Shown here: piece by piece, positions 1 through 63,820 of the stretch
Layout: every line of letters starts with the position of its first letter
Position numbering within the stretch: position 1 is the first letter of the stretch
Virus record (IMG/VR): IMGVR_UViG_3300034760_000013
Coordinates: 1-63,820 of that record
From: a virus
DNA: 63,820 nucleotides
Strand: one strand, 5' to 3'
Made by a program: the position numbers and the translations under genes
Notes under the pieces: generated by a model
The model's database searches: none
Told to the model about the DNA's origin: nothing
Seen by the model: the letters and a program-made list of their open reading frames with translations, nothing else

Positions 1-127
1 CGCGCCCGACCGCGCTCTCGGCGTCGAACCAGACCAACATCTACACCACCGACTACCGCGCCATGTACAAGATGGCGCTGACCGGCTTCGCGCACGCCGC
101 GGCTGGCGACCACAAGCTCGCGGCCGC
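1..127. repeat. Terminal overlap: bases 1-127 are identical to 63694-63820 (circular closure of the contig)
   Basis: Base-by-base comparison of the two ends shows 127/127 identity. An ORF reads continuously across the junction. Confidence 0.95.
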
Positions 128-221
128 CTTCCTGCAGGGCGCCCAGCAGCAGATCCAAGAAATCCTCATCGCCAGCGACCTCGTCCGACGGACGCAGGTC
201 TACGACTACGGAGCCGCATAA
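1..221 (+). CDS. 3' end of the wrap-around adaptor-like virion gene that starts at 62655 (partial in this window)
   Basis: The frame is continuous with 62655..63820 through the 127-bp overlap. Stop TAA at 219-221, and the next gene's ATG follows at 222. Confidence 0.8.
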   Translation, partial: RPTALSASNQTNIYTTDYRAMYKMALTGFAHAAAGDHKLAAAFLQGAQQQIQEILIASDLVRRTQVYDYGAA

Positions 222-917
222 ATGGCCGATACCACCACCACCCTCTTGGCAATCACCAAGCCCGAAGTCGGCTTCTCCGACAATTCGTGGGGCACCAAGT
301 GGAACACGAACGCTGACGTCATCGACAAGGCCGTTCGCGACCTGGGCGGCGAGATCGCGACGACAGGCTCTTCGTCAGCCTACGCGCTGACGCCAAACAT
401 CGCCTGGACGAGCTATGCCAATGGTCGCTCGATCCGCATGATCGCCCACGCGACATGCGTCGCGGCACCGACCTGCAACGTCTCTGGCCTGGGCAGCAAA
501 TCCCTCAAGAAAATGGCCGTCTCCGGCGGCGTCCCCATCGCGCTGGCGGCCAACGAGCTCATGGTCAACGGCGTCTACGACGTCGCCTATAACACAGCGT
601 CGGACGCGCTGATCGTCCTCAACCCGACCCCGATCGCGAGCTCGGTCTCGGTCCTGACCGGGACCGCAGCGCAGGCCTACAACGGTCTCCTTGCGGCGAA
701 CGGGGTTACGTCACAGGACGTCACCGTGACGGGCGCGGCGGTCGGGGATGTCTGCCTCGCGGGCCTGACCTGGGTGGGAAACAGCAACGACTTTTTCGTT
801 GAGGCAAAATGTCTGACCGCCAACACCGTCAAGGTGACGATCCTCAACAACAGCTCGGTCAACAGTCAGCAGCTAGGCCCAGGCGGGACGATCAAAGTGA
901 TCGTCTTCAAGACGTAA
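222..917 (+). CDS. Tail-fibre-like virion protein
   Basis: 231-aa ORF. The N-terminus LLAITKPEVGFSDNSWGTKWNTNADVIDKAV matches the common phage tail-fibre N-terminal motif (L.KP..G...WG..lN.N.d.iD). It lies in the tail module. Confidence 0.65.
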   Translation: MADTTTTLLAITKPEVGFSDNSWGTKWNTNADVIDKAVRDLGGEIATTGSSSAYALTPNIAWTSYANGRSIRMIAHATCVAAPTCNVSGLGSKSLKKMAVSGGVPIALAANELMVNGVYDVAYNTASDALIVLNPTPIASSVSVLTGTAAQAYNGLLAANGVTSQDVTVTGAAVGDVCLAGLTWVGNSNDFFVEAKCLTANTVKVTILNNSSVNSQQLGPGGTIKVIVFKT

Positions 918-920
918 GCC

Positions 921-2681
921 ATGCCCGACATCGAGCTCCCGCCAGGCATCGTCAAAACGCAAAGTGGAGCGGCCGCAATGGGCCGCTACACCGACGCCGA
1001 CAAGGTGCGCTTCATCGCGGGCAAGCCGCAGAAAATCCGCGGCTGGAGCAAGTTCTTCCCGACAGCTCTGACCGGCGTGCCGCGCGGGGTGCTGTCCTTT
1101 GTCGGCCCTACGGGGCAGCCCGTCCTGGCGGCCGGCACGGAAAGCCACCTCTACTTCGTCGACTCGGCTGGCAATGTTGCTGACATCACGCCGCTACGGG
1201 CCGCAGCCGCAACGATCAACAACAACCCAATCGCCACGACAAACGCCAGCGCCGTGGTCACGATCACCGACACGGCGCACGGCGCATCGACCGGGGCGCG
1301 CGTGACCATCGCTGGCGCCACCGCAGTCGGCGGCATCACGGTGGTGGGCACCTACACCCTGACCGTGATCAACGACAATTCCTACACGATCACGCATGGC
1401 TCAGCGGCCACCTCCACGGCCTCTGGCGGTGGCGCGGCAGTCACGGCCGCCTATACGATCAATCCCGGCCAGGTCAGCTCCGCGGCGTCGAGCGGCTACG
1501 GATCCGGTGCCTACGGGATGGAAGCCTACGGCACCCCGCGCACGCTCTCGATGCTCACACTCGAGCACCGGCATTGGTCCCTCCATAACTACGGGGACAA
1601 CCTGCTCGCCACTCCTGGGACAGGCGGCGTCTATCTCTACGATGACGATGTCGACACCACGGCGCAGCCGATCGCAAATTCCCCGACCGACTGCCGCTAT
1701 TCGTTCGTCACCGAGGAGCGCTTTATCCACGCGCTCTGCGACGACATGTACGTCAGGTGGGCCGACGTCGACGACATCACCGACTGGTCGCCGAGCGAGC
1801 TGGACACGGCCAACACGCGCCGGCTCCAGGTCGGATCAAAGCTCATTGCTGGTGCCAGCCTGGGCGGTGGCATCACGCTGATCTGGACCGATCGCGCGGT
1901 CTACACGCATCAATATCGCGGCGACGAGTTCATCTACGAGACGCGTCTCGCAGGTGAGTTCTGCGGCCTGGTCGGGCCCGGCGCATTTGCCATTGCGGAT
2001 GGCTTGGCCTTCTGGGTGAGCCAAGGCGGCTTCTACATGTTCGCCGGCGGCCCCATCCCCATCCCCAACCAGGATGAGATCCGCGCCTGGGTGTTCGACA
2101 ACATGAGCGTCTCCCAGCGCTCCAAGAGTGTCGCTTTCTTCAACCCCCTCGACCGCGAAGTCTGGTTCCTGTTTCCCGGCCCAAACTCAACCGAGCCCGA
2201 CCGCTACGCGATGGTCAACATCGAGGGCTGGATCTGGACGATCGGCAACATTCAGCGCGTCGGTGCAACGACATCCGTGGATGCGCCGAACCGGCCCATC
2301 CTCGCCGACGCTAACGGCTACCTCTACGAGCACGAGCTCGAGGATGACTACAACGCCGACGGCTCTGCCATGGATTGGTACCTCGAGACCGGCCTTTACC
2401 GGCCAGAGGGCGGCGGGGGCAATGTCGACATCTTCGGAATGTCGCCAGACTTCGAGCGCCAGAGCGGCGACATCGAGGTGCTGCTGAGCGCCAAGGCCAG
2501 GCCAAATTCGACGCTGATCGACGACGAGATCCTGACCTTCACAGAGCAGACTGAGATCGCCGACGCGCGCGTCCAGGGCCGCTACTTCAAATTCCGCATG
2601 AGCCAGACAGATGTGGTCGACGGCGACTTCCGCCTGGGTGTCCCCGTCCTGCTCGTGCAGCCCGCGGGTGATCGACCATGA
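921..2681 (+). CDS. Virion structural protein (tail/nozzle candidate)
   Basis: 586-aa ORF packed between tail-fibre-like genes. Coding-like composition. No specific motif recognised. Confidence 0.6.
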   Translation: MPDIELPPGIVKTQSGAAAMGRYTDADKVRFIAGKPQKIRGWSKFFPTALTGVPRGVLSFVGPTGQPVLAAGTESHLYFVDSAGNVADITPLRAAAATINNNPIATTNASAVVTITDTAHGASTGARVTIAGATAVGGITVVGTYTLTVINDNSYTITHGSAATSTASGGGAAVTAAYTINPGQVSSAASSGYGSGAYGMEAYGTPRTLSMLTLEHRHWSLHNYGDNLLATPGTGGVYLYDDDVDTTAQPIANSPTDCRYSFVTEERFIHALCDDMYVRWADVDDITDWSPSELDTANTRRLQVGSKLIAGASLGGGITLIWTDRAVYTHQYRGDEFIYETRLAGEFCGLVGPGAFAIADGLAFWVSQGGFYMFAGGPIPIPNQDEIRAWVFDNMSVSQRSKSVAFFNPLDREVWFLFPGPNSTEPDRYAMVNIEGWIWTIGNIQRVGATTSVDAPNRPILADANGYLYEHELEDDYNADGSAMDWYLETGLYRPEGGGGNVDIFGMSPDFERQSGDIEVLLSAKARPNSTLIDDEILTFTEQTEIADARVQGRYFKFRMSQTDVVDGDFRLGVPVLLVQPAGDRP

Positions 2682-3745
2682 TGCCGGTTGCGCTCCCAGG
2701 GCGCCCCGCCAGCCAGTCCGTCGAGCACCGGCTTGAGTTCATTGAAAAGGCAATCCAGGAGATCGTCAGATCGAGCCGGATCGAGCCGCAGGCGACCGCG
2801 TCATCGGGATCCTACAACCCAAGTAACGTCGCGATCACCGGCGGCAGTATCACCGGCATTACCGACTTGGCGGTGGCCGACGGCGGCACTGGCGCAAGCA
2901 CCGCTGCGAACGCACGAACCAATCTCGGGCTTGGCACGATCGCCACCCAGGCCGCGAGCGCTGTCGCGATCACCGGCGGCTCTGTCACCGGCATCACAGA
3001 CATCACCATCGCAGACGGTGGCACTGGCGCGAGTTCGGCATCGGCTGCGCGCACCAATCTCGGGCTCGGCACCGCCGCAACCCAAGACACAGGCACCAGC
3101 GGTGACACCATCCCGGTGCTTAACTCCGCAAACACCTGGGGTGCTGTGCAGACCTTCTCGGCCGGCAGCTCCAGTCTCCCCGGCGTCGCCGTGGGCGCCG
3201 CCGACACTGGCGTCTACAAGTCGGGCACCTTTGTCGGGCTCGCTGCCGAAGGCGTCTCCAAATTCCGCGTGGCCGGCTCGAGCGCCTACTGCCAGCCTGT
3301 TTATGACAACACCACCGCCAGCGCGGCCAACGTCCAGGTTGCCTCCGATGGCCGACTGAGCCGCTCGACCTCATCGCTGCGATACAAGCAGGATGTCCGA
3401 AACCTCGACATCACCCTGGCGAAGATCGCCAGCCTCCGGCCTGTTCTCTACAAGAGCCGACAGGTGGCGCAGGACGGCACGCGCGACTACGCCGGTCTGA
3501 TCTCCGAAGAGGTCAATTCAGCGGGCCTTAGCGCCTTCGTCGAGTTCAACGGTGAGGGCAAGGAAGAGGGTATCGCCTACGCGCCGCTCGCGGCCGTTAT
3601 TGCAGTCAACCTGGCCAAGCACGCAGTCGCGCTGCGCACCAGGATTCTTGATCTGGAAGCCAGGGTGGCGGCGCTGGAGACCTCACCGCAGGGGTCCGCG
3701 CCTGACACCGTGTCAGGAGAACCGCTTGAAGCTGCGCCGGAATGA
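2678..3745 (+). CDS. Tail fibre with C-terminal intramolecular chaperone (Peptidase_S74-like) domain
   Basis: Tandem fibre repeats ITGGS.TGITD...ADGGTGAS...ARTNLGLGT occur twice. The C-terminal SSLRYKQDVRNL...LRPVLYKSR...GLISEEV... is typical of the auto-cleaving endosialidase-chaperone domain and is followed by a coiled coil. Confidence 0.8.
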   Translation: MMPVALPGRPASQSVEHRLEFIEKAIQEIVRSSRIEPQATASSGSYNPSNVAITGGSITGITDLAVADGGTGASTAANARTNLGLGTIATQAASAVAITGGSVTGITDITIADGGTGASSASAARTNLGLGTAATQDTGTSGDTIPVLNSANTWGAVQTFSAGSSSLPGVAVGAADTGVYKSGTFVGLAAEGVSKFRVAGSSAYCQPVYDNTTASAANVQVASDGRLSRSTSSLRYKQDVRNLDITLAKIASLRPVLYKSRQVAQDGTRDYAGLISEEVNSAGLSAFVEFNGEGKEEGIAYAPLAAVIAVNLAKHAVALRTRILDLEARVAALETSPQGSAPDTVSGEPLEAAPE

Positions 3746-4188
3746 TCGCGCGGCTCGCCACGCCCGACGACTTCCCCGAAGTCATGCGGCTGCTGCGCAA
3801 GTTTCATGTCGAGAACGGCATGGCGCCGCTGGATCCCGACCGCGTAGCGGCTGCGGTGAGTGAAATGGGCGCCGATAAAGCCCTTTGGGTGGCTCAAAGA
3901 GGCGAAGCGCTTGTCGGATTGCTCGGAATCGCAGAGAATCCGATCTGGTACGCCGCTGCTCAATATCGGCAGCTTGTGGATCGTTTCCTTTACGTCGAGG
4001 AGGGGCATCGCTCCTCCGGCGTGGGTCGCAGTCTCACCTCCCTGGCAACAGCCGAGGCCGAGCGACGCGGTCTGCCCCTGTTCATCACAGTCTTAAATCC
4101 AACGAGAGCGGCTAAGCGCGCCCGACAGAAGACCCTTTGGGGCTTTCTCCCGGTCGGATGGCTCACCCAGCTCACCAGGAGAGACTAG
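3742..4188 (+). CDS. GNAT-family N-acetyltransferase
   Basis: 148 aa. Contains the acetyl-CoA-binding-like segment VEEGHRSSGVGRSLTSLATAEAERRGL (R/Q-x-x-G-x-G/A pattern). ATGA overlap with the upstream gene. Confidence 0.65.
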   Translation: MIARLATPDDFPEVMRLLRKFHVENGMAPLDPDRVAAAVSEMGADKALWVAQRGEALVGLLGIAENPIWYAAAQYRQLVDRFLYVEEGHRSSGVGRSLTSLATAEAERRGLPLFITVLNPTRAAKRARQKTLWGFLPVGWLTQLTRRD

Positions 4189-5610
4189 ATGTGCGGGCTG
4201 TTTGATCCAGGCGAGAAAAAAGAGACCCAGAAGACCACCGGCCCCCTCGACAAGGAGTGGGAGAGCGCTGCGCGCATTGCGCTGGAGCGCACCCAGGCTG
4301 GCGCCGAGAGACCATTTGAGCCCTACGACGCCGGCAAGCGCGTCGCCCCCTGGGCACAAGACCAGGTCGACGGCTTCAAGCAGATCCGTGATTTCCAGAG
4401 CAGCTCCGGCGATGCCTATAAGCAGGCAAACGGCTGGCTAGGCGCCTACGGCAACGCGCCAGCGTCGCGTGTTTCGGCCGCCAATACCCGCGCAGGGCAG
4501 ACCAGGCCCGGCCAGACCACGGTCGGACGGGTCACGGCAGGCAAAACCAAAGCTGGCGTCGTAAGGGCGGGCCAGACCCAAGCCGGCACGCACGAAGCAA
4601 AGCAGACCACTGCCGGCACAGTCGATGCGGGCGGGCGGATCATCGACGAGAACGGCTACCTGGGCAAAATCAGCGACTACATGAACCCATACCTGGATGC
4701 GGCGCTGGAGCCAGCGCTCCGCGACATCCAGGAAGGCGGCATGAAGCAGCGCCAGGTCATCGGCGCCCGCGCGCAGTCTGCCGGGGCTTTCGGCGATGCG
4801 AGGCAGGGCGTCGTTGAGGGCGAGCAGATGCGCGGCGAGCTCCGCGACATGGGCGATCTGTCGGCTACAGAGCGCGCCAACGCCTACAACCAGGCGATGG
4901 GCTACCGCACGGAGGACATGAACCGGAAGATCGGGGTCGACACTGGCAACCGTGACGCCCGACTGACTTCGGACTTGGGGAACGCTGACCGCTCGCTCAC
5001 CAGCGACATGGCCAACGTCAACCGAGCCTTCCAGAACGACGTCTGGAACCGTGACGCCAAGCTGTCGGCTCAGACCGGCAACCGGGACATCAAGTTCCAG
5101 TCCGATGTTGGCAACGTAAACCGCAAATTTGAGGCCGACGTCGGCAACAGGAACATCAAGTACGACAGCGATCGCGGCAACGTGGATCGCCGCTTCCAGA
5201 GCGACCTTGGCAACGTCAACCGGCGCTTCGAGTCAGACGTCGGAAACGCCAACCGGCAGTTCGCCTCGTCTACGGAGAATGCGCGGCTACGCGAGCAGGG
5301 TCTCGACCGGAAATATAACGCCTCCAACGCCGCCATGGATCAGAGCGCTGCATACGACAGAGCGCAGATGGCGCAGATCGCGGCACTGCTGGCCTCGGGC
5401 GATAAGCAGCAGGGCCACTACCAGAACTACCGGGACGCTGAATACGAGAACTACGTCAACAAGCAGAACCACTACCAGAACCAGAACAACATGTGGCTCT
5501 CCATGCTCGGACGGGCCCAGCTACCCAGCCAGACCACGACCTCAACCCCCACCGCCAATCCCATCCTGGAGTTCCTGGGCTCTGCGGCTGGCTCATACTT
5601 CGGCGCATAG
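4189..5610 (+). CDS. Virion (internal?) protein with ten tandem 11-residue repeats
   Basis: 473-aa ORF. It has heptad-like AGQT repeats and then ten 11-aa repeats (GNRDARLTSDL, GNADRSLTSDM ... GNANRQFASST). Confidence 0.6.
   Translation: MCGLFDPGEKKETQKTTGPLDKEWESAARIALERTQAGAERPFEPYDAGKRVAPWAQDQVDGFKQIRDFQSSSGDAYKQANGWLGAYGNAPASRVSAANTRAGQTRPGQTTVGRVTAGKTKAGVVRAGQTQAGTHEAKQTTAGTVDAGGRIIDENGYLGKISDYMNPYLDAALEPALRDIQEGGMKQRQVIGARAQSAGAFGDARQGVVEGEQMRGELRDMGDLSATERANAYNQAMGYRTEDMNRKIGVDTGNRDARLTSDLGNADRSLTSDMANVNRAFQNDVWNRDAKLSAQTGNRDIKFQSDVGNVNRKFEADVGNRNIKYDSDRGNVDRRFQSDLGNVNRRFESDVGNANRQFASSTENARLREQGLDRKYNASNAAMDQSAAYDRAQMAQIAALLASGDKQQGHYQNYRDAEYENYVNKQNHYQNQNNMWLSMLGRAQLPSQTTTSTPTANPILEFLGSAAGSYFGA
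4945..5274 (+). repeat. 10 x 33-nt (11-aa hendecad) tandem repeat inside CDS 4189..5610
   Basis: Read directly from the translation: consensus GN(R/V)(D/N)R.(F/L).SD(V/L). Confidence 0.85.
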
Positions 5611-5619
5611 GAGACCATA

Positions 5620-6825
5620 ATGGCTTTCGGGAAACTCAATTTTGGCTCCGGCACCGCAGGTGCAACCGGCGGCGCAAGCAGCATGGGCAAGCAGCCCCAG
5701 CAGTCTTGGGGTGGCGCAAAGCCTATGGCCAAGAGCGGCATGGGCCAGCCCCAGATGACGACCATGTCCGCGCCGGTGCCCCCGAAGATGGGCATGCCGC
5801 AGGGCCAGTCCGGCTTTTCCGGCGGCAAGCCAGCCCCCCAGCAGGGCGGCACGGGCATGGGTGCCCTTGGCCAGCTCGCCAAAACTCCGGCCCCTGGCAT
5901 CGCGGCCGCAGCCACCAAGTGGAGCGGCATGCCCAGCTTTGCGCGTGACCAGGCCCGCATGTCCATTGATCGCGCCGACGATCTTGGTGGCGGCAGGCCC
6001 CAGGTCGGCTTTGGCGATGGCTCATTCGGACCAAAGAAAGTTCCACATGACGACCCAAGGCAGGGCGGTGGCCCGAATCTCGGCGGCCCCAATGGCCTGG
6101 AACCCGACCCCAGCGGCCGCAGACCCGATTCTGACGGCGATGGCATCGTCAATTACAAAGACCCAGACTCGCTCAAAATGGGCCGCAAATTCGACTGGGA
6201 CGGGGATGGTACACTAAATCACGCCGACCCGACCCGTGGAGCGACCCCCGACTGGGTCGACAAGGACGGCGACGGCATCCGCAACTGGCACGACGATGAT
6301 TTCGTGAAGCCGCCGGCTGATGGCGGCGGTCGCCAGGATGGTGGCCGCGGTGGCCGCCAGGATGGCGGCGGCATGAGCGCCGAGGAGCAGGAGCGTCAGC
6401 GCGTCGAAGGCGGCATGCGCAATGGCGCCAAGAGAACCGGCCCCGTGCGCATCCTGCCAGATGAAACTGGTGGTCGCGGCTTCGGCGGTCAGGCACCCCA
6501 GCGCATCCCTGGAACAGTGGCTCCGGTTAAGGCCAAGCCGCCGACGTCCCGTGACTGGGACGGCGACGGGATCTTGAACGCGCACGACGACAACAAGCGC
6601 TCTCAGGGCCGTGATCCGAAATCACGCACGAGGCAGGGCACCAGCGAGCAACCGTTGCCCAGCAAGACGCCGGCGAAGCAGGACACCAGCGGCCAGGAAC
6701 TGCCGGGCAAGACGCCGCCGAAGCAAGACACCAGCGGCCAGGAGCTGCCTGCGAGCCAGACGGCCCGCAACCAGGCCAGCCGCTACAAGCGCGGCAAGCA
6801 GAGCAGCCGCAATCGCTACGCCTAA
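5620..6825 (+). CDS. Low-complexity virion protein with four thrombospondin type-3-like Ca-binding repeats
   Basis: 401 aa with AGGAGA RBS. Gly/Pro/Met/Gln-rich N-terminus. Repeats DSDGDGIVNYKDPD, DWDGDGTLNHADP, DKDGDGIRNWHDDD and DWDGDGILNAHDDN. Also 2 x 45-nt repeat KTP(A/P)KQDTSGQELP. Confidence 0.7.
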   Translation: MAFGKLNFGSGTAGATGGASSMGKQPQQSWGGAKPMAKSGMGQPQMTTMSAPVPPKMGMPQGQSGFSGGKPAPQQGGTGMGALGQLAKTPAPGIAAAATKWSGMPSFARDQARMSIDRADDLGGGRPQVGFGDGSFGPKKVPHDDPRQGGGPNLGGPNGLEPDPSGRRPDSDGDGIVNYKDPDSLKMGRKFDWDGDGTLNHADPTRGATPDWVDKDGDGIRNWHDDDFVKPPADGGGRQDGGRGGRQDGGGMSAEEQERQRVEGGMRNGAKRTGPVRILPDETGGRGFGGQAPQRIPGTVAPVKAKPPTSRDWDGDGILNAHDDNKRSQGRDPKSRTRQGTSEQPLPSKTPAKQDTSGQELPGKTPPKQDTSGQELPASQTARNQASRYKRGKQSSRNRYA

Positions 6826-6832
6826 GACAACA

Positions 6833-6853
6833 GCCGGGGCCTAGCGCCCCGGC
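6833..6853 (+). other. GC-rich stem-loop in intergenic region (possible terminator/attenuator without U-tract)
   Basis: GCCGGGGC-CTAGC-GCCCCGGC is a perfect 8-bp stem, followed by a CT-rich stretch. Confidence 0.4.
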
Positions 6854-6881
6854 CCCTCTCTCTCGATAGGAACACAGCCCC

Positions 6882-8084
6882 ATGGCCTACGGCCCGCAGC
6901 CCGCTGATCTAAGCACCGCTCTGCAATTCCTCACGGCGCGTCAGCCTGCTGGCGTGCAGATGGCGTTCGCCGGCAACGGTCTGCCGACGCACGAGGCCGC
7001 TGGCGGCATGGCTGTGCAACCGCTGCCTAATGGCGGTCTGCAGTTTGGCGGCAAAGCCGTTCCTCCCGCCGGCCTTCCGGCAGCGACCGGCCAGGCCTAT
7101 CCCGGTATGGATGCCAACTGGCAGGGCGTGGGCGCCGCCCAGCGGCAGTTCGACACGCCAGTCGTGCAGCCGCAGTCGCCGCTCCAGAACATCGTTGCCA
7201 CCCTTGGCCCCGCCAGCCTGGGCCCAGAGAAGCAGGAAGCCACGCGCGGCGCGCTCGCACAGCTCTCGGACTTCATCAGCGGCAAGGCGGCCTCACAGCC
7301 GAACGGTCTCGGCGGGCTCGTCAGCGATGCCGCACAAGGTGCCTACAATCCCGAGCGCACCGACGGTCTAAGCACGGTGGTCAACGGCTTCGCCAAGGGT
7401 TCAAAGGCCAGGGCAGAGCGCGAGGAGCGCAAGCGCGCCCAGGTGCTCGCCGAGGAAGATCGCGAGTGGAAGAAAGAGGATCGCCAGATGTCTCGCGAGG
7501 ACCGCGAGCTCGAGCGCGAGGAATACCGGCGCAAGGTCGCCGATGAAGAGGACGACGAGCTCTACGGCCGCGGTCGCGACAGCAAGCAGGACGCCCGCCA
7601 GGCCGAGGCGGATGAGCGGGCGAAGCGCGAGGGCTCCTACCAGGAGATCATCACTGAGCTGAACATCAAGACGAAGCTGAAAGAGTTGGAGCTTCTGGAG
7701 GACCAGGGCGTCGATCCCAAGCTCGCCAACGACATCGCCACCAGCCGCGCCAGCGTGCGCCGCTCGATCATGGATAAGTATGAGAAGAAGGACGAGTTCG
7801 GGGAAACGGTACCGCTGACCCCCCAGGAACTCACAGCCATTGAAACTGAGGTCGATCGCGAGCTCCCAATGAGACGCGCCCCGGAACCAGCCGGCGGCGG
7901 CAGCAGCGAGGCGCCGCGGCAGAGTGACTTTGGCGGCTTTGTCAAAGGCAGCGGCAAGAGCGAGGCGGATCCAGTCACCCTGACCGGCACGGCCGAGCAG
8001 AAGCGCAAAGCCTTCCAGGCACTCCCGAGTGGGACGTGGGTCAGCAATCCAGGAGGGTCGGTCCCGCTAGGCCAGAAGCCCTAA
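6882..8084 (+). CDS. Virion internal protein candidate with a charged coiled-coil centre
   Basis: 400-aa ORF. Central highly charged E/R/K/D helical region. Position within the block of large virion proteins. Confidence 0.55.
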   Translation: MAYGPQPADLSTALQFLTARQPAGVQMAFAGNGLPTHEAAGGMAVQPLPNGGLQFGGKAVPPAGLPAATGQAYPGMDANWQGVGAAQRQFDTPVVQPQSPLQNIVATLGPASLGPEKQEATRGALAQLSDFISGKAASQPNGLGGLVSDAAQGAYNPERTDGLSTVVNGFAKGSKARAEREERKRAQVLAEEDREWKKEDRQMSREDRELEREEYRRKVADEEDDELYGRGRDSKQDARQAEADERAKREGSYQEIITELNIKTKLKELELLEDQGVDPKLANDIATSRASVRRSIMDKYEKKDEFGETVPLTPQELTAIETEVDRELPMRRAPEPAGGGSSEAPRQSDFGGFVKGSGKSEADPVTLTGTAEQKRKAFQALPSGTWVSNPGGSVPLGQKP

Positions 8085-8085
8085 G

Positions 8086-11000
8086 ATGGATGACATCCGA
8101 GCCCGCCTAGACGCGCTAAGGGCGGGAAATCCGCTCGCGTCCAAATATATCCCCGTGGATGAGCCGGTCGACTTCTCGTCGGAGCTCGTCCCGCCGAAGG
8201 CTTATCCGCAAGCCGAGAAGGGCGACTTTATCGACGAGCCCGTCGACTTCTCGTCTGAGCTGGTCGCGCCAACGTCTTCCGGATCTTCCTTCAACCGGGC
8301 CGTTGGCGACTACACACGCGAGTTTGGCAAGGGCGCCGCTCATGGCGCGACCTCTGCCGTGGGCAGCGCGGTTCAGGGCATCGATAGCGTCGGCAGCAGG
8401 CCGTCCACAATGGAGGGGATCGCTGGCGCGGCGTCTCGCCTCTCGCCTTTCAATCTGATCGACAAGGCGCTGAAAGGCGTCGGCCTGATCGATGAGACGG
8501 GCGCTGATGCCATGCAGCGCATGCGCGATGAGGCTCGGCCAGAACCTCGCAGCGACGTAACCGCCGGGCCGTTCTACAAGGCCGGCCAGGACGTGAAGAG
8601 CTTTGCCGACGAGCAGTTTCCCGCCGCCCCAGGATGGGAAGACTCCCTCACGCGCAAGGTCAGTGGAGCGCTCGGTTCAACCGTTCCACTGGTCGGCGTC
8701 AGCATGCTTCCTGGTGGTGTCGGGCTTGGCATGACGGCAGGATCTCTGATGAGCTCTGCCGAGGCCGTGGATCGCGCCGTCGAAGCAGGAGCCACCAAGG
8801 AGCAGATCGCCGAGGCGGGCAGGCAAGGTCGACTGGTCGGCCTAACCGAGCAGTTTCCGATCGAGGTGATCCTTGAGCGTGTCCCGCTACCTGCTGCTGG
8901 CAAGGCTATCAGCGCCCTTGGCCGCGTTATCGCCAAGGCGCTGGCAGAGGGCGGGCAAGAAGGCGTCCAGCAAACCCTCCAGAATTTGATTGAGAAGGGC
9001 GTCTACAATCCCGCGCAAGACATCTGGGAGGGTACGGCTGAAAACGCTGTGCTCGGTACGGTTGTCGGTGGTGGCATGGGCGTGGTGGGCGAGGCCGCAA
9101 CCCCGCGGCCGGGCGAACCGGCTCAGCCAGGACAGCCAGCGCCCGCTCGAGCCGAGCCGACCTTTGGCCTGGATGGCGAGGTTCTGCCGCCCGAGCCTGC
9201 ACCGCCGGCCGGACCCGGCCTGGACGCGCCTGGTCCGACGATCATCGACGGTGAGGTGGTGCCGCCGTTGGTTGACAGATCAGTCGGAAGTTCGGGTTTG
9301 GTTGCGGAGACGCCTGCGCAACCCGCCAACGCACCTGTCGCGCAGGGACCGCTCGGATTGCCGGACCCGTCCCTCGATGGCGAGATTCTTCCGCCTGCGG
9401 CACGCCAGGCTCTAGCCGGCCTGCTGGATCGCCCGCAGATCGACGGAGAGGTGAACCAGCCGGCGCCCGCCGCGCCGGACGAGACTACAGCACTGCCCGC
9501 GCCGACTCTGTCCGACAATGCCCTGCAATTACCGGCAACAAGTCCGCAGGGGCTACCCGCGCCGCCGGCACAGATCGCGCAGCCTATCGCGAGTGACAAT
9601 CAAGAAACGTTGTCTATCGCGGGACCGGCTTCCGTTGAAGCCAACGCAGCACCCCTGGTCGACGAGCCCCTCGACCTAAGCGACGAGCTTATCGCGCCGG
9701 TAGGTCTCGGCACCCGCTCCAAGCCGCTTATGCTTTCCGGGCCCGCCGCGCTCGAAGCTGCAAACCAGCGTGCTGCGCAACCCACAGTCGGCCAGGCTAA
9801 GGCCAACAACTACAAGCAAGGCCATGTCCGCTTCCCGCGGAAGAGCCCCTATGCCGGCATGGTCGTGGCGATCGAGACCCCAAAGGGCGCCGTCCGTCGT
9901 GACAAGCAGAACGACACCCCGCAATGGGAGGTAACGCTTCCAGCAACGTATGGCCGGATTCAGAACACCGTCGGCGGCGATAAGCAGCCGGTCGACGTCT
10001 ACATCGGTGACAATCTCGATTCACCGTCTGCCTTTGTCATCGACCAGGTCGACCCTGACACGGGTCGCTGGGACGAGCATAAAGTTGTAGTCGGCGCCAA
10101 CAGCCGCCAGGAAGCCGAGGCTATCTATGACGGCGGCTTCCAGGACGGCTCCGGCCCGATGCGCCGCGCTGCTGTCTCCGAAATCCCCGCCGGAAATCTG
10201 AAGGCCTGGGCCACGTCGGGCAAAGCCCGCCGCCCGTTTGACCGCAACGCTGTCGCCGAGTTCCGGCGGAATCGGGAGGCCATGAAGCCGAAGATCGGGA
10301 TGGATCCCGAGCGGATGATGGCGAAGTTCCCCATCCTCAAATCCCTGGCCGCGGAGGGTGGCGTCGACCCGAGATCTCCGCTGGCCGGCGAGCTGCGCAA
10401 CATGGGCGTCACCGAGTCCTTCGTGAAGAAGAACAGCTCGTTGCGTGGCCTCTACCAGCCAGGCGGCCGCACGGCGGTAGACAACTTCCCGGCTTCAGAA
10501 TGGGGCGACTATTTCCCCGAGCTGCAGGGGCAAGAGGACGACCACAACGGCTACGTCCCGCCCGAGTCGATGCTGGGCGCGATCCGTGACGAGACCTTCG
10601 GCGCACCCCGCCGCACACCTGCCGAGCAGGAAAAGATTGACGCCTATCGCGAGGCGATGGACGATGCCCGCAGGAGACATACCGATGCCGAACTCCAAGA
10701 AGTCATCAACGACGCCCCCTGGGACATCGGCGACGAACTCCGAAGCGACGCCTGGACCGACAGTGACACAGAAAGCTACCTGGCTAGCCAGGAAGTTTCG
10801 GCAGATGGCGGCGACCGCTACACCGGACAGGAAGCCGGTTTTGATGGAGACCAGCCGGAAGTTCGCGAAGGTCGCGAAGATGAAATAGAGCCGGGGGCTT
10901 ACGAGCCCGACGAGGAGGAGACCAGATCCCCGCCGCCGACTTCCTCCTGGATGGAGGAGCGGGAAGCCAGGATTAAAGCCTCCAGGGCGGCTGGAAACCA

Positions 11001-14000
11001 GCACCTCGACCAAGCGCAAGCCGCCGTCGAGACGATGCGTGGGCACGAGATATTCTCCGTCCATGATCCGAAAGAGCGCGGCAAAATCCGCACCGTCTCA
11101 AATGACGGCGACGTGGTCGTGCATTGGGCCGACAGCTACTCGGCACAGAAGAACCTGGCTCAAGAGAAGACTGAGAAGCGGGGCAGGCAGACTGTAACCG
11201 TCCACGAGTCCTGGCTGATGCCCAGTGACCTCAAGGATTACGTTTTTGCCCGTGGCTCGGTGGAGGTAGAGGCCGGTGCCGACGGCAAGGCCCAGACCGT
11301 CATCCCCGGCGCGGAGAAGATCGGCGACGGCAAACTCGCACAAATGAAGGCCGACACGCCGCTGCGTCCGCAGGCCGATCAGAAGCCCATGGACGCCGGC
11401 CTGTTCGGCGATAGCGCCGCGCAGACCGACCTCATGGACCTGGTTCGCAAGCCGGAGGCTGGACCGCCAGTCGAAATAATCGAAACGGCCGAGCAGGTTG
11501 TCGAAGAGCCTCGCGTTGAGGCTACCCGCAAGCCCGAGCGACTCGAGGATGCTGGCGCTAAGATCGGTGGCGCGCGGAAGGACCGCTGGCGCGAGCGCGG
11601 CCTGACTCTGGACGACCTCGACGGCATGACCGCCGTGCATGGCACGGCCGGCGGCGTGTTCACCAAGGAGACCGGCTACAAAGGCGATCCCTACCCGAAC
11701 GCCGAGGAGCGCGCCGCGATCAACGCCGCGTTTGACGAGCTGGTCGACGCGATGAAGGTCGACGAGAGCGTCGATCCCCCGGTTGTTTATTCGGCCCGCC
11801 GCGGCGCAGCGCCATCTCGCGCCAAGCTGGAAACCGAGATCGAGGCTATCGTCCGGCAAGTCGCCCCAGACTCGGTTGCGCTGGAGCTCCACGACAGCAT
11901 GACCGTGGACGGCAGCAACCCAGGCCTGAAAGCCTGGAACCTGCGCGGCCCACAGAAGATCGCCGGCTCCTACAGCTACATCCATGACCTGATCCGCGTC
12001 GCCATGGACATGGACCCGGTCAACACGGCTTTCCATGAGTCCTGGCACTCGATCGAGCGCCTGATGACAAAGGCCGAGCGGGCGCTGTTCGCGCGGGAAA
12101 TGCCGCGGCTGCGCTCAATCGCTGACCGTGATCTCGCCGACGGCGCGGCCGACATCAGCAAGGGCGAGGTGCTGGCCGTTGCTTTCGCAGCCTATTCCGA
12201 GGCGCGCTACAAGGGCATGCACGTTGGCGTGCGCCGGTTTTTCGACAAGCTGGCACGCATCATCCGCAAGGTCCGCAATCTGCTGCAGGGCTACAGCTTC
12301 AACACGGCCGAAGACGTCTTCGACGCCGCCTATGCTGGCGAGATTAAGGGCAGGGCAGGGGAGAGCGCGGCAAAGAGTGAAGCGCTATCCGCACGCCGCC
12401 GTCCGACCGCCGCGCAACAGCAGGCATCAGGCGCTGCGTTCGTCGCGCCCGAGCCGTCCAAGGCTCGCGACTTCCGGTTCAAGTGGCAGGACCGCTTCAT
12501 CGACATGCGCGAATACCAGCGCGCGATCGAAAAACAGATCGGTGCCGCACTGGCGCCCGACCAGGATGTCTATCGCTTCGAGGAGCTCTACCCTGGCAAG
12601 ACCGGCGCGCGCCTCAACAAGGTGCGCAGGGACCACGTCCAGCCGATCATCAAATACATGAAGCAGCACAAGATCTCCTACAAGGAGATCGGCGAGTTCC
12701 TCATGGCGCGGCACGCCCTCGAGCGGAACGCGCACCTGCGCAAGATGGGTTCCACCAAGGCGGACCCGTCGGGCATGTCAGACGCGGACGCCATGGCGAT
12801 CGTGCGCAAGCACCGTGCGGCTAACCGCCTGGCCAACTTCAATTCACTCGGCAAGCGCGTCGACAAGCTGATCGCTGAGACCCGTGACGGTCTGCTGCGC
12901 GATGGCCTCATCACGCCCGAGCAGCACAAGGACTGGGGGAGCACCTACAACTACTACGTCCCGCTGCGTGGCTTTGAGACCGACCCCGAGCACGACGAGG
13001 GCAACCCGATGGGCACGGGTAAGGGCTTCGACATTGGTGGACCGGAAGCCAAGGCGGCAATGGGCCGGGGCAGCAAATCCGACAACCCGCTGCTCTATGT
13101 CATCCTGCAGGCAGAGACCGGCGCCATTCGTGGCGAGAAGAACCGCGTGCTGCGCGCCCTGGTGCGCCTGGTCAAAGCGAACCCCAACAAGGACGTCTGG
13201 GAGATCGACCAGCATGAAATCCGCTCGCGCCGCAACCCGACCACTGGGCTGATCGAGACCTACCATGTCGGCCCGCAGGCGCTGAACGACGCAAACACGT
13301 TCCGCGTGAAGATCGGCGGCAAGACGCAGTTCATTACGCTCAAGGACGACCGCCTGGCGCGCGACATGAAGCAGCTCGGCGCCGAAGGGCTGACCGGCGT
13401 TCTCAATTTCAGCGCCGGGATCAATCGCTTCCTATCCAAGGCCAACACGTCCTGGAACCCCGCGTTCTCGATCCCAAACTTCTTCCGCGATCTGCAGGCC
13501 GGCATGCTGCACATGAGCGAGTTCAAGGTGCGCGGCCTGCGCACCAAGGTGCTGCGGGATCTTCCGGCGGCAACGCGCGGCATGTGGCGCTACACTCGCG
13601 ACAAGGACACCTCGACTGGCTGGGCCAAGTACGCCCAGGAGTTCGCCGACGCGGGCGGCAAGATCGAGTTTTACAACATGGACAACGTCCGCGATCAGCA
13701 GAAGAAGCTGGAGCGGAAATTGAAAGGCAGCGCCAGGGACAAGGCTCTCGCCGTGGTCGAGGCCTTTGAGGACGCCAACGGCGCGGTCGAGAATGCCATC
13801 CGCCTCGCGCTGTTCGTCAACTTGCGCCGGGCCGGCAAGAGCAAGGCCGATGCGGCCAGCGCAGCGCGCAATCTAACCGTCAACTTCAACCGCCGTGGCG
13901 CCAACGCGCCGACCGTGAACGCTCTCTACATGTTCTTCAACGCCGCGGTGCAGGGCAGCGTCCGCCTGGGCCAAGCTATCAAGCGGTCGCCCGTGAAGAT

Positions 14001-15063
14001 GGGTGCTGCGCTCGGCGCCATGGTCGCGCTTGGGGCAGTCGAGGACATGCTCAACTACGCTCTCGCCGGCGAAGACGACGACGACATGAACCGCTGGGAC
14101 AAGGTGCCGACCTGGGAGAAGGAGCGCAACCTGATCCTCATGTGGCCAGGCTCCGACGTCGGCTACAAGATCCCGCTGAGCTACGGCTACAATGTCGCTG
14201 TTGTGCTCGGCATGGAGCTTTCGGCGGTTGCCCGGCATTCGCTCGGCATGGGCCAGGGGTCCAGCGTGGCGGAAGCCACGGCAAAGATGATGAGCTCCTT
14301 CATGGGCTCGTTTATGCCGATCGACGATGGCGGCTCTGCCCTCCAGTGGGCGGCGCCGACGGTGGCCGATCCATTCCTTCAGATCGCCGAGAACACCGAC
14401 TGGGCCGGCAAGCCGGTTCACCGTCAGAGCTTCGACGAGAAAGATCCGAAGGCCTACCTCTACAATCGCGGCGCCTCGCCCTGGATGAAGGCCGCGGCCG
14501 AGGCCGCAAACAAGGCCACCGGCGGCAACGAGTTCAGGAAGGGCGCGATCGACGTTTCGCCTGACGACCTCGACCACCTCGCAGCATTCTTCACGGGCGG
14601 CGCAGGCGATTTCTGGATCAACAAGGTGATTGGCAGCGGCTGGAAGCTCGCCACTGGCGAGGAGATCCAGAGCTATCAGGTGCCGCTGGTCTCGAAGGTG
14701 CGCACGGAGGTCAGCTCGATGACCGACTCTGGCGTCTACTACGACCTGCGCGACGAGGTGCAGACGGTCGAGCAGGAGATCAAGGGTTTCCGCAAGATTG
14801 GTGAGCCTGAGAAGGCTAAAGCTGCAGCGGAGGCGCGGCCGGTCGAGACGAAAGCGATCAAGGCGTTCAGCGGCGCCGAGAAGCAGCTCGCGAAGCTGCG
14901 CAAGGTGGTCAAGGCGATCGACGCCGACAAAGACCTAACCAGCGCGCAGAAGCAGGCCAAGATCAAGGTGGTGCGCGAGCGCCAGGACGCCATCATGCGC
15001 CAGGCCCGAAAGGTCTGGGAGCAGGCGAGGGAAGGGGAGGTCGCTACTGCGCCGGCTCTTTGA
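8086..15063 (+). CDS. Giant (2325 aa) multidomain virion/ejection protein: pyrophosphatase-like segment, HExxH zincin motif, PLxRFG-type region, hydrophobic C-terminal part
   Basis: Single uninterrupted ORF. IETPKGAVRRDK...YGRIQNTVGGDKQPVDVYIGD resembles family-I inorganic pyrophosphatase. FHESWH at 12034-12048. YYVPLRGFE at 12961-12975. Repeated short motifs DEP(V/L)D(F/L)S.EL(V/I) occur 3 times and (I/L)DGE(V/I).(P/Q)P 4 times. Confidence 0.75.
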   Translation: MDDIRARLDALRAGNPLASKYIPVDEPVDFSSELVPPKAYPQAEKGDFIDEPVDFSSELVAPTSSGSSFNRAVGDYTREFGKGAAHGATSAVGSAVQGIDSVGSRPSTMEGIAGAASRLSPFNLIDKALKGVGLIDETGADAMQRMRDEARPEPRSDVTAGPFYKAGQDVKSFADEQFPAAPGWEDSLTRKVSGALGSTVPLVGVSMLPGGVGLGMTAGSLMSSAEAVDRAVEAGATKEQIAEAGRQGRLVGLTEQFPIEVILERVPLPAAGKAISALGRVIAKALAEGGQEGVQQTLQNLIEKGVYNPAQDIWEGTAENAVLGTVVGGGMGVVGEAATPRPGEPAQPGQPAPARAEPTFGLDGEVLPPEPAPPAGPGLDAPGPTIIDGEVVPPLVDRSVGSSGLVAETPAQPANAPVAQGPLGLPDPSLDGEILPPAARQALAGLLDRPQIDGEVNQPAPAAPDETTALPAPTLSDNALQLPATSPQGLPAPPAQIAQPIASDNQETLSIAGPASVEANAAPLVDEPLDLSDELIAPVGLGTRSKPLMLSGPAALEAANQRAAQPTVGQAKANNYKQGHVRFPRKSPYAGMVVAIETPKGAVRRDKQNDTPQWEVTLPATYGRIQNTVGGDKQPVDVYIGDNLDSPSAFVIDQVDPDTGRWDEHKVVVGANSRQEAEAIYDGGFQDGSGPMRRAAVSEIPAGNLKAWATSGKARRPFDRNAVAEFRRNREAMKPKIGMDPERMMAKFPILKSLAAEGGVDPRSPLAGELRNMGVTESFVKKNSSLRGLYQPGGRTAVDNFPASEWGDYFPELQGQEDDHNGYVPPESMLGAIRDETFGAPRRTPAEQEKIDAYREAMDDARRRHTDAELQEVINDAPWDIGDELRSDAWTDSDTESYLASQEVSADGGDRYTGQEAGFDGDQPEVREGREDEIEPGAYEPDEEETRSPPPTSSWMEEREARIKASRAAGNQHLDQAQAAVETMRGHEIFSVHDPKERGKIRTVSNDGDVVVHWADSYSAQKNLAQEKTEKRGRQTVTVHESWLMPSDLKDYVFARGSVEVEAGADGKAQTVIPGAEKIGDGKLAQMKADTPLRPQADQKPMDAGLFGDSAAQTDLMDLVRKPEAGPPVEIIETAEQVVEEPRVEATRKPERLEDAGAKIGGARKDRWRERGLTLDDLDGMTAVHGTAGGVFTKETGYKGDPYPNAEERAAINAAFDELVDAMKVDESVDPPVVYSARRGAAPSRAKLETEIEAIVRQVAPDSVALELHDSMTVDGSNPGLKAWNLRGPQKIAGSYSYIHDLIRVAMDMDPVNTAFHESWHSIERLMTKAERALFAREMPRLRSIADRDLADGAADISKGEVLAVAFAAYSEARYKGMHVGVRRFFDKLARIIRKVRNLLQGYSFNTAEDVFDAAYAGEIKGRAGESAAKSEALSARRRPTAAQQQASGAAFVAPEPSKARDFRFKWQDRFIDMREYQRAIEKQIGAALAPDQDVYRFEELYPGKTGARLNKVRRDHVQPIIKYMKQHKISYKEIGEFLMARHALERNAHLRKMGSTKADPSGMSDADAMAIVRKHRAANRLANFNSLGKRVDKLIAETRDGLLRDGLITPEQHKDWGSTYNYYVPLRGFETDPEHDEGNPMGTGKGFDIGGPEAKAAMGRGSKSDNPLLYVILQAETGAIRGEKNRVLRALVRLVKANPNKDVWEIDQHEIRSRRNPTTGLIETYHVGPQALNDANTFRVKIGGKTQFITLKDDRLARDMKQLGAEGLTGVLNFSAGINRFLSKANTSWNPAFSIPNFFRDLQAGMLHMSEFKVRGLRTKVLRDLPAATRGMWRYTRDKDTSTGWAKYAQEFADAGGKIEFYNMDNVRDQQKKLERKLKGSARDKALAVVEAFEDANGAVENAIRLALFVNLRRAGKSKADAASAARNLTVNFNRRGANAPTVNALYMFFNAAVQGSVRLGQAIKRSPVKMGAALGAMVALGAVEDMLNYALAGEDDDDMNRWDKVPTWEKERNLILMWPGSDVGYKIPLSYGYNVAVVLGMELSAVARHSLGMGQGSSVAEATAKMMSSFMGSFMPIDDGGSALQWAAPTVADPFLQIAENTDWAGKPVHRQSFDEKDPKAYLYNRGASPWMKAAAEAANKATGGNEFRKGAIDVSPDDLDHLAAFFTGGAGDFWINKVIGSGWKLATGEEIQSYQVPLVSKVRTEVSSMTDSGVYYDLRDEVQTVEQEIKGFRKIGEPEKAKAAAEARPVETKAIKAFSGAEKQLAKLRKVVKAIDADKDLTSAQKQAKIKVVRERQDAIMRQARKVWEQAREGEVATAPAL

Positions 15064-15433
15064 GTTCGGCGTCGATCTCCGCGTCCATATCGGTGAAGAA
15101 TTTGCGGGATGAGGCCTCTGCGGGGGAGTCGGACGGAGTGCAGGCCATGGCATTGTTCGCCCATGAGCAGGCTGAAAGATCGCCGGTAAATCGGTCGAGG
15201 ATCACCGTGGTCGATCCTTGATGCAGGAACTCGTAGCGGTGTGGCCGGTCCCGAAGCGCGTAAGCGCCAAAGACGCCGGATACGCCAAGAATGAGAGCAG
15301 CGAGGACGATGGCGACGTCGATGTAGCTCCTGGGCGGAGCCGGCGGTCGCCGCAGTCGAAAGTTCAAATCCTCAGTGGTCCCCATCCAATCGTCGGGGCC
15401 GATGTCAGGTCTCGGTTCGGGCTTTTCACGCAC
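15044..15433 (-). CDS. Reverse-strand single-pass membrane protein (moron; superinfection-exclusion candidate)
   Basis: It fills the only sizeable gap between two giant plus-strand genes. Clear TM helix YIDVAIVLAALILGVSGVFGAYAL followed by a Cys-containing domain. Start uncertain (GTG at 15433 or ATG 48 nt downstream). Confidence 0.55.
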   Translation of the reverse strand: MREKPEPRPDIGPDDWMGTTEDLNFRLRRPPAPPRSYIDVAIVLAALILGVSGVFGAYALRDRPHRYEFLHQGSTTVILDRFTGDLSACSWANNAMACTPSDSPAEASSRKFFTDMDAEIDAELKEPAQ

Positions 15434-15569
15434 GCCGCTTAGGAAGCACTAGCGCGTGGCTAGGCGTCAAGAGCCTGCAAATCGCTTATCATGCGCCAGC
15501 CGACGCGAGTCGGCCCATCCCCTCCCCATTCCGTGACGTCGAACCAACCCCCTCAAGGGACGACCACGG

Positions 15570-18500
15570 ATGGGTATCAACTCATATCGCACGACGAGTC
15601 CCGAGGGACGCGACGCGATCAAGAATTACGAGAGCTTTAGGACCAACGCCTACCAGGACGGTGGTGGCGTCTGGACGATCGGCTTTGGGACAACCCGCTA
15701 TGCTGACGGGACCAAGGTAAAGCCTGGCGACAAGATCACTCCCGAGGAGGCCGAAGCTGCGTTCGCTGCGGATCTGGCCGCCCACGAGCAGCAGATCAAA
15801 GACATCAACATGAACCTGACGCAGCCGCAGTTCGATGCGCTCGCGTCCCTTACCTACAATCTCGGCCCTGCTGCCTTCGATAAATACCCGAGCCTGGGCG
15901 AGGCCATCGCCAACAATGACAAGGAAGCGCTGCTCGCAGCCTTCGATAAGTTTACCTACGACAACGGACAGCAAGTCAAAGGCCTGGCAAACCGGCGCAA
16001 CGCCGAACAGGCCATGTTTACCAGCCCGCTGGACATAGCCCAGTCGCCAGAGGCGCGCCCATCGCTGGCGCAGCCGCAGATGGACCTGGTTGCGGGAGAG
16101 GCGGGGCCACAGGTCACCGCGCTGCAGCAGAAGCTCAACGAGCTCGGCTATTCGGTCACGGTTGACGGCGTCTACGGCGAGGAAACCAAGAAGGCCGTCG
16201 AGACGGTTCAGGCCCAGCTCGGGCTGTCGCCCACGGGCGGTGCCATTGCCGACGTCGCCACGCTGAACGCGATCGACACTCAGGGGCCAGTCGCTCCGAT
16301 GGTTGCGCCTGAAGAAGCGCTCGTCGCCGTGAATGCGCCCGATCCCCTAGCCGTCGGCATTGCCGCACCGGCGCCGAATGCACCGTTTGGCTTCGAGCAG
16401 CAGATGGCCGAGCTCGGCCTGCCAGCAGGCGCGCCAGTCCCCGCCATGGAGACGCTGACCGCCTACACCGGCGCTCCAGACCCAGCCACCCTGGGCCCGG
16501 CGCCGGACACATCCCTGCCAGCGCCCGTCGCTGACTTTGCCGACGCCATCAGGACGCGCGTGCCGGAAATGACGATGGGCACTCCCGTGCCCGCGCCATC
16601 ACCACTGTCACCAGTGTCATCAGTGCAGGCGACACCTGTCGGGCCGGCCCCATCGGCCGCTGTCGTTGCCGCTACTGCAGCGGCACCTGTCGACGCACCA
16701 GCTCCGCTCAGCGGCCTCGATCCGGCCGCCTCGATCATGGGCTCTCCGGCGCCTGCCGCCATGGCCGGCACGGAGGTGCCCTCCCTGGACCCTACGGCAG
16801 GGGCCCCGGCCCCGACCCCATCCTCGTCAGTGCTCTCGTCATTTGCGCCCTCTGTCGCATCCCCCAACCGGGGCCCCCTTGGAGCTTTGTCGCAGCCGGA
16901 CTCCCTCGACGCGCAACCAGCTCCGGGGGCCCCGGCCCCTGCTCCAACAGCCGAAACACTGGGCGCGTTCAATTCGCGCATGGATTCGCGCGTGGAGAAG
17001 CTGGGCCTAGCCGGTGACCAGCTCCGTGCCGAGCACGAAAAGATGTTCTCGCAGCCGGCGCCCACGACAACGCCTGGCGCGCCGGCGCCGTCGGCCGCGG
17101 TCACCAACTCATTCAACTCCCAGACCTCGCCTGCAGCGGGCGCGCTCGGGGCTATGGATCCCGTGTCGGACATCACTGCGATGACCGACCCGAACATGGG
17201 CACGATGCCGGCAGCTCCGGCGACGGCCGCTCCGGCCCCATCCGCAGCCGTTATGAGCAGCGGCACATCGACCGCCTGGGGCGGCCAGGAAGCGCCTGCC
17301 GAGGGCCCGTCAACCGGCGGTATGCCGACCGGCGATCAAGCCGCCAGCCTCGCCGAGTTCACCGAGCAGATGGACGCCAACATGGCGGGCCTCCAGGACA
17401 AAGTCGACGACGTCAAAGTCGATCAGTTCGGCCTGTTTGGCGGCGTATCCCAGCCTGGCGCGCCGGTCACAGGGCCGATCGACACTCCTGCGCCTGTGGC
17501 CGCCGAAGGCCCAGGGATGCAGCTCACGGCCATCGATGCGCCCGACCCTGTCGATGCGCCCGCACCGTCTAACCCAGTCGACGCTCCTGCCGGCATCATG
17601 GGCGCCGCCGCGCCGGCCCCATCCTCACCAGTCGGCCCGGCCGCCAGCTTGGTTGGCACAGAGGTTTCAGCACCGGAAGCTCCAACCCCGACCGCTCCGG
17701 CACCATCAGCGGAGGTCATCGGCGACAATCCTGGCTACACGCCAGGGCCGTCTCCAGACTTCTCCGCGCCGAGCTCGCCCTCGCCGGATCCTGGTGTTGT
17801 GGACGACGTCGTCGCCGACACACCGCTTGCCGCCGACATGGCCGGACCAGCAGTGCCAGGCCTGGATACGGCTGCGGCCGCTGCGGCGACCTCACTCGCC
17901 GGCATGCCGTCGGCAGCTCCGACGCCGTCGGCCGCCGTGCTCAGCACTCCGACGGAGAGCATCTCCGCGACGCCTGCTTCGCCAGATTTCGGGCCCGAGG
18001 CTCCGGCCCCCGGCTCCTTCACGGTCGACACAGGCTTGGCGCCGAAGGGCGATCTTCCTGCCGGCCTCCTGGCCGATGCTCCAGCACCGGCGCCAGCCCC
18101 TGCCCAAGTCGAGGCTCCAGCCCTGGCAGCAACACCCGGTCCCGCATCCCTGCCTGGTGCGCCAGCCGCGGCAACGCCAGACGAACGTTTGAGCCGCATG
18201 CCGACCGCACCTGCAGCCGAGGTCGAGCTCGTCGATGACGACGCACCGACGCCGCAAGTTGCTCCGGCTCCGGCTGCTCCGGCCCCCACCGAGGTCGGCC
18301 CGATCACTATGGACACAGCGCCAGCGGTAACCGGCCCAGGAGCCCCACCAGCGCCCGCCGTGACCAAGGTGGCACCTGAGACGCCCGCAGCCCCCAATCC
18401 CGCTCCTGAGCCAAGCGTGGCCCCGGCAGCACCGGCTCCGGCAGTCCCCGACGAAACCGTCGCACCGGCGCCGTCTCCAGACGTTGTCAAAGGACCACTC

Positions 18501-19004
18501 CCGTCGGGTATCAAGGAAGTGCTCGGCCCTGCACCTGCAGGCGGCAAGATCGGCCTGGGGGCGCCGATCGGTACACAGGACGCAATGCGCGGCATTGCCG
18601 GCTTTGCTGCTGGCGGCCCGCTTGGCGCGCTCATCTCAGCTCTCGGCCCTCGCGTCGTGGGAAGCCTGATTAACGCATTCCAGGGTGGTCCCGCAGCGGC
18701 CGGCCCAGCCCCGTCACCTGAAGCCGTCGCCGCAGCTTTGGCCGCGGCCGGAATGTCGGCCACGCAGGCCGGACCAAGCAGCGCCATCGGCGGTGGCTGG
18801 CGCGTGACCAACAGCGATGGCGTCAGCGCCGGCTACGGCACCGGCGGCTATGGCGCCGGCGGCGAACACGGAGGCCTGGGGGGCCTTTCGGGGCCGAATG
18901 CCGGCTCGGGAATGGGCGGAACCGCCACCGGAATGGGAGCCACGACCGATACTGGCGGGCACCGCGGCAGCTCGGGAATGGGCGCCATTGGATCCATGGA
19001 TTGA
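15570..19004 (+). CDS. Virion-associated lysozyme (GH24) plus peptidoglycan-binding domain, with about 850 aa of Pro/Ala-rich low complexity and a Gly-rich tail
   Basis: N-terminus YESFRTNAYQDGGGVWTIGFGTT is T4/lambda-type lysozyme. LQQKLNELGYSVTVDGVYGEETKKAVETVQ is PG_binding_1-like. The rest is A/P-rich. Confidence 0.8.
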   Translation: MGINSYRTTSPEGRDAIKNYESFRTNAYQDGGGVWTIGFGTTRYADGTKVKPGDKITPEEAEAAFAADLAAHEQQIKDINMNLTQPQFDALASLTYNLGPAAFDKYPSLGEAIANNDKEALLAAFDKFTYDNGQQVKGLANRRNAEQAMFTSPLDIAQSPEARPSLAQPQMDLVAGEAGPQVTALQQKLNELGYSVTVDGVYGEETKKAVETVQAQLGLSPTGGAIADVATLNAIDTQGPVAPMVAPEEALVAVNAPDPLAVGIAAPAPNAPFGFEQQMAELGLPAGAPVPAMETLTAYTGAPDPATLGPAPDTSLPAPVADFADAIRTRVPEMTMGTPVPAPSPLSPVSSVQATPVGPAPSAAVVAATAAAPVDAPAPLSGLDPAASIMGSPAPAAMAGTEVPSLDPTAGAPAPTPSSSVLSSFAPSVASPNRGPLGALSQPDSLDAQPAPGAPAPAPTAETLGAFNSRMDSRVEKLGLAGDQLRAEHEKMFSQPAPTTTPGAPAPSAAVTNSFNSQTSPAAGALGAMDPVSDITAMTDPNMGTMPAAPATAAPAPSAAVMSSGTSTAWGGQEAPAEGPSTGGMPTGDQAASLAEFTEQMDANMAGLQDKVDDVKVDQFGLFGGVSQPGAPVTGPIDTPAPVAAEGPGMQLTAIDAPDPVDAPAPSNPVDAPAGIMGAAAPAPSSPVGPAASLVGTEVSAPEAPTPTAPAPSAEVIGDNPGYTPGPSPDFSAPSSPSPDPGVVDDVVADTPLAADMAGPAVPGLDTAAAAAATSLAGMPSAAPTPSAAVLSTPTESISATPASPDFGPEAPAPGSFTVDTGLAPKGDLPAGLLADAPAPAPAPAQVEAPALAATPGPASLPGAPAAATPDERLSRMPTAPAAEVELVDDDAPTPQVAPAPAAPAPTEVGPITMDTAPAVTGPGAPPAPAVTKVAPETPAAPNPAPEPSVAPAAPAPAVPDETVAPAPSPDVVKGPLPSGIKEVLGPAPAGGKIGLGAPIGTQDAMRGIAGFAAGGPLGALISALGPRVVGSLINAFQGGPAAAGPAPSPEAVAAALAAAGMSATQAGPSSAIGGGWRVTNSDGVSAGYGTGGYGAGGEHGGLGGLSGPNAGSGMGGTATGMGATTDTGGHRGSSGMGAIGSMD

Positions 19005-19014
19005 GGAGGAAAAC

Positions 19015-19233
19015 GTGAGGATTATTCGCGACTGGCGAACCGTTCTGGGCAAGGCATGGTCGGTACGCTTCATCATTCTGGCCGGCATTCTGACTGGCCT
19101 CGAGGTGGCGCTCCCTTTTTTGGAGTTCGCCGTGCCGCCGGGGCTGTTCGCCCTGATGTCGGGCGCGGCCACCGCAGCAGCCCTGATCGCCCGGTTCACA
19201 GCCCAGCGCGGCATAGCGGAGGGACCACGATGA
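19015..19233 (+). CDS. Holin (two-TMD, pinholin-like)
   Basis: GTG start after GGAGGA. 72 aa with two hydrophobic helices (FIILAGILTGLEVALPFL and LFALMSGAATAAALIARF). Immediately upstream of a SAR endolysin, overlapping its start by 4 nt (ATGA). Confidence 0.7.
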   Translation: MRIIRDWRTVLGKAWSVRFIILAGILTGLEVALPFLEFAVPPGLFALMSGAATAAALIARFTAQRGIAEGPR

Positions 19234-19700
19234 TACGCATGCCCAGCCGCACCCGGCTCAAGAAGGGTGCTGCAATCACCGCCATCCTGATCACCACGGT
19301 CGGCGCCTTCGAGGGCCTGCGCCTGGCCGCCTATCGCGACCCAGTCGGTATCCCGACGATCTGCTTCGGCGAAACCAAGGGCGTGCGCATGGGTCAGAAG
19401 AAGACCCGTGCCGAGTGCGACGCCATGCTGCTCAACAGCCTGATCGAGCACGAGCAGGGCATGATGCGCTGCCTGCCTGCCGGCCTGCCGGACAAGGTGC
19501 ATGGGGCCATGGTCTCGGTCACTTACAACATCGGCGTCGGCGCCTTCTGCAAGAGCTCCATGTCGCGCCTGGCGCGTGCTGGGGATCTGCGCGGCGCCTG
19601 CAACGCCCTACTGAAATGGGACAAGGCCGGCGGCCGCCGCTTGCCAGGTCTTACCCGTCGGCGCCGAGAGGAGCGGGCCATGTGCCTGGCTGGACTATGA
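19230..19700 (+). CDS. SAR (signal-anchor-release) endolysin, GH24 lysozyme
   Basis: MIRMPSRTRLKKGAAITAILITTVGAFEGLRLAAYRDPVGIPTICFGET has a weakly hydrophobic Gly/Ala/Thr-rich N-terminal helix running straight into the catalytic E-x8-D-x5-T lysozyme motif. Confidence 0.85.
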   Translation: MIRMPSRTRLKKGAAITAILITTVGAFEGLRLAAYRDPVGIPTICFGETKGVRMGQKKTRAECDAMLLNSLIEHEQGMMRCLPAGLPDKVHGAMVSVTYNIGVGAFCKSSMSRLARAGDLRGACNALLKWDKAGGRRLPGLTRRRREERAMCLAGL

Positions 19701-20101
19701 TCGGCGTCATCGCCCTCTGGCGTCTCCGCAACCTGGTCGGCATCGGCCTGGTCATCCTGGCGATCGCCGGTGGCGTGTTCTGGGCCAAGGCCTGGCACGC
19801 CAAGCAACTCCGCACGGCCTACATCGCCGGCGAGGCGGCTGAGGCGCGCCTGTGGAACGCCAAAGTCGCGGCGGCTCGTATCGAGCGCGCCATGTTGAAG
19901 AGGCGGGCGCAGGAGCAGATCGCGGCCCTGGAGCTGGATCGAATCGAGCAGGAGGAGCATGCAGCGATCGAGCAAGAGGAGCTGCGCCATGAACTCGACA
20001 AAGCCCTGGCTAAGGCCGACGCTGCTTTCCGCGCCTGCCGCGTTCCTGATGCTATCTTGCAGCCACTCAGGAGACAGAAGCGCTCCGGTCGAGGCGGCTA
20101 G
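19697..20101 (+). CDS. i-spanin (Rz-like)
   Basis: ATGA overlap with the endolysin. N-terminal TM (LVGIGLVILAIAGGVFW) followed by a charged coiled coil. Confidence 0.75.
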   Translation: MIGVIALWRLRNLVGIGLVILAIAGGVFWAKAWHAKQLRTAYIAGEAAEARLWNAKVAAARIERAMLKRRAQEQIAALELDRIEQEEHAAIEQEELRHELDKALAKADAAFRACRVPDAILQPLRRQKRSGRGG

Positions 20102-20351
20102 TCTCGCCGAAATACCACCGGCGCTGATGCGCACCTGCCGCGGGCCCAGCGACATTCCGAATGGCTCTTTAAGTTCCGAGGAATCTGTTATTATCTGGCA
20201 GGCGGATCGCGCGCTGCTCCTCGAGTGCCAGCGATCCAAGTCATCTCTCGTCCATGCCGTCAAAACCCGCGACCGCATACAGGACAGAGCAGATGCGCCT
20301 ATTCCTAATCGGACTGATGATCCTCGCCTCAACAGCGGTTGGAGCGACTGA
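19989..20351 (+). CDS. o-spanin candidate (Rz1-like lipoprotein), overlapped architecture
   Basis: It starts in an alternative frame inside the i-spanin gene and extends beyond it. Signal plus lipobox-like AAFLMLSC|S. The lipobox is imperfect. Confidence 0.55.
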   Translation: MNSTKPWLRPTLLSAPAAFLMLSCSHSGDRSAPVEAASLAEIPPALMRTCRGPSDIPNGSLSSEESVIIWQADRALLLECQRSKSSLVHAVKTRDRIQDRADAPIPNRTDDPRLNSGWSD

Positions 20352-21045
20352 TCTCACCAAGCTCAACGACCAGGCCTTGGCTCCCGTCTGGCAGCTCAAC
20401 CGCACCTGCTCCTCCAGCGTAATCTACAGCCACCGCGATCAGAAGACCGGCAAGGTCGAGACACTGATCCTCACCGCCAAGCATTGCATCGAAGGCGCTG
20501 AGGGCACGGGCCACACCGTCTACCAGCAGGCCTACCAGGCCAATCGCCTCGTCTCCGAAGTGGCCTACAAGGCCAAGGTCAAAGCCAAGGACTATGCCTC
20601 TGACCTGGCGCTTCTCGTCCTCGTTGACGAACAGACCCTCATCGAAAAGACCGTGAAGCTCGCTGCCGGGGATCTAGCCTACATCCAGGGCGAAGATGCT
20701 GTCGCAGTCGGCTATTCCAAAGGCCTGTCACGCACAGCCACGGCCGGCATGCTCGGCCCGATGGAGAGCGTCCCCTTCCCGGTAGCAGGCAAGGACAGTG
20801 AATATCTCCGCGCCAGCCCCCAAATAGCTGGTGGGAATAGCGGCGGCGCCCTGTTCCACATCAACGCCGCTGGTGACTACGAGCAACTTGCCGTCGCCAC
20901 CGCAGTTATCCCCGCAAGTGACTTCATGGGCTATTGGACCCACTTCGCGGAGATCGACAAATTTCTACGACGGGTAGCCCCTCAGATGTACCCAGCCGCC
21001 CCAGCCCCAGGGAAGGTTGGTTCGGTCGCCTCAGAAGGACGGTGA
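20293..21045 (+). CDS. Secreted trypsin-like (S1 family) serine protease
   Basis: Signal peptide MRLFLIGLMILASTAVGA. Catalytic triad contexts TAKHC, DLALLVL and GNSGGALF. Confidence 0.8.
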   Translation: MRLFLIGLMILASTAVGATDLTKLNDQALAPVWQLNRTCSSSVIYSHRDQKTGKVETLILTAKHCIEGAEGTGHTVYQQAYQANRLVSEVAYKAKVKAKDYASDLALLVLVDEQTLIEKTVKLAAGDLAYIQGEDAVAVGYSKGLSRTATAGMLGPMESVPFPVAGKDSEYLRASPQIAGGNSGGALFHINAAGDYEQLAVATAVIPASDFMGYWTHFAEIDKFLRRVAPQMYPAAPAPGKVGSVASEGR

Positions 21046-21338
21046 GCGACGGGTCGCGCAGTGGCGTCTTCAACCCGCTCCAGATCGACTGGAAGGTGTC
21101 TGTCGTTGTGCTCATCGGGATGGGGGTCTCTGTGATTGGCTACGCCTATTCGATAGGTGGCCAGGTTCATGGGATGCGGGTTGAGGTGTCGCGCAACACC
21201 TCCAGGCTGGATCAGCAGCAGCAGAATATTAGCGCTGACCATGACATCCTGATTGACGTGCAGGCGCGGCTCCGGGCGTCCGAGAGCCGGGCCGAGCGCA
21301 TTGAGAGCAAACTCGACCAGCTCCTTGAGCGGCGCTGA
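21042..21338 (+). CDS. Membrane-anchored coiled-coil protein (end of lysis module)
   Basis: GTG start overlaps the protease stop. TM VSVVVLIGMGVSVIGYAY followed by a Q/R-rich helix. Confidence 0.5.
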   Translation: MSDGSRSGVFNPLQIDWKVSVVVLIGMGVSVIGYAYSIGGQVHGMRVEVSRNTSRLDQQQQNISADHDILIDVQARLRASESRAERIESKLDQLLERR

Positions 21339-21342
21339 CAGC

Positions 21343-21579
21343 TCACGCGCCCTCCGCCCGGGTCGCCAGGAGATCGAGGCGCTTCTGAACCGAACTCTTG
21401 CGTCTGCCGACAGCAACCGCGACGGCAGCGAGAGAAAGGCCAGCGATGCGCATCCGCTCAATCTCACGATCTTCGTCGGCCGAGAACCGCCGCATGGTCC
21501 GCGTGCGGCCGGCAGCGTCCGTGTAGCTCATGGGGCCATGCGCCATGTCTCGCTCGCCGGTGATGAGGTGGTTGGTCAT
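21343..21579 (-). CDS. Small Myb/sigma-region-4-like HTH protein
   Basis: ATGA overlap with the upstream DUF1376 gene. FSADEDREIERMRIAGLSLAAVAVAVGRRKSSVQKRL is HTH-like. Confidence 0.55.
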   Translation of the reverse strand: MTNHLITGERDMAHGPMSYTDAAGRTRTMRRFSADEDREIERMRIAGLSLAAVAVAVGRRKSSVQKRLDLLATRAEGA

Positions 21580-22169
21580 GATTGCGCTCCCAGATCCCGA
21601 ACCCAAGATTCACGAAACCACCATGAGCCGCTAGGTGGGGCTCTCTGCCCATGCTCGTCGCTCCAGCGCTTCCGAAGCGCAGCCCATCGAGGGTCGTACG
21701 GCTGCACCTCAATCAGCCGCTCTTCCCCTTCCTCTTTCTTGCCCCCCAAATTTCTTTCTTTTTCTTTCTTTAAATGTGGTTGTGGTTGGTTAAGCCGGGC
21801 TTCGCTTTTGCTTGGCAGTTTGCTTAAGCCGGGCTTAAGCATTGCTTGGGAATTTCCCTTTTGTTTTCCGCCCTTTGCCCCGGCAGCGGCTCTTTTGGCG
21901 TATTTTTCCTGCGCGGATTTGAGCTCCTCGTCGATCCGCTTGTGTCGCCATTTCGCGTCGAAGAAGGAAGCAATGCTTGGCCGCGTTTCGGCCCATTCTT
22001 CGGGCGTCATCCGCACAATACGCGCGAGCTGGCGATCGTCCTTTGGAAGGCCGTCGTGCTGCCAATAATGGAAGATCAAAAGCAGGTAGGCGCCGTGCTC
22101 GGCCGGCCCCAAGTGTCCAGTGTCGGCTAGGTAGTCACCGACGTAAAATGCCATCCAAGGCCGCTTCAT
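21576..22169 (-). CDS. DUF1376 (YdaU-like) replication-associated protein
   Basis: N-terminus PWMAFYVGDYLADTGHLGPAEHGAYLLLIFHYWQHDGLPKDDRQLARI is the DUF1376 signature. The Lys/Glu-rich linker coincides with an AT-rich repeat region. Confidence 0.8.
   Translation of the reverse strand: MKRPWMAFYVGDYLADTGHLGPAEHGAYLLLIFHYWQHDGLPKDDRQLARIVRMTPEEWAETRPSIASFFDAKWRHKRIDEELKSAQEKYAKRAAAGAKGGKQKGNSQAMLKPGLSKLPSKSEARLNQPQPHLKKEKERNLGGKKEEGEERLIEVQPYDPRWAALRKRWSDEHGQRAPPSGSWWFRESWVRDLGAQS
21790..21857. repeat. Two tandem imperfect 34-bp direct repeats next to a pyrimidine/AT-rich tract (candidate origin iterons) inside the DUF1376 gene
   Basis: TTAAGCCGGGCTT at 21790 and 21824. TTGCTTGG at 21808 and 21842. 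Preceded by a CT/AT-rich stretch at 21722-21789. Confidence 0.5.
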
Positions 22170-22341
22170 CTTCTTGCCTCCTCAGGCGACAGCACTCCGC
22201 CACGACGTGCTGTGTGATCGTTCTTTCCCGAGCCGCCGCTTCCGCGATGATCTGCTGGATCTGCTCGGGCGTAAGTCTGAGCTGCAGCACCCGCGTCTCG
22301 CGGGCGCGCCTGTGTCTGCGTGCCTCTGCCGCCGGTGTCAT
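22135..22341 (-). CDS. Ribbon-helix-helix (CopG/MobC-like) protein
   Basis: 68 aa. Basic N-terminus followed by VLQLRLTPEQIQQIIAEAAARERTITQHV. ATGA coupling to the upstream gene. Confidence 0.55.
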   Translation of the reverse strand: MTPAAEARRHRRARETRVLQLRLTPEQIQQIIAEAAARERTITQHVVAECCRLRRQEDEAALDGILRR

Positions 22342-22673
22342 GCGGCCAGCCGGTGCATGCGGTAGTGGCCATGCCGTCGGCTCCCCTTACCGAAGCCCCT
22401 AATGGTGAGCCCGTGAGGCTGCAGGAGGCTTCGGAGCTGGCAGGCGTAGACCTTTAGGGAAGCGCGAGCCGAAAGCGGTCCCGCCTCCGGTCCTGGCCAA
22501 AGGACGCTCTGCAAAAGGTCGGTCGATACGTCCCGGCCGAAGTTCGCCGCCAGAACGCGAGCCATAATGAACGGCAGGCCGGAGATCCCCAGAAACTCGA
22601 CGATGCGATAGGGATCCAGGGAAGCCGCTGGGGTAGCCAGTTCCTGACCGCAGCAGGGGCAGCGCGCGGTCAC
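22338..22673 (-). CDS. Zinc-ribbon plus winged-helix (OmpR/trans_reg_C-like) DNA-binding protein
   Basis: CPCCGQEL at the N-terminus. C-terminal [30 protein letters not shown] resembles the OmpR-type wHTH. Confidence 0.55.
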
Positions 22674-22924
22674 AGCGGCAGCTCCGGCTGGAGCATGCCG
22701 AGCTCGCGCAGATATGCGTCGAGGACCGCCTCTGCCTCCTCGCGCGCAGCCTTGTCCAATTTTCGCAGCTTGAGCACCTGGCGCATGATCGGAACCTGGA
22801 AGCCCGATCCCTTGGCCTCTGCGAAGACGTCGCGGATGTCGTCCGCGAGCCCCTTCTTCTCCTCCTCCAGGCGCTCGATGCGTTCGATGTACGAGCGGAG
22901 TTGACCGTTGGTGCCGGCGCTCAT
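22670..22924 (-). CDS. gapR: GapR-like nucleoid-associated protein (DUF2312)
   Basis: [51 protein letters not shown]...LDAYLRELG aligns closely with Caulobacter GapR. Confidence 0.85.
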
Positions 22925-23691
22925 GCTGCCCTCGCTTTGGTCTGGACGGCCGCGAGCACGGCCGCTGCGACAGCGCGACCCATGGCCAACGGAACGCCGT
23001 TGCCGATGCCTGTTTTCAATGCCTTTGCGGTGAAAGCGCCATGCTCTCGCAAAGCATCGAGAACCGCCGTTGCGCCCTGTAGTTCGGCCATTCTGTCGAG
23101 GCTTTCCGCGCCATATCCCCTGTTCAGTGAGGAGGTTCGGCCGCCGCTTTCGTTGGGGCGTCGCTTTGGCTTACCCGAGCCCCCGAGTGCCACCGGGCGT
23201 CGGCGCATATCGCAAGTCACGGCCGGCTCGCCGCTGATGGCGTGGAGCGCAAGAGTCTCTATTTGTAATCGGCGACCGTCCGGTGTCCCGAGGCTAAACC
23301 GCCGGACCCGCTCGGTTAGACCACCACACCACAAGTCCCTGACAACCGCCTCGCGAACGATATAGCCCTCCGCGATGGGAGTAGGCGCGTGCGGGACATT
23401 CTCCATGAGAAACCAAAGCGGCCGCGCTGCTGCGACCACGCGCTCGTATTCTGGGATGAGGTTTGGGGCGGTCTGAAACCCGTTGGCTTCAACGATGTGC
23501 CGGAGCTGGGAGAATGCCTGGCACGGTGGGCCGCCGATCACGCCGTCGAAGCGCCCGGCCGGCGGGTGGAAGCGCCTGATGTCTCCGCCCCACAGCAGGT
23601 CAGGGCCGCGCACCACACAAAATCCCGCCTCCTCGAAGGCCATGTCGAGAAGCCCGATGCCGGGGAATAAGCTTAGGACCAGGCCGCTCAT
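22921..23691 (-). CDS. DNA (cytosine-5) methyltransferase
   Basis: Motif [10 protein letters not shown], motif [11 protein letters not shown], motif VI FLMENV, motif X GNGVP. Start chosen at MSGLV (ATGA overlap with the gcrA stop). Confidence 0.85.
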
Positions 23692-24146
23692 GGGCGTCTC
23701 CTCGGCGGTAGCGGCATGTGCGCGATCTCGTAATGGGTCTGGCAGTAGCCGCTCTTGGCGTTCAGCGGCGCGCCGCAGCACAGGCGCTTGTCGGCCGGCG
23801 TGCTCTCGATCCAAAGCGGCCAGGAGCATCCGGTCATGGTGGCGCGCGGAAACTGGATCGGCCTACTGTCTGGCGGCATGGCTGGAATGATCAAAGGCTT
23901 CGCCTCCCTGGCAAAGGCTGGCGGTTTCGGATCGCGTGGCGGCCTCTCACGAGGCTCTTTGCGTTTGCTGCGGACGATGACGGTGGGCGCGCCGCGGTTG
24001 CTCACCCCCAGACGATGCAGCTTGCCCAGCACGGCGCTGCGCGTGACGCCGCCAAGCACCTCGGCGATTTGCGAGGCGCTGCTACCTGCGCGCCAGAGCT
24101 GGAGTGTCAGCTCGATGCGCTCGGCCGTCCACACGGACGGCGGCAT
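23688..24146 (-). CDS. gcrA: GcrA-family cell-cycle transcriptional regulator homologue
   Basis: VWTAERIELTLQLWRAGSSASQIAEVLGGVTRSAVLGKLHRLG plus C-terminal CSWPLW...CCG...GYCQTHYEIAH match GcrA. The start is uncertain: the ORF extends to 24263. Confidence 0.85.
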   Translation of the reverse strand: MPPSVWTAERIELTLQLWRAGSSASQIAEVLGGVTRSAVLGKLHRLGVSNRGAPTVIVRSKRKEPRERPPRDPKPPAFAREAKPLIIPAMPPDSRPIQFPRATMTGCSWPLWIESTPADKRLCCGAPLNAKSGYCQTHYEIAHMPLPPRRRP

Positions 24147-24417
24147 TAGCGGCCGCGTTGGCGGCGAGCGCGATGGATACGACATGTGGATCATTGTCAT
24201 TGAGGGCCCCCGCCGGTGAAAATTCGACGGACGGGAGGATGCCAGGGAGGGGAACATCCTCACCGCCCGTCGTCACTGCGCGGGACTGGAGGTCGACGCG
24301 CAGGAACTGGCTCCAGAAAAGAGTGGCGAGGGCACGAAACCCCCGCCACCAAGTCGGGAGGAAGCCGTGTTTGCCGAAGGGAAGAGGCCCGACACGGCGG
24401 CGGATCTCGTTAGGCAT
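24082..24417 (-). CDS. Hypothetical protein (weak call)
   Basis: The ATG at 24417 overlaps the stop of the upstream small membrane gene by 8 nt. The tail overlaps the gcrA start by about 65 nt and looks low-complexity. Confidence 0.3.
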   Translation of the reverse strand: MPNEIRRRVGPLPFGKHGFLPTWWRGFRALATLFWSQFLRVDLQSRAVTTGGEDVPLPGILPSVEFSPAGALNDNDPHVVSIALAANAAANAAVRVDGRAHRADTPALARR

Positions 24418-24571
24418 GGTCGCGCTCTCGCTGTGAGCGGCGGCGGTCGGACCACTCGAAGCCAATGCCGAGCGCCAGGACGCAGGAGATCAGCGTGGTG
24501 GCGCCTACGACGGGGCCCCAGATGATCACCGCAGCCCATGCCTCGATGCCAAGAAGGATACCGATAGGCAT
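24410..24571 (-). CDS. Small (53 aa) membrane protein, not in the ORF track
   Basis: Manual translation gives MPIGILLGIEAWAAVIIWGPVVGATTLISCVLALGIGFEWSDRRRSQRERDHA: hydrophobic helices and a basic tail. It fills a gap in the operon. Confidence 0.5.
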   Translation of the reverse strand: MPIGILLGIEAWAAVIIWGPVVGATTLISCVLALGIGFEWSDRRRSQRERDHA

Positions 24572-24576
24572 GGCAC

Positions 24577-24840
24577 TTAGCCCTGCCGCCTAAGTGGCGG
24601 GAGCGGCTGCAGCTTGGGCGGGCCGATACCAATCGGGCAGAAGCGCCGGGCGATGACCGCGGCGGTCGTCCGCTCCAGGCCCAGGATCATCGCCTCCTGG
24701 GAAGCCTCAAGCTGCTCGACGCGGAGGTGATCGACGAAGGCCGTCAGGTCGTCCTCGAAGGCGGCCCAGAAGGCGTCCGGCATGCGGCGCGGGAAGGGAA
24801 CGATGGCGCCGCCGAAGTGGCAGGGAGAGGGGGTGTTCAT
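24577..24840 (-). CDS. Hypothetical early protein
   Basis: 87 aa. ATGA overlap with the cro-like stop. Coding-like composition. Confidence 0.55.
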   Translation of the reverse strand: MNTPSPCHFGGAIVPFPRRMPDAFWAAFEDDLTAFVDHLRVEQLEASQEAMILGLERTTAAVIARRFCPIGIGPPKLQPLPPLRRQG

Positions 24841-25046
24841 GCGGCCTGCTCCTTCGGTTTCACGAACTCGAAGTCGTTGGCCGTCACCGCTCCCTTGGTC
24901 TGCTCGATGATTGCTGCCAGCACATGCGGGCGGGGCAACCGCTGACCATTGGCGTAGCGGGAGATTGCGACCTGGGAGACGCCGATCTTCTGAGCGAAGG
25001 ATTCGTGCGTTTCACCGAGGGCTTCGAGATAATCTGAGAGCTTCAT
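24837..25046 (-). CDS. Cro-like XRE-family HTH regulator (probably leaderless)
   Basis: MKLSDYLEALGETHESFAQKIGVSQVAISRYANGQRLP. Divergent from the CI-like gene. No SD, and a -10-like TATACG ends 7 nt before the ATG. Confidence 0.75.
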   Translation of the reverse strand: MKLSDYLEALGETHESFAQKIGVSQVAISRYANGQRLPRPHVLAAIIEQTKGAVTANDFEFVKPKEQAA

Positions 25047-25053
25047 GTCGGGC

Positions 25054-25082
25054 CGTATACCAGTGTGGTATCGGCTTGACAA
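25054..25082 (-). promoter_or_regulatory. Candidate leftward early promoter (TTGTCA-N17-TATACG)
   Basis: Read on the minus strand. An operator palindrome sits between -35 and -10. Its -35 overlaps the TTGACA on the plus strand (25076-25081). Confidence 0.5.
25057..25071. promoter_or_regulatory. Operator palindrome ATACC-N5-GGTAT (copy 1)
   Basis: ATACCAGTGTGGTAT. Same half-sites as 25716 and 25741. Confidence 0.7.
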
Positions 25083-25091
25083 GTGCGTGAA

Positions 25092-25106
25092 ATACCGATT
25101 TGGTCT
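25092..25106. promoter_or_regulatory. Imperfect operator ATACC-N5-GGTCT
   Basis: ATACCGATTTGGTCT has one mismatch in the right half-site. It lies over the weak -10 region of the cI-side promoter. Confidence 0.45.
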
Positions 25107-25141
25107 TAGACCATGCGGCGCTTACAATTTATGCAAAGGGT

Positions 25142-25711
25142 ATGTCTTTGCTCCGCGAATTTCGGGAGGCCGCGGGTCTTTCGCAGGCTCAGCTTGCGGA
25201 AGCTGCAGAAACCTCTCAACCGCAGATTAACCGTCTCGAAACGGGAGTGCGCGTGCTTACCCGTAAATGGGCGCAGCGGCTGGCGGGGCCTCTTGGCATA
25301 TCGTGGCAACAGTTGCAGCCTGACGAACGTCCGGTACGGATCGTTGGCCACGTCAGAGCTGGCGCCGAAGCAATCCTCTACACCGATGGGAGCGGAGACT
25401 TTGGCGAGGCTGAGCGACCCCCTGGAGCTTCGGAGACAACGGTGGCTGTCTCTGTAAAGGGGGACTCAATGCGTGGTGCCGCCGAGGACGGCTGGCTGCT
25501 CTATTACGACGAGCGGCGCGACCCGCCGCCGGAATACGTTGACCCGCGCGCACTTTACGTTTGCGGACTTTACGACGGCCGAGTTGTAGTGAAAAAACTG
25601 CGCGTTGGCTCGAAACAGAACCACTATCACCTGATCTCGACCAGCGGCGAGCCGGAGTTCGACGTGCCAGTGGACTGGGCCGCTCGCGTAACTTGGATTA
25701 AGCCCCTGTAA
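25142..25711 (+). CDS. CI-like repressor: XRE HTH plus LexA/Peptidase_S24 autocleavage domain
   Basis: LSQAQLAEAAETSQPQINRLETG HTH. GDSM Ser and VVKKL Lys motifs. Ala-Gly in the linker. Start chosen at MSLLREF. Confidence 0.85.
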   Translation: MSLLREFREAAGLSQAQLAEAAETSQPQINRLETGVRVLTRKWAQRLAGPLGISWQQLQPDERPVRIVGHVRAGAEAILYTDGSGDFGEAERPPGASETTVAVSVKGDSMRGAAEDGWLLYYDERRDPPPEYVDPRALYVCGLYDGRVVVKKLRVGSKQNHYHLISTSGEPEFDVPVDWAARVTWIKPL

Positions 25712-25715
25712 AAAA

Positions 25716-25730
25716 ATACCAACCCGGTAT
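25716..25730. promoter_or_regulatory. Operator palindrome ATACC-N5-GGTAT (copy 2)
   Basis: ATACCAACCCGGTAT, overlapping the -35 of the rightward promoter. Confidence 0.7.
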
Positions 25731-25758
25731 TGACGGGTCGATACCGGATCGGTATAGC
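25730..25758 (+). promoter_or_regulatory. Candidate rightward early promoter (TTGACG-N17-TATAGC)
   Basis: Read directly. Both flanking operators overlap it. It lies about 35 nt upstream of the first rightward early gene. Confidence 0.55.
25741..25755. promoter_or_regulatory. Operator palindrome ATACC-N5-GGTAT (copy 3)
   Basis: ATACCGGATCGGTAT, spanning the spacer and -10 of the rightward promoter. Confidence 0.7.
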
Positions 25759-25794
25759 TTCCCCCACCCCGCACTGACGGGGATGGAGGGACGC

Positions 25795-25986
25795 ATGAGC
25801 ACCTACCAGGCAGCGCCAGCCGCCCGCGACCGGGCGAAATACCCGTGCATCCTCGACTATTACATCGAGGTCGTGATGCCCGCGTCGGCCGACAAGCTGG
25901 CGGCCCAGTGGCGCGCCGAGGACGCCGCCCGCGGATGGGGCAACAGCCGCGACATCCGCTTCACGGGCAAGGTGGACACCGAATGA
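25795..25986 (+). CDS. Hypothetical early protein
   Basis: GGAGGG RBS 4-5 nt before the ATG at 25795 (alternative ATG at 25783). Confidence 0.55.
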   Translation: MSTYQAAPAARDRAKYPCILDYYIEVVMPASADKLAAQWRAEDAARGWGNSRDIRFTGKVDTE

Positions 25987-26219
25987 TGCCGATCACCGAC
26001 GACCAGCTCGCAGCCGCAAAATACCCGCTGCACCACGCCTACGAGCATGTCGCGATTGCGCCCTGGGTCCAGGAAGGTGTCGACCGCGACTTTCACCTCC
26101 GCCGCGCACTCCGTTCCTTCAGAGAGGCAGCTCACCACCTGGGCTTCGACCTCGTGCCGCTGGCGACCGTGGCGCCGGCCGACTACCCCGGCCAGGACGT
26201 CTTGGAGGCCGCTGAATGA
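25983..26219 (+). CDS. Hypothetical early protein
   Basis: ATGA coupling. 78 aa starting MMPITDDQL. Confidence 0.55.
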   Translation: MMPITDDQLAAAKYPLHHAYEHVAIAPWVQEGVDRDFHLRRALRSFREAAHHLGFDLVPLATVAPADYPGQDVLEAAE

Positions 26220-26569
26220 GCGAGCAGCCTGACCTGTTCGGCACGCCGGAGAAGCCGGCCTCCCAGCTCGAGGCCGACTTCTGGAAGTTCCACGCGGAGA
26301 ACCCGCACGTCTACCGCCTCTTCTGCAAGTTCGCAGCGCGTGTCCTGGCGCGCGGTTACTCGGCGCATTCCGCCCGCGACATCATCCACCGGATTCGCTG
26401 GGAAACCTCGATCGAAACCGGCGACGACGAGTTCAAGATCAACGACCACCACAGCCCTTATTACGGCCGGCTCTGGATGCGTGACCACCCACAACACGAT
26501 GGCTTCTTCCGCACCCGCACCGTCGCGGCAAGCGGTCAGCTACACCGCAAGGGAGATAAAGCAGCGTGA
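26216..26569 (+). CDS. Hypothetical early protein
   Basis: ATGA coupling. 117 aa with coding-like composition. Confidence 0.6.
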   Translation: MSEQPDLFGTPEKPASQLEADFWKFHAENPHVYRLFCKFAARVLARGYSAHSARDIIHRIRWETSIETGDDEFKINDHHSPYYGRLWMRDHPQHDGFFRTRTVAASGQLHRKGDKAA

Positions 26570-27435
26570 GCGCCTCCTACGACTTTTACTTTCGCGCCCT
26601 GCGCGGTGAGCCAGGGATGGTTCACGAGGGCGACCCGCAGCCGGGCTTCTACCGCCGCAAGCGGAAGGGCGGCGCATGGGATCCAGCGGCGATCTTCTGG
26701 CACGATGACAAGCTGGTCTGCGTCATTGCCGGCAGGGTCTATGACGCCGCCGAGCAGTGGACCCGGCTCTACCCAAACCCGATCACGGAGGACGTTTACC
26801 GCGCCGTGGCCGAGGGCGGCGAGCCCTGGCCGGACATAGCCCCGCCCGTGCAGCATGGCAGCAACATGCCGGCCGATCCGGCGGAAGCGCTGCGAATGCA
26901 GCTCGAGGGCGAGGACGCGGAAATCGAGCGTTGGCTCGCAACCAACCCGATCAGGGACGAGGCGGCGGCAAGCCGTGCCGCTGACTGGTCGAAGCGTGTC
27001 GCCGAGCTGGCTGAAACCGCCAAGCGCCACCTGAAGGAAGATCGCAAGCCCTTTGACGAGGGGCTGGCCAAGGTGCGCTCTACCTGGACGCCGCTCGAGG
27101 ACTGGGGCACGCGCCTCAAGAAACGCCTGAAAGAGGCCGTTGAGCCATACCTGAAGGAGAAGGCCCGGCGCGAGGCGCAGGAGCGCGCGGCGGCGCTGGC
27201 CACCGGCGCCCCTGCCGTGCCGAGGGCGCAGAACCCCAACGTCGGGAACACCGGCAAGAAGGTCTCGCTGCGCACTTATCGCACAGCGGTCATCACCGAC
27301 TACGACGCCTTCCTGGCATTCGTGAAGGATTGGGACGAGGTCCGGCAGTTCATGCAGACCCTCGCCGACAGGGCCGCACGCGCAAAGGCTGAGATGCCGG
27401 GCGTGCAAATCAAGGAGGATCAGAAAGCCGCATGA
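26566..27435 (+). CDS. Hypothetical protein upstream of recT
   Basis: GTG start overlaps the previous stop. 289 aa with a central charged helical region. Confidence 0.6.
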   Translation: MSASYDFYFRALRGEPGMVHEGDPQPGFYRRKRKGGAWDPAAIFWHDDKLVCVIAGRVYDAAEQWTRLYPNPITEDVYRAVAEGGEPWPDIAPPVQHGSNMPADPAEALRMQLEGEDAEIERWLATNPIRDEAAASRAADWSKRVAELAETAKRHLKEDRKPFDEGLAKVRSTWTPLEDWGTRLKKRLKEAVEPYLKEKARREAQERAAALATGAPAVPRAQNPNVGNTGKKVSLRTYRTAVITDYDAFLAFVKDWDEVRQFMQTLADRAARAKAEMPGVQIKEDQKAA

Positions 27436-28394
27436 GCCAAACAGCCCACACCGAAGCCGAACCCCGCAACCTGCCTGCCACGCAGGAGGCCGCGCCGCCG
27501 CCGCCGCGCACGATCATGGCCGGCGGCAAACTGATGCCCATCGTCGCGCAGTCCATGTCGGAAGCCTACAGAATGGGTGAGGCCGTCTGCGCCGCTGGCC
27601 TGGCCCCGGCCGGCATGGAATCTCCTGAAGCCTGCATGATCGCGATCATGATGGGCGCGGAGGTGGGACTGACGCCCATGGCTTCCGTGCAGCGGATCGC
27701 CGTCATCAACAAGCGCCCGACCATCTGGGGCGATGCCGCCATCGGCCTCGTTCGAGCCTCTGGCCTGCTTGAGGATTTCGAGGAGACGATCGGCGAGGAG
27801 TCGGCCTCATGCACTGTCCACCGCAGGGGGGAACGGCGCCCGGTCACGCGCACGTTCACGAAGAACGATGCGATCGTCGCCGGCCTCTGGGGCAAGGCAG
27901 GGCCTTGGAAGAACTACCCGAAGCGCATGCTGCAGATGCGAGCGCGCGCCTTTGCCTTGCGCGACGTGTTCCCTGACGTGCTCGGGGGCCTCTACATCGC
28001 GGAGGAGCTGCAGGGCGGTGACGACGCCCGTGACGTGACGCCAGCGGCGCCACCCGCGCCCAAAGCGCCGGCTGTGCCGAGGGCACCCTCTGCCGTGGTT
28101 CCCTTCGCCGACCGTCCCAAGCGTGACCGGAAACCCAAGGAGCCGGAAAAGGCCGAGCAGGAACTGCCGATCGAGACGGCCACCGTGGTTGAGCCGGACC
28201 CCCTGCCGTTGATCGACGACTATCCGAAGGCGCTGAAGGAGTGGACGGACTCGTTCGAGCTGGCCGAGACGCCGGAAGACCTGCGCGATTTCTGGTCATC
28301 CGAGGTGCAGCCTTACGTCGACGGAGGGCTCGTCCATGCATCCGACGTCGAGGATCTGGAGCGCGCGTTCAACACGGCGATGGCGAAGCTATGA
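27432..28394 (+). CDS. recT: RecT-family single-strand annealing recombinase
   Basis: GLTPMASVQRIAVINKRPTIWGDA...GPWKNYPKRMLQMRARAFALRDVFPDVLGG is RecT-like. Confidence 0.8.
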   Translation: MSQTAHTEAEPRNLPATQEAAPPPPRTIMAGGKLMPIVAQSMSEAYRMGEAVCAAGLAPAGMESPEACMIAIMMGAEVGLTPMASVQRIAVINKRPTIWGDAAIGLVRASGLLEDFEETIGEESASCTVHRRGERRPVTRTFTKNDAIVAGLWGKAGPWKNYPKRMLQMRARAFALRDVFPDVLGGLYIAEELQGGDDARDVTPAAPPAPKAPAVPRAPSAVVPFADRPKRDRKPKEPEKAEQELPIETATVVEPDPLPLIDDYPKALKEWTDSFELAETPEDLRDFWSSEVQPYVDGGLVHASDVEDLERAFNTAMAKL

Positions 28395-28588
28395 GCACCG
28401 CGCACACCTTCACTGCGGCCGACAAGCTGAAAGCCGTCGAGCGCGAGGTCAGTTGCCGGCACCGGGTCTACGCCCGCCGCGTCTCGGAACGGAAAATGAC
28501 CGCTGCGGCGGCGCAGCACGAGATCGGCGTCATGATGGCGATTGCCGACGACTACCGGGCGATCGAGGAGAAGGAGCGGCTGATATGA
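28391..28588 (+). CDS. Hypothetical small protein
   Basis: ATGA coupling. 65 aa. Confidence 0.5.
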   Translation: MSTAHTFTAADKLKAVEREVSCRHRVYARRVSERKMTAAAAQHEIGVMMAIADDYRAIEEKERLI

Positions 28589-28848
28589 GCATCCCTGGGT
28601 ATGACGCCTGGAAGCTGGCCACACCGCCCGAATACGAGTGGCCTGACGACCTCTGCGAGGACTGCGGCGGCGCTGGCATCCTAGAGCAGGAATGCACCTG
28701 CGAGGCCAACCCGGAAACCTGCCTGTCGTGCCTGGGCGAGGATCCTCCCTGCCGCTCCTGCGGCGGCAGTGGTGGCCGGCGGTATGAGGAAGACGGCGAT
28801 GAAATGTACGACCGCAGGCGCGACCGTGCTGTGGACGACCTGCCATGA
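28585..28848 (+). CDS. Cys-rich DnaJ-type zinc-finger protein
   Basis: Contains CEDCGGAG and CRSCGGSG (two CxxCxGxG motifs). Confidence 0.6.
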   Translation: MSIPGYDAWKLATPPEYEWPDDLCEDCGGAGILEQECTCEANPETCLSCLGEDPPCRSCGGSGGRRYEEDGDEMYDRRRDRAVDDLP

Positions 28849-29135
28849 GAGCGCCGGCCCTGTTTCCCCTTTCAGAACTGCGCCTACTCACCCGCGAGGA
28901 GGCGGCCGGCTATCTCAATATCAGCACCACCACGTTCGATGAGAGAGTCAAGGATGGTCGCCTGCCAGGTCCGTTGCTGGAGGACGAGACGCGCAGCGGG
29001 AAGGGCAAACACGGCCGTCGAAAAGGGTACCTGGGGCCGCTTCTCTGGGACAGATGGCTGATCGATCAGAAGATTAGTGACGTATCGCTGCGTCGGCGCA
29101 GCGAAGTGGCTGACGAAATGGCCGATGTCGCGTGA
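28845..29135 (+). CDS. xis: Excisionase / MerR-AlpA-like HTH protein
   Basis: LLTREEAAGYLNISTTTFDERVKDGRLPGP. Immediately upstream of and overlapping the integrase gene. Confidence 0.65.
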   Translation: MRAPALFPLSELRLLTREEAAGYLNISTTTFDERVKDGRLPGPLLEDETRSGKGKHGRRKGYLGPLLWDRWLIDQKISDVSLRRRSEVADEMADVA

Positions 29136-30205
29136 TCGCGCTCAGCCTGAAGCACCTGATTTCCGACAAGGATCGGAAGGGCAACGTGCGCTTCTACGTC
29201 CGCGTCGCGGGCGCAAAGAAGAAGCGCATCCGCGGCGAGCCAGGCAGTCAGGAGTTTATCCAGGACTATACGCGGGCCGTTGCGAGTGCCTTGACCGAGG
29301 CCGGGCGACGCAGCCGGCGCGAGGAAAGCGGCACGGTTGGCTGGCTGGTCGAGCGCTATCTCAAGAGCGGCGATTTTGCCGACCTGGACAAGGGCACGCA
29401 GGACCGGAGGCGACGCATGCTGACTGAGTTCAGCGAAGCCTATGGCGATCGCCGGGCCGAGCGCCCCCGCAAGTTCGTGGTCACGGCCATGGACAAGTGG
29501 AAGGCAGCGCATGGTCCGCACGGCGCCAACAACCGGCTGAAGGCCCTCCGCGGCATGTATGGCTGGGCTGTGCATCAGGAGCTGGTGGATCGAGACTCAA
29601 CGCGCGAGGTCAAGCCGTTCTCGCCGCCGAGTGAGGGCTGGCACACCTGGACGACGGCCGAGATCCGCAAGTTCATGGCCCACTGGCCGCTCGGCTCGGC
29701 GCCGCGCGTCGCCATGACGGTCATGCTCTGCACGGGCACACGCATCTCCGACGCCTACCGGATCGGGCCGCAGCACCTGCGCCAGCAGCACAAGGAGCAG
29801 CGCATCGTGTTCCGGCCAGGCAAGACCGAGGACACCAGCGGCATCGAGGTCAGCATCCCGGTGCTGCCCATGCTCGCAGAGGCGCTCGCAGCCGGGCCGA
29901 CCAGCGACCAGGCCTTTGTGGTGGCCAAGCGCGGCAAGGCATTCAGCTCACCGGAGGCGCTGGGCAATTCATTCAAGCGCTGGTGTGTGGAGGCGGGGCT
30001 ATCGCATTGCTCGGCGCATGGTCTGCGCAAGGGCGGGGCGACGCTCCTGGCCGAGTCTGGCGTGACCAGCTCGCAGCTCATGGCGATCTACGGCTGGACG
30101 AAAATGGAGATGGCCGAGCGCTACACCAGGAAGGCGGATCGTTCCCGATTAGGGAGCGCTCTCAGCGGTGGATTCGGGCTGGAAGAGGAGAGAGGCGATG
30201 AATGA
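29132..30205 (+). CDS. int: Tyrosine integrase
   Basis: TGTRISDAYR..., HGLRKGGATLL (HxxR) and YGWTKMEMAERYTRKADR (catalytic Tyr context). Arm-binding-like N-terminus. Confidence 0.9.
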   Translation: MIALSLKHLISDKDRKGNVRFYVRVAGAKKKRIRGEPGSQEFIQDYTRAVASALTEAGRRSRREESGTVGWLVERYLKSGDFADLDKGTQDRRRRMLTEFSEAYGDRRAERPRKFVVTAMDKWKAAHGPHGANNRLKALRGMYGWAVHQELVDRDSTREVKPFSPPSEGWHTWTTAEIRKFMAHWPLGSAPRVAMTVMLCTGTRISDAYRIGPQHLRQQHKEQRIVFRPGKTEDTSGIEVSIPVLPMLAEALAAGPTSDQAFVVAKRGKAFSSPEALGNSFKRWCVEAGLSHCSAHGLRKGGATLLAESGVTSSQLMAIYGWTKMEMAERYTRKADRSRLGSALSGGFGLEEERGDE

Positions 30206-30614
30206 TGAAGGAATGGAAGAGCGCCGCAGGATCAGAGAAGCCGCCGACAGAGCCGAAAGGAAATCAGCCGTGAAACCTAAGAAGATCATCGAGAGCAATG
30301 TCACCGAAATCTGGGCCGTGGACGAACTGCGAAACTACAGATCACCCAAGATAATGACGCATTACAGGGAGGCGCTAGAACCCGAGGCCCTCTACGCAAT
30401 GGCACTGATCGAGAAATGGGGCTTGGTGATGGGCGCGCCGGCAGGCGAGGACAGCGCAGGCCGCGCTATGGTCGGCCTTATGCCGGTCGAGGATATAGTT
30501 CAGCGCGGGTTTGATGTCGCGCGCCTTGCCTATTCCGAAGCTGGCAAGCGCGGGCTGGTGTTAACGCTCCCGTCCTACGCTGATCTGGCTGAAGCAGGCG
30601 ACGCCGATGGGTAA
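30198..30614 (+). CDS. Hypothetical protein
   Basis: GAGGAGAGAGG RBS upstream of the ATG at 30198. 138 aa. Confidence 0.55.
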   Translation: MNDEGMEERRRIREAADRAERKSAVKPKKIIESNVTEIWAVDELRNYRSPKIMTHYREALEPEALYAMALIEKWGLVMGAPAGEDSAGRAMVGLMPVEDIVQRGFDVARLAYSEAGKRGLVLTLPSYADLAEAGDADG

Positions 30615-31116
30615 CTTTCGGTTTCTACGCCGTGATGTCGACCGTCGTGGGAACCCGCGCTTCTATGTGCGTCGCGCCGGATGGCTCCAGGCACGACTGC
30701 GCCAGCCTTTCGGCACGGAGGAGTTTCGTGCCGAATATGAGGCCGCAGTAGCCGGCCTGATTCCAAAGCCGGAAAGGCCCGGCGACGCCAAATGCTGCGT
30801 GTATGTCGTTGCGGCGGATGAGCAGCCGATCAAGGTCGGCATAGCCATCGATCCGGCCGAACGCCTGAAGCGGCTGCGTAGCGGCAACCCTGCCAGGCTA
30901 CACCTCAAGGCCGTGCTGGAGACCACAAAGGACCGGGCCGTCAGGATCGAGCGGACCCTCAAAGCGTGGATGCGTGACTACCGTCTTTTCGGGGAGTGGT
31001 TTGACGTTCCGAGCGACGAAGCAATAGCCCTTTTGGACCGTGCAGCAGAGCGTTTTGGAGGACGAAAAGTCCCACTCGGTAGTCCCACTTTCAGAGGGGG
31101 CGAAATAGCCCAATGA
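30607..31116 (+). CDS. Integrase-N-terminus-like domain fused to a T5orf172/MUG113 (GIY-YIG-like) domain
   Basis: The N-terminus DRRGNPRFYVRRAG...FGTEEFRAEYEAAVAG parallels the integrase DRKGNVRFYVRVAG...PGSQEFIQDYTRAVAS. The C-terminal VYVVAADEQPIKVGIA..RLKRLRSGNP...GEWF is T5orf172-like. Confidence 0.7.
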   Translation: MGNFRFLRRDVDRRGNPRFYVRRAGWLQARLRQPFGTEEFRAEYEAAVAGLIPKPERPGDAKCCVYVVAADEQPIKVGIAIDPAERLKRLRSGNPARLHLKAVLETTKDRAVRIERTLKAWMRDYRLFGEWFDVPSDEAIALLDRAAERFGGRKVPLGSPTFRGGEIAQ

Positions 31117-31260
31117 AAGCAGCTACTTACAGATTTGATGGTGCCCCTGGCCGGGGCACGACCAATGGGTATTTATACAACAGTAACAGACATTTAGCGG
31201 AAGGGCAACCCAGTCCCACTTTCCGCCATATCCCGCCATATGCCGGGGAAGTGTCCCACT
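31069..31260. other. Candidate attP: four direct GTCCCACT(T) repeats flanking an inverted-repeat core, plus 2 x CCGCCATAT
   Basis: GTCCCACT at 31069, 31082, 31213 and 31253. GTGCCCC-TGGCC-GGGGCAC at 31141-31159. CCGCCATAT at 31223 and 31233. Relatively AT-rich and non-coding, downstream of int. Confidence 0.5.
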
Positions 31261-31279
31261 CCACTTTTGAGGTGGCGTG

Positions 31280-31675
31280 ATGCCGGGGCCGAAAAACTGG
31301 GACGGATTGACCGTCAACGGTCCCAATTTGGAGACGCTCTGTAAGAGGCGCCCGCAGCGGCTTTGGCCGAAGGTTGGGGGCGTTTATTTCGCCGAAACGG
31401 AAGGGCTGGTGAAGATCGGCCTGTCAGCACACATCGCGTTTCGGCTTGAAGATCTCCGCTGCGCCTGCCCATTCGAGATCACTCTCCTGCATTTCGAAAG
31501 GGGCTACGAGCGCAGGGACGAGCGTCGCCTTCATCGGCAGTTCGATGAGTATCGCGTTCGAGGTGAGTGGTTCCGCTGCGAGGGCGAGCTCCTGTCGTTC
31601 CTGGTCGACAGGGGGGCCTACCTGCCGCCCAGGTTTTGGCCGACTAAGAGGCAGCGACTGGCGGTGGTCTTATGA
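31280..31675 (+). CDS. T5orf172/MUG113 (GIY-YIG-like) domain protein, paralogue of 30607..31116
   Basis: GGVYFAETEGLVKIGLS...RLEDLR...HRQFDEYRVRGEWF. GAGGTGG RBS before the ATG at 31280. Confidence 0.65.
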   Translation: MPGPKNWDGLTVNGPNLETLCKRRPQRLWPKVGGVYFAETEGLVKIGLSAHIAFRLEDLRCACPFEITLLHFERGYERRDERRLHRQFDEYRVRGEWFRCEGELLSFLVDRGAYLPPRFWPTKRQRLAVVL

Positions 31676-31855
31676 CGCCCGCTTCCTACGCCCGACCTGC
31701 TTACAGGCCAGCTCCAGAAGCTTCGGATAGGGCATGCGCCGTCCCAGTTCCCAGCCCTGCAGAGTCCGCACGGAAACGCCCAACGCGGCAGCGGCCTGAG
31801 ACTGGCTCAGGCCGTGCTCGCTTCGCCATGCGGCGAGGTGTTCGGAGGGGGTCAT
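31670..31855 (-). CDS. Small XRE-type HTH protein (antitoxin-like)
   Basis: MTPSEHLAAWRSEHGLSQSQAAAALGVSVRTLQGWELGRR. ATGA overlap with the upstream gene. Confidence 0.6.
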   Translation of the reverse strand: MTPSEHLAAWRSEHGLSQSQAAAALGVSVRTLQGWELGRRMPYPKLLELACKQVGRRKRAS

Positions 31856-32088
31856 CAGTCGTTGAAACCATGTGGGAAGACTGTCTGCGGATGGTCGGCA
31901 CACCGGGTGCAAGGCTCGGTGTGGAGGAGGGTGGACTTCTTCACGCGCCGCTCGAGACCGCGACGGGCCACAAAGTAGGTCTTCTCGGTCTCGCGGAGAA
32001 AGATGCCCACGGAAAGGCAAGGGCCAGCCGGGGAGAACTCGCGGACATTGTGCAAAACCAGGCTGCTTGGGATGACGGCCTTTTTCAT
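31855..32088 (-). CDS. Hypothetical 77-aa protein
   Basis: ORF with a Lys-rich start MKKAVIPSS. Middle gene of a 3-gene leftward unit. Confidence 0.5.
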   Translation of the reverse strand: MKKAVIPSSLVLHNVREFSPAGPCLSVGIFLRETEKTYFVARRGLERRVKKSTLLHTEPCTRCADHPQTVFPHGFND

Positions 32089-32100
32089 CTGCGTTCTCCC

Positions 32101-32364
32101 TTAGATCGTGGCGCGGAACCAGCGCGTGCCGTCACCGGAGCTGTCCCGGCGATGCTCCGCGACCTTGCGGCCGCGCCGGTCCTCGATGACGCACCAGTCG
32201 GCCGTGGTGCCGTAAGACTCAGCAAATTTCCGGCACTCGCGGATGGTGGAGAACTCGGCGATGGGGCCACCTGCCCAGGAGGAGCCCCCGACCTCCGCGG
32301 TGTAGGGGCCGCGGCCGCGCTGCGGAACGTGGTGGGTGCCCCTCAATGCTTGCTCATAGGCCAT
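32101..32364 (-). CDS. Hypothetical 87-aa protein
   Basis: Start at MAYEQ with AGGGAGA RBS. First gene after the divergent promoter/operator. Confidence 0.5.
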   Translation of the reverse strand: MAYEQALRGTHHVPQRGRGPYTAEVGGSSWAGGPIAEFSTIRECRKFAESYGTTADWCVIEDRRGRKVAEHRRDSSGDGTRWFRATI

Positions 32365-32394
32365 CTGTGTTCTCCCTTGCTGACAACCGGATAT

Positions 32395-32413
32395 TATACG
32401 CAATCAGCGTATA
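32395..32413. promoter_or_regulatory. Operator-like perfect inverted repeat TATACGC-N5-GCGTATA between divergent genes
   Basis: Read directly. On the minus strand it lies between TTGACT and TAATAT (spacing 16). Confidence 0.6.
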
Positions 32414-32450
32414 GTCAAGCGGGCAATCCAACCGATCACGGAGTTGTGAA

Positions 32451-32657
32451 ATGAAGCTCGGACCCGTCCTGGCGAGCTACCGCCACGCCAACAAAATCAC
32501 CCTCCGCGATCTGTCAGAAGAGATCGGCGTGCCGGTAGCGAGCCTGACTCGCATCGAGCATGGGTACGGCTGCACCAGCGAAAACCTGGGCGTCGTGCTT
32601 GCCTGGCTCCTCACGGAGACCCCGGTTAAGCCCAACTGGGGGATGCCGTCGCGATGA
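32451..32657 (+). CDS. XRE-family HTH regulator
   Basis: ITLRDLSEEIGVPVASLTRIEHG. Confidence 0.7.
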   Translation: MKLGPVLASYRHANKITLRDLSEEIGVPVASLTRIEHGYGCTSENLGVVLAWLLTETPVKPNWGMPSR

Positions 32658-32875
32658 CCGCCGAATGGGTGCTGACCGCCCAGGTCAAGGTGAACAAGCG
32701 CTATACCGTCGAGATAGCTGCAGGACCGGGCGGCATGACGTGCGCATGGTCACCCGACGTGCCGGACCCCAAACGGCTCAGCGCCAGGGCTATGAAGCGC
32801 TACCGGGCCGGCCGCGATGCCCTCCTGGCGCAGGTTGCCGAGCGGATGGGCGGAAAGGTGCTGGTGATCGAATGA
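32654..32875 (+). CDS. Hypothetical protein
   Basis: ATGA coupling. 73 aa. Confidence 0.5.
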   Translation: MTAEWVLTAQVKVNKRYTVEIAAGPGGMTCAWSPDVPDPKRLSARAMKRYRAGRDALLAQVAERMGGKVLVIE

Positions 32876-33231
32876 CGCTCACCAAGCGCCTCGTCCGCGA
32901 GAACAAGGACAGCGGCTACAAGGTCTACGCGCTCGAGCACCGCTGCGAGCATCCCGGCTGCACCCGCTGGGGCGCATTCGGTTTCGGCGTCGATCTGCTG
33001 CGCAAGACAGTCGGCCGCTGGTACTGCCGCGACCATAAGGCCGCCGGCGAACTCATCCCCCTCATCAACCAGGTGAACCCATGGCTCAACGACAATACCG
33101 CGAATACCCCAGCACCAGCGCCCGCGGCCGCTTCGCCATCACCGGCAGAGCCGGACAAGCCAGCATCCTCGCCGGCCCGCCCGCCGGCTTCGATTACGAC
33201 CACCCCAGACCTGTTTTCGCTCACGGGATGA
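32872..33231 (+). CDS. Hypothetical Cys/His-containing protein with Pro/Ala-rich tail
   Basis: ATGA coupling. CEHPGC...WYCRDH suggests a zinc-binding motif. Confidence 0.5.
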   Translation: MTLTKRLVRENKDSGYKVYALEHRCEHPGCTRWGAFGFGVDLLRKTVGRWYCRDHKAAGELIPLINQVNPWLNDNTANTPAPAPAAASPSPAEPDKPASSPARPPASITTTPDLFSLTG

Positions 33232-33482
33232 ACATGCGGGAGGTGGTGGAGTGGATGCAGGATCCAGAGCGCTCGAAACGGTGGACAACCTACTACACCG
33301 GCTACCTCGCGAAGGATCTCTTGGGTGGCCGGCATATGAGCGACGACGTGCTCGCGGAGGCCCGCGAAGTGGCGCGGTATCTCCTAGCCCTGGCTGAGCT
33401 CGAGGTGGTGCATCTCGCCGCCAAGCGTCTCGGGGATTGGCACTATGCCTACCAGGTCAAACGCAAGGGAGCGGTGCATTGA
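33228..33482 (+). CDS. Hypothetical protein
   Basis: ATGA coupling. 84 aa. Confidence 0.5.
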   Translation: MNMREVVEWMQDPERSKRWTTYYTGYLAKDLLGGRHMSDDVLAEAREVARYLLALAELEVVHLAAKRLGDWHYAYQVKRKGAVH

Positions 33483-33733
33483 ACGCGGCCATCATCTGCC
33501 TCTCCAAAGAGATCGACGAGCGCCAGCAGGAGCTCGCCGGCCTGCTCACCGACCTGCACGGCGTCCAGCGCGAGGCCTCACGAGCCCAGGCTAAGGCTTC
33601 GACCCTGCAGCGCGAGATCGGGGAGATGGAGGACGCTCTGGCGAGCCTAACCGTCGCGGCCCTGACAGCGGCGCCCCCGAAGCAGGCATCGCGCACGGTG
33701 ACGAAACCCTCCGATTCACGACAGGATGCCTGA
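33479..33733 (+). CDS. Hypothetical coiled-coil protein
   Basis: The TTG at 33479 overlaps the previous stop. The alternative ATG at 33437 would overlap the previous gene by 46 nt. Confidence 0.4.
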   Translation: MNAAIICLSKEIDERQQELAGLLTDLHGVQREASRAQAKASTLQREIGEMEDALASLTVAALTAAPPKQASRTVTKPSDSRQDA

Positions 33734-33736
33734 CGA

Positions 33737-33955
33737 ATGTGGAACGCTTGGCTTCAACGGCATGTCGCTGTCGACGAGGAGACGAGGCGCGCGGGATGGG
33801 AGCGCTCCGATCGCGCAGAAAGGCTGCGGCGCGATCATAAGCTCCGGCGTGAGGCGCTCGACGTGGCCATAGCGATGTGGCCGGACGCGAGCAGCGAGCA
33901 GCTCATCACGAACACCGAGCGCATCCGCAAATACCTCGCGGGGGAGACGCCATGA
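33737..33955 (+). CDS. Hypothetical protein
   Basis: 72-aa ORF. Its C-terminal tail is shared with the next gene. Confidence 0.5.
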   Translation: MWNAWLQRHVAVDEETRRAGWERSDRAERLRRDHKLRREALDVAIAMWPDASSEQLITNTERIRKYLAGETP

Positions 33956-34230
33956 GGTTCCTGCACAAGGGCGAGACCCACGAGATCCCCGAGAGGTCCG
34001 AGGCGCGCAAGAAATACGAGGAGGGCAGGGACGAGATCTACGCGAAAGCCGCCCTGCGGAATGAGGAGCGCGCCCTGGCGGAAGAGCACCGCCTCGAGGC
34101 AGAGCGGCGCAACCAGGTCAGGCGCGAATCCATCCGCATTGCCCAGACAGCGGGGCCACTCACCACCGAGCAGCTCCTGGCAGACGCTGAGCGCATCCGC
34201 GCATTCCTGGAAGGTGAGGCGAAGCCATGA
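33952..34230 (+). CDS. Hypothetical protein (paralogous C-terminus to 33737..33955)
   Basis: ATGA coupling. TTEQLLADAERIRAFLEGEAKP compared with SSEQLITNTERIRKYLAGETP. Confidence 0.5.
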   Translation: MRFLHKGETHEIPERSEARKKYEEGRDEIYAKAALRNEERALAEEHRLEAERRNQVRRESIRIAQTAGPLTTEQLLADAERIRAFLEGEAKP

Positions 34231-34532
34231 ACAACTGGGACGGATCGCCCTGGACGCCACTGCCTGGCGCCGTGGACGAGCCACCGCCTGACGAGGCGTC
34301 ATATGAGACCAAGAGGGCCGAGTTGAACGCCAAGTTCGAAGCCCTCGCGGCCGCGGTCAGTCAATACGGGGAGCTCGACCCTGACCAGCTCTACGAGTTG
34401 CGCAAGCTGGCGTTGATGATGGCGGTCGAGGCGACAGACCAGACCGGCTGTCACTCTGTCCAGGGCACTCAGCATCTGCTGCAGCGCGCCGATAGCTTCT
34501 ACGCCTGGCTCACCGCGGAGGTGGCGCCATGA
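34227..34532 (+). CDS. Hypothetical protein
   Basis: ATGA coupling. 101 aa. Confidence 0.5.
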   Translation: MNNWDGSPWTPLPGAVDEPPPDEASYETKRAELNAKFEALAAAVSQYGELDPDQLYELRKLALMMAVEATDQTGCHSVQGTQHLLQRADSFYAWLTAEVAP

Positions 34533-34711
34533 CCTGGATGGTCCCAGCCTACCAGTTTTCCAGCGCACTGCTGCTGGGCGCCCTGGCGGTGCTGCACCTG
34601 CAGCCTGACTGTCACAGGCCATCCGTAGCCCTGGGCGTGTTCTTCGCCGTGGTGGGCGTCGTCAACCTGGTGATGGCGATCGCCGGTCTGAGTGAGGTGA
34701 TGGCGCCATGA
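34529..34711 (+). CDS. Small membrane protein
   Basis: 60 aa with two hydrophobic stretches. Confidence 0.5.
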   Translation: MTWMVPAYQFSSALLLGALAVLHLQPDCHRPSVALGVFFAVVGVVNLVMAIAGLSEVMAP

Positions 34712-34881
34712 TCGACCCCATGCAGATCTCCGAGGCGATCAACAACACGGTCGGCTTCTACCTCTGGACACGCTTCGCGACCGAGACTCTGACCGGCATG
34801 CTCGTGGTCGGCACTGGCGTCCTGCTTTTCTGGCTCGCGTGGCGCCTCCTCATCATCACGTTTGGGGATTCCAAAAAATGA
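34708..34881 (+). CDS. Small membrane protein (57 aa, below the ORF-track cutoff)
   Basis: Manual translation gives MIDPMQISEAINNTVGFYLW...LVVGTGVLLFWLAWRLLIITFGDSKK. ATGA coupling at both ends. Confidence 0.5.
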   Translation: MIDPMQISEAINNTVGFYLWTRFATETLTGMLVVGTGVLLFWLAWRLLIITFGDSKK

Positions 34882-35102
34882 TCGACTACGACCCGACGAA
34901 GCCCGTCCTGGCCCGCGCCGGCAAGCTGCTGCCCATGACCGACCAGGAGATCGACGACCACCTGGACGGGCGCACCACCGACCCTGATCCGATCACACAC
35001 GACGACCTGCGCAGCATGGCAGCGTCGCTGCTCGCTACGTCCGAGGCCAGGGACCAGGCCAGTGGGCCGCTGGTGATCGAGCACGAGGCCGCGCCGCCAT
35101 GA
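34878..35102 (+). CDS. Hypothetical acidic protein
   Basis: ATGA coupling. 74 aa. Confidence 0.5.
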   Translation: MIDYDPTKPVLARAGKLLPMTDQEIDDHLDGRTTDPDPITHDDLRSMAASLLATSEARDQASGPLVIEHEAAPP

Positions 35103-35257
35103 CCCAGATCGACAGGATCGTCATCTTCGTCATTCTGGCGCTTGCCCTGATGTACTGGATCGTGGCCGCGAGCCAGCGCACACGCTTCTGCACTGAGATG
35201 GAGGCCGAACTGAAGCGCACCGGGGCGACCGCGGTCGACTGCGAGTGGACCCCATGA
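35099..35257 (+). CDS. Small membrane protein (52 aa, below the ORF-track cutoff)
   Basis: Manual translation gives MTQIDRIVIFVILALALMYWIVAASQR... ATGA coupling. Confidence 0.45.
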   Translation: MTQIDRIVIFVILALALMYWIVAASQRTRFCTEMEAELKRTGATAVDCEWTP

Positions 35258-35299
35258 GCGGCATCGGTGTTAACCCCTGCGTTAACAACAGGAGCTCCC

Positions 35300-35515
35300 A
35301 TGCCCAGCCTCGCCATCACCCTCGCCATCGCCGCCGGATCCACGCTGCCGATCTATCCGGAGGAGCACCGCGCCTGCACCGTGCCGGGCACGCAGCCCCA
35401 GTACGCCAGCGTTCATTGCGTCCAACACCCCACGGAGCTGACACATGAGAGAGGACCGCGCCATCGCCATGCACCTGGGCGAGCTGACCATGAAGCTCGT
35501 CCGGCGCCAGGTTAA
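35300..35515 (+). CDS. Hypothetical small protein (weak call)
   Basis: AGGAG RBS 5 nt before the ATG. The 3' part overlaps the next gene by 71 nt and looks non-native. Confidence 0.3.
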   Translation: MPSLAITLAIAAGSTLPIYPEEHRACTVPGTQPQYASVHCVQHPTELTHERGPRHRHAPGRADHEARPAPG

Positions 35516-36197
35516 GATAAAAGAGCTGCACGAGACCATCGCCAACATGCTCGACAGCCAGCGTCGCTCCGACGCGAGGTTCATCGAGCGCCAAAAAGAG
35601 GCCGAATACCAGCTCAAGCAGGCGCGCAGCACGGAGAACGACCTGCACAACCAGATCGCGGAGTTGAAAGGCCAGCAGCCCCGCGGGGCGAACGACCGGG
35701 CCATAGAGGCGATCAAGGAGCTGCCCGAGATGATCGATGCCGCACGCAAGCTGTCCGAGGAGCCGGAGGAGCCGGCGCGCAGGCTACCCGGCACTGGCGT
35801 GCTGAAAAATCCCAACCTCCCGAAGCCCGAGCCGATCACCGACGAGGATCTGAAGAGGCTGCGCGGCGAGCCCCGGCTTCGCAACAGGGACGCCGTAGAC
35901 AAGATGCGTGTGCTGAGAGGGTTCAACGGCAACGACAACCCGCCGCTGCCCGAGCACACGGCCTCGCCGAGCGACTACGTCGATCGTGAGACCGAGATCG
36001 GAGAGCTCGAGGCCAGGCTAATCAAGGGCGACCCGCTCCAACCGCTGTCCGAGGAGGCGCGCGTGCCGGAGGAGCCCAAGGTCGACCCCAACCCAGCCTA
36101 CCAGACCAACTGGGAACCGCCCGATCCAGGCTTGTGGTCAACACCCCAACCCAGCCGCGAGCCGATCATCTCCCGCTGGTCAGGGACCGCGCTATGA
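35445..36197 (+). CDS. Coiled-coil protein
   Basis: 250 aa. GGAG 8 nt upstream. Long charged helices. Confidence 0.55.
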   Translation: MREDRAIAMHLGELTMKLVRRQVKIKELHETIANMLDSQRRSDARFIERQKEAEYQLKQARSTENDLHNQIAELKGQQPRGANDRAIEAIKELPEMIDAARKLSEEPEEPARRLPGTGVLKNPNLPKPEPITDEDLKRLRGEPRLRNRDAVDKMRVLRGFNGNDNPPLPEHTASPSDYVDRETEIGELEARLIKGDPLQPLSEEARVPEEPKVDPNPAYQTNWEPPDPGLWSTPQPSREPIISRWSGTAL

Positions 36198-36358
36198 GCG
36201 CGATGAGGGGCATCGACGAGTTCGTCGACTTCCTGGACTGGCTAGGCACACGCGACATGGCCACGGTCTGCCTGCACTACGACGACTACCATCTGCTCAA
36301 AGACAGGCTGGAGAAGGAGGGCGCGCGCATCGCTTGCTGTTCAAGTGCGTGGGCGTGA
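36194..36358 (+). CDS. Hypothetical small protein
   Basis: ATGA coupling. 54 aa. Last gene before a 280-bp non-coding region. Confidence 0.45.
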   Translation: MSAMRGIDEFVDFLDWLGTRDMATVCLHYDDYHLLKDRLEKEGARIACCSSAWA

Positions 36359-36390
36359 CCGACCGACGCCAACCCGTTGGCCCTCTTGCC

Positions 36391-36637
36391 GAATCTCCAG
36401 GAGATGCCGCATAATATGCGCGGCAGAGCCCCTGTTCCTCATGTCGGGGGCCCTCCTTTCTAGGGTTATCAGGTGCCGGCCGCGATGTGAGAGTCCCTTC
36501 TCGCGGCCGCACCACCCTAAGACACTGAAATCACTACCAGAATCGTCTCGTCCCGTCTAAAGCTGTGCTCGTAGGGAGCACTGTTCGAGTCATCGGGACC
36601 GGCAACGCTTCGCCTCTCCCCATGACACAGGGGATTC
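36391..36637. promoter_or_regulatory. Non-coding region upstream of the late operon carrying five GANTC sites, two stem-loops and a TTGCCG-N18-CATAAT promoter-like element
   Basis: GANTC at 36391, 36491, 36540, 36587 and 36633. Stem CGGCCGCGA/TCGCGGCCG at about 36476-36508. GTGCTC-GTAGG-GAGCAC at about 36566-36582. Confidence 0.5.
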
Positions 36638-36638
36638 G

Positions 36639-37025
36639 ATGGCGATTTTTTTCATTACGCTCAAAGAAACGAAGTCAGATGGGACGCGCCAGGCTTTCCC
36701 GTTCAAGTGCGACTGCGCATCGGGCGCTGACCTGATCGAGCAGCTCGCCAAGGGCGGCAAGAACGGCTTGGGAGTGCCAGGCACTCAGCTCGTCTACCAG
36801 CCCGGCCCAGAGGGCACCAAGATCGTCACCCGTGAATCCTTCAGGACGCTGCGCCTGGAGAAGGTCGACGACATCCAGCAGAGCAACGCCAGGTTCGTCT
36901 TTGAAACGCGAAAGGCTCCCGCGGAGGGAGCCTTTGATGGAATGAGACGGGATGGAATGGGACTGAATACTGGGACGAGACTACCGACGGTAAGCACGGC
37001 TCAGGGCCGTGTTCTCACAGCCTAA
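36639..37025 (+). CDS. Hypothetical protein (first gene of the late block)
   Basis: 128-aa ORF with a purine-rich RBS. Confidence 0.55.
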   Translation: MAIFFITLKETKSDGTRQAFPFKCDCASGADLIEQLAKGGKNGLGVPGTQLVYQPGPEGTKIVTRESFRTLRLEKVDDIQQSNARFVFETRKAPAEGAFDGMRRDGMGLNTGTRLPTVSTAQGRVLTA

Positions 37026-37051
37026 ACACCACAGCCTCGCGAGCAGTTCCA

Positions 37052-37456
37052 ATGAATTTCGACACAGAGCTGGTGAAGCGGGCGACTGACACTGCCGGCC
37101 GCATCGCGTTTGAAGAACCGGATGTCGCCAAGACGATGCGCGACTGCGCCAGGGCACTCGACCAGGTGCGCGAACTCATTGAGACCATGCCGACCGCGAT
37201 CGAGCGCGCCAAGGAATACGCCACCATCCAGGGCTCGATCGCTACGCTCGGCGCCGTTGCCACCCTGATTCACAATGAGGCGGTCAACCTGGCGCATGGC
37301 AATCGCGGCATCGTGCCGTCGGCCAAGTTCGCCGAGGCCATCGGCCAGGCCCTCGACGTCAACAAGGCCGAGTTCGAGGCGATGCTGGCCGAGATGACCA
37401 CCCGCGATTTCGGCATGCCCGGCATCGCGAACGACAACGGTGGCAGGGTCCAATGA
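37052..37456 (+). CDS. Hypothetical protein
   Basis: 134-aa ORF with coding-like composition. Confidence 0.55.
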   Translation: MNFDTELVKRATDTAGRIAFEEPDVAKTMRDCARALDQVRELIETMPTAIERAKEYATIQGSIATLGAVATLIHNEAVNLAHGNRGIVPSAKFAEAIGQALDVNKAEFEAMLAEMTTRDFGMPGIANDNGGRVQ

Positions 37457-37689
37457 GTTTCGACGAGCTGATGGCCAAACCCGACAAACCCGACAAACCC
37501 ATGGACCCCGAGGTGCGCATTGCCCGCGCCCTGGCGGCCAAGGCTGCAATCGAGCAGGCGCTGTCCCGACGCCTCGATCGAGCCGAGCAAGAAGTCAGAA
37601 TGGGCATGAAGGAAGGTGACACCCTCGTCACGTCCGACGGCAAGCGCTTCAGTCTGCGGCGCACCTGGATCCTGGAGGAAGCCACATGA
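37453..37689 (+). CDS. Hypothetical protein
   Basis: ATGA coupling. 78 aa. Confidence 0.5.
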   Translation: MSFDELMAKPDKPDKPMDPEVRIARALAAKAAIEQALSRRLDRAEQEVRMGMKEGDTLVTSDGKRFSLRRTWILEEAT

Positions 37690-37940
37690 CCTTTGAGATC
37701 GGCGACACAGTCGAGATGCTGAGCGGTGGCCCTGTGATGACAATCAGCGGCCGCCCGTCGAAATCCAAGCTCGTGAGCTGCGAGTGGTTCGTGGGAGGCA
37801 ACCATCACTGGGACGCCTTCGAGCCGGCCATGCTGCGCAAGGTCGACCAGGCCACCATCGACGCCGCCCCGGTCGCCATCAACCCAGGCGAGACGTTCGA
37901 CGCACGCATCGAGATCCTCGCGGAGGTCACACCATCATGA
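37686..37940 (+). CDS. DUF2158 (YodC-like) small protein
   Basis: FEIGDTVEMLSGGPVMTISG...CEWF matches the DUF2158 pattern. Confidence 0.65.
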   Translation: MTFEIGDTVEMLSGGPVMTISGRPSKSKLVSCEWFVGGNHHWDAFEPAMLRKVDQATIDAAPVAINPGETFDARIEILAEVTPS

Positions 37941-38272
37941 TGATGCCCAGCATCGGCGAGCGCGCCGCAGAGTTCGAGGCGCTCAACACACCGGACGCGA
38001 CCAAAGAGGAGCTGCACGCTGCGCTCCAGGCCGCAACGACCTTCATCCGCTCACTGCAGGTGTTCGACCTGCCATCGCCCTGGCTGCGCACCGGCGCGCC
38101 ATATCGCACGGCCCTGTCCCAGCTCGCGCCCTCAACTGAGGACGAAATTTGGGACAACCCCCTGGCTGGCCCGATGCCGGGCGAGCCCTACGCGGACAAC
38201 CGCTTCACCTTGCCGCCGCTGCACGGCAACAACGACAACCTCATCCTCGTCAGCGACCAGGCCTACGGATGA
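37937..38272 (+). CDS. Hypothetical protein
   Basis: ATGA coupling. 111 aa. Confidence 0.5.
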   Translation: MMMPSIGERAAEFEALNTPDATKEELHAALQAATTFIRSLQVFDLPSPWLRTGAPYRTALSQLAPSTEDEIWDNPLAGPMPGEPYADNRFTLPPLHGNNDNLILVSDQAYG

Positions 38273-38478
38273 GCATCGACCGAGCCATGACCTACGACGA
38301 GCTCATCGCCCTTCGCACGGCATACGCTGAGCACCAGAAGGTCGTGGATGTGATCGACGAGCTGGTCGGGCGTCGACTGACGGAGGTGCTGGCAGCGCGC
38401 GACCTGGGCCTGCCTTACCGCGCCCACGTCTACTCGGCGTCTCCCATCGATAAGTTCGCGCCCCAGGATCTCGACTGA
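38269..38478 (+). CDS. Hypothetical protein
   Basis: ATGA coupling. 69 aa. Confidence 0.5.
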   Translation: MSIDRAMTYDELIALRTAYAEHQKVVDVIDELVGRRLTEVLAARDLGLPYRAHVYSASPIDKFAPQDLD

Positions 38479-39002
38479 TGCCGACGCCAGCCAAGGTCAC
38501 CGAGGAGGAGCTGATGCAGCTCTACCTCTCGCTGCCCGCCGGCGCCCGGCGCCCGTCTCACATGGCCGCTGCGTTGCGTCAGAAGGGCGTCATCATCGCG
38601 CGCCAGAGCGTCCATGAGCGCATGCAGGAATGGGACATCGTCGAGCGTGCTGCCGTCCAGGCTCGCGACCAGACGCGCCAGGCTGTGGCCGCGGCCGTGG
38701 TCGAGCAGATGGCTAACCTCAACGACGGCCAGGAGCTGCTTGCCGGCCTTATCGCCAAGGCGACAGCTCTCCTGGATGCGCATGAACCGACCAGCCTGAA
38801 GGACGTGCTGACGATCGTCGAGTGCGCCGCCAAGCTGATGGTGGCCGACAGCAAAGTGCGCACGGACATCGCGCAGATCAAAGCCAACACGCCGCCACCA
38901 CCGCCCGAGCGCAAGGCGCGCAGCGAAGAGGTCACCTTCGACTTCCAGGAGATCCTGCGCCAGGCCGAGGAGCGGAAGGCCGCTTTCCAGGGCGCGAAGT
39001 AA
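38478..39002 (+). CDS. Terminase small subunit candidate
   Basis: 174 aa. HTH-like N-terminus followed by a helical oligomerisation-like region. Directly upstream of terL. Confidence 0.55.
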   Translation: MPTPAKVTEEELMQLYLSLPAGARRPSHMAAALRQKGVIIARQSVHERMQEWDIVERAAVQARDQTRQAVAAAVVEQMANLNDGQELLAGLIAKATALLDAHEPTSLKDVLTIVECAAKLMVADSKVRTDIAQIKANTPPPPPERKARSEEVTFDFQEILRQAEERKAAFQGAK

Positions 39003-39011
39003 GGTCGGCCC

Positions 39012-41621
39012 ATGAAGGGCCTGCGCTACCTACCCGACTGCCGAGTGCTGTCGACCGTGAGCCTGGTGCAGTCCCTGAAGGCGGCCGACTATTGGACCGC
39101 CTCTGCCATGTACGACGCGATCGAGGAGAAGGACGAGCTCACCGACACCGAGCTGGCGTTTCTCGGCTGCAACGACCGCTTCTACCTGCTCGCCTACCTC
39201 TGCAATCGCAAGGACGTGCGGCACCCCTGGCTATTTGATCGCTGCCGCGAGGTCGAGGCTGACCCTGATGACCGCTTAGACCTCTGGGCCAGGTGGCACT
39301 ACAAATCCACGATCATCACGTTCGCGGGGGCAATCCAGGAGATCCTCGCCGACCCCGAGATCACGATCGGGATCTTCGCGGCCAAAAACGACGTAGCGAG
39401 ACCCTTCTTGATGCAGATCGCGGAGGAGCTCGCCGGCAACGAGCGGTTGAAGCGCATCTACAGCGACGTCCTGTGGGCTAATCCGAAGGCGGAAGCTCCC
39501 ACCTGGGCTGTCGATAAAGGCATAGCCGTCAAGCGTGTGAGCAACCCGAAGGAGCGCACAGTCGAGGCCTACGGCCTCATCGACGGAATGCCTACGGGCC
39601 GACATTTTCGCCTCCTGATCTACGACGACCTGGTCACCGAGAAGCTCGTCAACAACGAGGAGCAGGTCAAGAAATGCACCCAACGCTGGGAGCTGTCCAC
39701 CAACCTGGGCTCCGGTGAGAACGCCAGGCGCTGGCACATCGGGACAAGATACTGCACAATCGGCAGCATGCGAATCCTCATGTCTGACTGGTCCCACAAG
39801 CCAATTTCCGAGGTGAAGGTCGGCGATGAAATCGTCGGCTGGGAACTGCGCGACGGTAAGCGCTGGCTTCGACCATCCAAGGTAGTCGACCGTGGCATGC
39901 ATGCTAACGAGCCCGTCCGGCGCTTTGGCTTTGAGAACGGGCGCACAGTGACGTGCACAGCGGATCATCGCTGGTGGCGCGGTGCACATGGTGGCGGGCC
40001 CGAATACGCGCCTCTGGCGCTTCCTGGCCATGGCAGGCGGGCTAAGGGCAAGAAGGCACCTGCAGGACACCTGATGCACATCAGGCAGCTCCTCGTCCCC
40101 GTCGATCCTGATCCTGGCCGCGAAGCCGGCTGGCTGGCTGGGTTCTATGACGGTGAGGGCACGTTCAAGAAGAACAAGAACCATCCGAGCGGCGTGGTTG
40201 CGCTCACGCAGACAATGGCAAACCCCGGTCTGATCGAAAAGGTGCGCGTAGCGCTTGGTGCGCTCGGCTTTGTCTGGACCGAGTCATGGTTCAAGCCAAG
40301 CGAAGGCACTATTGTCCCGTCCAAGCCACACCTCAACATGAAGGCATGGAAGGACCGCTGCGCCTTCTACATCAACGGCGGGTGGCGCGAGCGCTACCGC
40401 TTCCTCGCGCAGATCGCGCCCACACGCCGGGACAAAATCGCCGAAAGCCTGTTCGGGCAGCTCACGACCGATGGCCTCAAAGTCACATCCGACGAGGATG
40501 CAGGAACGGCCGAGGTGCACTGGCTCGAAACCGAAACTGGCAACTACGTCATCGAGGGTTTCTGCTCGAGCAATAGCTACGGCGACACCTATGGGCTGAT
40601 CATGTCCCGCGGCTCCGTGCAAGAACGCAAATACCCAGCCACGCACAACGGCAAGATGGAGGGCGTCCCCGTCTTCATGAGTCAGGCGGCCTGGGACAAG
40701 GTGAAGCGCGATCAGCGCTCGAGCTGCGCCGCGCAGATGCTGCAGAACCCCCTCGAGGGCAGCAACAATATGTTCGATCCGCGGTCACTGCGCTCCTACG
40801 CGACCAGGCCGAGGGTTCTGAACATTTATATCATGGGCGATCCGTCCCATGGATCGAAGGCCAAGACCTCCGACCGCACGGCGATCGTGGTGGTGGGCGT
40901 CGACAGCACCGGCAACAAGTATCTCTTGGACGGCTATGCGCACCGCATGCGCCTGACCGATCGCTGGAAGAACCTGCAGAACCTCTACAGGAAGTGGAAG
41001 CCGGACAACGCACCAGGCGTGCAGAGCATCAAAGTCGGCTGGGAGCGCTACGGTATGCAGTCCGACCTGGACTACTTCCAGGAGCAGATGATGATGCCCG
41101 ACGCTGAAAACTTCCCCATCCAGGAGCTGAACTGGACGCGCGAGGGCAACGAGAGCAAGAAAGCCCGCGTCGGTCGCCTCGAGCCGGATTTCGGCAACAG
41201 CCGCTTCTTCCTGCCGGCCAAGGTCTATGTGAACAACGCCCCCTGGATAGGCGAGGACGGCAGACCTCAGTCTGGGCCGCGCGTCTGCAACTGGTATGTG
41301 GACGAGGAGAGCGGCGAGGTCCGGTGGAAGCCGATCAAGCTCAACCCCGAGCGCGGCAACATCCCCTACGAGTCGAAGATGGAGCGCCAGCTCCGGCAGT
41401 CCGGAGATGGCTTCCTGGTGATCGAGCCAATCCAGCGGCGGGATCCCAACGACCGCAGCGCCTATGACCTGACGCGCATGTTCTTTGAGGAGTTCAGATT
41501 GTTTCCTTTAGCGCCGCACGACGACCTCATCGACGCGACGGCGCGCATCTACGACATGAGCCCGCACCCGGCGATAGTGATCGACCAGACTTTGATGTTG
41601 AGCCCCGTTTATGCCGATTGA
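39012..41621 (+). CDS. terL: Terminase large subunit, interrupted by a 274-aa intein
   Basis: Walker-A-like ARWHYKST, Walker-B LLIYDDLV, and ...RWHIGTRY | intein | SYGDTYGLIM. C-terminal nuclease-like region with IMGDPSHG...D and DDLIDA. Confidence 0.85.
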   Translation: MKGLRYLPDCRVLSTVSLVQSLKAADYWTASAMYDAIEEKDELTDTELAFLGCNDRFYLLAYLCNRKDVRHPWLFDRCREVEADPDDRLDLWARWHYKSTIITFAGAIQEILADPEITIGIFAAKNDVARPFLMQIAEELAGNERLKRIYSDVLWANPKAEAPTWAVDKGIAVKRVSNPKERTVEAYGLIDGMPTGRHFRLLIYDDLVTEKLVNNEEQVKKCTQRWELSTNLGSGENARRWHIGTRYCTIGSMRILMSDWSHKPISEVKVGDEIVGWELRDGKRWLRPSKVVDRGMHANEPVRRFGFENGRTVTCTADHRWWRGAHGGGPEYAPLALPGHGRRAKGKKAPAGHLMHIRQLLVPVDPDPGREAGWLAGFYDGEGTFKKNKNHPSGVVALTQTMANPGLIEKVRVALGALGFVWTESWFKPSEGTIVPSKPHLNMKAWKDRCAFYINGGWRERYRFLAQIAPTRRDKIAESLFGQLTTDGLKVTSDEDAGTAEVHWLETETGNYVIEGFCSSNSYGDTYGLIMSRGSVQERKYPATHNGKMEGVPVFMSQAAWDKVKRDQRSSCAAQMLQNPLEGSNNMFDPRSLRSYATRPRVLNIYIMGDPSHGSKAKTSDRTAIVVVGVDSTGNKYLLDGYAHRMRLTDRWKNLQNLYRKWKPDNAPGVQSIKVGWERYGMQSDLDYFQEQMMMPDAENFPIQELNWTREGNESKKARVGRLEPDFGNSRFFLPAKVYVNNAPWIGEDGRPQSGPRVCNWYVDEESGEVRWKPIKLNPERGNIPYESKMERQLRQSGDGFLVIEPIQRRDPNDRSAYDLTRMFFEEFRLFPLAPHDDLIDATARIYDMSPHPAIVIDQTLMLSPVYAD
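39753..40574 (+). mobile_element. Intein (Hint domain with a LAGLIDADG-like motif) within terL
   Basis: Starts with Cys (CTIGSMRIL). Block B TCTADH. LAGFYDGEGTF motif. Ends ...VHWLETETGNYVIEGFCSSN followed by +1 Ser. Joining the exteins gives GTRY-SYGD. Confidence 0.8.
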
Positions 41622-41952
41622 GCTGCCGCGCGAACACGCATAGCCTCCGACTCAGGGTGCAGCGCAAGCTGCCGAAAGCCGGGGTCACTCCAGACGTCGG
41701 GCCCCAGGATTTGACGCTAGCGGTTTCCCGCCTGAATACCGCAATGCGCCAAAGGCGAGGGCTCGGAACCAGTCCCATGCAAGCTCTGAAACCAGCCCTC
41801 GCCACTTCCCTTCTGCTCCGAACTGTCACCGTATGGTGCGCGTGCCGGCCAATCGGCCGGATAGGAGCAGACGCCGGTGATGTGTGGTGCCCCGCTGGTG
41901 CTAGGGGCTACAAGAACGACTGCACGTCTGAAATCGGACCAGCGGGCCGGCG

Positions 41953-42255
41953 ATGAAAGTCTGGGCAATCCTTGAGTGCTACGACTACGCAGGCGCCAAC
42001 GAGAGCACCGTGTCCGTCTGGAGCTCCGAGCAACGCGCCGACGCCGAGATCGTCAGGCGGAAGGCTGTGAACCTTGGCCAGCCTGACGAATACCAGGTCG
42101 TCGAGCTCGAGGTGGACAAGGTGCGGGACGTGCCGCCATCAGGCGCGCCTTCAGAGATTTCCGGCGAGTTCAGCGACACGATGAGTCAGGCTCTAGTGCC
42201 CAGCATTTACGACCTGAAGCTAGAGCCGTACTGGGGCGACGATGAACCGGCGTGA
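41953..42255 (+). CDS. Hypothetical protein
   Basis: 100-aa ORF with an acidic C-terminus. Confidence 0.5.
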   Translation: MKVWAILECYDYAGANESTVSVWSSEQRADAEIVRRKAVNLGQPDEYQVVELEVDKVRDVPPSGAPSEISGEFSDTMSQALVPSIYDLKLEPYWGDDEPA

Positions 42256-42550
42256 GCTCCTGATCGGCACTGCAGCGGCTGGCGCGGCGACCCTGCTGCC
42301 GGCGCCGGCCGAGGCGGTCACCGGGACTGACTTCTGGATTTCCGAGAACGGCATGTTCTGCTTTGAGCAGTCCATCTTTGATGGCTTCAGGTTCGTCGGA
42401 ACGATGACTTACACCTACAGAGCCAGCCTGCTAGAGATGTTCTGCGAGGAACTCAGCTCGAATACACCCACGGACGGCGGATCGGCTGATCCGGCGGCGC
42501 CGTCAGCGTCAGCAGCGCCCGGCATACGTCCTGGACTTCTTGAAAGCTGA
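42242..42550 (+). CDS. Small secreted protein with twin-arginine (Tat) signal peptide
   Basis: MNRRELLIGTAAAGAATLLPAPAEA|V. The 3' end is uncertain because it overlaps a convergent ORF. Confidence 0.5.
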   Translation: MNRRELLIGTAAAGAATLLPAPAEAVTGTDFWISENGMFCFEQSIFDGFRFVGTMTYTYRASLLEMFCEELSSNTPTDGGSADPAAPSASAAPGIRPGLLES

Positions 42551-42800
42551 TCGGCTCCAGCGCCGTGCTGTTACCCGTGATGTGCTCGATCAGCTCGAGC
42601 TCCGTCATCGTCAGTATTTCGGCTGCTACCTGTCGGTTCCGCATCGAAGTCTCCAGTCCCACGCTGGGAGTAGAAGGGATCGCGAGTCGGATTGTTCCGA
42701 TCACGCTCTGCGGCGCGACGCATTAACTCATCTACATTTGGCAGTCGGAGGCGGTCGAGATTGCGCAGCGGGTCTGTCGGCATGGCTGGATCCTGGGCAT

Positions 42801-42832
42801 GAAAAAGGGCGCCGTGGTCATCATCGGCGCCC
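42801..42832 (-). terminator. Rho-independent terminator of the reverse-strand moron
   Basis: On the minus strand: GGGCGCCG-N10-CGGCGCCC followed by TTTTTC, about 90 nt after the stop at 42924. Confidence 0.7.
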
Positions 42833-42923
42833 GCTAAAGGCTCATTACTGCCCGTCCGTGGCAGTCCGCGTCACCAGGGCATGATCATGTCCGCCTCGCT
42901 AGTGATTTGCTACAGCATCAATA

Positions 42924-43619
42924 TCAACGCCCCGGAGCTGGTTCCGTCAAGCCAGATTGAACGCTCTCCAGGACCATGTGCGCCATCTCCTCATTGACCC
43001 TGGCCAGGTCGAGGGTGGTCTCGGCACGCAGCACCACGTCGTGCGCGATCTCCTGATGCTGCAGCGCCAGGGCGCGGATGGCTTCCAGAGCCTGCTCCTT
43101 GATCTCCAATGGATCCGCTCCTGGCTTCTGCTCCAGCCGTAGGGCTGCGCTTGTGATCGCGGCGATGTTGCCGACGCGGTGATACATGTCTTTGATCGCG
43201 TGGTCTCGCGCCGCCAGGGCATGGTCACGCTCCACGGCGCATCTATCCCGCTCGCGTGTCAGCATCAACTCAACCTGCTTCGGGCTGGGCAGGTTTTTGA
43301 TCTTCGGCATCAGGAAAGCCATCGCCGCCGCCGTTACCGCCGAAACCGTGGCTGTGAACATGCGCACGCCGCCCTCGAGCCAGGTCTCGCCTGGCTGGAG
43401 CTGAGAGAACACATGGATCAGGTGAGTGGTCCCGCAGGCCGCGATGAAGGTTACAAACAGGATCCACACTGCGGGAAAGGGCAGGTCTTCCTTGCGGTTG
43501 CGAAGCACGAGAAGCATCGAAATCGGGATGGAATAATACGAGAGCGCGATGGTCAGGTCTGACCAGACGAAAATTCCTACGAGGCCACCTGTCGTGCAGA
43601 GCTCATACAGCGCCTCCAT
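42924..43619 (-). CDS. Ethylene-receptor-like (copper/ethylene-binding) 3-TM domain fused to a HisKA_2/HWE-type DHp domain, with no ATPase domain
   Basis: WSDLTIALSYYSIPISMLLVLRNRKEDLPFPAVWILFVTFIAACGTTHLIHVF parallels ETR1 [52 protein letters not shown], including the Cys/His pair. H-box MYHRVGNIAAITSAALRL. GGGAGG RBS. Has its own terminator. Confidence 0.75.
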   Translation of the reverse strand: MEALYELCTTGGLVGIFVWSDLTIALSYYSIPISMLLVLRNRKEDLPFPAVWILFVTFIAACGTTHLIHVFSQLQPGETWLEGGVRMFTATVSAVTAAAMAFLMPKIKNLPSPKQVELMLTRERDRCAVERDHALAARDHAIKDMYHRVGNIAAITSAALRLEQKPGADPLEIKEQALEAIRALALQHQEIAHDVVLRAETTLDLARVNEEMAHMVLESVQSGLTEPAPGR

Positions 43620-43732
43620 TTTGGCGACACCTCCCGGTCGTGCTATTCTACCCCCTGCCTGCCGAATCGCCCCTCTTAGTCGGTAGTGCGTCACATCCCT
43701 GTCCCAAACGCGACAACGAGGATCCGGCGCAC

Positions 43733-43987
43733 ATGGCAAGGCAAGTCTCAGGCACGATTGCAGCGACAGGCGAAGGCACTTCCCTCGCTGGCAAAGTGGT
43801 GGACGTCTCGATCTCGGGCACCTGGGTCGGCACGGTCGATGTCCAGCGCGCCATGGGCGCGACCTGGAACACGATCGAGAGCTACACGGGCAACGCCGAG
43901 GTCGTCGTCGAGAACGCCACCAAGGTTCCGGTGCGCGTCTATTTCACCCGCACTTCTGGGTCCGTAGACTACCTGCTTCAGGCCTGA
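43733..43987 (+). CDS. Small virion-associated protein
   Basis: GAGGA RBS. 84 aa, beta-rich. Precedes the large fibre gene. Confidence 0.55.
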   Translation: MARQVSGTIAATGEGTSLAGKVVDVSISGTWVGTVDVQRAMGATWNTIESYTGNAEVVVENATKVPVRVYFTRTSGSVDYLLQA

Positions 43988-43991
43988 TCCG

Positions 43992-46900
43992 TTGATCCGG
44001 TCCACAACGCGCTCGGCCATTCGTCGGCCGCGGATCGGTGACGACACAACCGTCACCGCGATCCCGCCCCGCCCGTCCCTCAGCAACAGCTCGGTCACGG
44101 AGAATTCCCCCGTCGAGACCGTCGTAGGCGTGTTTTCGAACGTCTTCGATGGCGCGTTGATGACGCTCAGCGGCGGCAATGGCTGGTTCAAGGTACAGAC
44201 GCCAAGCACGCGCACCTTGCTGACGACCGACACGCCGGCCGACTTCGAGACCAACCCGCTCCCGTCGATCACGATCACGCTCGAGGATCCAACGGGCTAT
44301 TACCGCACGACCAGCTTCGTCTACCCGATCACGGTCTTCAACGAGGTCTACGAGGGCGCTCCCGTCATCACGACGGCCGCCCAACACACCTTCTTCGCGG
44401 GGGAGGACTACGCGGTCCCCCTCACGGCCGACCGGCCTGTCACCTGGGCGCTTACCGGCGGCGCTAACCAGGCGAGCGCCACTGTGACCGGCCCGACGGC
44501 CACGCTCAATCCAGGCACGCTGGCCGGCACCTACGTCATCCAGGTCACAGCCACCGGCGCCAACACCCAGTCGACCCCCAAAACCCTCACCATTGTGGTG
44601 GCCGAGATGGTGCAGAGCGCTTTCCAGCTCGAGTGGCTCGAGGCCGAGGGCTTGGACGCCCTTAAGTCAGGCTTTGGCGGCTTCCAGAACCCCTACCACC
44701 AGAAGAGCCCCTGGAACGCCTACCCGGTTAACCCGACGCTGAGCGCCACGGGCATCCGGTCGCTTCTCTACACCTCGGCCGGCGCGTCCACCGCGCACGT
44801 CGCCTGGCTGAACAAGAATGGCTACGGCACCTTCATGAGCCAGGCCAAGGAGGGCGACCCGTCGATGACGGTCTACGGCCTCTCCGGCAGCGCCAACGTC
44901 AATGTCGGCGACGAGGCTAAGACCCGCGCTGTTGTTATCCCGCGCTGGCCCACCAACGAGGACGGCACATCGCCCGTCACACCGGCCACCGGCTCAGACG
45001 GCCACGCCGAGATCTATGACCCGATCCTGGGCGTGTTTCACTCCTTCTGGAAGCTGCGCAAGCCGTTCTCCGAGGCCAACCCCACCGACAAATGGGTCGC
45101 TGCCAAATACTCCTGCATTCCGGCTGGCGGCCTGGGCTGGCCCTACCCGGAGCGCCCTGATGGGCCGCGCGCGGTAGGCGCCTCGACGGCTGGCGGCGCT
45201 CTACGCATCCACGACTACACCACTGCGGCCGCCGCCGCAGCCGGCAACGGCTTCGGTCATGCTCTGGCCATCGCGCTCGCCGGCCGAGCCATCGACCACG
45301 AGCCGGCCTATCCGGCCATGCTCGAGGATGCCCGCGGTTACTTGGAATACGAAAACCGCAAGGCGGCCTACAACCACGTCAACAACGCCAACCCTGGCGT
45401 CCGCATGGGCTCGCACCTGCTGCTGCCCTCGGATTTCTCCCTGACGGGGCTGAACACCTACGAGACGGCGATGGCCAAGACGCTGATGCGTCACGGGGCC
45501 TACGTCACCGACATGACGGGCTTCGACGGCAACACCTTCGCCTTCTTCGGCGAGATCGGCTCCGACTGGGCTCCGACCACCAACAGCGGCAGCACGACTG
45601 CTGTTCGCCAGACCTTCCTGACCAACGTGCGCAACGCGCTCAAGGTCCGTGCCAGCCAGGATAGCTGGGTGGACGGCACCGGCGCAGCGTTCACGCCGGT
45701 GAGCTGGGACGACCAGAACCTGCTCTCAATGCGCCTGCCGCAGTGGGTTTCGGGGACGAACATCCTGTCCTCGCCCTACACCGCCCGCTTCAACACGCAG
45801 GACCGGCTGCTTGTCTGCCCGGATACCACGACAGCCGACAGCAACCTCATCGTCATCAAGCGGCCGCGCCCGGCCCACGTGGAGGTCACTGAGCCGGAGC
45901 CGTGGTGGCGTTGGCAGCAGGTAAAATACGAGAGCTCCGACAACCGCACTCGCTCTTGGTTCTCGCATAACCCGATCGGGGCCGAGACCTACCGCTTCAA
46001 GGTCTTCGGCTATGGCGGCTTCTCCGCCCGGATCCTGATCAAGACCTTTGGCGGCGCGACCCACTACGACAGCAACACCGACTTCGCGGCCACTGGCGGC
46101 TACATGACGCCAGGCCAGGAGATCACCGCGGCCTACGTCGACGGCGCCGAGGTGCATGTGCTGGTTAAGAAGTCCCCAGGCGGCGCCTCTGGCATCCGTG
46201 TGGAGATGCAGCGCGTCGCGGCCATCCCCGAGGAGCCAGACGACATCCTCGAGGAGCTCTTCAGCAACGGCGAGCGCGGCGCGGTCTTCGATCCTGACCG
46301 CTTCGAGTCGCTCTACACCTCAAGCGCAGTGATCGGTGACGTTGGCTCGCAGGTCTGGGGCATCATCGACACCAAGGACTGGGCGCTCAGCGACGACGCA
46401 GCAAGCGCCTCAATAGGCGCCAACATGATTGGCGCCCTGGTCGACACGCCTGTGACGCACGTCAACGGGGCGATGCCGAACAACTCCGGCTGGTTCAACA
46501 TCTCCAACGGCAGCCCTGCTGGCGCTGGCGTTGTCGGCGGTGTGCTCGTCCTTACGACCACCGGCACCCTCGACGGCCAGGTCTACAAGACGCTGACCAC
46601 CGTCGCCGGCAAGATGTATCGCGTTAGCTTCCGCGCCGAGGGCGTGGACTTTCTGTGGAGCGTCGGCACCGCCACATCGGCCTTGTCCACACAGCTCATG
46701 TCTACCTCCGGGGCCATCGGCTCCGGGTTCAAGGAAGCCTTCTTCGTCGCCACTGGCAGTGTCGCCTATCTGCACTTCGGGCAGAGCTTCACGGCGGGCA
46801 ACACGGAGATCGAAGACCTCCAGTGCCAGGAGATGCCTGGCTACATGGCTAGAGCGGCGTCTCGGCAAACGCTCACCACGCACCCGGTCTACCGAGGCTA

Positions 46901-48386
46901 CCTCGACCACGACGGTGTCGACGACCTGCTGGTCGCCCAGTTTGGCACAACGCTCGGGGCCACCTGCACTGTCGCCTCCGTAACGGATGCCGGCGGCGTT
47001 ACGATCTCGACCGGCGTCAACATCGGCACGACCTACAATCTGCCGACGACCGACTGGCGGCTGTGCGTCATCGTCGATCGCGCTCTGACAGGCGACGAAA
47101 CCACAGCCCTGACGGCCGCCCTCGAGGCCAGGCGCAACAAGGGCTCAGCCTCCTATGTCTGGGCCGGTGAGCAGACAACGACCAGCCTCATGGCCAGCGT
47201 CTACCTCACGCAGGACGGCAAGGTCCGGCTTGCGGTGGCAACAACCCCCAGCATGGACGAGCTCGTCTGGTCGCCGGCGATCCAGTCGGTGAACAAGTCA
47301 GCGCGATGCACCGTGACCGGCCTCGAGCCAGGCACGACCTACTACGGCCGCTTCGAGTGCGACGGCACCTGGGTCGGCCCGAAGCTGCGCATGAAGACCA
47401 TCAAGGAAGTCACGACAGGCGTTCCGCAGACCTTCTCCGTAGCTCTGGGCTCCTGCGCCGGCGACACAGCCGCGGTCAGCTCCAGCACCAGCTTCCAGCG
47501 CGTGATCGACCGCAATCCTGACGCCCTCTTCGACATGGGCGACATCCACTACCAGGACATCGACAGCGCCGATCCGCAGCTCTACCGCAACGCCTATGAA
47601 ACGTGGGTCTTCAGGGGCCCCCTGCGTCACAAGATGATGCGGAACGTGAATGCCTACTACATGTATGACGACCATGACTCGGCCGGCGAGGATGGCTTTT
47701 CGGATGCGTCCACCCAACAGACGGGCGTCCCTGCGGTTCGCCGTGCTTACCGCGACATGGTCCCCGTCACCCCAGTCGAGCCTGGCCTCACCGATCCTCC
47801 CTACTACACGGTGAAGATGGGCCGCATGATCTTCATCGTGACGGACGTTCGCACGGCAAAATCCTTCAAATCCAACACCGACAGCGCCAGCAAGACCATG
47901 ATGGGTGCTGCTCAAAAGGCTTGGTTCCTGAATGTCCTGGCTAGCAACCCAGGCTGCGTCTTCACCTGGGTCCAGACCGGCGTCTGGATCTCCGCTTCGG
48001 GCAATGACTACTGGTTCACTTGCAGCGTCGAACGCGCCGAGATCGCCAACGAGATGAAGCGCCTCGGCCTGCAGGGTAAGATCTGCATGGTCTCCGGCGA
48101 CATGCACGCCCAGGCGATCGACAGTGGGGCCAACGCCGACTACGCGACCGGCGGCGGCATGGACATCCCCGTGTTCCACGCAGGTCCGTGGAACAAGCCG
48201 GTCTCGTCCAAGGGCGGCCCCTACAGCTCGGGCACGGCGTATCCGGCCTCCGGCACCGGCCAGCAGTATGGCATGATGACCTGGACCGACAACGGCGTCG
48301 ACCCGATCACCGTCGAGTGGGCCGGCTACAAGGGCTCCAACAACGATTCAACCGGCGTGAGCCTGACGTTCCAGCTTACCCCATAG
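43992..48386 (+). CDS. Large tail fibre/host-recognition protein (1464 aa) with C-terminal PhoD-like metallophosphodiesterase
   Basis: Ig-like/CBM-like middle segments. The C-terminus has a PhoD_N-like FN3 (YYGRFECDG), then GSCAGD, MGDIHY (47538), YDDHD (47664) and SGDMH (48092). The TTG start is uncertain. Confidence 0.75.
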   Translation: MIRSTTRSAIRRPRIGDDTTVTAIPPRPSLSNSSVTENSPVETVVGVFSNVFDGALMTLSGGNGWFKVQTPSTRTLLTTDTPADFETNPLPSITITLEDPTGYYRTTSFVYPITVFNEVYEGAPVITTAAQHTFFAGEDYAVPLTADRPVTWALTGGANQASATVTGPTATLNPGTLAGTYVIQVTATGANTQSTPKTLTIVVAEMVQSAFQLEWLEAEGLDALKSGFGGFQNPYHQKSPWNAYPVNPTLSATGIRSLLYTSAGASTAHVAWLNKNGYGTFMSQAKEGDPSMTVYGLSGSANVNVGDEAKTRAVVIPRWPTNEDGTSPVTPATGSDGHAEIYDPILGVFHSFWKLRKPFSEANPTDKWVAAKYSCIPAGGLGWPYPERPDGPRAVGASTAGGALRIHDYTTAAAAAAGNGFGHALAIALAGRAIDHEPAYPAMLEDARGYLEYENRKAAYNHVNNANPGVRMGSHLLLPSDFSLTGLNTYETAMAKTLMRHGAYVTDMTGFDGNTFAFFGEIGSDWAPTTNSGSTTAVRQTFLTNVRNALKVRASQDSWVDGTGAAFTPVSWDDQNLLSMRLPQWVSGTNILSSPYTARFNTQDRLLVCPDTTTADSNLIVIKRPRPAHVEVTEPEPWWRWQQVKYESSDNRTRSWFSHNPIGAETYRFKVFGYGGFSARILIKTFGGATHYDSNTDFAATGGYMTPGQEITAAYVDGAEVHVLVKKSPGGASGIRVEMQRVAAIPEEPDDILEELFSNGERGAVFDPDRFESLYTSSAVIGDVGSQVWGIIDTKDWALSDDAASASIGANMIGALVDTPVTHVNGAMPNNSGWFNISNGSPAGAGVVGGVLVLTTTGTLDGQVYKTLTTVAGKMYRVSFRAEGVDFLWSVGTATSALSTQLMSTSGAIGSGFKEAFFVATGSVAYLHFGQSFTAGNTEIEDLQCQEMPGYMARAASRQTLTTHPVYRGYLDHDGVDDLLVAQFGTTLGATCTVASVTDAGGVTISTGVNIGTTYNLPTTDWRLCVIVDRALTGDETTALTAALEARRNKGSASYVWAGEQTTTSLMASVYLTQDGKVRLAVATTPSMDELVWSPAIQSVNKSARCTVTGLEPGTTYYGRFECDGTWVGPKLRMKTIKEVTTGVPQTFSVALGSCAGDTAAVSSSTSFQRVIDRNPDALFDMGDIHYQDIDSADPQLYRNAYETWVFRGPLRHKMMRNVNAYYMYDDHDSAGEDGFSDASTQQTGVPAVRRAYRDMVPVTPVEPGLTDPPYYTVKMGRMIFIVTDVRTAKSFKSNTDSASKTMMGAAQKAWFLNVLASNPGCVFTWVQTGVWISASGNDYWFTCSVERAEIANEMKRLGLQGKICMVSGDMHAQAIDSGANADYATGGGMDIPVFHAGPWNKPVSSKGGPYSSGTAYPASGTGQQYGMMTWTDNGVDPITVEWAGYKGSNNDSTGVSLTFQLTP

Positions 48387-48404
48387 TCGCGCAGGATCCC
48401 GCCA

Positions 48405-48773
48405 ATGACCAGGACAGCCCTCCGATCCCCACCGCCTCGTCGCATCGGCGATGATGAATATGGCGGCCTCTACGCCACGGCGCAGATCAAGACCGATGCG
48501 ACCACGGCGCGGACGCTGTCCGACGACGACCACGGCTACATCCTCGATTTTACGTCGGGATCGGCTGTCACCGTGACGGTTCCTGCAGGCCTGCGGCCCG
48601 GCTTCTGCTGCGCGATCAGCCAGGGCGGCGCCGGCAAGGTGACGGTTGCGGCAGGTGCCGGCACAACAGTCAACGTAACAGGCGGCCTGCTCGGCACTGA
48701 GGCGCAATACGTCATGCTGCAGCTCATCCAGTTCGCGGGGAACGCCTACCGGCTCTACGGCAGGACTGCCTGA
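48405..48773 (+). CDS. Hypothetical tail-associated protein
   Basis: 122-aa ORF with an AGGA RBS. Confidence 0.55.
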   Translation: MTRTALRSPPPRRIGDDEYGGLYATAQIKTDATTARTLSDDDHGYILDFTSGSAVTVTVPAGLRPGFCCAISQGGAGKVTVAAGAGTTVNVTGGLLGTEAQYVMLQLIQFAGNAYRLYGRTA

Positions 48774-48916
48774 TGCTGTTCGCTGGCGGACTGATCGGGA
48801 TGGCGGCTAGGGGCGGGAGCGGGGGCGGGGGCGGGAGTCCACCGCTAACAATTTATGATCGCGCAGCAGCACCTATTCTGGATCGCGCTGGCTCAACCAT
48901 CGAAACGAGGGTTTAA
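48773..48916 (+). CDS. Small Gly-rich ORF (weak call)
   Basis: TGATG coupling. 47 aa. Contains a G-run. Confidence 0.3.
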   Translation: MLFAGGLIGMAARGGSGGGGGSPPLTIYDRAAAPILDRAGSTIETRV

Positions 48917-48919
48917 CCA

Positions 48920-49465
48920 ATGGCAAACATCTTCGACCTAGCTGATACTTGGAACGACATAGCGACCACGTTTCGTGCCATCAAAATGAACGTGACGGAC
49001 ACAGCGTCGGCGGCTGGCTCGCTGTTGCTGGACATTCAAAAAGGCTCAGTCAGCTATTTCAGCATCACCAAGAACGGCATTGCCAACCTCGTTGGGACCG
49101 GCTCCAACGGCAATGGCTACGGCTGGCACATAGAGAACTCTAACGGCGCTGCGCTAGGGCAGTTCAACGCCAAGGCCGGCCTCCACTTTGGCGCGAACGG
49201 TGTCGTAGCTTGGGGTGCCGGTGCGCCAGCGCAGGATAGCCAGGCACTAGACCTGATGGTCAATCGGTCGGCGGCGGGCGTCTTGGGCGTTCGTGGCGCG
49301 TCTACATCTGCAGGAGCAGCATTAGAGTTTGTTGAACAAACCGCTCCCTCTGCACCATCTGCCAACAGCGTTCGGCTCTACGCAGAGGACAACGGCTCAG
49401 GGAAGACCAGGATTGTCGCGCTGTTCCCATCAGGCGCAGCTCAAGTCTTGGCTGTCGAGCCGTGA
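48920..49465 (+). CDS. Tail fibre/tailspike adaptor-like protein
   Basis: 181 aa with a GAGGG RBS. Upstream of the beta-helix protein. Visibly more AT-rich. Confidence 0.55.
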   Translation: MANIFDLADTWNDIATTFRAIKMNVTDTASAAGSLLLDIQKGSVSYFSITKNGIANLVGTGSNGNGYGWHIENSNGAALGQFNAKAGLHFGANGVVAWGAGAPAQDSQALDLMVNRSAAGVLGVRGASTSAGAALEFVEQTAPSAPSANSVRLYAEDNGSGKTRIVALFPSGAAQVLAVEP

Positions 49466-50514
49466 GTGTTCCCGCTTATCGCGCCCTAGGTCTTGACGTC
49501 ATTGTTCCGTCTCGGATGCCCAATGGCGTCGATGATGATTTGGCTATCCTACAGACCGCGATAGACACCTGCTTCGGCACAACAGGGGCACCTCTCTCGC
49601 CGCTGAACTACCGCCCTCTGTATATCCCGCAAGGCGATTGGAAGGTGTCGGCGCCCCTGACAATGAGGGCAGTTCAGGGCGGCTGGGTTTATGGTGCGGG
49701 ACGCTTTGCCACCAAGATAACAAACACGACGGCGGGCAGCGTGTTTGTCACCAATGGATGCGCTTACAGCTTGTTCGAAAACATGCGGCTTGTTTCAAGC
49801 GGCTCCGCGGTAGTTTTTGACTTGGACTGGGACAACACCGGCCAAGCTGCTTTGCAGTCCAATACGCTTTCCAACCTATATTTTGAGGGCGGGGGCCACG
49901 GGCTTCGCATCGGCCATACTGGCTACATGGGGTCTGAAAACCTCATTCAGAACTGTGGGTTCAGCGGCCATTCCGTCGCTGGGGTAAGAACCCGAAACTA
50001 CAACGCGCTTCAGAACAAGATCGCCGGCGGCAACATTCAGTCCTGCGACATCGGCGTTTACGTTGAGTTCGGGAGCGTGCAAGACATCATTGGCACCGGC
50101 TTTCAACTCTCAACGACGTGGGACGTAAAAGTAGACAACTCGGCAGACGATTGCATGTCGCTTATTGGGTGTCGCAGCGAGAGTCCGAATTTCGTTCGCG
50201 CGCAGCATATTGGCCTGCATATGGCTGCGTGTAATCAGATAAACCTCACATCAGGCAAGTTTTTTGAGGGCACTGGACTGTTCTCCTTATCTGGCTGCAC
50301 GAGCATTGCCGGCCAGGTGATCTCCAACAATAACGGTGGCGATATAAAAAATTGCCAGTTCGGTCGCGATGACTGGATCGCAACTGCAAACGGCGCTCGC
50401 GTGAATGTCAGCATGACACGGGTGGGTGAAACCCTCGTTGATAGTGGTTCCGGCACGCCTCTTATGCTGACGCGAGGCTACGTTTCGGGCGCAAGCGTCT
50501 ATACGGCGAGCTAG
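49462..50514 (+). CDS. Right-handed beta-helix (pectate-lyase-like) tailspike/depolymerase
   Basis: Repeated N/G-rich turns (ENMRLVS, SNLYFEGGGHGLRIG, IQNCGFSGHSVAGV, GGNIQSCDIGVYV) typical of parallel beta-helix. Confidence 0.65.
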   Translation: MSVPAYRALGLDVIVPSRMPNGVDDDLAILQTAIDTCFGTTGAPLSPLNYRPLYIPQGDWKVSAPLTMRAVQGGWVYGAGRFATKITNTTAGSVFVTNGCAYSLFENMRLVSSGSAVVFDLDWDNTGQAALQSNTLSNLYFEGGGHGLRIGHTGYMGSENLIQNCGFSGHSVAGVRTRNYNALQNKIAGGNIQSCDIGVYVEFGSVQDIIGTGFQLSTTWDVKVDNSADDCMSLIGCRSESPNFVRAQHIGLHMAACNQINLTSGKFFEGTGLFSLSGCTSIAGQVISNNNGGDIKNCQFGRDDWIATANGARVNVSMTRVGETLVDSGSGTPLMLTRGYVSGASVYTAS

Positions 50515-50653
50515 GTAAATGCGGCCTAGGGTTCCATCTCGCCCGCGCGGTGAGGCCGTGCTAAGTTAAGCACCTGCCGCGCCGAATCGAGCGTGGCCAT
50601 CCCCCTTCCTTCTCAATCGTCCGTCCCACGCAACTCCTCTTTGAGGATGCCGG

Positions 50654-50833
50654 ATGCCGAGAAGCTCAAGGGTTCGCACGACCAGCCGTAACTTCGGCTC
50701 GATCGTTCGCCTCACCGATCCCGACTATGACCGCGAGCGCCGTGTCGCCGTGGAATACGATTTCCGCCCGCAAGGTGGCCGCCTGTTCACGGGCGACCCT
50801 GCCAAGCGTGGCGTCTACGCGCCGGAGGGTTAA
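50654..50833 (+). CDS. Small basic protein (59 aa, below the ORF-track cutoff)
   Basis: GAGG 7 nt upstream. Abuts the next gene's GTG start. Confidence 0.4.
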   Translation: MPRSSRVRTTSRNFGSIVRLTDPDYDRERRVAVEYDFRPQGGRLFTGDPAKRGVYAPEG

Positions 50834-51277
50834 GTGCCCATCGGAACCCCCCTCTGGCGAGCTGACACCAGCTCGGACAACACGCTTGAAGAGCAGCAGC
50901 AGGCCGTCCGTGACATCACGATCGCCAAGCGCATCGGCGAGCACCTCGATAGCCACTACCCGAGCCACAAGTTCAGGGTCGATGTCGACAGCCCCCAGGG
51001 CATCGCCAAGATCAGCCACCCCCTCCTGCCGAAGCGCTGGTTCTATGTGATCAAGCTCTCCGAGCTGTTCATGGATCCCGGCCTCAAGTGCGTCATGCGC
51101 GCCGGCGGCGAGCTGCTCGATCGCTTCAACATGCCCCGCGGCCGCTTCAATCGCGACCTGTGGCGCGAGGCCAGCACCGTCACCTACGCCAACCTCAAGC
51201 ACGGCATCTTCGAGCTCGAGTACAACGCCAAGACCGGCCAGGTGCGAAAGGTCATCCCCGATGCTCTCGCAGTCTAA
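50834..51277 (+). CDS. Hypothetical head-module protein
   Basis: 147-aa ORF with a GTG start. Confidence 0.55.
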   Translation: MPIGTPLWRADTSSDNTLEEQQQAVRDITIAKRIGEHLDSHYPSHKFRVDVDSPQGIAKISHPLLPKRWFYVIKLSELFMDPGLKCVMRAGGELLDRFNMPRGRFNRDLWREASTVTYANLKHGIFELEYNAKTGQVRKVIPDALAV

Positions 51278-51422
51278 GGTCGAGGCCGTTCCGAGCATGC
51301 AAGGCGGCACCATCGTCCGCGTGGTCAACCACGTCGGCGACACCGTCTATGCGCTGCGCTGCTTCACGGAAGAGGAAGCCGCAGCCGCGCTGAAGCACCT
51401 CTATCTGCTGGGCGCCCGCTGA
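51261..51422 (+). CDS. Small protein (53 aa, below the ORF-track cutoff)
   Basis: Manual translation gives MLSQSKVEAVPSMQGGTIVRVVNHVGDTVYALRCFTEEEAAAALKHLYLLGAR. Its TGATG overlaps the portal start. Confidence 0.4.
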   Translation: MLSQSKVEAVPSMQGGTIVRVVNHVGDTVYALRCFTEEEAAAALKHLYLLGAR

Positions 51423-53989
51423 TGGCGCTTGGCAACCCAACCGAACAGCCCCGTGATCCTGACGCCCTGGCGTTCGCAGGAGCGAGCGGCTCACGCGCGG
51501 CACGCTCCGGCCTCCCGTCATCGGAGACCGATCCGCTCGACCAAGAGGGCAAGGTCAACCCGACGACCCTGATGGCGCTTGCCCGCGCCGCGGTGAACCA
51601 TGCCGAGGATTCAGGTGGTCTGAGCAAGGCCCGCCAGGCCATGGTCCGCTCCTATCGGAGCTACAACAACCAGCACAACGAGGGCTCGAAGTACAAGCAC
51701 AAGAACTACTCGGCGCGTTCAAAAATGTTCGTGCCGAAGACCCGCATGGCCGTGAAGAAGGCCAAGGTGGCCGCGGCCGTCGCCCTGTTCTCCACCGCCG
51801 ACGTCATCTCAATCGAGCCAGGGAACGATAGCGACGACGCGCAGCGCATCAGCGCCGACGTCAACCGCGAGCTCATCAAATACCGCCTCGACAGCGCCAA
51901 CCACCGGGCCGGCGTCAACTGGTATCCGATCTCGATGTCTGCCGTGGAAGACGCCAACGTGGCGGGCATCTGCGTCTCCAAGCAGTACTGGGAATATGAA
52001 GAAGTCGTCGACGAGTTTGAGAACGATGACCCGAACGTGATCGACATGGAGGGTAACCCCCTCCCGACCGTCAAGAAGCCCCGCATCCTGCGTGATCGGC
52101 CGGCGATCGACCTGATCCCGCCGGAGAACGTCATCTGCGATATGTCGGCGCCGTTCTACGACGTCGTCCAGGGCGGCCTGTGCTGGATCGTCAAATACGG
52201 CCTGCCGGTCGGCTACATCAAAACCATGATGAAGAAGGGCCACCAGCGTCTCGGTGGTGGTGCCTGGTATGAGCTGACGGACGAGGTCATCCAGCAGGCG
52301 GTCAACGACCACTCTGGCGCCAGCGTGCGCTCTGCGCGCGGCCAGGGCTCCGACCGCATGTCGAAGACCAACACGCCCCACTTCACCGACTTCGACATCG
52401 TCTGGGTCCACGAGAATTTCGTGCGCCACACCGATGGCCGCGACTACCATTTCTGGTCGCTTGGCACGCGCAAGCTGCTCTCTGAGCCGCGCGAGACCAT
52501 CGAGAGCTACCCAGGCCACAAGGGCGATCGCCCCTACGTCATGGGCGTCGCCGAGATCGAGGCCCACAACGTCATCCCGATGTCGCCCGTCGAGTCCTGG
52601 CGCTCGCTGCAGGACGAGATCAACGACTTCCGCAACCTGACGCTCGACACCATGAAGCAGTCGGTCTCCCCGACTGTGATCGTCACCCGGGGCGCCCAGG
52701 TCGACATGCGCCAGGTGCGCGAGCGCGGACCAGACAGCACCATCCTGGTCAACGACCTCGAGAAGGACATCCGGTTCCAGGAGAACCCTGGTCCCAACGG
52801 CCAAGTCTTCAACGTCGCCGACAGGATCTCGGTCGAGTTCGACGACGCCGCCGGCGGCTTCTCCCAGTCCTCGGTCGGCAGCAACCGCAATCTGAACGAG
52901 ACCGTCGGGGGCATGCAGCTCCTGTCGAGCTCGGCCAACTCTGTCGCCGAGTTCAACCTCCGCACCTGGGTCGAGACCTGGGTCGAGCCCGTCATCCGCC
53001 AGCTCGTCTGGCTGGAGCAGCACTACGAGAGCGACGAGACCATTCTCGCCATCGCCGGTGAGAAGGCCGGTGTTTTCCAGAAGCACGGCCAGGACGTCGA
53101 CATCCTCGAGCTCCTCGACCGCGACGTCACGGTGCGCATCAACGTCGGCATCGGCGCCGCAGACCCGAACATGCGCCTGGACCGCTTTGGTCGCGGCATC
53201 GGCCTGCTAGGCCAGATGGCCGAGAGCGGCATGTTTGGCGAGCAGGTCACGCCCAAGGCTGAGCCGATCTTCGACGAAGTGCTCGGGCTCACTGGCTACA
53301 AGAGCGCATCGCGCTTTTTCACCTTCAAGACGATCGAGGAAATCGAGCAGGCCGCCGCCGAGGCGCCTGAACAGCCGGATCCCGCCATCGAGCTGCAGAA
53401 GCAGCAGATGGAGCAGCAGGCGGCACAAGAGCAGCAGAAGATGCAGCTCGAGGCCGACAAGATGGGCATGGAAAAGGAGAAGGCGCAGCTCGAGGCCGAG
53501 ATGAAGCGCGGCGAGAGCGAGCTGAAGAAGGCCGAGCTTGCGCTGCGTATCCAGGAGCTGAAAGCCAACATGGCGGCCAAGGACCGCGAGATCGGTCTCA
53601 TGGAGCAGGAGGTGGGCTTCAAGGGCCAGGATCTCGCACTACGCGGCCAGGCCCAGGAGAAGGATTACGGCCTACGCGAGAAGGAGTTTGAGCGCGCCGG
53701 CTCGTCCGGCGAACGCGAATACCAGCTCAAGGCCGCTGGCCAGAACAAGAAGATCATCGACGAGCGCACCGCCGCAGAGGTGGCGCCAGGCCCAACGCCG
53801 CTTGAGCAGATGATGCAGACCATGGCCCAGCAGACTGCGGCCATCCTCGCCTCGATGCAGCAACAGAACCAGGCGACTGCCGCGCAGAACGCGCAGCTCC
53901 AGGACGCCATGATCCAGCTCATGCAGCGCATGAACGCCCCGAAACGTGTCGTCAGAGATGAGGCCGATCGCGTGATCGGCGTCGAATAG
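51422..53989 (+). CDS. Portal protein with long Q/E/K-rich C-terminal coiled coil
   Basis: 855 aa. Its size and position in the head module, the SARSKMFVPKTRMAVKK-type N-terminal segment seen in podovirus connectors, and a barrel-like helical tail all support the call. Confidence 0.7.
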   Translation: MALGNPTEQPRDPDALAFAGASGSRAARSGLPSSETDPLDQEGKVNPTTLMALARAAVNHAEDSGGLSKARQAMVRSYRSYNNQHNEGSKYKHKNYSARSKMFVPKTRMAVKKAKVAAAVALFSTADVISIEPGNDSDDAQRISADVNRELIKYRLDSANHRAGVNWYPISMSAVEDANVAGICVSKQYWEYEEVVDEFENDDPNVIDMEGNPLPTVKKPRILRDRPAIDLIPPENVICDMSAPFYDVVQGGLCWIVKYGLPVGYIKTMMKKGHQRLGGGAWYELTDEVIQQAVNDHSGASVRSARGQGSDRMSKTNTPHFTDFDIVWVHENFVRHTDGRDYHFWSLGTRKLLSEPRETIESYPGHKGDRPYVMGVAEIEAHNVIPMSPVESWRSLQDEINDFRNLTLDTMKQSVSPTVIVTRGAQVDMRQVRERGPDSTILVNDLEKDIRFQENPGPNGQVFNVADRISVEFDDAAGGFSQSSVGSNRNLNETVGGMQLLSSSANSVAEFNLRTWVETWVEPVIRQLVWLEQHYESDETILAIAGEKAGVFQKHGQDVDILELLDRDVTVRINVGIGAADPNMRLDRFGRGIGLLGQMAESGMFGEQVTPKAEPIFDEVLGLTGYKSASRFFTFKTIEEIEQAAAEAPEQPDPAIELQKQQMEQQAAQEQQKMQLEADKMGMEKEKAQLEAEMKRGESELKKAELALRIQELKANMAAKDREIGLMEQEVGFKGQDLALRGQAQEKDYGLREKEFERAGSSGEREYQLKAAGQNKKIIDERTAAEVAPGPTPLEQMMQTMAQQTAAILASMQQQNQATAAQNAQLQDAMIQLMQRMNAPKRVVRDEADRVIGVE

Positions 53990-54000
53990 GAGCCCCAAGA

Positions 54001-54447
54001 ATGTCCGCTACAAACACCCTCGAGAATGACCTGCTTCTGCTGCTGTTCAACAACACGAACATCTCCAACTCAGGCGATGCGACGGGCATCCGTGGCTCAT
54101 CCACAGCCGGCTCCTGGTTCGTGTCACTGCACACGTCAGATCCTGGCGAGGCAGGCTCGACCGCGGCCGAGGCGGCCTACACCAACTACGCCCGCGTAGC
54201 GGTAGCCCGCTCCGGCGCGGGCTGGACGGTTTCAGGGACAGCACCGACCCAGGTGGCAAATGCCGCGGTCGTCACGTTCCCGACTTGCGGCGCCACGGGC
54301 GGCGGCCCCTACACCCACTTCGGCGTTCACGACGCCATTACCGCCGGCACGATGAAGTTCAAAGGCGCGCTCGGCGCCAACTACACGGCCGCGCTTGGCA
54401 ACACGCCCCAGTTCAACGCCGGCGCACTCGTCGTCTCGGCTGATTAG
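54001..54447 (+). CDS. Virion structural protein
   Basis: 148 aa with an AGGAG RBS. Beta-rich. Confidence 0.55.
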
Positions 54448-54449
54448 CC

Positions 54450-54800
54450 ATGGCAACCCTCGCTGACCGCGTCCGCGTCGCTACGGCAACAACGGGCACC
54501 GGGACGATCACTCTCGGTGCGGCGGTTGCCGGGTTCCAAACCTTCGCCGACGGAGGCGCGCCGGATCTCGGTGTCGTCTCATACGCGATCGAGGACGGGA
54601 CGGCGTGGGAAGTCGGGCGCGGCACCTACACGGCAAGCGGCACGACGCTAACGCGCGGGCCGCTCGCATCTTCAAACAGCAATGCCGCCATCAATCTGAG
54701 CGGTTCCGCACAGGTCTTCATAACAGCGCTGAAAACCGACCTCCGCGCCGGCGCCATGGGGCGCACTCTCGCAATCTCACACCGTCAGGGGCTGCTCTAA
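54450..54800 (+). CDS. Virion structural protein
   Basis: 116-aa ORF, tightly packed with its neighbours. Confidence 0.5.
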
Positions 54801-55229
54801 ATGCCAGGCAACAACGATCCGATCTTCAGCCGCGTCGGTGACGTCCAGTGGATCAACTCGATCACAGCGGCCCATAACACGATCAACCTCACGGCAGGCA
54901 CGTCCTACCTGGTCTTCACGGCTGATGCGACTAACGGCGGGTTTGTAGCGGCCATTCGGTTTCGCGCCGAGCCCGCAGCCTCGACAGTCGCCACCGTCGT
55001 CAGGGTCTGGATCAACAACGGCTCCACGCTCGCCACGGCCGCAAACTCGGTTCTCTTCGGCGAGGCGACATTTACGGCGACAACCGCCTCTGCTGTGGCT
55101 GCGACCAACGAGATCTCGATCCCGATCAACCTGGCTCTTCCGCCCGGCTACCGGATCTACATCACGGTCGGCACAGCTCCTGGCGGCTCGGGCGCCTTCT
55201 CAGCAATAGCCGTTGGAGGGAAGTACTGA
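54801..55229 (+). CDS. Virion structural protein
   Basis: 142-aa ORF, beta-rich. Confidence 0.5.
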   Translation: MPGNNDPIFSRVGDVQWINSITAAHNTINLTAGTSYLVFTADATNGGFVAAIRFRAEPAASTVATVVRVWINNGSTLATAANSVLFGEATFTATTASAVAATNEISIPINLALPPGYRIYITVGTAPGGSGAFSAIAVGGKY

Positions 55230-55573
55230 TGCCCAAAATCGTCGTCGGCCAGAACGGCCTTGTCACCAACGTCATGTCCGCTCCTGCCCCGGACCCGAGC
55301 ACGATTTACGAATGGCTCGTCCCTGACAGCCAGGTCGTCAACGTGGGCGATCCGTTCGATCCCAAAGACGCGCAGATCGACGGCGTCGACACGGCGGTGT
55401 TCCAGGTGCTGTATCGGCATGAGACCCAAATCCGGCAATTGATCCGCGCTTTGCGGGCAACGAGCACTGCTGCGAACAACGCGGCGGCGACAGCCGGCCT
55501 GCCGACGGCGGCGGCCTCGGCCGACCTCACGTCGGCCCAGGCGAGGGCAGCGTTCAAGGCGCTGATCCCCTAA
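55229..55573 (+). CDS. Virion structural protein
   Basis: 114-aa ORF with TGATG coupling. Confidence 0.5.
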   Translation: MPKIVVGQNGLVTNVMSAPAPDPSTIYEWLVPDSQVVNVGDPFDPKDAQIDGVDTAVFQVLYRHETQIRQLIRALRATSTAANNAAATAGLPTAAASADLTSAQARAAFKALIP

Positions 55574-56469
55574 TGCTTGACGTTTTCAACCTCGACGTCA
55601 CTGACCCGCACGTTCAGATCTTCACCCAGACGGACTGGGAGATTTGGCGTAAGCCCAGGGGCGTTTCCTTTGTCTACATGTTCGTCGTTGGCGCGGGTCA
55701 AGGCGGCGCGGGCGGCTTTGCGGCGGCAGCAGCAACGCAGCGCGGCGGCGGCGGTGGTGGCGCTGGAGGCGTGCTTACCCGCGTCATCTATCCAGCGGTG
55801 CTTATTCCTGACGTGCTGTACGTTCAGGCGGGAACAGGTGGGACAGGTGGTGCAAGCGGAGCATCTGGCGGCACTGGGTCATCCTCTTACGTCGCCATGG
55901 CACCGAACAACACCAGCACTAACCAGCTGGCGCAGGGGACATCCTCACAGACCCCCCCGACCACGGGAACAGTCGCGGCAGGCGGAACGGCAGGCGCGCA
56001 ACCAAGTGCCACCGGGGCCACCCAAATCCCCTGGGCGACACTCGGAACCTGGACCTCTTCTTTACCTACGGTCGCTGCCAGTGGCGCGGCTACAGGAGCG
56101 GGGGCGGCTGCTGCGTCCCTTGTCCTCGGCGTAACGACAGGCGGCGCAGGTGGCGGCGGTGTCACAAGCGGAAACGTGGCGGGGGCAGGCGGCGCGACCA
56201 CTGTCACAGGCGTGTTCCCTCCTCAAGGCCAAGCGGGCGGCGCAGGCGCGAATGCGGCAGCAGGTAGCCCCGGAGAGCAGGGCATGGTTTTCTGGCGTCC
56301 TGCGTTTTTCTCGCTGGGAGGAACGGGTGGCGGCGCTTCCGGCACGGCAACGGGCGGCGCTGGCGGCAATGGCGGCCTGGGGAGCGGCGGCGGCGGTGGT
56401 GGAGCTGGCGTAACGGGTGGCGCTGGCGGTCGCGGCGGCGACGGTTTCATTATGATCGTCTGCAGGTAA
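55573..56469 (+). CDS. Glycine-rich domain protein (fibre/appendage)
   Basis: 298 aa with long GGxGG tracts. The N-terminus FTQTDWEIWRKPRGVSFVYMFVVGAGQGG is typical of phage glycine-rich-domain proteins. Confidence 0.6.
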   Translation: MLDVFNLDVTDPHVQIFTQTDWEIWRKPRGVSFVYMFVVGAGQGGAGGFAAAAATQRGGGGGGAGGVLTRVIYPAVLIPDVLYVQAGTGGTGGASGASGGTGSSSYVAMAPNNTSTNQLAQGTSSQTPPTTGTVAAGGTAGAQPSATGATQIPWATLGTWTSSLPTVAASGAATGAGAAAASLVLGVTTGGAGGGGVTSGNVAGAGGATTVTGVFPPQGQAGGAGANAAAGSPGEQGMVFWRPAFFSLGGTGGGASGTATGGAGGNGGLGSGGGGGGAGVTGGAGGRGGDGFIMIVCR

Positions 56470-56473
56470 GCAG

Positions 56474-57727
56474 ATGCTTGGCTTCTGGCCATTAGGCGGT
56501 GCCCCACTAGCCGGAACGCGACCTGCGGCAGGCGGTGTCGAGGCAATAACCGGAGCCTCCACGCTCACATTCGCGGCTTCCGGCACGCTCGGCGGTCAGG
56601 GAGAGCTGACGGCCACGGCCGCGGTCACGTTCTCGGTCAACGGCACGCTTGTCGGCACGGCCGCCCTCTCCGGGTCATCGTCGCTAACCTTCGCTCCAAG
56701 CGGCACACTGACTGGGGGCGGGTCGCTCACCGGAACGTCGTCGCTCACCTTTGCCACGTCAGGCACACTGACCGGCGGCGCAGCCGTCAGCGGCTCGTCG
56801 CCGTTTGCCTTTACCGCAACTGGTTCCCTCACAGGCGTCGGTGCCCTATCCGGAACCAGCAGCCTAGCATTCAGCCCCACAGGATCACTCCAGGGGGCTG
56901 GCGCACTTTCCGGCTCGTCCAGTCTGGACTTCACCACCACGGGCGCCCTGGGTGGTTCTGGTGCGCTTTCCGGGGCATCCAGCCTTAGCTTCAGCCCGAC
57001 GGGCGCGCTGACGGGCTCCGGCGCGTTGGCTGGCACCTCGTCCCTGACCTTCGCCACGACCGGCACGCTTTCCGAAGCGCTGGTGGAGGGCGAGCTGTCC
57101 GGCAGCTCATCGCTGTCGCTCGCTCCGGCGGGCACCTTGTCTGGCGTCGGTGCCCTGACCGGCACCTCGTCCCTCACCTTCGCAGCGGAGGGCACGCTTT
57201 CCGAAGCTCCAGCTTCGCCGCCGCTAACGGGCACGTCCAGCCTGACCTTTACGGTCACCGGCACACTCGACCAGCCTGCGGCAGCAGTCGCTGCTGGCGG
57301 TGGTGGCGCAGCCAAGAAGAAGGCCACCAGGAAGAAGCCGGAGGCGATCCGCAGCTTTGCCGAGCTCGAGCAGCTCCGCGAGAAGACCACGGAGAAGCGC
57401 CGCGAGGTCGTCGATCGCGTGCTAGGCCGCGAAAGCGTAACAAGCGAAACAAGCGCAACATCGGCCCAAAACGCGCCAAAACAGGCCGAGAATCACGAAA
57501 TACTGGCACGCGGCGAAACTGTCCCAGGTGCCCCACCTGTCCCAGCTTCTGCAGCCACATCGAATCTGGTAGACATTCGCCAGGTGCTCGCTGCAAACGC
57601 GGCTGAGCTATCCGCACTCGCGGAGCCCATCCCATCCACATCGTCTGTCCCGTCCGAAGTGCGGCCTGATCCCCAGGCCGACTACGACGAGGAAGCGGCT
57701 ATCATGGCGCTCTTGCTGGCGGCTTGA
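56474..57727 (+). CDS. Structural protein with 12 tandem 20-residue repeats
   Basis: Repeat unit (S/T)G(T/S)SSLTFA.SGTLTG.GAL occurs 12 times. Basic/charged C-terminal region. Confidence 0.65.
   Translation: MLGFWPLGGAPLAGTRPAAGGVEAITGASTLTFAASGTLGGQGELTATAAVTFSVNGTLVGTAALSGSSSLTFAPSGTLTGGGSLTGTSSLTFATSGTLTGGAAVSGSSPFAFTATGSLTGVGALSGTSSLAFSPTGSLQGAGALSGSSSLDFTTTGALGGSGALSGASSLSFSPTGALTGSGALAGTSSLTFATTGTLSEALVEGELSGSSSLSLAPAGTLSGVGALTGTSSLTFAAEGTLSEAPASPPLTGTSSLTFTVTGTLDQPAAAVAAGGGGAAKKKATRKKPEAIRSFAELEQLREKTTEKRREVVDRVLGRESVTSETSATSAQNAPKQAENHEILARGETVPGAPPVPASAATSNLVDIRQVLAANAAELSALAEPIPSTSSVPSEVRPDPQADYDEEAAIMALLLAA
56549..57268 (+). repeat. 12 x about 60-nt (20-aa) tandem repeat inside CDS 56474..57727
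   Basis: Parsed from the translation. Two units carry 3-aa insertions. Confidence 0.85.
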
Positions 57728-58071
57728 TCTACGAGGAAGAGCCCGTCCCAGGGCCACTCGGAGATTTCGGCCGCCTAGACATGATGATCCGAGCGGTCGA
57801 GCTCGGTCACAACATCAATGGCGAGCTTGCCGGGGCAATCCCCGGCGTTCTTCGTGACTACTTCGAGGATCTGAAGCTGGAGGCGATCGACGCCTGCGCC
57901 GGCCTCGTCGTCGCTCACCCTACCGACGTCACCACCATCATGAATCTCCAGCGGAAGACGGCTGCCTACGCGCACCTCGACGCCTGGCTGAAGACAAAGC
58001 TCGGAGCCGGCCGGGCCGCCGAAGCTGAGTGGGAAGCGATCAAAGACCAACCCGGCCTTGAGGAGCAATGA
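57724..58071 (+). CDS. Hypothetical head-module protein
   Basis: 115-aa ORF. The TTG start overlaps the previous stop. Alternative ATG at about 57779. Confidence 0.45.
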   Translation: MIYEEEPVPGPLGDFGRLDMMIRAVELGHNINGELAGAIPGVLRDYFEDLKLEAIDACAGLVVAHPTDVTTIMNLQRKTAAYAHLDAWLKTKLGAGRAAEAEWEAIKDQPGLEEQ

Positions 58072-59213
58072 TTGTGTCCGGTTTCCCAGAAGAGATGGAA
58101 GCAGAAGAATACGCTGGCGCCATCGCCAACGATAACGCCGGCGAGGACGAGGCCCCACCGCTAAGCGCCCGCGACCAGGTCATTGAGTCGATCCGCGCCA
58201 AGAAGGGCCAAGCCGAGATCGAGGCCGTCAACGACAACGACGACGAGCCCCAGGCCGAGGACACCTATCAAAATGATAGGTCCGACGAGCCCGAGGACGA
58301 GGAGATCTACGAGGCCCAGGCCCCGCAGAAGCACAAGCTCCGCGTCGACCATCGGGACATCGAGGTCACCCAGCAGGAACTCGAGGCAGCGGCCCGGCAG
58401 CACTACGCGGCCGAGAACCGCCTGGCCGAGCTCAATGCCCTAAAACAGCAAACCGCTGCGCAGCTTGCAGAAATGCGGGCTTTGAAGGAGAATCTCGCAC
58501 GGGCCGAATCGTCCTCACCCCAGAGGCCGACCACCCCCAACACTGACGCCGGCCGAGAGACGCCCCCCAGAGCGCTCGGTAACCTTCGCGACATTGTCGA
58601 GAAGATCCAGCTAGGTGATGCCGACGAGGGCGCGGAAGCGCTCCAGTCTCTGCTTCAGGAAATGCGGCCCAACCAGGCCGTGAACGCTGAGCAGATTGCT
58701 GAACGTGCGCTTGCTCTGCAGGCGGAACGGCAGCAGCAACGGGAGGTCGCAGACCGCTTTGCGGAAGACCACCGGGAGATCGTCAACGATCCTCATTTGA
58801 TGAAGATCACTGTCGATCGGCTACACGAGCGGATCGTGGAGGACATGGCGGCAATCGGCGTTCAGCCGGTCCACCTTGACCAGGCCAGACGCGATTTCAA
58901 AGTCGCCACGGCCTACCACCAGGATCTCCGCAATCAGGGCTACGCCAAGCTAAGAGACCCCGCGCTCTTGGTGAAAGCGGCGGCTCTGGATGTGGAAGGC
59001 CGCTACGTCGCCCCCCGGCGGAATGAAGAGCCGCAAAGCTACCGAGAGCCCGCTGCACCGAGATATGACGACCGCCGCGCTGCAAAGCGTGAGCTGTCTG
59101 GATCCCAGCCCCGGCGAGTGAGCCAGGTGGCAAGGGCCCCAGAGCGGCCGGCCAAGGTAAGCGCCACCAGCGTGGTGGAGCAAATGCGCCGGGCCCGCGG
59201 TCATGTGAACTAG
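58068..59213 (+). CDS. Scaffolding protein candidate
   Basis: 381 aa. Acidic N-terminus and long coiled coils. Immediately upstream of the capsid gene. Confidence 0.65.
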   Translation: MIVSGFPEEMEAEEYAGAIANDNAGEDEAPPLSARDQVIESIRAKKGQAEIEAVNDNDDEPQAEDTYQNDRSDEPEDEEIYEAQAPQKHKLRVDHRDIEVTQQELEAAARQHYAAENRLAELNALKQQTAAQLAEMRALKENLARAESSSPQRPTTPNTDAGRETPPRALGNLRDIVEKIQLGDADEGAEALQSLLQEMRPNQAVNAEQIAERALALQAERQQQREVADRFAEDHREIVNDPHLMKITVDRLHERIVEDMAAIGVQPVHLDQARRDFKVATAYHQDLRNQGYAKLRDPALLVKAAALDVEGRYVAPRRNEEPQSYREPAAPRYDDRRAAKRELSGSQPRRVSQVARAPERPAKVSATSVVEQMRRARGHVN

Positions 59214-59253
59214 CGGCCTAGCCGCTACGGCTCCCAGCGAGCCGACCATCCTT

Positions 59254-59271
59254 CGTCATCGTCCCATCCCC
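59254..59271 (+). promoter_or_regulatory. Conserved late-gene upstream motif CGTCATCGTCCCATCCCC
   Basis: 17/18 identical to 62591-62608. Both copies end exactly 47 nt before the downstream ATG. Confidence 0.6.
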
Positions 59272-59317
59272 CCAAACGACGCCCGCGAGAGCTCGCGCGC
59301 GCCACAGGAGATTGACG

Positions 59318-60307
59318 ATGGCTGGACAGTTTTGGTCCCCCGCCGAAGAAGGCGGCTATATGTATTCAGACGAGCTTTCGGATGTATTGCGCACGACTTT
59401 GCAGCCGACCTGCAAGTTTCGCCAGTTCGCCGAGCCTCGCGAAGCAGATAAGCCCCTGCACAAGGGCGAGCGTTTCTACTGGAACATCTACGGCGACGCA
59501 GCCGATGCTGCTTCTGAACTGACCGAGCGTGAGCCGATCCCAGAGACGGACTTCACGATTGCTCAGTCCAGCTTGATCGTCAAGGAAGCCGGCAAGGCCG
59601 TTCCTTACACCTTCAAGCTCGAAGCAGTCGCCAAGCACGACGTGGTGAGCGTGATCAAGAACGTGCTGGGCAACAGCGCCCGCAAGTTTTTCGATGCGGA
59701 AGTTTACACGCAGTTCGATGCCACCGCCCTGCGCGTTGTCCCGACCGGCGGTAACTCCACGACCGCTCTGACGCTCGACACCGATGGCGTGACCGCGGTC
59801 ACCAACAACATCGAGCTCGGCAAAGAGCATGTGAACCTGATCGAAGACACCATGCGTGAGCGGAATATCCCGGCTTACGAGGGCTCCGATTACGTCTGCA
59901 TCTCCCGCCCGACGACCCTGCGTCCCCTGAAGGACGACCTCGAGGCGATCCACCAGTACACCGAGACCGGCCTCAAGATGATCTTCGAGGGCGAGAAGGG
60001 CAAATACGGCGGCGTCCGCTTCGTCGAGCAGACCAACATCCCCGCCGGTGGCGCGGAAGACTCGACCACGTTCAACCCGTACACCCAGGTTGGGGATGCG
60101 TGGAACAACGCCAAGTCGAGCTGGGCCTTCTTCTTCGGTGGTGACACCGTCCTAGAGTGCCTGATCATCCCGGAAGAGATCCGCGCGAAAATCCCGGAGG
60201 ACTTCGGTCGCTCCAAGGCGATCGCCTGGTATTTTTTGGGCGGCTATGGTTTGGTTCATACCGACGCCACCAACTCCAGAATTATTAAGTGGGACTCGGC
60301 TGCGTAG
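59318..60307 (+). CDS. Major capsid protein (HK97-fold, N4-gp56-like family)
   Basis: AGGAG RBS. 329 aa. Position after the scaffold. Sequence pattern typical of this capsid family. Confidence 0.75.
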   Translation: MAGQFWSPAEEGGYMYSDELSDVLRTTLQPTCKFRQFAEPREADKPLHKGERFYWNIYGDAADAASELTEREPIPETDFTIAQSSLIVKEAGKAVPYTFKLEAVAKHDVVSVIKNVLGNSARKFFDAEVYTQFDATALRVVPTGGNSTTALTLDTDGVTAVTNNIELGKEHVNLIEDTMRERNIPAYEGSDYVCISRPTTLRPLKDDLEAIHQYTETGLKMIFEGEKGKYGGVRFVEQTNIPAGGAEDSTTFNPYTQVGDAWNNAKSSWAFFFGGDTVLECLIIPEEIRAKIPEDFGRSKAIAWYFLGGYGLVHTDATNSRIIKWDSAA

Positions 60308-60395
60308 GCAGTCTGTGTAGCGATTGAGATGGCTCTGGTCGGTCAGGAGTTAGCGATGTATCCTCGGAAGGTCAACGCCCTCCTTGGAGATCGCC

Positions 60396-61037
60396 ATGCC
60401 TGTCGACCAGAGCCTCATCGACCGCTTCAACGAAAAGTGGGTGGCAGACGAGGAGACCGGGTGCTGGCTCTGGACCGGAGCAACGGTCAAGGGCGGCTAC
60501 GGGCAGATCAAGATACCGCTTCAGCGGCATCAGCATCGCGCTCACCGGCTCTCCTTCATGATCCACAAGGGCGCGGTGCCCAAGGGGAAACATGTCTGCC
60601 ACTCGTGCGACACGCCCGCCTGCGTGAACCCGGAGCACCTGTTCCTGGGGTCGTCCTCGGACAACCACCAAGACATGAAAGCGAAGGGCCGGCACCTGTT
60701 TGGGGAGCGCAACGCGCAAGCGAAGCTCACCGAGCAGGACGTGGAGAAAATCCGCGCAATGTCGCGCGACGGGCAAACGCAGCGATCCATCGCACAGGCA
60801 GTCGGGATTTCCCTGATGCAGGTGAACCGGATCGTCCGTGGGCTCCGATGGGCGCACTCCGCAACGAAGCGACCAGCAATGGCTCGGCTTTCAGAGCGGG
60901 ACGTGGCCGAAATCAGAGCCATAGCGGCAGCGGGAGCGCTCTCACAGGCGCGTCTCGCTCAGCTCTACGGGGTGTCGCAAATGCAGATCAGCCGCATCGT
61001 TCGAGGACACCAATGGGCCGCTAAGCCCGACACCTGA
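60396..61037 (+). CDS. HNH homing endonuclease with two C-terminal HTH repeats
   Basis: GCWLWTGATVKGGYGQI...HRLSF...HVCHSCDTPACVNPEHLFLGSSSDNHQD. Repeats SIAQAVGISLMQVNRIVRG and LAQLYGVSQMQISRIVRG. Confidence 0.8.
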   Translation: MPVDQSLIDRFNEKWVADEETGCWLWTGATVKGGYGQIKIPLQRHQHRAHRLSFMIHKGAVPKGKHVCHSCDTPACVNPEHLFLGSSSDNHQDMKAKGRHLFGERNAQAKLTEQDVEKIRAMSRDGQTQRSIAQAVGISLMQVNRIVRGLRWAHSATKRPAMARLSERDVAEIRAIAAAGALSQARLAQLYGVSQMQISRIVRGHQWAAKPDT

Positions 61038-61051
61038 AAGGATCGATAAGA

Positions 61052-61453
61052 ATGTCTTACGCAAATCCCCTCCGCACGGAGAGCCGCAGCATCGTTGCGA
61101 CTGGCACCTCCGTGGTTCGCTACTGGAAGTCGCCGAAGCTTTACGACTGCACGCTCGCTGACATCGTTGCCGACGTCACGACTGCCTTCGTTGGCACCAC
61201 GACCCCTGCCAAGATCGAAGTCGGCACGGCCACCTCGGCCAATGCTTACGGCACGATGTACTTCGGTTCGGCCGCTACGCCGTCCCCGGTTTCGGTGGCC
61301 CTCCGCATGCAAGACAAGCTGAATGGCTCGGCTGCTGTGGCGAACCACACGATCCCGGCGAACAGCCAGGTCAAGATCACGTACACGCAGGGCACTGGCG
61401 GCACTCCCGCCGGCGTTGCCGACGTGGCCGTGGTGTTCGCTGTCGCGGGCTAA
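61052..61453 (+). CDS. Head-associated protein (decoration candidate)
   Basis: 133 aa, beta-rich, with an AAGGA RBS. Confidence 0.5.
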   Translation: MSYANPLRTESRSIVATGTSVVRYWKSPKLYDCTLADIVADVTTAFVGTTTPAKIEVGTATSANAYGTMYFGSAATPSPVSVALRMQDKLNGSAAVANHTIPANSQVKITYTQGTGGTPAGVADVAVVFAVAG

Positions 61454-61458
61454 CCACC

Positions 61459-61647
61459 ATGTCCTGTCCTTACGAGGACGAGCTGGACGACTATGAGGCC
61501 GCCGCTGCACCGCGGCGGTCTCGCAAACCTGTCTACGTCTACCGGCCCGCCGATGATGACGAGCAGGAAGACGAGGATTTGGATATTCTGCTCGGGCTCC
61601 CGACTCGCTTCGTCGCCAAGTGGCGCCGCGAGCTGGCCGAGGAGTGA
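61459..61647 (+). CDS. Small acidic protein
   Basis: 62-aa ORF. Confidence 0.45.
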   Translation: MSCPYEDELDDYEAAAAPRRSRKPVYVYRPADDDEQEDEDLDILLGLPTRFVAKWRRELAEE

Positions 61648-61676
61648 GACTGCTTGCAAGCAAAGGATCTAATCAC

Positions 61677-61850
61677 ATGCCGAAAGTTGAAGAGAGCGCC
61701 CCTCGTGGGACCAAGATCCGCACCGAGACCGGCGTGGACCGTGAGAAGTCCGTGAAGGGCGTCTCCAACGACCAGGCCCTGAAGGGCCGGGATATGCCCG
61801 ACAAGGGCCTCTCCCGCTCGATCTCCGGCAGCAAGGTGCCGACGCCTTAA
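61677..61850 (+). CDS. Small basic protein
   Basis: AAGGA RBS. 57 aa. Confidence 0.45.
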   Translation: MPKVEESAPRGTKIRTETGVDREKSVKGVSNDQALKGRDMPDKGLSRSISGSKVPTP

Positions 61851-61856
61851 CCAACC

Positions 61857-61876
61857 GGGGCGGCTACGGCCGCCCC
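61857..61876 (+). other. GC stem-loop GGGGCGGC-TACG-GCCGCCCC (terminator-like, no U-tract)
   Basis: Perfect 8-bp stem 6 nt after a stop codon. Confidence 0.4.
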
Positions 61877-61912
61877 CATCACGTTCCCCATCGCAACTAG
61901 CCGCAGGACACC

Positions 61913-62542
61913 ATGGACATCATCGACATTAACGGCATCGGCCCCGCGATCGCCGCCAAGCTGACGGACGCCGGCGTCACGCTCGAGCAGATCGCTGGCT
62001 GGACGGACGACGACATCAACGAGGCTGACGAGAAGCACAATCTCAAGGGCGCCGCGCGCCGCGACGACTGGCGTGATCAGGCGCGTGAGATGCTGGCAAA
62101 GCAGGCCAAGGTCGCCAAGACTGAAGCCAAAGCTGATCCGGTCGCTGCCCCCGTGGTGGATACCCCAGCCGCTCCGGTCGAAGCACCGAAGCCCAAGGCC
62201 AAGCGCCGCAAGCTCAACCCAAACTCTGAGAAATTCGCCATGGTGCTCGGCCGCCACGGCTCAGCGATGTATCAGCAGACCATCGGCAAGGACGAGAACG
62301 TCTACTACGACCACGAATACAACCAGCTCGACAAGGACGGCAATCCGATCGACGACGCCGAGGACGAGCCGGCGATCGAGACCACGCCGCAAAACCTCGT
62401 CTTGATGAACTACCTCGACAAGAAGACCAACGTGCCCTGGCCCGTCATACGCGAGGCCATCAAGGCGCAGTTCAAGCGCGACTTCAAGAAACAGAAGGAC
62501 GGCGACATGTTCCTTCACGAGACCTACCGCACGAACCGCTAA
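61913..62542 (+). CDS. Helix-hairpin-helix domain protein
   Basis: The N-terminus IDINGIGPAIAAKLTDAGVTLEQIAGWTDDDI is HhH-like. Lys/Ala/Pro linker. Confidence 0.55.
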   Translation: MDIIDINGIGPAIAAKLTDAGVTLEQIAGWTDDDINEADEKHNLKGAARRDDWRDQAREMLAKQAKVAKTEAKADPVAAPVVDTPAAPVEAPKPKAKRRKLNPNSEKFAMVLGRHGSAMYQQTIGKDENVYYDHEYNQLDKDGNPIDDAEDEPAIETTPQNLVLMNYLDKKTNVPWPVIREAIKAQFKRDFKKQKDGDMFLHETYRTNR

Positions 62543-62590
62543 GCTACAGAACGCTACAGGAGGCCCCTGAAGCCTGCTGAACTGATCCCC

Positions 62591-62608
62591 CGTCACCGTC
62601 CCATCCCC
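62591..62608 (+). promoter_or_regulatory. Conserved late-gene upstream motif CGTCACCGTCCCATCCCC
   Basis: Second copy of the 18-nt motif. It ends 47 nt before the ATG at 62655. Confidence 0.6.
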
Positions 62609-62654
62609 GCAGCGCTCCCAACCAGGGAGCATCGAGGAGTGACAGACGGTGGCG

Positions 62655-63820
62655 ATGACCTGGGCAGAACTGACCGCGGGCAAGGACTCGACGGGCTCGA
62701 TTGCGTCCTGGGTCAACTCGGACAAGATCCCAGCCGCCGACGTCATCGCGGACAGCGAGAACTACCTTAACCGGCACCTGCGCGTCCGGCGCCTGCACAA
62801 GCGGGCGAACATCACACTGACGACCGGCGCGGACCAGATCGCGCTGATCGACGCTGGCGTCACCGATTTCCTCGACCACGTCCGGCTCTATCGCCGGGGC
62901 TACGGCGAGCTGGTGTGGGTTCCTGAAGCCCAGATCGACCCGCTGCGCGAAGAGGCTGTAGGCGGCGCAGTCGCCGACACCGGCGCCGTCTACTTCACCA
63001 TCATCAACGACACGATCCTGTTCGACCGCGGCTCAGCCGCCGGCGACACCCTGGTGCTGACCTACTTTGCCGAGCCGCCAGCGCTTTCCGCGTCGCAGAC
63101 CACCAACCTTTACACCACCGAGTTCCGTGGGCTCTTCAAAGACGTACTGATGGGGCACGGCTATTTGTTTTTGAAGGACGAGACGCGCACCGCCGCGATG
63201 CTCGAGCTCGCCGCCGCAAAGATGAAGCGGCTCACCGACGTCGACGCCATGACCGGGCCGGAGGTCAACGCCGCCAGCTCGGACATGACCTACTCGACCC
63301 TGATCGGCCCGCAGTCGCGCACAGGCTCCATCCGCTCCTGGGTCCAGACCGAGGTGCCCAGCGCCGAGATCATCGCGGAGACCGAGAACTGGCTGGCCCA
63401 GCGCATGCGCGTCAACCTCATGCTGACGCGCACCGAGCTCGTCCTTCAGGAGGGCGACAGCACTCTCGTTCTCTCGTCTGTCCTGCCGGCATTTCTGGAC
63501 CCGGTCCACGTCTACCTCCGCGGCTACGGCGAGGTTCACAACATCCACGAGGACGAGCTGGAGCGCGTGCGCGTCGCCGAGGAAGGTGGCTCACTCTCCG
63601 AGTCCACGCCGAGCTATTACGCGCTGATCGGCCGGACCATGTATTTCGACTGCCTGGCTGACCAGGACTACACGGTCATCGTCACGCACTACGCGCGCCC
63701 GACCGCGCTCTCGGCGTCGAACCAGACCAACATCTACACCACCGACTACCGCGCCATGTACAAGATGGCGCTGACCGGCTTCGCGCACGCCGCGGCTGGC
63801 GACCACAAGCTCGCGGCCGC
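62655..63820 (+). CDS. Adaptor/head-completion-like virion protein made of two tandem homologous halves; runs off the window and continues at 128-221
   Basis: Open frame from the ATG at 62655 to the window end (absent from the ORF track because there is no stop in the window). Total 419 aa after removing the overlap. Halves start TGSIASWV... and TGSIRSWV..., 210 aa apart. Confidence 0.75.
   Translation, partial: MTWAELTAGKDSTGSIASWVNSDKIPAADVIADSENYLNRHLRVRRLHKRANITLTTGADQIALIDAGVTDFLDHVRLYRRGYGELVWVPEAQIDPLREEAVGGAVADTGAVYFTIINDTILFDRGSAAGDTLVLTYFAEPPALSASQTTNLYTTEFRGLFKDVLMGHGYLFLKDETRTAAMLELAAAKMKRLTDVDAMTGPEVNAASSDMTYSTLIGPQSRTGSIRSWVQTEVPSAEIIAETENWLAQRMRVNLMLTRTELVLQEGDSTLVLSSVLPAFLDPVHVYLRGYGEVHNIHEDELERVRVAEEGGSLSESTPSYYALIGRTMYFDCLADQDYTVIVTHYARPTALSASNQTNIYTTDYRAMYKMALTGFAHAAAGDHKLAA
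63694..63820. repeat. Second copy of the 127-bp terminal overlap
   Basis: Identical to bases 1-127. Confidence 0.95.

Follow-up and report, generated by a model that had tools for sequence, protein, structure and literature searches.

What does a temperate phage gain from an early operon that encodes homologues of the host proteins GcrA and GapR beside a DNA methyltransferase and a replication gene, and do these proteins act on the DNA of the phage or on that of its host? A sequence-only reading of the locus had taken the combination for a dedicated host-takeover module acting on promoter choice, chromosome topology and methylation state. The stretch of DNA analysed, referred to here as the window (63,820 nt), is a complete circular 63.7-kb temperate phage genome, as indicated by the exact 127-bp terminal repeat at its ends and by genes for an integrase, RecT, a large terminase and a CI-like S24 repressor. 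GANTC is depleted in this genome (83 sites observed vs 145 expected), as in CcrM hosts, and a CcrM-bearing alphaproteobacterium is the best explanation for the host, within an overall reading that we consider evenly balanced.

The genes in question lie on the minus strand in the cro-side early operon, of the lambda PR type, which carries the replication genes. Divergent from it is the gene of the CI-like repressor (25142..25711, plus strand; HTH_3/HTH_31 and Peptidase_S24; Pfam HTH_31 1.3e-11, Peptidase_S24 7.8e-6), whose start is placed at the internal ATG 25142 from the translation. Between the two is a 95-bp promoter/operator region (25047..25141) that forms a local dip in GC content (~47–51%). 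Found there by eye, and given low weight, are a promoter-like element, TTGTCA-N17-TATACG, ending 7 nt 5′ of the cro ATG, and the inverted repeat ATACCA-N3-TGGTAT; a promoter scan of the region did not flag the former. The first gene of the operon encodes a Cro-like HTH protein of 69 aa (24837..25046, minus strand; Pfam HTH_3 2e-8; PHROG transcriptional repressor 1e-9). GcrA had been placed directly downstream of cro, but the two are separated by orf87 (24577..24840, minus strand; GC3 0.90; no family in Pfam, PHROG or NCBIfam), by a hydrophobic, probably membrane protein of 53 aa recognized from its translation (24410..24571, minus strand; GC3 0.79) and by a 264-nt spacer. Within this spacer is a terminator-like hairpin (24313..24350, minus strand) with a 12-bp stem followed by CTTTTCT, a candidate tR1-like attenuator; its predicted fold (24350–24322) has an energy of −31.3 kcal/mol (z −4.16), and 0 of 200 shuffles were as stable. 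Frame analysis also gives a possible ORF of uncertain reality (24417–24085), which the hairpin overlaps.

The seven genes that follow (24146–21343, minus strand) each have a coding-like GC1/GC2/GC3 pattern. Their description as an ATGA-coupled chain fits most junctions: ATGA overlaps join cro to orf87, GcrA to the methyltransferase, the methyltransferase to GapR, the winged-helix to the ribbon-helix-helix (RHH) gene and DUF1376 to the last HTH gene, and a GTGA overlap joins GapR to the winged-helix gene; the RHH/DUF1376 junction is instead a 35-nt overlap. This tight coupling beside the divergent CI-like/Cro-like pair supports the proposal of a single early transcription unit.

Profile searches for GcrA, DUF2312, DNA_methylase and DUF1376 all returned matches above threshold. 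The GcrA homologue (152 aa; 23688..24146, minus strand, with ATG 24200 as a possible alternative start) matches Pfam PF07750 (E=6e-22; 79 bits vs a cut-off of 26.9) and aligns with Caulobacter GcrA across both domains (PDB 7ye1, 1e-17). It begins with a Myb-like DNA-binding domain, which a disordered linker joins to a CCCH zinc-finger domain of the sigma-interacting type at the C terminus. The modelled DNA-binding domain superimposes on 5yiv with a TM score of 0.93 and an r.m.s.d. of 0.5 Å and is 63% identical to the Caulobacter domain; for the C-terminal domain the model is of fair confidence (pLDDT 73–85). The whole protein is 36–38% identical to host orthologues and does not reach the NCBIfam GcrA equivalog cut-off (82 vs 280 bits). 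Judged by its sequence, it is a diverged member of the GcrA family.

Caulobacter GcrA activates sigma70 promoters that have methylated GANTC nearby (PMC4647560). Two of the four residues of the m6A pocket differ in the phage protein (N34S and I37L), and replaced at the sigma70 interface are K119, D124, F130, F132 and Y151, which mutagenesis in Caulobacter has shown to be important. Retained are the CCCH zinc finger, W120, Y142 and A150, with V149 conservatively changed to I; the spacing of the finger is longer by two and one residues. Owing to these changes in the pocket, the sigma70 contacts and the finger spacing, the protein cannot be counted on either to read GANTC or to bind sigma70, and the missed equivalog cut-off adds to the case against assuming, from the Caulobacter precedent, that the phage protein reads CcrM-methylated GANTC.

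Coupled by ATGA to both GcrA and GapR is the gene of a small orphan C5 cytosine DNA methyltransferase (256 aa; 22921..23691, minus strand; PF00145 E=1.8e-13). Motifs I (FPGIG), IV (PPCQ) and VI (ENV) align with M.HaeIII, and motifs VIII (RxR), IX (ELQG) and X (GNGVP) are invariant within its family; on these motifs the enzyme is complete, as had been proposed. The GapR assignment likewise stands (DUF2312/UPF0335, 84 aa; 22670..22924, minus strand; PF10073 E=6e-31 over the full length): the protein matches GapR structures at 6e-22 and is a typical alphaproteobacterial UPF0335/GapR (109 bits vs the 94-bit cut-off of subfamily PRK13694).

The smaller DNA-binding proteins are less firmly assigned. 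The 111-aa protein read as a zinc-ribbon/OmpR-like winged helix (22338..22673, minus strand) gives no match as a single sequence, including to Trans_reg_C; 34 of 50 homologues match Trans_reg_C, and the family profile matches OmpR/PhoB DNA-binding domains, which supports the winged helix. At its N terminus is a single cysteine knuckle, CPCCG, whose conserved residues are only C5 and C8; a zinc ribbon with four cysteines is therefore not established. The probable RHH protein (68 aa; 22135..22341, minus strand) has, by eye, a β-strand followed by two helices, and its match to Pfam ParD (E=1.1e-3) is below threshold. Also below threshold is the Pfam HTH_38 match (2.4e-4) of the last gene product, a small HTH protein of 78 aa (21343..21579, minus strand) that matches a PHROG transcriptional regulator at 1e-3 and is Myb/GcrA-DBD-like by pattern, in keeping with the Myb/sigma-r4-like label it had been given. 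Both are weakly supported as small DNA binders.

The DUF1376 protein (197 aa; 21576..22169, minus strand; PF07120 E=4.5e-22), correctly recognized from the start, matches PHROG 'primosomal protein' families at 5e-29 and is probably a lambda-O-like replication initiator. By analogy with the lambda ori inside gene O, the linker-coding part of its gene (21750..21853) is likely to contain the replication origin: here the GC content falls to 43%, and the segment comprises a pyrimidine/purine tract, two 34-nt direct repeats (21786–21819 and 21820–21853) and a palindrome (TGCTTAAGCC/GGCTTAAGCA).

Outside the operon, the largest clear intergenic region of the genome (36198..36638, plus strand; 440 bp) lies upstream of the gene chain leading to the terminase and holds the sole genomic cluster of GANTC, with sites at 36391, 36491, 36540, 36587 and 36633 (five in ~250 bp; windows-corrected P ~0.01). 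The −35 of a sigma70-like promoter (36386–36415) coincides in part with one of these sites, and the preference YGAKTCK is, by eye, fully met by one of the five. This region is a candidate GcrA target. Across other loci, such clusters occurred in 8 of 73 with GcrA and 3 of 71 controls, a difference that is not significant.

GcrA was found in 365 IMG/VR contigs, often adjoining methyltransferases of four families, and neighbourhoods were counted in the best 80 of these. In these 80, GcrA is encoded downstream of cro-like genes, with CI-like genes divergent from it; it runs co-directionally with GapR (6 loci), DUF1376 (9 loci) and the winged-helix family (5 loci). In 26 loci a DNA methyltransferase is found no more than 8 kb away, and in 12 of them it is the adjacent gene, on either side, against 2.6 expected from random position within the locus; shared ancestry is not properly accounted for in this figure, and a crude lineage version gives 3 of 6 (P=0.03). 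The neighbouring enzyme in these loci is usually of the N6 type, which makes the C5 pairing, rightly remarked on before, a less common variant. One metagenomic viral contig (L097) carries the trio as C5 MTase-GcrA...GapR and another (L112) has the order HTH-GcrA-DUF1376-x-wHTH. The set of GcrA, GapR, C5 methyltransferase and DUF1376 recurs, at a corresponding position, in phages whose proteins can barely be aligned, which supports the view that their co-location is no one-off.

We read the operon, at even confidence, as a package of the functions that the phage requires to have its own DNA replicated and transcribed by host enzymes. DUF1376 would be the origin-binding initiator, with the origin within its own gene, and the orphan methyltransferase would mark the DNA of the phage, shielding it from restriction and possibly also providing a signal. 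The phage GapR may clamp DNA that has become overtwisted in front of the replication and transcription forks of the phage, and stimulate host gyrase and topoisomerase IV; alternatively, it may aid late transcription, like its T4 relative DsbA. The diverged GcrA would ride host RNA polymerase via sigma70 region 2 and activate a subset of promoters, most plausibly that of the phage late operon with its GANTC cluster, and host S-phase genes may be additional targets. Further phage-specific control could come from the winged-helix, RHH and small HTH proteins, and the hairpin upstream of GcrA may render it and all later genes delayed-early.

That GcrA, GapR and the methyltransferase act mainly on the host's S-phase regulon, chromosome topology and methylation seems unlikely to us, although the same idea has been put forward for the GcrA homologues of phiCbK (PMC3556154) and Atu_ph08 (PMC6630229). 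The S-phase regulon would supply replication machinery to the phage, and Caulobacter GcrA is present, via sigma70, at nearly all sigma70-dependent promoters; a phage GcrA able to bind sigma70 would thereby gain access to host promoters too, and its DNA-binding domain is well conserved. However, nothing in the sequence points to host targets, the genes are located in the phage replication operon, and the phage GcrA is far from its host orthologues, with methyl pocket and sigma interface altered. Given the cro-side replication operon and the origin-like element in the DUF1376 gene, action on phage DNA is at least as likely as on the host; the two are not exclusive, since a temperate phage relying on host replication would gain from both. 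Interference of another kind, in which GcrA binds DNA without productive sigma70 contact, GapR assembles into mixed tetramers with the host protein and both arrest the cell cycle and division as dominant negatives, is highly improbable. The replaced sigma70 contacts would fit it, and GapR acts as a dimer of dimers (PMC12185513), which makes mixed assemblies conceivable; against it, the zinc finger and W120, Y142 and A150 are kept, the modelled C-terminal domain argues for a maintained binding surface, and the host sigma70 could have co-varied with the phage protein.

It is also doubtful that these are independent accessory genes in an unlinked mosaic, with a purely anti-restriction methyltransferase not functionally coupled to GcrA or GapR. 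The C5 methyltransferase family is large and mobile, with relatives 60–83% identical in many contexts: just 5 of 80 viral loci with a member of the family encode GcrA within 8 kb, and two of three inspected contexts contain neither GcrA nor GapR. A second methyltransferase occurs in 23 of the 80, and such enzymes are therefore common in these early regions anyway. Gene order varies among the window, Atu_ph08 and L097, and several restriction sites are strongly under-represented in the phage genome (GTAC, 35 observed vs 109 expected; CAGCTG, 1 vs 30; ACCGGT, 0 vs 18). What speaks against the mosaic is the recurrence of the same four families together in such diverged phages, and the adjacency of GcrA to methyltransferases of four families above random placement.

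Several known systems resemble this arrangement. The lambda PR operon (cro-cII-O-P-...-Q) shares the divergent repressor/cro pair, the initiator in the cro-side operon, the origin-like element within the initiator gene and a terminator-like hairpin soon after cro; unlike in lambda, no N, cII, P or Q homologues were found in the window, and its late genes lie on the strand opposite the early operon, so that read-through antitermination from that operon cannot drive them. The Caulobacter CcrM/GcrA module (Fioravanti 2013; Haakonsen 2015; Wu 2018) likewise pairs a methyltransferase with a GcrA-family protein of the same two-domain plan, but its enzyme is an N6-adenine GANTC methyltransferase, whereas that of the window is a C5 cytosine enzyme, and the phage GcrA has S and L in place of N34 and I37 and lacks several sigma70 contacts. 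The genes of the phage pair are adjacent and translationally coupled, whereas the Caulobacter papers treat ccrM and gcrA as separate host genes forming a genetic module. The phiCbK-like gp222, also a phage-encoded Pfam GcrA member, has been proposed to manipulate the host replicative state (Gill 2012, PMC3556154); phiCbK is a large virulent siphophage, whereas the phage studied here is temperate and carries GcrA in a cro-side operon beside the methyltransferase and GapR. T4 DsbA belongs to the GapR fold family too and serves transcription of the phage that encodes it; it is described as a GapR homologue and potential late-promoter activator that may recruit RNA polymerase (Iyer 2021, PMC7824862). 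The GapR of the window is not its orthologue and may share such a role.

Closest in gene content is the Agrobacterium phage Atu_ph08 (MF403009.1), also temperate-type (integrase, giant DarB-like virion protein, no DNA polymerase), in which a co-directional block likewise opens with an XRE/Cro-like gene and encodes GapR (PF10073, 4e-32), GcrA (PF07750, 1.9e-10), a C5 methyltransferase and DUF1376. Its order is XRE...GapR-GcrA-x-C5 MTase...DUF1376-x-TerL, against GcrA-MTase-GapR in the window, and its block continues straight into the terminase genes, whereas that of the window is inverted relative to the late genes. By phmmer, only GapR matches between the two phages. The Sinorhizobium phage PBC5 (NC_003324.1) shares the divergent regulator/HTH pair and subsequent small ORFs, followed by DUF2312 (GapR)-C5 MTase-RusA-DUF1376-TerS; unlike in the window, no GcrA was detected, and RusA replaces the winged-helix and RHH genes. 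The methyltransferases of Atu_ph08 (621 aa) and PBC5 (751 aa) belong to subfamilies other than that of the window, which phmmer did not match to them. The Atu_ph08 paper annotates GcrA and the methylase, not GapR, and describes no module (Attai and Brown 2019, PMC6630229). With the full set in Atu_ph08, the trio in L097 and the set minus GcrA in PBC5, the novelty earlier implied for the combination was overstated: it is already present in published phage genomes, undescribed as a module, and the window is a further example of it.

Running against nearly all other genes of the window, which lie on the plus strand, is a block on the minus strand at 25046-21343. The genes that the sequence-only reading had named in it are all present, each with the high GC1, lower GC2 and high GC3 of a coding pattern. 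Four of them exceed their Pfam thresholds in profile searches: GcrA (24146-23688; PF07750, 79 bits against 26.9), a C5 methyltransferase (23691-22921; PF00145, 51 bits against 22), GapR (22924-22670; PF10073, 106 bits against 22.6) and a DUF1376 protein (22169-21576; PF07120, 78.7 bits against 30.1). Interspersed with or following these, on the same strand, are a winged-helix protein (22673-22338), an RHH protein (22341-22135) with a match to ParD below threshold (19.8 bits against 27.3, E=1.1e-3) and zero matches in PHROG and NCBIfam, and a small HTH protein (21579-21343) with a match to HTH_38, likewise below threshold (21.2 bits against 27, E=2.4e-4), and a PHROG regulator match at 1e-3.

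The start-stop overlaps reported between these genes are real. ATGA overlaps join cro to the following gene, orf87 (24840-24577, minus strand), GcrA to the methyltransferase, the methyltransferase to GapR, the winged-helix gene to the RHH gene and the DUF1376 gene to the small HTH gene; the GapR/winged-helix junction is a GTGA overlap, and the RHH and DUF1376 genes overlap by 35 nt. GcrA had been placed directly downstream of cro, but orf87, a 53-aa hydrophobic ORF (24571-24410, minus strand) and a 264-nt spacer intervene. The spacer contains a stable hairpin (24350-24322; -31.3 kcal/mol, z -4.2) followed by a T-rich run. A possible minus-strand ORF of 111 aa (MPNEIRRR..., 24417-24085), the reality of which is uncertain, begins at the codon that terminates the 53-aa ORF: it spans the hairpin and overlaps the start of GcrA by ~60 nt, the first two thirds are coding-like by GC3, and it has zero homologues in Pfam, PHROGs and NCBIfam. 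GcrA itself may start at 24200 instead of 24146. No promoter was found between the hairpin and GcrA, and no terminator at the 3' end of the operon.

The ends of the window (1-127 and 63694-63820) are an exact direct repeat of 127 bp, the signature of a circular assembly, and the window therefore represents an entire phage genome (63,693 bp), with a GC content of 64% and no tRNAs. That the phage is temperate follows from its CI-like repressor, which has an S24 peptidase domain; also encoded are a large terminase, a RecT-like protein and an integrase of the tyrosine type (29132-30205). Classification by the terminase was abandoned, as its best identity among cultured phages is only 28%, to mycobacteriophages. 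The plus strand also carries a virion protein of 2325 aa (8086-15063) with a DarB-like/lysozyme-like middle region. Short-tailed Stx phages have LPD5-domain proteins to which its C-terminal part is 34% identical, and this part has further matches in phages of Burkholderia, Ralstonia and Vibrio; the protein ties the phage loosely to podophages with giant ejected proteins, Agrobacterium phage Atu_ph08 (MF403009.1) included. Just 3' of the large terminase gene is a match to the DUF3800-IX RNA (Rfam RF02968; 41809-41878, plus strand), which scores 50.4 bits where the gathering threshold is 36.8. Two adjacent plus-strand genes (30607-31116 and 31277-31675) have MUG113/T5orf172 domains, a family also seen close to GcrA in 8 of the viral loci fetched for comparison.

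The Cro-like gene (25046-24837, minus strand) is divergent from the CI-like gene (25142-25711, plus strand), the two being separated by an AT-richer region of 95 bp. By eye, a promoter-like TTGTCA-N17-TATACG lies within 25047-25075 and ends 7 nt 5' of the cro ATG; if used, it would make the cro mRNA nearly leaderless. Lying across its spacer and -10 element is an inverted repeat, ATACCA-N3-TGGTAT (25071-25057, also found by eye), which could be an operator. On the CI side the genes run on into RecT and the integrase, and the cro side holds the DUF1376 protein, so that an S24 repressor and a Cro-like gene diverge with the initiator on the cro side, as in the lambdoid PR type.

The DUF1376 protein matches positions 1-85 of the 86 in the PF07120 profile, and PHROGs places it among 'primosomal protein' (replication) families. 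Inside its gene is an origin-like element (21750-21853; GC 43%) composed of two 34-nt direct repeats, a homopurine tract and a perfect 10-nt palindrome pair, TGCTTAAGCC/GGCTTAAGCA. The lambda ori is arranged in the same way within gene O, and by this analogy the element is a candidate replication origin. Owing to the CI/Cro divergence, the position of DUF1376 on the cro side and the origin-like element inside its gene, the block can be read, by analogy, as an early replication and regulation operon of the lambda PR type. It differs from lambda at its end, where the PR operon carries a Q-type antiterminator that reads into the late genes; a search of the window found no Q homologue, and the late genes are on the opposite strand.

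Judged from its sequence, the GcrA of the window is a real but distant family member with both domains present. It matches positions 3-152 of the 155 in the PF07750 profile, and residues 6-150 match PDB 7ye1 (1.1e-17). The score is below the cut-off of the NCBIfam equivalog NF050816 (82.3 against 280 bits), and the nearest relatives among 5.8 billion proteins are 36-38% identical at best. Single-protein patterns found no close relatives in IMG/VR; the representative genomes yielded only host-type GcrAs, mostly of Sphingomonadaceae, matching the DNA-binding domain.

The Myb-like three-helix DNA-binding domain of this GcrA keeps all of the invariant residues W6, R10, R36, G41, K42 and R45, and its model (pLDDT 94-96) superposes on 5yiv with a TM of 0.93 and an r.m.s.d. 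of 0.5 Å at 63% identity. The pockets for the m6A methyl groups, formed in Caulobacter GcrA by R33, N34, I37 and G38 (Wu 2018, PMC5887438), correspond here to R36, S37, L40 and G41, with N34 replaced by S and I37 by L. This pair is NI in 42 of 64 viral GcrAs, SL in 10, NL in 7 and SI in 5. The CCCH zinc-finger ligands (C107, C124, C135 and H138) are kept and are invariant in the alignment, with a spacing, C-X16-C-X10-C-X2-H, that is a longer variant of C-X14-C-X9-C-X2-H. Of the residues with which Caulobacter GcrA contacts region 2 of sigma70 (K119, W120, D124, F130, F132, Y142, V149, A150 and Y151; PMC5887438), W120, Y142 and A150 are retained and V149 is changed to I in the HMMER alignment; the remaining ones are replaced (K119S, D124I, F130R, F132C and Y151H), in an alignment that is uncertain around a 2-residue insertion.

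The neighbouring C5 methyltransferase is small (256 aa) and complete, as had been proposed, with motifs I, IV, VI, VIII, IX and X accounted for. The PF00145 match spans motifs IV-VI only; motifs I (FxGxG), IV (PCQ, with the catalytic Cys) and VI (ENV) align with M.HaeIII, and motifs VIII (RxR), IX and X (GNGVP) do not vary in a set of 22 homologues that are 61-83% identical, the invariant positions being F9-G11-G13, P56-C57-Q58, E97-V99, R128-R130, Q205-G206 and G230-P234. The enzyme is an orphan, adjoined by no restriction endonuclease: its neighbours are GcrA and GapR, and at both junctions the start and stop codons overlap. Its family is large and mobile: members were found on 167 viral contigs, with GcrA within 8 kb in 5 of the 80 best loci. 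Palindrome statistics of the window show restriction-site avoidance and do not reveal the target sequence. The strongly avoided palindromes (observed/expected) are GTAC (35/109), CTAG (46/110), CAGCTG (1/30), ACCGGT (0/18) and ACGCGT (1/13), an avoidance that is probably due to restriction by the host; GCGC and TCGA, in contrast, occur in excess.

GapR is a tetrameric clamp on overtwisted DNA that stimulates gyrase and topoisomerase IV. The protein of the window is a full-length match (positions 2-72 of the 72 in the PF10073 profile), exceeds the cut-off of the NCBIfam subfamily PRK13694 (109 against 94 bits) and matches GapR crystal structures (6e-22), with a score below the cut-off of the equivalog NF052541 (91.7 against 140 bits). 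Homologues are present in 79 phage records, nearly all from alphaproteobacterial hosts, whereas a paper from 2025 presents a phage GapR as the first of its kind.

The winged-helix protein encoded after GapR (111 aa) had been described as OmpR-like with a zinc ribbon. The signal for this fold comes at the level of the family: the protein alone has no match, and the profile of its family matches the OmpR/PhoB DNA-binding domains, including those of RpaA, PhoB and BasR in the PDB (2e-7 to 3e-6). Word-based searching found no homologues, and the identity of the protein was resolved only by an exhaustive HMMER search, which gave 113 relatives, and by the profile derived from it. Trans_reg_C (PF00486) is matched individually by 34 of 50 family members, at best with 8.8e-10. 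BLASTP gave no match between the protein and a Trans_reg_C-like neighbour of GcrA in the viral locus L037, and a single-sequence AlphaFold model (pLDDT 44) was too poor for use. A full zinc ribbon is not borne out, as the CPCCG motif has just C5 and C8 conserved (in >=90% of 50 homologues) and the second cysteine pair is absent.

Relatives of GcrA were found on 365 IMG/VR contigs, of which the 80 best loci were examined, with genes called by a GC3-based heuristic and comparative counts uncorrected for relatedness. In these loci, GcrA typically follows a cro-like gene and diverges from a CI-like one. Its co-directional neighbours include GapR (6 loci) and DUF1376 (9 loci), as well as RusA and a LexA-type winged helix, and the OmpR-like winged-helix family of the window occurs in 5 of the 80. 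DNA methyltransferases are present in 26 (N6_N4 in 11, MT-A70 in 8 and the small phrog_799 type in 7), and two of the 26 have a small C5 enzyme as well. Among the C5 methyltransferase loci that have GcrA within 8 kb, one, L097, has C5 methyltransferase-GcrA...GapR on one strand, and another, L112, has HTH-GcrA-DUF1376-x-winged helix. Together, the loci compared show that temperate alphaproteobacterial phages repeatedly put a GcrA-type sigma70 cofactor, a GapR-type clamp and a methyltransferase in the replication-side early operon.

On the most economical reading, this conserved early operon would let the phage use host enzymes for replicating, marking and transcribing its own DNA, with GcrA as a cofactor of RNA polymerase and GapR assisting with topology. 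A rival account holds the block to be an unlinked mosaic of accessory genes. Bearing on linkage, a methyltransferase adjoins GcrA in 12 of the 26 loci, against 2.6 expected by random within-locus placement, and four methyltransferase families are involved; this excess is suggestive only, related loci being non-independent. The lineage-corrected adjacency is weak (3/6, P=0.03), as clustering of GcrA at 60% identity merged most loci into one group, the DNA-binding domain being so conserved. A 'HPPCQ' protein in two loci (L006 and L007) was not convincing as a methyltransferase and was left out of the adjacency test. According to the sequence-only reading, the module would act mainly on the host in a takeover, which is one possibility among several; according to a further rival, the GcrA and GapR copies would be dominant-negative decoys. 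The papers that we found note phage copies of the two proteins and contain no functional study of them.

Caulobacter GcrA acts at sigma70 promoters that have GANTC, the CcrM site, at ~-20 or at +2 to +30 (PMC4647560). In the window GANTC is depleted (83 observed, 145 expected), and the median density is 1.40 per kb in the GcrA loci, half the value of 2.87 per kb in C5 methyltransferase loci from which GcrA is absent (P=3e-12, Mann-Whitney), which fits a depletion in GcrA phages that appears to be shared with CcrM hosts. The only GANTC cluster of the window has five sites within about 250 bp (P about 0.01 after correction) and is within the largest clear intergenic gap (36198-36638, 440 bp), 5' of the gene chain toward the terminase. 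This gap contains a sigma70-like promoter (36386-36415), the -35 hexamer of which is overlapped by one GANTC site, and two hairpins recognized by eye, and could be a methylation-sensitive late promoter. Since the late genes are opposite in strand to the early operon and a Q-type antiterminator is absent, a trans-acting activator is needed, for which GcrA is an entirely inferred candidate.

As a general trait of GcrA phages, GANTC clusters are unconvincing, being present in 8 of 73 GcrA loci and in 3 of 71 controls, and those inspected in other GcrA loci sit in varied intergenic places. One locus (L063, 1213-1500) has 8 sites in 300 bp, partly over a called ORF; another (L061, 1024-1220) has 5 sites upstream of a CI-like gene; and a third GcrA-bearing contig (L044, 4999-5284) has a tight cluster in or beside an intergenic region.

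The methyl pocket may vary with the type of linked methyltransferase. Each of the nine GcrAs that are linked to CcrM-type N6_N4 enzymes has the canonical N/I pocket, and a non-canonical one is present in three of the four GcrAs that adjoin a C5 enzyme or are one gene removed from it (those of the window, Atu_ph08 and the viral locus L120; that of L097 is canonical). By a Fisher test calculated by hand, P is about 0.01-0.02 before any correction for relatedness, and the correlation is a lead, not a result. A reading that we consider improbable is that the coupled GcrA and C5 methyltransferase form a self-contained phage writer-reader, in which the methyltransferase would mark phage DNA and the pocket-variant GcrA (S37/L40) would read this mark, or bind DNA independently of m6A, steering host sigma70 RNA polymerase to phage promoters. 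In a broader form of this reading, phage GcrAs would have been repeatedly re-paired with different methyltransferase families and their methyl pockets retuned.

GcrA and GapR have central roles in chromosome mechanics and in the cell cycle of alphaproteobacteria. The genome described here is a compact example which, joined by the comparative data, makes several questions directly testable: whether a phage uses a methylation-reading RNA polymerase cofactor for the timing of its late genes or for driving the host into S phase, whether the methyl pocket of GcrA can be retuned to other marks, and whether phage GapR serves phage replication. Should the answers prove ordinary, the main value would be in better annotation, for example of GapR, which is unannotated in Atu_ph08 and in many phage records.

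Among cultured phages, Atu_ph08 has a gene set like that of the window in one block, XRE...GapR-GcrA-x-C5 methylase...NERD-DUF1376-x-TerL. The paper describing it (PMC6630229) mentions GcrA and the methylase separately, and GapR and the module are absent from its text. The clear GapR homologue of Atu_ph08 (1027-1422 of the fetched locus) is labelled 'hypothetical protein', as is that of POI1126 (6959-7219). Just upstream of the large terminase of Atu_ph08, gp12 (6282-7085) has a weak match to the GcrA profile (E=0.0016) and may be a small terminase or a regulator with an HTH like that of the GcrA DNA-binding domain. Sinorhizobium phage PBC5 (NC_003324.1) has regulator/HTH...GapR-cytosine methyltransferase-RusA-DUF1376-TerS and, unlike the window, no GcrA; its GapR homologue (6836-7237 of the fetched locus) is annotated 'DUF2312 domain-containing protein'. 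Given these two phages and the recurrence in viral loci, the combination is not new, and the operon of the window is a further example of an existing one. The set is a recurring backbone of this type of temperate alphaproteobacterial phage, to which GcrA is a variable addition.

Follow-up and report, generated by a model that had tools for sequence, protein, structure and literature searches.

What is a gene for a nuclease-like protein with an integrase-type N-terminus doing between a phage integrase gene and the phage attachment site? The question is raised by a 63,820-nt stretch of phage DNA (hereafter the window), for which a preliminary description reported a candidate attP flanked by two T5orf172 genes, one of them fused to such an N-terminus. 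Every sequence feature listed in that description is present and non-random.

Anatomy of the integration module

The window is a complete temperate phage genome of ~63.7 kb. The contig termini show a 127-nt overlap (100% identity) and, because the contig is circularly closed, it represents the free form of the phage with an intact attP. An integrated prophage with host flanks is ruled out by this terminal overlap, together with the presence of phage genes throughout the window. The features of the module are as follows.

28845-29135, + strand: candidate excisionase or recombination directionality factor (RDF), HTH_17/AlpA-like (weak HTH_17 match; PHROG excisionase/regulator families)
29132-30205, + strand: tyrosine integrase (Int; PF00589, 2.9e-18, aa 186-336; phrog_1 integrase)
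30168-30614, + strand: ORF148, no known function, overlapping both neighbours (int and ORF-A)
30607-31116, + strand: ORF-A, two-domain protein (aa 1-58, Int-type N-domain; aa 62-150, T5orf172/MUG113 GIY-YIG-like domain)
31068-31092, + strand: P-arm with direct arm-type sites AGTCCCACTC (31068-31077) and AGTCCCACTTTC (31081-31092), within the 3' end of ORF-A
31135-31165, no strand assigned: attP core, an imperfect inverted repeat and predicted crossover region, in which 31139-31154/5 match a tRNA-Leu(CAA) 3' end
31212-31262, + strand: P'-arm with arm-type sites AGTCCCACTTTC (31212-31223) and TGTCCCACTCC (31252-31262)
31223-31231 and 31233-31241, + strand: CCGCCATAT pair, candidate accessory-protein sites between the two P'-arm sites
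31277-31675, + strand: ORF-B, 132 aa, MUG113/T5orf172 only, beginning just past the P' arm
31294-31329, no strand assigned to the whole: degenerate arm-like sites GTCCCAGT (31296-31303, - strand) and GTCCCAATTT (31320-31329, + strand), within the 5' end of ORF-B

The attP site very probably spans positions 31068-31262. Four direct repeats had been described there, and GTCCCACT indeed occurs as exact + strand copies at 31069, 31082, 31213, and 31253, all four inside 192 bp; just two further copies exist on both strands of the 63.8 kb (whole-window expectation: 1.66). These arm-type sites are distributed two per side of the core, and the 12-mer AGTCCCACTTTC reads identically at 31081 and 31212. 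As reported, the first two sites lie within the 3' end of ORF-A, the C-terminal tail of which is encoded by the P arm. The 160-bp non-coding stretch (31117-31276) is relatively AT-rich, as previously noted (GC content of 0.537 vs 0.64 for the window), and two additional repeats mentioned earlier correspond to CCGCCATAT at 31223 and 31233, with a spacing of 10 bp (3 copies in the window vs 0.35 expected).

The perfect inverted repeat of the preliminary description (GTGCCCC-TGGCC-GGGGCAC, 31141-31159) is present but calls for refinement, as it extends to 13-nt arms (31135-31147/31153-31165) that are 85% complementary and consists mostly of a tRNA 3' end. We rejected this hairpin as a terminator, as the T-run is absent and a terminator scan made no call. 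A 55-aa ORF within attP (31113-31280) was similarly discarded as a gene, as it has no family match and overlaps arm and core sites. A scan with the IHF consensus returned nothing useful. The stretch adjoining the core (31119-31138) reads TCAAATCTGTAAGTAGCTGC in reverse complement.

A comparable layout is found in related phages. The closest characterised relative is the Sinorhizobium phage phi2LM21, which has an annotated 17-bp att in tRNA-Phe and an integrase 35% identical to Int. Both phages agree in core position and orientation, in the arm-type repeats flanking a core identical to a tRNA 3' end, and in the order xis, int, attP. Their arm motifs are also similar (GTGTCCAGC in phi2LM21, GTCCCAC here), and the P'-arm stretch 31248-31274 resembles the phi2LM21 arm AAGTGTCCAGCTTTTTGAGGTG. 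The succession of int, two arm sites, 39-47 nt, and an antisense tRNA end is recurrent (phi2LM21, Rivra, L131, and L132), and paired arm sites are located 39-47 nt ahead of the tRNA end in L131, L132, L008, L006, and L172. Among these, L131 is an integrated prophage beside tRNA-Met that carries the same TGTCCCAC motif, and L132 an integrated prophage beside tRNA-Glu. The window differs from phi2LM21 in its predicted target, tRNA-Leu(CAA), and in the ~900 bp (ORF148 and ORF-A) separating int from the P arm, whereas in the relatives the 3' end of int itself overlaps arm sites. ORF148 is found between int and ORF-A in this phage only, has no match in Pfam, PHROG or NCBIfam, and shows a GC3 of 0.66 vs 0.84 for int; in the other phages, the ORF-A homologue directly overlaps the int stop codon.

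On the other side of int, the stop codon of the candidate RDF gene overlaps the int start, and an HTH_17/AlpA gene occupies the equivalent place in the relatives. The N-terminal ~55 aa of Int form a putative arm-binding domain, with a predicted topology of three strands and a helix, that leaves the Pfam Arm-DNA-bind profile unmatched at E<=1. In the best explanation, which taken as a whole we place slightly on the probable side, attP would be of the lambda type and would serve a heterobivalent tyrosine integrase.

A tRNA-Leu gene as predicted integration target

Antisense to int, core positions 31139-31154/5 carry the final 16-17 nt (CCA included) of tRNA-Leu(CAA) genes in reverse complement. 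In 31 of the 36 scanned loci, the core agrees fully with the tRNA-Leu(CAA) 3' end and the match stops exactly at CCA; this identity was encountered in at least 120 metagenome contigs. The predicted integration target is a tRNA-Leu gene, at its 3' end, so that this temperate phage of 63.7 kb, which is uncultured, now has a predicted attB, tRNA-Leu(CAA). This attB is predicted rather than observed, because no lysogen was found: GTCCCACT arms were located downstream in 0 of 123 tRNA-Leu matches, and a search of genome contigs with Int returned a single 34% relative, beside tRNA-Val, and no lysogen of this phage. A blastn search of GenBank phages with 28800-32100 yielded no match. Because the core carries the tRNA 3' end antisense to int, the tRNA would be rebuilt at the ORF-A/int end of the prophage upon integration. 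With a closed contig, an arm/core/arm layout as in the relatives and a core equal to a tRNA-Leu(CAA) 3' end, the candidate attP of the preliminary description is upheld.

Domains and family of ORF-A

The claimed homology between the N-termini of ORF-A and the integrase is borne out by an ungapped alignment of ORF-A aa 3-57 with Int aa 5-59 (42% identity, E 8e-10). In addition, a profile built from 32 ORF-A family members pulls in PF00589 integrases through the N-domain, with E about 1e-13. The ORF-A N-domain has no match to Pfam Arm-DNA-bind. With the isolated N-domain, Foldseek gave no significant match to lambda Int, Tn916 Int or AP2, and a sequence-profile search of the PDB returned a spurious complement C9 match alone; ORF-A has no HTH family match either. 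The AF2 model of ORF-A (pLDDT 92) exhibits two domains, the first of which comprises three strands and a helix. Integrase arm-binding domains and AP2 belong to the same fold class, that of small three-strand-plus-helix DNA-binding domains.

T5orf172/MUG113 domains were reported on both sides of the candidate attP, and both ORFs exceed the Pfam gathering scores. For ORF-A (aa 64-145), the scores are 42.2 bits for MUG113 (1.2e-10; cut-off 22.3) and 27.7 bits for T5orf172 (4e-6; cut-off 20). The modelled C-domain has a strand-strand-helix-strand-helix order, as expected of a GIY-YIG fold, and its top PDB matches are to the GIY-YIG nuclease Slx1 (7cq3_A and 6sei_C, probability 0.98 and 0.97, respectively, although E is only 0.04-0.05).

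A word-indexed protein search with ORF-A returned its self-match only, and clustering at 90% identity leaves the protein as a singleton. An exhaustive HMMER search, by contrast, recovered the two-domain architecture in ~30 divergent cluster representatives. Family members are only 28-40% identical, and their alignment shows conserved N- and C-domains joined by a linker of very variable length. Nine residues are invariant in the 32 members (R13, F40, Y66, K76, G78, R86, E115, E130, and W131), so that the GIY-YIG core residues Y66, R86, and E115 are kept in 32/32. For the related-locus search, we used a tight 8-sequence alignment, as the 32-sequence one had no sufficiently conserved stretch. ORF-A is a member of a seemingly undescribed family of nuclease-like, probably mobile genes, which carry a copy of the integrase's putative site-recognition domain and are always located between int and the attachment site.

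This conservation bears on whether ORF-A is a chance fusion, or a remnant in decay, that has no current function. Its int-like 5' end would then stem from int, partially duplicated, or from the scar of a tandem integration, attached to a T5orf172 gene, and the repeats would serve Int alone. The singleton status of ORF-A and the extra ORF148, which suggests local rearrangement, would fit such an origin. We nevertheless regard it as highly improbable, and family conservation already largely refutes it: some 30 divergent clusters share the architecture with invariant residues in both domains, and the model predicts a confident fold. Moreover, the N-domain coding regions of ORF-A and int show a DNA identity of 45%, hence no recent duplication; for this reason, we also rejected the 5' end of ORF-A as a recent duplicate of the int 5' end.

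Distribution of the ORF-A gene and its possible roles

An ORF-A gene located 3' of int and running into P-arm sites was identified in seven phage contexts (the window, L006, L008, L009, L134, L172, and L175), and the fusion of the two domains defines a conserved family syntenic with int and attP. Presence of the gene is nonetheless sporadic. Among the 37 IMG/VR integrase loci with the N-domain motif, an ORF-A-type gene is absent in 36 and present in one. The comparison of cassette-plus L009 and L175 with cassette-minus L176-L179, the Int of which are 94-98% identical, reveals a clean 478-bp indel, one end of which lies at int codon ~343 and the other directly at arm site P1. Translation of the gene is coupled to that of int, and what used to be the C-terminal tail of Int has become, in frame, part of the gene; in 5/5 phages, the gene has a lower GC3 than the int next to it. 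The integrase family can do without the ORF-A-type gene. Among the roles initially proposed, this presence/absence polymorphism therefore favours a site-specific nuclease or exclusion device over a directionality factor. Similarly to known directionality factors (Xis/AlpA/Cox), ORF-A is small, encoded beside int and has its presumed sites in the attP arms. Unlike them, it lacks a winged-helix or HTH fold, possesses a conserved nuclease-type domain and is not needed by most members of the integrase family, and a separate HTH_17 candidate RDF is encoded upstream of int.

The same observations weigh on the possibility, which we consider rather unlikely, that ORF-A binds arm sites without cutting them and modulates recombination, either competing with Int or joining it at P and P'. 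Such a protein might be an additional factor that controls directionality or prevents reintegration, or it might repress transcription through attP, with its GIY-YIG-like domain serving only for oligomerisation or DNA contact. It would account for the occurrence of the Int N-domain in ORF-A as well, for co-transcription and translational coupling with int, and for the tendency of the N-domain to be closest to that of the cognate Int (the observed cognate identity was reached in 3 of 120 permutations). There are also precedents: CapR is a domesticated DNA-binding part of a T5orf172 homing endonuclease gene (HEG), now a regulator (10.1101/2020.11.28.402263), and I-TevI doubles as an autorepressor (cited in PMC8263062). 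Invariance of the catalytic Tyr, Arg, and Glu in 32 members at 28-40% identity would however be unexpected in a non-enzymatic domain. The majority of integrases in the family operate in its absence, an HTH_17 Xis candidate is already present in this phage, and the deviant composition and clean indel resemble those of a selfish cassette.

The anatomy, homologies, conserved synteny, tRNA identity, and presence/absence indel observed here are best explained, with a likelihood that we put just above even, by ORF-A being a discrete mobile homing-endonuclease-like cassette, located at a lambda-type attP and docking on its arm-type sites. The N-domain would dock on these sites, and the catalytic domain tethered to it would make its cut some way off, within the 3' end of int in cassette-less related phages. 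Repair templated by the cassette-bearing genome would then copy the gene into the int/P-arm junction, where insertion would set the binding and cleavage sites apart and shield the carrier. Arm-site binding by ORF-A or Int, nuclease activity, and homing are all properties that we infer. Because the carrier retains four arm sites, an active ORF-A nuclease would need a hypothetical additional cleavage-site or spacing requirement to spare its own genome or the attL/attR of the lysogen. In-frame takeover of the Int tail and translational coupling could alternatively reflect a co-opted role in recombination, and loss of the gene would explain the presence/absence indel equally well.

Homing is consistent with what is known of T5orf172 HEGs, which are modular and found at recombination boundaries (PMC10448857). 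Like free-standing GIY-YIG/T5orf172 homing endonucleases (I-TevI, T4 Seg, and ICP1 T5orf172 HEGs), ORF-A appears to combine a nuclease, a linker, and a DNA-binding domain. It is sporadic in syntenic genomes as a discrete insertion adjoining its presumed recognition site, differs in composition from its neighbours and sits at a module boundary. It departs from them in its domain order (DNA-binding domain N-terminal, nuclease after), in having an integrase-type DNA-binding domain instead of a Zn-finger, HTH or CapR-type one, in predicted recognition sites that are functional recombination sites needing retention, and in its in-frame fusion into a former integrase tail. HNH-AP2 homing endonucleases (IPA-HNH HEGs; Magnani et al. 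2004, as cited in PMC10448857) offer another parallel, as ORF-A, in its model, would likewise associate a homing-type nuclease with a small three-strand-plus-helix domain. The ORF-A nuclease is however GIY-YIG-like rather than HNH, and neither sequence nor Foldseek links the N-domain to AP2 or lambda Int.

The ICP1 nuclease Odn (Gp88) is a T5orf172 protein whose N-domain is 42% identical to the origin-binding domain of a satellite, the origin of which it cuts (PMC8263062). It keeps the equivalent Arg and Glu, and substitution E180A at the conserved catalytic Glu was used to test nuclease activity (PMC8263062); analogues of Odn are described in E. coli phages (PMC10448857). ORF-A resembles Odn in having a C-terminal T5orf172 domain behind an N-terminal DNA-binding domain apparently copied from another site-specific protein, with an identity to the donor domain that is 42% in both cases and the donor's repeated binding sites as predicted target. 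The two differ in the donor, which is an integrase arm-binding domain rather than RepA_N, and which comes from the phage's own adjacent integrase rather than from an enemy's protein, so that homology to an antagonist is lacking. Furthermore, the cognate sites of ORF-A lie in the carrier's own attP, and its gene is fixed at the int/attP junction with homing-like presence/absence.

We judge it quite doubtful that ORF-A is an Odn-like, att-directed weapon that destroys competing integrative elements with the same arm-type sites, for example satellites or rival phages competing for the same tRNA or hijacking this Int. Repetition of the Odn design (a captured specificity domain plus T5orf172) would suit such a weapon, and further nuclease genes cluster near int/attP in the relatives. 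The TGTCCCAC arm motif is also common to the otherwise divergent window, L008, and L131, which makes cross-targeting possible. Odn, however, hits foreign DNA only, whereas the captured domain of ORF-A comes from its own integrase family and its target sites lie in the carrier's attP; no candidate target element was identified, and homing explains the fixed insertion beside P1 and the indel polymorphism more simply. A form of "att-site warfare" can be conceived along these lines, at a similarly low probability. A nuclease expressed with Int would use the integrase address code to cut DNA with the same arm-type sites, be it that of same-family rival phages or satellites, their attL/attR at shared tRNAs or surplus attP copies, and insertion of the cassette beside arm site P1 would afford self-protection. 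If true, the recombination module would contain a novel kind of mechanism for excluding superinfecting phages or competitors, or for controlling how integration turns out.

On the homing model, a selfish nuclease would have acquired a copy of a site-specific recombinase's DNA-address domain, settled exactly at the integrase/attP junction and even absorbed what used to be the C-terminal tail of the integrase. The "captured specificity" principle of ICP1 Odn would then reach integration modules, and the int-attP junction would be a homing hot spot able to remodel integrase C-termini and attP arms. The system is testable, with a defined protein, 8-12-bp sites, and natural cassette-plus/cassette-minus allele pairs, and offers a way into arm-type DNA reading and into the influence of nucleases on recombination-module exchange between temperate phages.

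On the other side of attP, ORF-B matches MUG113 with 51.6 bits (1.4e-13; cut-off 22.3) and T5orf172 with 30.3 bits (cut-off 20), displays Y, KIG, R, E, and GEWF motifs when its sequence is read, and has no recognisable DNA-binding domain. In the other phages, the place of ORF-B beside attP is not conserved. The two genes had been called paralogues, which is correct as to domain family but not as to closeness: ORF-B is only 33% identical to ORF-A over 79 aa, whereas identities of 40-50% to the ORF-A domain are reached by many unrelated MUG113 proteins, and we rejected a recent ORF-A/ORF-B pair on these grounds. ORF-B is a distant MUG113-only gene. Because of the position of attP, the two MUG113 genes would lie at opposite ends of the prophage.

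Phage genome and probable attachment site

Bases 1-127 of the window are 100% identical to bases 63694-63820. This 127-nt terminal direct repeat, detected by comparing the window ends, indicates a circularly closed, complete phage genome of ~63.7 kb (~63,693 bp) and rules out a prophage with host flanks. Phage structural and packaging genes are present, together with a RecT-like gene, an HTH_17 Xis candidate and a tyrosine integrase. As the genome of a free temperate phage, the window must contain an intact attP. The genes considered here are listed below.

29132-30205: int, tyrosine integrase gene, preceded by the xis candidate
30168-30614: ORF148, GC3 0.66, overlapping both int and ORF-A
30607-31116, + strand: ORF-A, integrase-type N-domain and T5orf172/MUG113 domain
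31277-31675, + strand: ORF-B, MUG113/T5orf172 only
31670-32020, - strand: Xre-type HTH ORF directly after ORF-B, with two small - strand ORFs
32418-32391, - strand: sigma-70-like promoter
32451-32657, + strand: divergent ORF, HTH-like by eye, without PHROG hit

Positions 31670-32657 are probably an immunity (cI/cro-like) switch. ORFs are packed upstream of xis, and the 160 bp at 31117-31276 are the sole sizeable non-coding stretch near int; as the preliminary description had it, this stretch is relatively AT-rich (GC 0.537 vs 0.64 overall). The four direct repeats reported there were all recovered as GTCCCACT on the + strand, at 31069, 31082, 31213 and 31253; against 1.66 copies expected for the window as a whole, both strands of the 63.8-kb sequence have just two more. 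Positions 31081 and 31212 share the 12-mer AGTCCCACTTTC, and the arm site recurs in degenerate form at 31296-31303 (- strand) and 31320 (+ strand). Between the two P'-arm sites, the expected pair of CCGCCATAT repeats is present at 31223 and 31233 (31223-31241), exactly 10 bp apart; these are candidate sites for Xis or another accessory protein, and the other phages inspected showed nothing comparable.

Related phages provide a model for this layout. Sinorhizobium phage phi2LM21 has the closest integrase that is characterised (35% identity), and its record places a 17-bp attachment site within tRNA-Phe, ~105 bp downstream of int; the sequence downstream of int reads ...AAGTGTCCAGCTTTTTGAGGTG...GATGGTGCCCGGAGGCGG, and the other prophage end has GTGTCCAGC-type repeats too. 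In Agrobacterium phage Rivra, three GGCTAACC repeats at the int stop are followed by ATGGTGGGCCCGGAGGGC and after that by more GGYTARCC copies. Similarly, in an integrated relative on a 1.49-Mb bacterial contig (L131), two GGTGGGACA sites (the reverse complement of TGTCCCACC) within the int 3' end are followed by 44 nt and a tRNA-Met on the opposite strand, and locus L132 is arranged likewise with tRNA-Glu. In the window, two arm sites (31068-31092) are followed by 47 nt and then by TGGTGCCCCTGGCCGG at 31139-31154, which fits the layout of these integrated or characterised relatives.

Metagenomes were scanned with the reverse complement of the TGGTGCCCCTGGCCGG core, with the T-loop consensus in front, and at least 120 contigs matched. 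ARAGORN called a tRNA-Leu(CAA) in 31 of 36 loci, and the match stops precisely at the CCA end; 113 matches are identical to the window over 16 nt and 10 over 17 nt. The core matches tRNA-Leu(CAA) 3' ends, but the search yielded no lysogen of the window phage among the 123 tRNA-Leu matches, and a tRNA-Leu(CAA) attB is therefore a prediction. As the core is a tRNA 3' end, the perfect inverted repeat GTGCCCC-TGGCC-GGGGCAC (31141-31159; arms extending to 13 nt), which is present as described, consists mostly of the tRNA acceptor end and an inverted copy of it on the phage side, as should be expected of core-type sites flanking an overlap region. The proposed attP is upheld as very probable, and it is an ordinary one, of an already known kind. 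Integration would leave an intact tRNA beside the ORF-A/int end and place ORF-B, the second MUG113-type gene, at the opposite prophage end, as had been proposed.

The two-domain protein family

Both flanking genes do encode T5orf172/MUG113 domains, as ORF-A and ORF-B score above the Pfam thresholds for both profiles. They had been called paralogues: they belong to a common domain family, but with 33% identity over 79 aa they are not close paralogues. ORF-B retains the Y, KIG, R, E and GEWF motifs and has no recognisable DNA-binding domain. The claimed homology between the N-termini of ORF-A and the integrase is borne out (ORF-A residues 3-57 vs integrase residues 5-59, gapless, 42% identity, E 8e-10).

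An exhaustive HMMER search gave 3779 MUG113-type hits, and among the best 150 of these, ~30 cluster representatives (150-240 aa) align over ORF-A residues ~3-150. Their N-domain block (KYL..D.DRHGN.R.YVR..G..K.RIR..PGT.EF...Y..A) and nuclease-type block (VYV...VKIGI...P..RL..LQ.G.P...A...ER..H...R..GEWF) are joined by a linker of very variable length. R13, F40, Y66, K76, G78, R86, E115, E130 and W131 are invariant; Y66, R86 and E115 are the counterparts of the GIY-YIG enzyme residues Tyr, Arg and Glu, and Arg and Glu are the residues kept by the active T5orf172 nuclease Odn (PMC8263062). That ORF-A is a functionless fusion is contradicted by this family conservation and seems highly improbable.

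AlphaFold2 with the family alignment (pLDDT 92) predicts three strands and a helix for the N-domain, and strand-strand-helix-strand-helix for the C-domain. In the PDB, structures of the GIY-YIG nuclease Slx1 match best, with a probability of 0.97-0.98 yet an E of just 0.04-0.05. The N-domain gave no Pfam Arm-DNA-bind hit and, folded alone, no significant Foldseek match. The family profile retrieves, besides two-domain proteins, PF00589 integrases (340-420 aa) through this domain. We infer an arm-binding role from where the domain lies in heterobivalent-type integrases, from its topology and from the arm repeats with which it is associated. The same profile search returned N-domain-only matches without Pfam domain, P0173 (87 aa), P0195 (93 aa) and P0199 (129 aa), which may represent arm-binding-domain proteins that stand alone, or else gene calls that are truncated.

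Presence and absence of the two-domain gene

In five contexts (L006/L007, L008, L009/L010, L134 and L172), the start of the two-domain gene lies 4-29 nt ahead of a PF00589 integrase stop, and its 3' end enters arm-type repeats preceding a tRNA-end-like core.

L008: TGTCCCAC arm sites around ATGGTGCCCAGGGGCGGGGC
L006: three GTGTCGCAC arm sites around TGGCGACCCCGGCAGGGC
L009: CTGTCGCACCC arm sites around TGGCAGTCCCTAGGGG
L172 and L134: GGTGTCTCAC arm sites

In the window, too, the 3' end of the gene enters arm sites, and two repeats had been placed in the 3' end of ORF-A: its C-terminus, K-V-P-L-G-S-P-T-F, is encoded by the two arm sites. The C-terminal tails of these two-domain proteins are simply attP read-through. 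The one exception is L171:129-819, on a contig of only 901 nt, where family member P0142 follows a tRNA-Pro(CGG) gene at a distance of ~40 nt, in the same orientation and without an intervening int, on the side of the att site opposite to the usual one. A tRNA-Pro(TGG) gene also lies ~400 bp downstream of the L006 attP core (L006:6998-7080). The window differs from the other family contexts solely by ORF148 between int and ORF-A; this ORF has no homologue in any family library searched and looks like a second insertion, since in all other phages the ORF-A homologue directly overlaps the int stop.

Many relatives lack the gene. Among 37 IMG/VR loci with the N-domain motif DRHGNxRxYV, 36 are integrases without a two-domain partner gene, which is also missing from phi2LM21, Rivra, ctOK67, L131, L132 and L133. 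In the L009 lineage, L175 (Int 97% identical to that of L009) carries the cassette and L176-L179 (Int 94-98% identical) do not; when aligned, these alleles have nearly identical flanks and differ by a clean 478-bp indel, from ...GCTGTTTTTGG(C/T) at int codon ~343 to the first arm site, (C/T)TGTCGCCCC. In the cassette-less alleles (L176-L179:3476-3640), the Int reading frame continues across the P arm and core to end in ...PLAVPRGRDKA*, so integration would change its C-terminal tail. In the cassette-bearing alleles (L009:5915-6560, L175:3476-4118), Int gains 11 new codons and a stop, and its former tail passes in frame to the two-domain protein. Cassette GC3 is below that of the adjacent int in five of five phages (window 0.64 vs 0.84). 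The two-domain gene is a discrete, dispensable cassette. Its N-domain tends to be closest to that of the cognate integrase (observed identity sum reached in 3 of 120 permutations; 7 of 120 with BLOSUM scores), a weak hint that both proteins may track the same arm sites.

ORF-A might be a non-cutting arm-site competitor or regulator, which we consider unlikely, as its catalytic residues are invariant and the gene is dispensable.

Possible function and neighbouring genes

Experiments support T5orf172 proteins as nucleases and homing endonucleases whose DNA-binding domains are modular and can be swapped, and their genes sit at genetic-exchange boundaries (PMC10448857). Odn of phage ICP1 shares 42% identity in its N-domain with the origin-binding domain of a satellite RepA, and the nuclease cleaves that satellite origin (PMC8263062). 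By analogy, we lean towards ORF-A being a free-standing homing cassette that docks on arm sites and cuts nearby, which fits its fixed insertion point beside P1 (the first arm site), its presence/absence polymorphism and its compositional deviation. Given the Odn analogy and the anatomy, the integrase-type domain would most likely dock on the GTCCCACT arm sites, and the tethered GIY-YIG-like domain would then cut nearby DNA, the homing target being the int/P-arm junction of cassette-less relatives. The main objection to active-nuclease models in general is that the carrier retains four arm sites in its own attP, and in attL/attR when integrated. I-TevI-type spacing rules are known to confer immunity (PMC8263062), and cassette insertion, by replacing the sequence upstream of P1, could provide such spacing immunity. 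ORF-A could also be an Odn-like weapon aimed at rival elements that carry the same arms, a reading that has the nuclease step in common with the homing cassette but appears quite unlikely. Literature searches found no integrase-N-domain::T5orf172 cassette at an int/attP junction, and neither NCBIfam nor PHROG gives it a functional name; among known kinds, it is best placed with the modular homing or chimeric nucleases of the T5orf172 type.

Other nuclease genes occur around the module. HNH genes lie upstream of xis in phi2LM21 (phi2LM21_p03), Rivra (RIVRA_39) and ctOK67 ('hnhc'), MUG113-only genes upstream of int at L179:1741-2280 and L187:877-1386 (-), and a GIY-YIG gene beside int in cyanophage Pam5 (ON014757.1:24876-25130); L006, L008, L009 and L134 have no MUG113 gene at the position equivalent to ORF-B. 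In relatives, such MUG113-only, GIY-YIG or HNH genes turn up repeatedly just ahead of the xis-int pair, and the integration module looks like a hot spot for nuclease genes of the homing type. Just past the P' arm of L008, an ORF without Pfam hit at E<=0.01 (L008:6700-7107) resembles by eye an HNH nuclease (CxxC ... HLDH ... CxxCH).

Elsewhere in the window, two large ORFs occupy 8086-15063 and 15570-19004. Within the 2325-aa ORF, an internal segment is DarB-like/lysozyme-like and a large C-terminal block is conserved; the 1144-aa ORF has an endolysin-type domain at its N-terminus. Together this suggests podovirus-type internal virion or ejection proteins. Finally, four diverged copies (61-77% identity) of an 83-nt repeat at 56696-57207, within ORF 56474-57727, indicate a repetitive structural protein, possibly a fibre.

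Follow-up and report, generated by a model that had tools for sequence, protein, structure and literature searches.

A kinase-less, ethylene-receptor-like membrane protein encoded in the cargo island of a temperate-type podophage

The window analysed here, a stretch of 63,820 nucleotides of viral DNA (IMG/VR record IMGVR_UViG_3300034760_000013), is a circular podophage-like genome of 63.7 kb whose two ends are identical over 127 bp, a size of about 63.7 kb being recovered independently by two assemblers. Phage genes for terminase, an SU10-type portal, a Gp80 fibre and tail-fibre, ejection and endolysin-domain proteins lie along the window; no tRNA genes were found in the phage genome, nor was an attachment site or an integrated copy identified. 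The plus strand also encodes a tyrosine-type integrase (29132-30205; phrog_1, E = 1.9e-32) and a CI/LexA-like repressor (25100-25711; phrog_4, E = 7.7e-19; Pfam HTH_31/HTH_3 and Peptidase_S24). From the presence of an integrase and an S24 repressor we infer a phage of temperate type, in line with the lysogenic setting assumed in the initial annotation.

Positions 42924-43619 carry a lone reverse-strand gene in the plus-strand late block, with its own terminator. The coding sequence comprises 231 codons and a stop; its coordinates, strand and gene-like codon-position GC (0.65/0.42/0.76) bear out the initial annotation, its translation is identical to the one quoted there, and the identical 231-aa protein was recovered from two independent assemblies (ENA and Logan). 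Homologues begin at the position of the ATG at 43619 (MIADLYELC...), so an upstream TTG at 43739 was rejected as the start. The codon-position GC of an overlapping plus-strand open reading frame (43179-43562) is not gene-like. Read from the sequence, a Shine-Dalgarno-like GGGAGG (43630-43635, minus strand) is present 10 nt 5' of the ATG, as proposed previously. The TAGAAT hexamer that had been put forward as a -10-like element is also there (43645-43650, minus strand) and is retained as a candidate, but no promoter upstream of the gene passed a sigma-70 scan, as a -35 element is absent. No EcfG-type promoter (GGAAC-N15-18-CGTT) was found near the gene. At a distance of 92 nt from the stop codon, the predicted intrinsic-terminator-like hairpin was found as described (42801-42832, minus strand; GGGCGCCG-N10-CGGCGCCC followed by TTTTT, a U5 tail), with an 8-bp G+C stem, a 10-nt loop and a dG of -19.9 kcal/mol (z = -2.0). 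An automated scan had missed it because the loop exceeds the scanner's limit.

The gene sits in a 9.2-kb cargo island (41622-50833) that extends from the terminase large subunit gene to a conserved gene preceding the portal, and that also contains a Tat-signal open reading frame, a gene for a 1464-aa PhoD-domain protein and other open reading frames. The IMG/VR relatives of this phage are about 60 kb in size and share the terminase-portal synteny; in 20 of these relatives and in L122, the corresponding interval measures 0.18-3.9 kb and holds none of the island's genes. Located in a variable region and missing from related phages, the gene is cargo and a probable moron. At the nucleotide level, the 38-50 kb section of the window matched no GenBank phage, and the terminase query matched GenBank phages through its intein alone. 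Among the phage open reading frames scanned, none encodes a response regulator, an HWE kinase or PhyR, NepR or EcfG.

The N-terminal half of the protein (residues 13-108; 43296-43583, minus strand) matches the ethylene/Cu(I)-binding-type domain ETR1_N (Pfam PF25487) with an E value of 2.1e-26 and a score of 92.5 bits, where the cutoff is 27; the match spans positions 2-95 of the 97-position profile, which substantiates the ethylene-binding fold read from the letters alone. AlphaFold2 (AF2) predicts three transmembrane helices for this part (residues 11-41, 49-74 and 80-108; pLDDT 89-98). A basic loop (R40/R42/K43) and a K106/K108/K114 cluster after helix 3 fit an N-out/C-in orientation. We aligned the protein with residues 1-139 of AtETR1, using a reference sequence that reproduces the published residue numbering. 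AtETR1 residues D25, Y32, I35, P36, I62, C65 and H69 correspond to D21, Y28, I31, P32, I59, C62 and H66 of the phage protein, and AtETR1 K91 to R86. Judged by this alignment and by the seven-residue criterion for ethylene binding in AtETR1 as used in PMC11819568, the phage protein retains the complete residue set (7/7). The helix-1 Asp and the Cys-x3-His pair singled out earlier are thus in place, the putative Cu(I) ligands Cys62 and His66 being encoded at 43434-43436 and 43422-43424 (minus strand), respectively. The description of the alignment as almost residue-for-residue was right in register and key residues but overstated, as identity to AtETR1 over the binding domain is 30%. An additional invariant His69, giving C-x3-H-x2-H, is specific to the clade of the phage protein. 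Ahead of the first helix, a short segment predicted from loop charges to be periplasmic (43593-43619, minus strand) contains Cys8 within an L-x-x-L-C-T/S motif; it aligns with the Cys4/Cys6 region of AtETR1, and the cysteine is shared by 90% or more of 52 relatives.

Helix 3 is followed by a conserved P-x-I-x-x-L-P-S-P hinge and a helical linker (residues 109-140; 43200-43295, minus strand) that runs unbroken into the first helix of a putative phosphoacceptor (DHp) hairpin (residues ~141-192; 43044-43199, minus strand). In the AF2 model, which has an overall pLDDT of 89.6 and consists of the three transmembrane helices and a long helical hairpin (helices 113-163 and 170-223), a single helix spans linker and first DHp helix at residues 113-163; a model from the single sequence was poor (pLDDT 60). 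The H-box reads Y-H147-R-V-G150-N151, with the codon of the putative phosphoacceptor His147 at 43179-43181 (minus strand), and the second helix of the hairpin ends in ALALQHQEI. From the Ser of the LPSP hinge to the His there are 35 residues in the phage protein, and 14, 28 or 35 in all 12 members of the short protein family described below. These linker lengths are multiples of seven, so that the helical register from sensor to His would be preserved.

A HisKA_2/HWE-type H-box had been proposed for this region. No direct match to HisKA_2 (PF07568) or HWE_HK (PF07536) was obtained when the phage protein was searched against Pfam and NCBIfam, even at E ≤ 10, but homology emerged from profile comparisons. 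A custom DHp profile built from 52 kinase DHp regions scored the phage protein at 24.1 bits (E = 1e-9), compared with at most 8.5 bits among 2000 shuffles, and hhalign of the C-terminal half against the DHp profile gave a probability of 98.6% (E = 9.6e-16). The top four entries of a PDB profile search were 5EPV, 4R39, 6PH4 and 4R3A (E = 0.0035-0.012), all of them HWE/HisKA_2 LOV kinases aligned on the phospho-His. Two family members exceed the Pfam HisKA_2 cutoff of 22.3 bits (P0014 with 38.8 bits and P0021 with 33.5 bits), and P0009, P0010 and P0011 fall under it with 14-20 bits. On these profile comparisons, the C-terminal half is a diverged HisKA_2/HWE phosphoacceptor hairpin, a homology established indirectly. 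Less sensitive routes returned nothing: the C-terminal 126 aa by themselves had no match at E ≤ 1 in a word-index search, a single-sequence PDB search with the phage protein none at E ≤ 10, and Foldseek of the pLDDT-89.6 model against the PDB none at E ≤ 1e-3, yielding only BAR-domain and membrane-helix look-alikes.

The remaining tail (residues 193-231; 42927-43043, minus strand) is predicted to be helical to about residue 223 and lacks the N-box and G-boxes. The statement that the protein stops exactly where the HATPase_c domain would begin is essentially right, with the refinement that similarity to the DHp-to-ATPase linker of full kinases continues over residues ~190-220; this tail is missing from the closest cellular relative, P0009. 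No HATPase_c domain was detected in the protein or in the six frames of the window, where the best profile E value was 2.4 and tblastn matches were at chance level and elsewhere. A hidden frameshift or downstream ATPase, as weighed in the initial annotation, was rejected on this basis. Without a HATPase_c domain, the phage protein is not a histidine kinase.

The same architecture occurs in ten or so cellular clusters whose proteins measure 190-226 aa. Identity to the phage protein is 31-57% in this short family, and the closest relative, at 59%, is encoded in a bacterial chromosome. Throughout this short family, C8, D21, Y28, P32, C62, H66, H147, G150 and N151 are invariant, and its members end 52-85 aa past the His. 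The H, G and N of the H-box are invariant in 11 family members, giving His-x-x-Gly-Asn as compared with HRVKN in kinases. Among the relatives retrieved, Gly at His+3 is found only in ATPase-less proteins, whereas the ATPase-bearing ones have Lys or Arg. In a tree of the binding domain, the phage copy is nested among cellular short-family proteins, and its nearest relatives are embedded in stretches of chromosome 50 kb to 1.4 Mb long. These relationships indicate that the phage copy is derived from a small conserved cellular family and is not a phage truncation or invention. Within the HWE/HisKA_2 family, this kinase-less HRxGN branch is apparently undescribed.

One short-family member sits 0.9 kb upstream of a membrane HWE kinase gene. 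At the cellular homologue loci L089, L092, L095 and L119, neither linkage to a phyR locus nor a neighbouring gene for a response regulator, HWE kinase, PhyR, NepR or EcfG was found. A PF09608 gene near the closest homologue is the one pointer to a possibly alphaproteobacterial host. A metagenome scan with the H-box pattern recovered one further contig, of 1.4 kb. The L097 context shows weak phage-like signs, with marginal PHROG matches only.

The initial annotation was not aware of this architecture in a bacteriophage. A counterpart of the protein was found neither in 50,697 GenBank phages nor among the short-family patterns scanned in IMG/VR, PHROGs has no family for it, and the literature searched held no report of a phage-encoded ethylene-binding domain. 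Ethylene-binding domains as such are not unique to this phage, since six IMG/VR viral contigs encode small proteins with that domain only.

Ethylene perception beyond plants has been shown only in a few organisms, including Synechocystis and Azospirillum (PMC11819568). AzoEtr1 of the alphaproteobacterium Azospirillum brasilense binds ethylene through an ETR1-type domain, and all members of the domain family tested so far (AtETR1, SynEtr1 and AzoEtr1) do so (PMC11819568). The phage protein resembles all three in its three-helix ETR1_N domain, the seven binding residues and the K91 equivalent, and it places an N-terminal Cys at the position of the dimer-forming cysteines of AtETR1. By contrast, in the three receptors the binding domain is followed by GAF, PAS or phytochrome modules and by a full histidine kinase, which may or may not have a receiver attached, whereas the phage protein, which is also the only one encoded by a phage, leads from the binding domain directly into a HisKA_2-type DHp hairpin. 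That hairpin is homologous to those of HWE/HisKA_2 kinases such as Erythrobacter EL346 (4R39/4R3A), Brucella LOV-HK (5EPV/6PH4) and Sphingomonas Pak, with H-R-x-x-N represented by H147-R-V-G-N and a conserved His/Gln patch in the second helix; it differs from them in the missing catalytic domain, the Gly at His+3 and scores under the Pfam HisKA_2/HWE_HK thresholds.

Further parallels come from histidine phosphotransferases and phosphatases that descend from kinases. In Sphingomonas melonis, the HRxxN protein PhyT (formerly PhyP), whose ATPase is degenerate, has both phosphotransferase and phosphatase activity (PMC5898713). PhyT, ChpT of Caulobacter and Spo0B of Bacillus share with the phage protein descent from a sensor-kinase DHp, a conserved His and no use of ATP. 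However, all three keep a degenerate ATPase-like domain, of which the phage protein has none, and its sensor is different; no orthology at the sequence level is claimed. PIT4 of Pseudomonas phage LSL4 (PMC10714779) also offers a parallel, since both are phage-encoded factors whose expected target is two-component signalling of the host. The abstract of that study presents PIT4 as an early product of a lytic phage and does not call it a sensor-domain protein; unlike PIT4 as portrayed there, the protein described here is itself a sensor/DHp module, captured by a phage of temperate type.

We favour, with confidence evenly divided for and against, a host-derived inner-membrane signalling protein that is carried as a moron and serves as a kinase-less, ligand-gated phosphotransfer or phosphatase module on host HWE/HisKA_2 pathways. 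In Alphaproteobacteria, such pathways include the general stress response. The protein would form a homodimer whose DHp four-helix bundle is unable to autophosphorylate, so that it would work in trans on the host HWE/HisKA_2 network, possibly with a host response regulator as the target of histidine phosphotransferase or phosphatase activity, by analogy with PhyT, ChpT and Spo0B. Occupancy of the membrane domain by its ligand (ethylene via Cu(I), by analogy with AtETR1, SynEtr1 and AzoEtr1) would be relayed along the coiled-coil linker and so determine the hairpin's conformation. With its own signals driving expression, whether in a lysogen or in the course of infection, the protein could add to or override an input to host signalling. 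Given the invariant Gly in place of Lys/Arg in the H-box, it could also be that the His no longer serves phosphoryl chemistry. A narrower version, in which the lysogen gains, or the phage itself uses, an ethylene receptor whose Cu(I) site lets ethylene gate a kinase-less HRxxN phosphotransfer module that rewires the host HWE/HisKA_2 network, strikes us as rather improbable; its outputs might include the alphaproteobacterial general stress response, surface colonisation or the lysis-lysogeny decision.

A decoy or dominant-negative role, the idea favoured in the initial annotation, is the best surviving alternative, although we consider it unlikely. The phage protein would pair with a host ETR1_N-HisKA_2 kinase or a host short-family protein, and either poison the partner's autophosphorylation or be trans-phosphorylated by the partner's ATPase domain. 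Candidate partners exist in the form of the full-length kinases P0023, P0031, P0063 and P0066, which share the L-x-x-L-C-T/S N terminus and the direct sensor-DHp fusion, score 55-67 bits for HisKA_2 and cluster with the short family in the tree. Of these, P0031, P0063 and P0066 (ETR1_N-HisKA_2-HATPase_c, ~350 aa) belong to the same tree clade, are of the C-x3-H-x2-H subtype and have the same sensor-linker-DHp layout with 35-38 aa from the LPSP hinge to the His; they differ in having HRVK/RN and a complete ATPase domain, with 190-204 aa from His to C terminus. The short-family gene close to a membrane HWE kinase gene and the DHp-to-ATPase linker retained in the phage protein would likewise suit a decoy. 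However, the kinase-less form is conserved in cellular genomes as a stand-alone gene with no adjoining kinase, which argues for a function of its own rather than a viral inhibitor design, and with the nearest known relative 59% identical, it is uncertain whether the phage protein would heterodimerise efficiently with a paralogue in the host. Because of the conserved periplasmic Cys and the homodimer-type design, a simple decoy is less likely than the phosphotransfer or phosphatase role.

It is also rather doubtful that ethylene is irrelevant where the host lives and that the protein senses or binds copper, another small ligand or a redox state, with Cu(I) held at Cys-x3-His(-x2-His) to report or buffer membrane copper. 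The invariance of C62 and H66 and the clade-specific His69 are compatible with such a role, as are the thousands of bacterial ETR1_N proteins without a known plant link (5763 representative clusters, and many proteins in cyanobacteria, which saturated our scan of reference-genome contigs). Yet conservation extends beyond the copper ligands to all seven ethylene-binding residues, and every family member tested bound ethylene (PMC11819568).

That the gene is a non-functional passenger, a decaying host sensor-kinase fragment acquired by illegitimate recombination, is very unlikely. The C-terminal domain has diverged too far for Pfam, the 39-aa tail resembles a kinase-linker remnant and several open reading frames of the island are of unknown function; against this stand an intact reading frame with gene-like codon-position GC, ribosome-binding site and terminator, all family-invariant residues including H147, G150 and N151, the retained heptad register of the linker and an architecture maintained in about ten divergent cellular lineages. 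Finally, the chromosomal location of the nearest homologues and the failure to find nucleotide or protein matches in GenBank phages might suggest an ordinary chromosomal gene on a piece of bacterial or plasmid DNA or in a chimeric assembly, but this can be practically discounted given the identical ends that close the contig, the agreement of two assemblers, the phage genes across its length and the ~60-kb IMG/VR relatives with common terminase-portal synteny.

If the ethylene-receptor reading is true, the phage protein would be the first ethylene sensor encoded by a virus, and the HRxGN short family would be a new class of ligand-gated histidine phosphotransferases. At ~200 aa, these proteins provide a natural minimal construct, in which a heptad-quantised linker joins the binding domain to the phosphoacceptor hairpin, that could be tractable for studying how the ethylene-binding domain transmits its signal, and the strict switch from Lys/Arg to Gly alongside loss of the ATPase suggests a role of this H-box position. 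The island is evidence that phages move such sensor modules around at a cargo hot spot. Should the protein be functional, the response of soil or plant-associated bacteria to a plant hormone or to copper could be altered by their prophages.

The 231-residue protein is translated from a reverse-strand ORF at positions 42924–43619, which reproduced the protein quoted in the initial annotation. Its codon-position GC values (0.65/0.42/0.76) fit the 64% G+C of the window, indicating a real gene; an antisense ORF at 43179–43562 was rejected because it has the wrong codon-position GC pattern. Translation begins with the ATG at 43619, since GGGAGG (minus strand, read from the sequence) lies 10 nt upstream and all homologues start there. 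A minus-strand hairpin at 42801–42832, 92 nt after the stop codon (8-bp G+C stem, 10-nt loop, U5 tail, ΔG −19.9 kcal/mol), is a plausible intrinsic terminator. Both signals had been noted before and stand. The −10-like element noted with them, TAGAAT at 43645–43650 (minus strand), is present, but no promoter passed a sigma-70-type scan upstream of the gene, leaving it a candidate only; no EcfG-type motif was found nearby. The identical protein is encoded in two independent assemblies, ENA k141 (63,834 bp) and Logan (63,723 bp).

Residues 13–108 match Pfam ETR1_N (E = 2.1 × 10−26; 92.5 bits against a cutoff of 27), bearing out the proposed ethylene-binding domain. In an alignment to AtETR1 residues 1–139, with numbering that agrees with published residue numbers, D25/Y32/I35/P36/I62/C65/H69 of AtETR1 correspond to D21/Y28/I31/P32/I59/C62/H66, including the Asp and Cys-x3-His equivalents claimed earlier; R86 occupies the K91 position. 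These seven residues are those required for ethylene binding, as applied to AzoEtr1 (PMC11819568). The AF2 model, for which 52 relatives were used (pLDDT 89.6), places N-terminal helices at 11–41, 49–74 and 80–108, and the charges of the loops agree with an N-out/C-in topology. Cys8, which never varies within the close family and is found in at least 90% of relatives, aligns with the Cys4/Cys6 region of AtETR1, where these cysteines disulfide-link the ETR1 dimer. An extra invariant His69 (codon 43413–43415) lies three residues past the copper-ligand His, giving C-x3-H-x2-H in the clade with an L-x-x-L-C-T/S N terminus (alignments A1 and A3); this position is Asn in AtETR1 and varied in the 'PHGxC' clade.

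The C-terminal half had no match in Pfam or NCBIfam, nor in a word-index search with that half alone. Decisive for this domain was an exhaustive phmmer search against 1.84 billion representatives, which gave 5,763 matches. The top ones were short proteins (192–226 aa) aligned over query residues 4–192, followed by many ETR1_N proteins with a canonical HisKA_2 H-box, HRVKN, about 190–200 residues before the C terminus. Three retrieved proteins of about 350 aa (P0031, P0063 and P0066) carry ETR1_N and HisKA_2 at 55–67 bits; of these, P0031 and P0066 have a HATPase_c match as well, and P0063, with no HATPase_c Pfam match and a degenerate N-box, still extends about 200 residues beyond the His. Two short proteins, P0014 and P0021, themselves pass the Pfam HisKA_2 threshold. 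An HMM of the DHp region from 52 ETR1_N kinases scored residues 106–231 at 24.1 bits (E = 1 × 10−9 for one sequence), against a maximum of 8.5 bits in a shuffle control (n = 2,000). A profile of the short-family C terminus matched the kinase DHp profile with 98.6% probability (E = 9.6 × 10−16), and its top four matches among all PDB sequences were the HWE/HisKA_2 LOV kinases 5EPV, 4R39, 6PH4 and 4R3A, with the phospho-His aligned. In the AF2 model, a continuous helix (113–163) bearing His147 is followed by a turn and a second helix (170–223). The H-box had thus been called correctly, although a library scan alone was insufficient to recover it.

Residues ~190–220 correspond in alignments to the linker that joins DHp and ATPase in full kinases, and the N-box and G-boxes are missing from the protein. 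A six-frame search of the window with a profile of 52 ATPase domains found nothing (best E = 2.4), and tblastn for the ATPase domain returned only chance matches elsewhere in it. A hidden frameshift masking a downstream ATPase, which the initial annotation had considered, is therefore ruled out by the six-frame result, together with the terminator and homologues that are all short.

The kinase-less architecture is a conserved cellular family rather than a phage invention. Eleven short proteins share 31–57% identity with the window protein, and C8, D21, Y28, P32, D45, F55, F58, C62, G63, H66, H69, T89, S93, P105, S112, L120, H147, G150 and N151 are invariant in them. Among the retrieved relatives, the H-box reads H-x-x-G-N in every protein lacking an ATPase and HR[VI][KR]N in those that have one. 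All 12 members examined place the His 14, 28 or 35 residues beyond the conserved hinge Ser (LPSP), always a multiple of seven, which argues for a continuous coiled coil holding sensor and His in register. A neighbour-joining tree built on the binding domain makes P0009 (59% identical) the sister of the window protein; the surrounding clade contains short-family proteins and three ~350-aa kinases sharing the N-terminal motif, apart from the 'PHGxC' type. The homologues sit in cellular surroundings: contigs of 158 kb and 67 kb carry P0009 amid TauE, Alph_Pro_TM, DUF218, Lhr-helicase and PPK2 genes, P0010 adjoins cytochrome bd oxidase and NAPRTase, P0014 has Mn-catalase and DUF892 genes nearby, and P0163 of its cluster is on a 1.37-Mb contig. 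The family is rare, with about ten 50%-identity clusters; an H-box pattern scan added one metagenome contig. At locus L097 (1688–4132; GCA_034680565.1, JAXOUH010025768.1), P0021 is followed downstream by a membrane kinase of HWE type (308 aa). Both belong to an extended run of small, overlapping ORFs that all read in one direction (46% G+C) and whose phage-like matches (Lar-like, HNH) are no more than marginal; this may be a mobile element pairing a kinase-less sensor with a kinase.

The gene is thus of cellular origin and carried by a phage. Bases 1–127 and 63694–63820 are identical, an assembler k-mer overlap, and therefore indicate a closed circular genome of ~63.7 kb. The window encodes a large terminase, a portal most closely related to the SU10-type P0168 (PF23899), a Gp80-type fibre protein, virion, tail-fibre and DNA-ejection proteins, endolysin-domain proteins, RecT, an exonuclease, a tyrosine integrase and an HTH–Peptidase_S24 repressor; by predicted gene content it is a podophage-like genome of temperate type. 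No integrated copy was seen, and no close relative was found among GenBank phages. A portal-based search recovered ~20 IMG/VR relatives (portal ~40%, terminase 45–58% identity; several 57–75 kb), all with the order terminase, small conserved gene (homologue of 50834–51277), portal. The terminase-to-small-gene interval spans 9.2 kb in the window versus 0.18–3.9 kb in these relatives, none of which matches the island genes (41622–50833); in a further relative, L122, it holds just two small ORFs. As the sole clearly coding minus-strand gene of the late block, 42924–43619 fits the moron designation first given to it by position, orientation and terminator; its promoter, unsupported by the scan, is putative.

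Other features of the genome were observed alongside. The large terminase (39012–41621) is split by an intein of ~275 aa (about 39753–40577, aa ~248–522; C-T-I-G... to ...S-S-N|S); residues 247 and 523 are joined directly in most IMG/VR relatives, L106 and L108 retain an intein, and GenBank phage matches to the terminase were mycobacteriophage terminase inteins only. The 1,464-aa island ORF 43992–48386 ends in a PhoD-like phosphodiesterase (Pfam PhoD, E = 1.4 × 10−10; phrog_13624, E = 4.6 × 10−45) after ~1,050 aa without assigned function, and could act as a phosphatase, either virion-associated or auxiliary. Convergent to the sensor gene, a 102-aa ORF (42242–42550) has a twin-arginine (Tat) signal-like N terminus, MNRRELLIGTAAAGAATLLPAPAEA (Pfam TAT_signal 18.1 bits, under threshold). 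Its end is overlapped by a possible 63-aa minus-strand ORF (42453–42644) downstream of the terminator, called by the Logan gene caller only, without a Pfam match and nested in a longer 83-aa ORF (42453–42704; GC3 0.74). The 2,325-aa ORF 8086–15063, with lysozyme/DarB-like matches centrally and a last ~860 aa matching large phage proteins without assigned function (phrog_14770, E = 1 × 10−174), probably represents a giant internal virion protein that is ejected. Immediately after the integrase, two neighbouring genes (30607–31116 and 31277–31675) carry MUG113/T5orf172 (GIY-YIG-like) domains.

Judged from sequence, the protein combines a sensor domain in the membrane, its ethylene/Cu(I) site intact, with a helical linker that preserves register and a conserved phosphoacceptor hairpin, and it has no ATPase. 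It would form a homodimer incapable of autophosphorylation and would, for that reason, act in trans. The best precedent is the class of kinase-derived phosphotransferases and phosphatases such as PhyT, for which ChpT and Spo0B are named as analogous cases (PMC5898713). The invariance of His147 and Asn151 would fit retained phosphoryl chemistry; because the invariant Gly150 goes with ATPase loss, the Lys/Arg otherwise found there may serve ATPase-dependent autophosphorylation. Alternatively, the protein could be a heterodimerising decoy for host ETR1_N or HWE kinases, or be phosphorylated in trans as their partner; the short-family member 0.9 kb upstream of the L097 kinase keeps such pairing a candidate. 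The scanned phage ORFs of the window include no partner gene. The same binding site might instead sense copper rather than ethylene. A non-functional passenger is a further alternative.

Both ETR1_N and HisKA_2 are already known, and ETR1_N–HisKA_2 kinases are common in databases; the kinase-less HRxGN family appears not to have been described previously, and the literature searched held no report of a phage-encoded ethylene-binding domain. Six predicted viral contigs in IMG/VR encode ETR1_N-type domain-only proteins of ~100–150 aa (L001, about 9950–10420; L004, about 1330–1692; L005, about 3200–3569; L006, about 9960–10318; L007, about 9960–10282; L008, about 9960–10354). These retain the Cys-x3-His pair, but some have Asn or Gly in place of Asp25; the L001 gene follows two ORFs of >1,100 aa, the first a tail protein (phrog_1101, E = 4 × 10−42). 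In L002 and L003, an ETR1_N-type domain is fused to a HisKA-type kinase. A phage-borne, kinase-less protein of the ethylene-sensor type is surprising to specialists and experimentally tractable.
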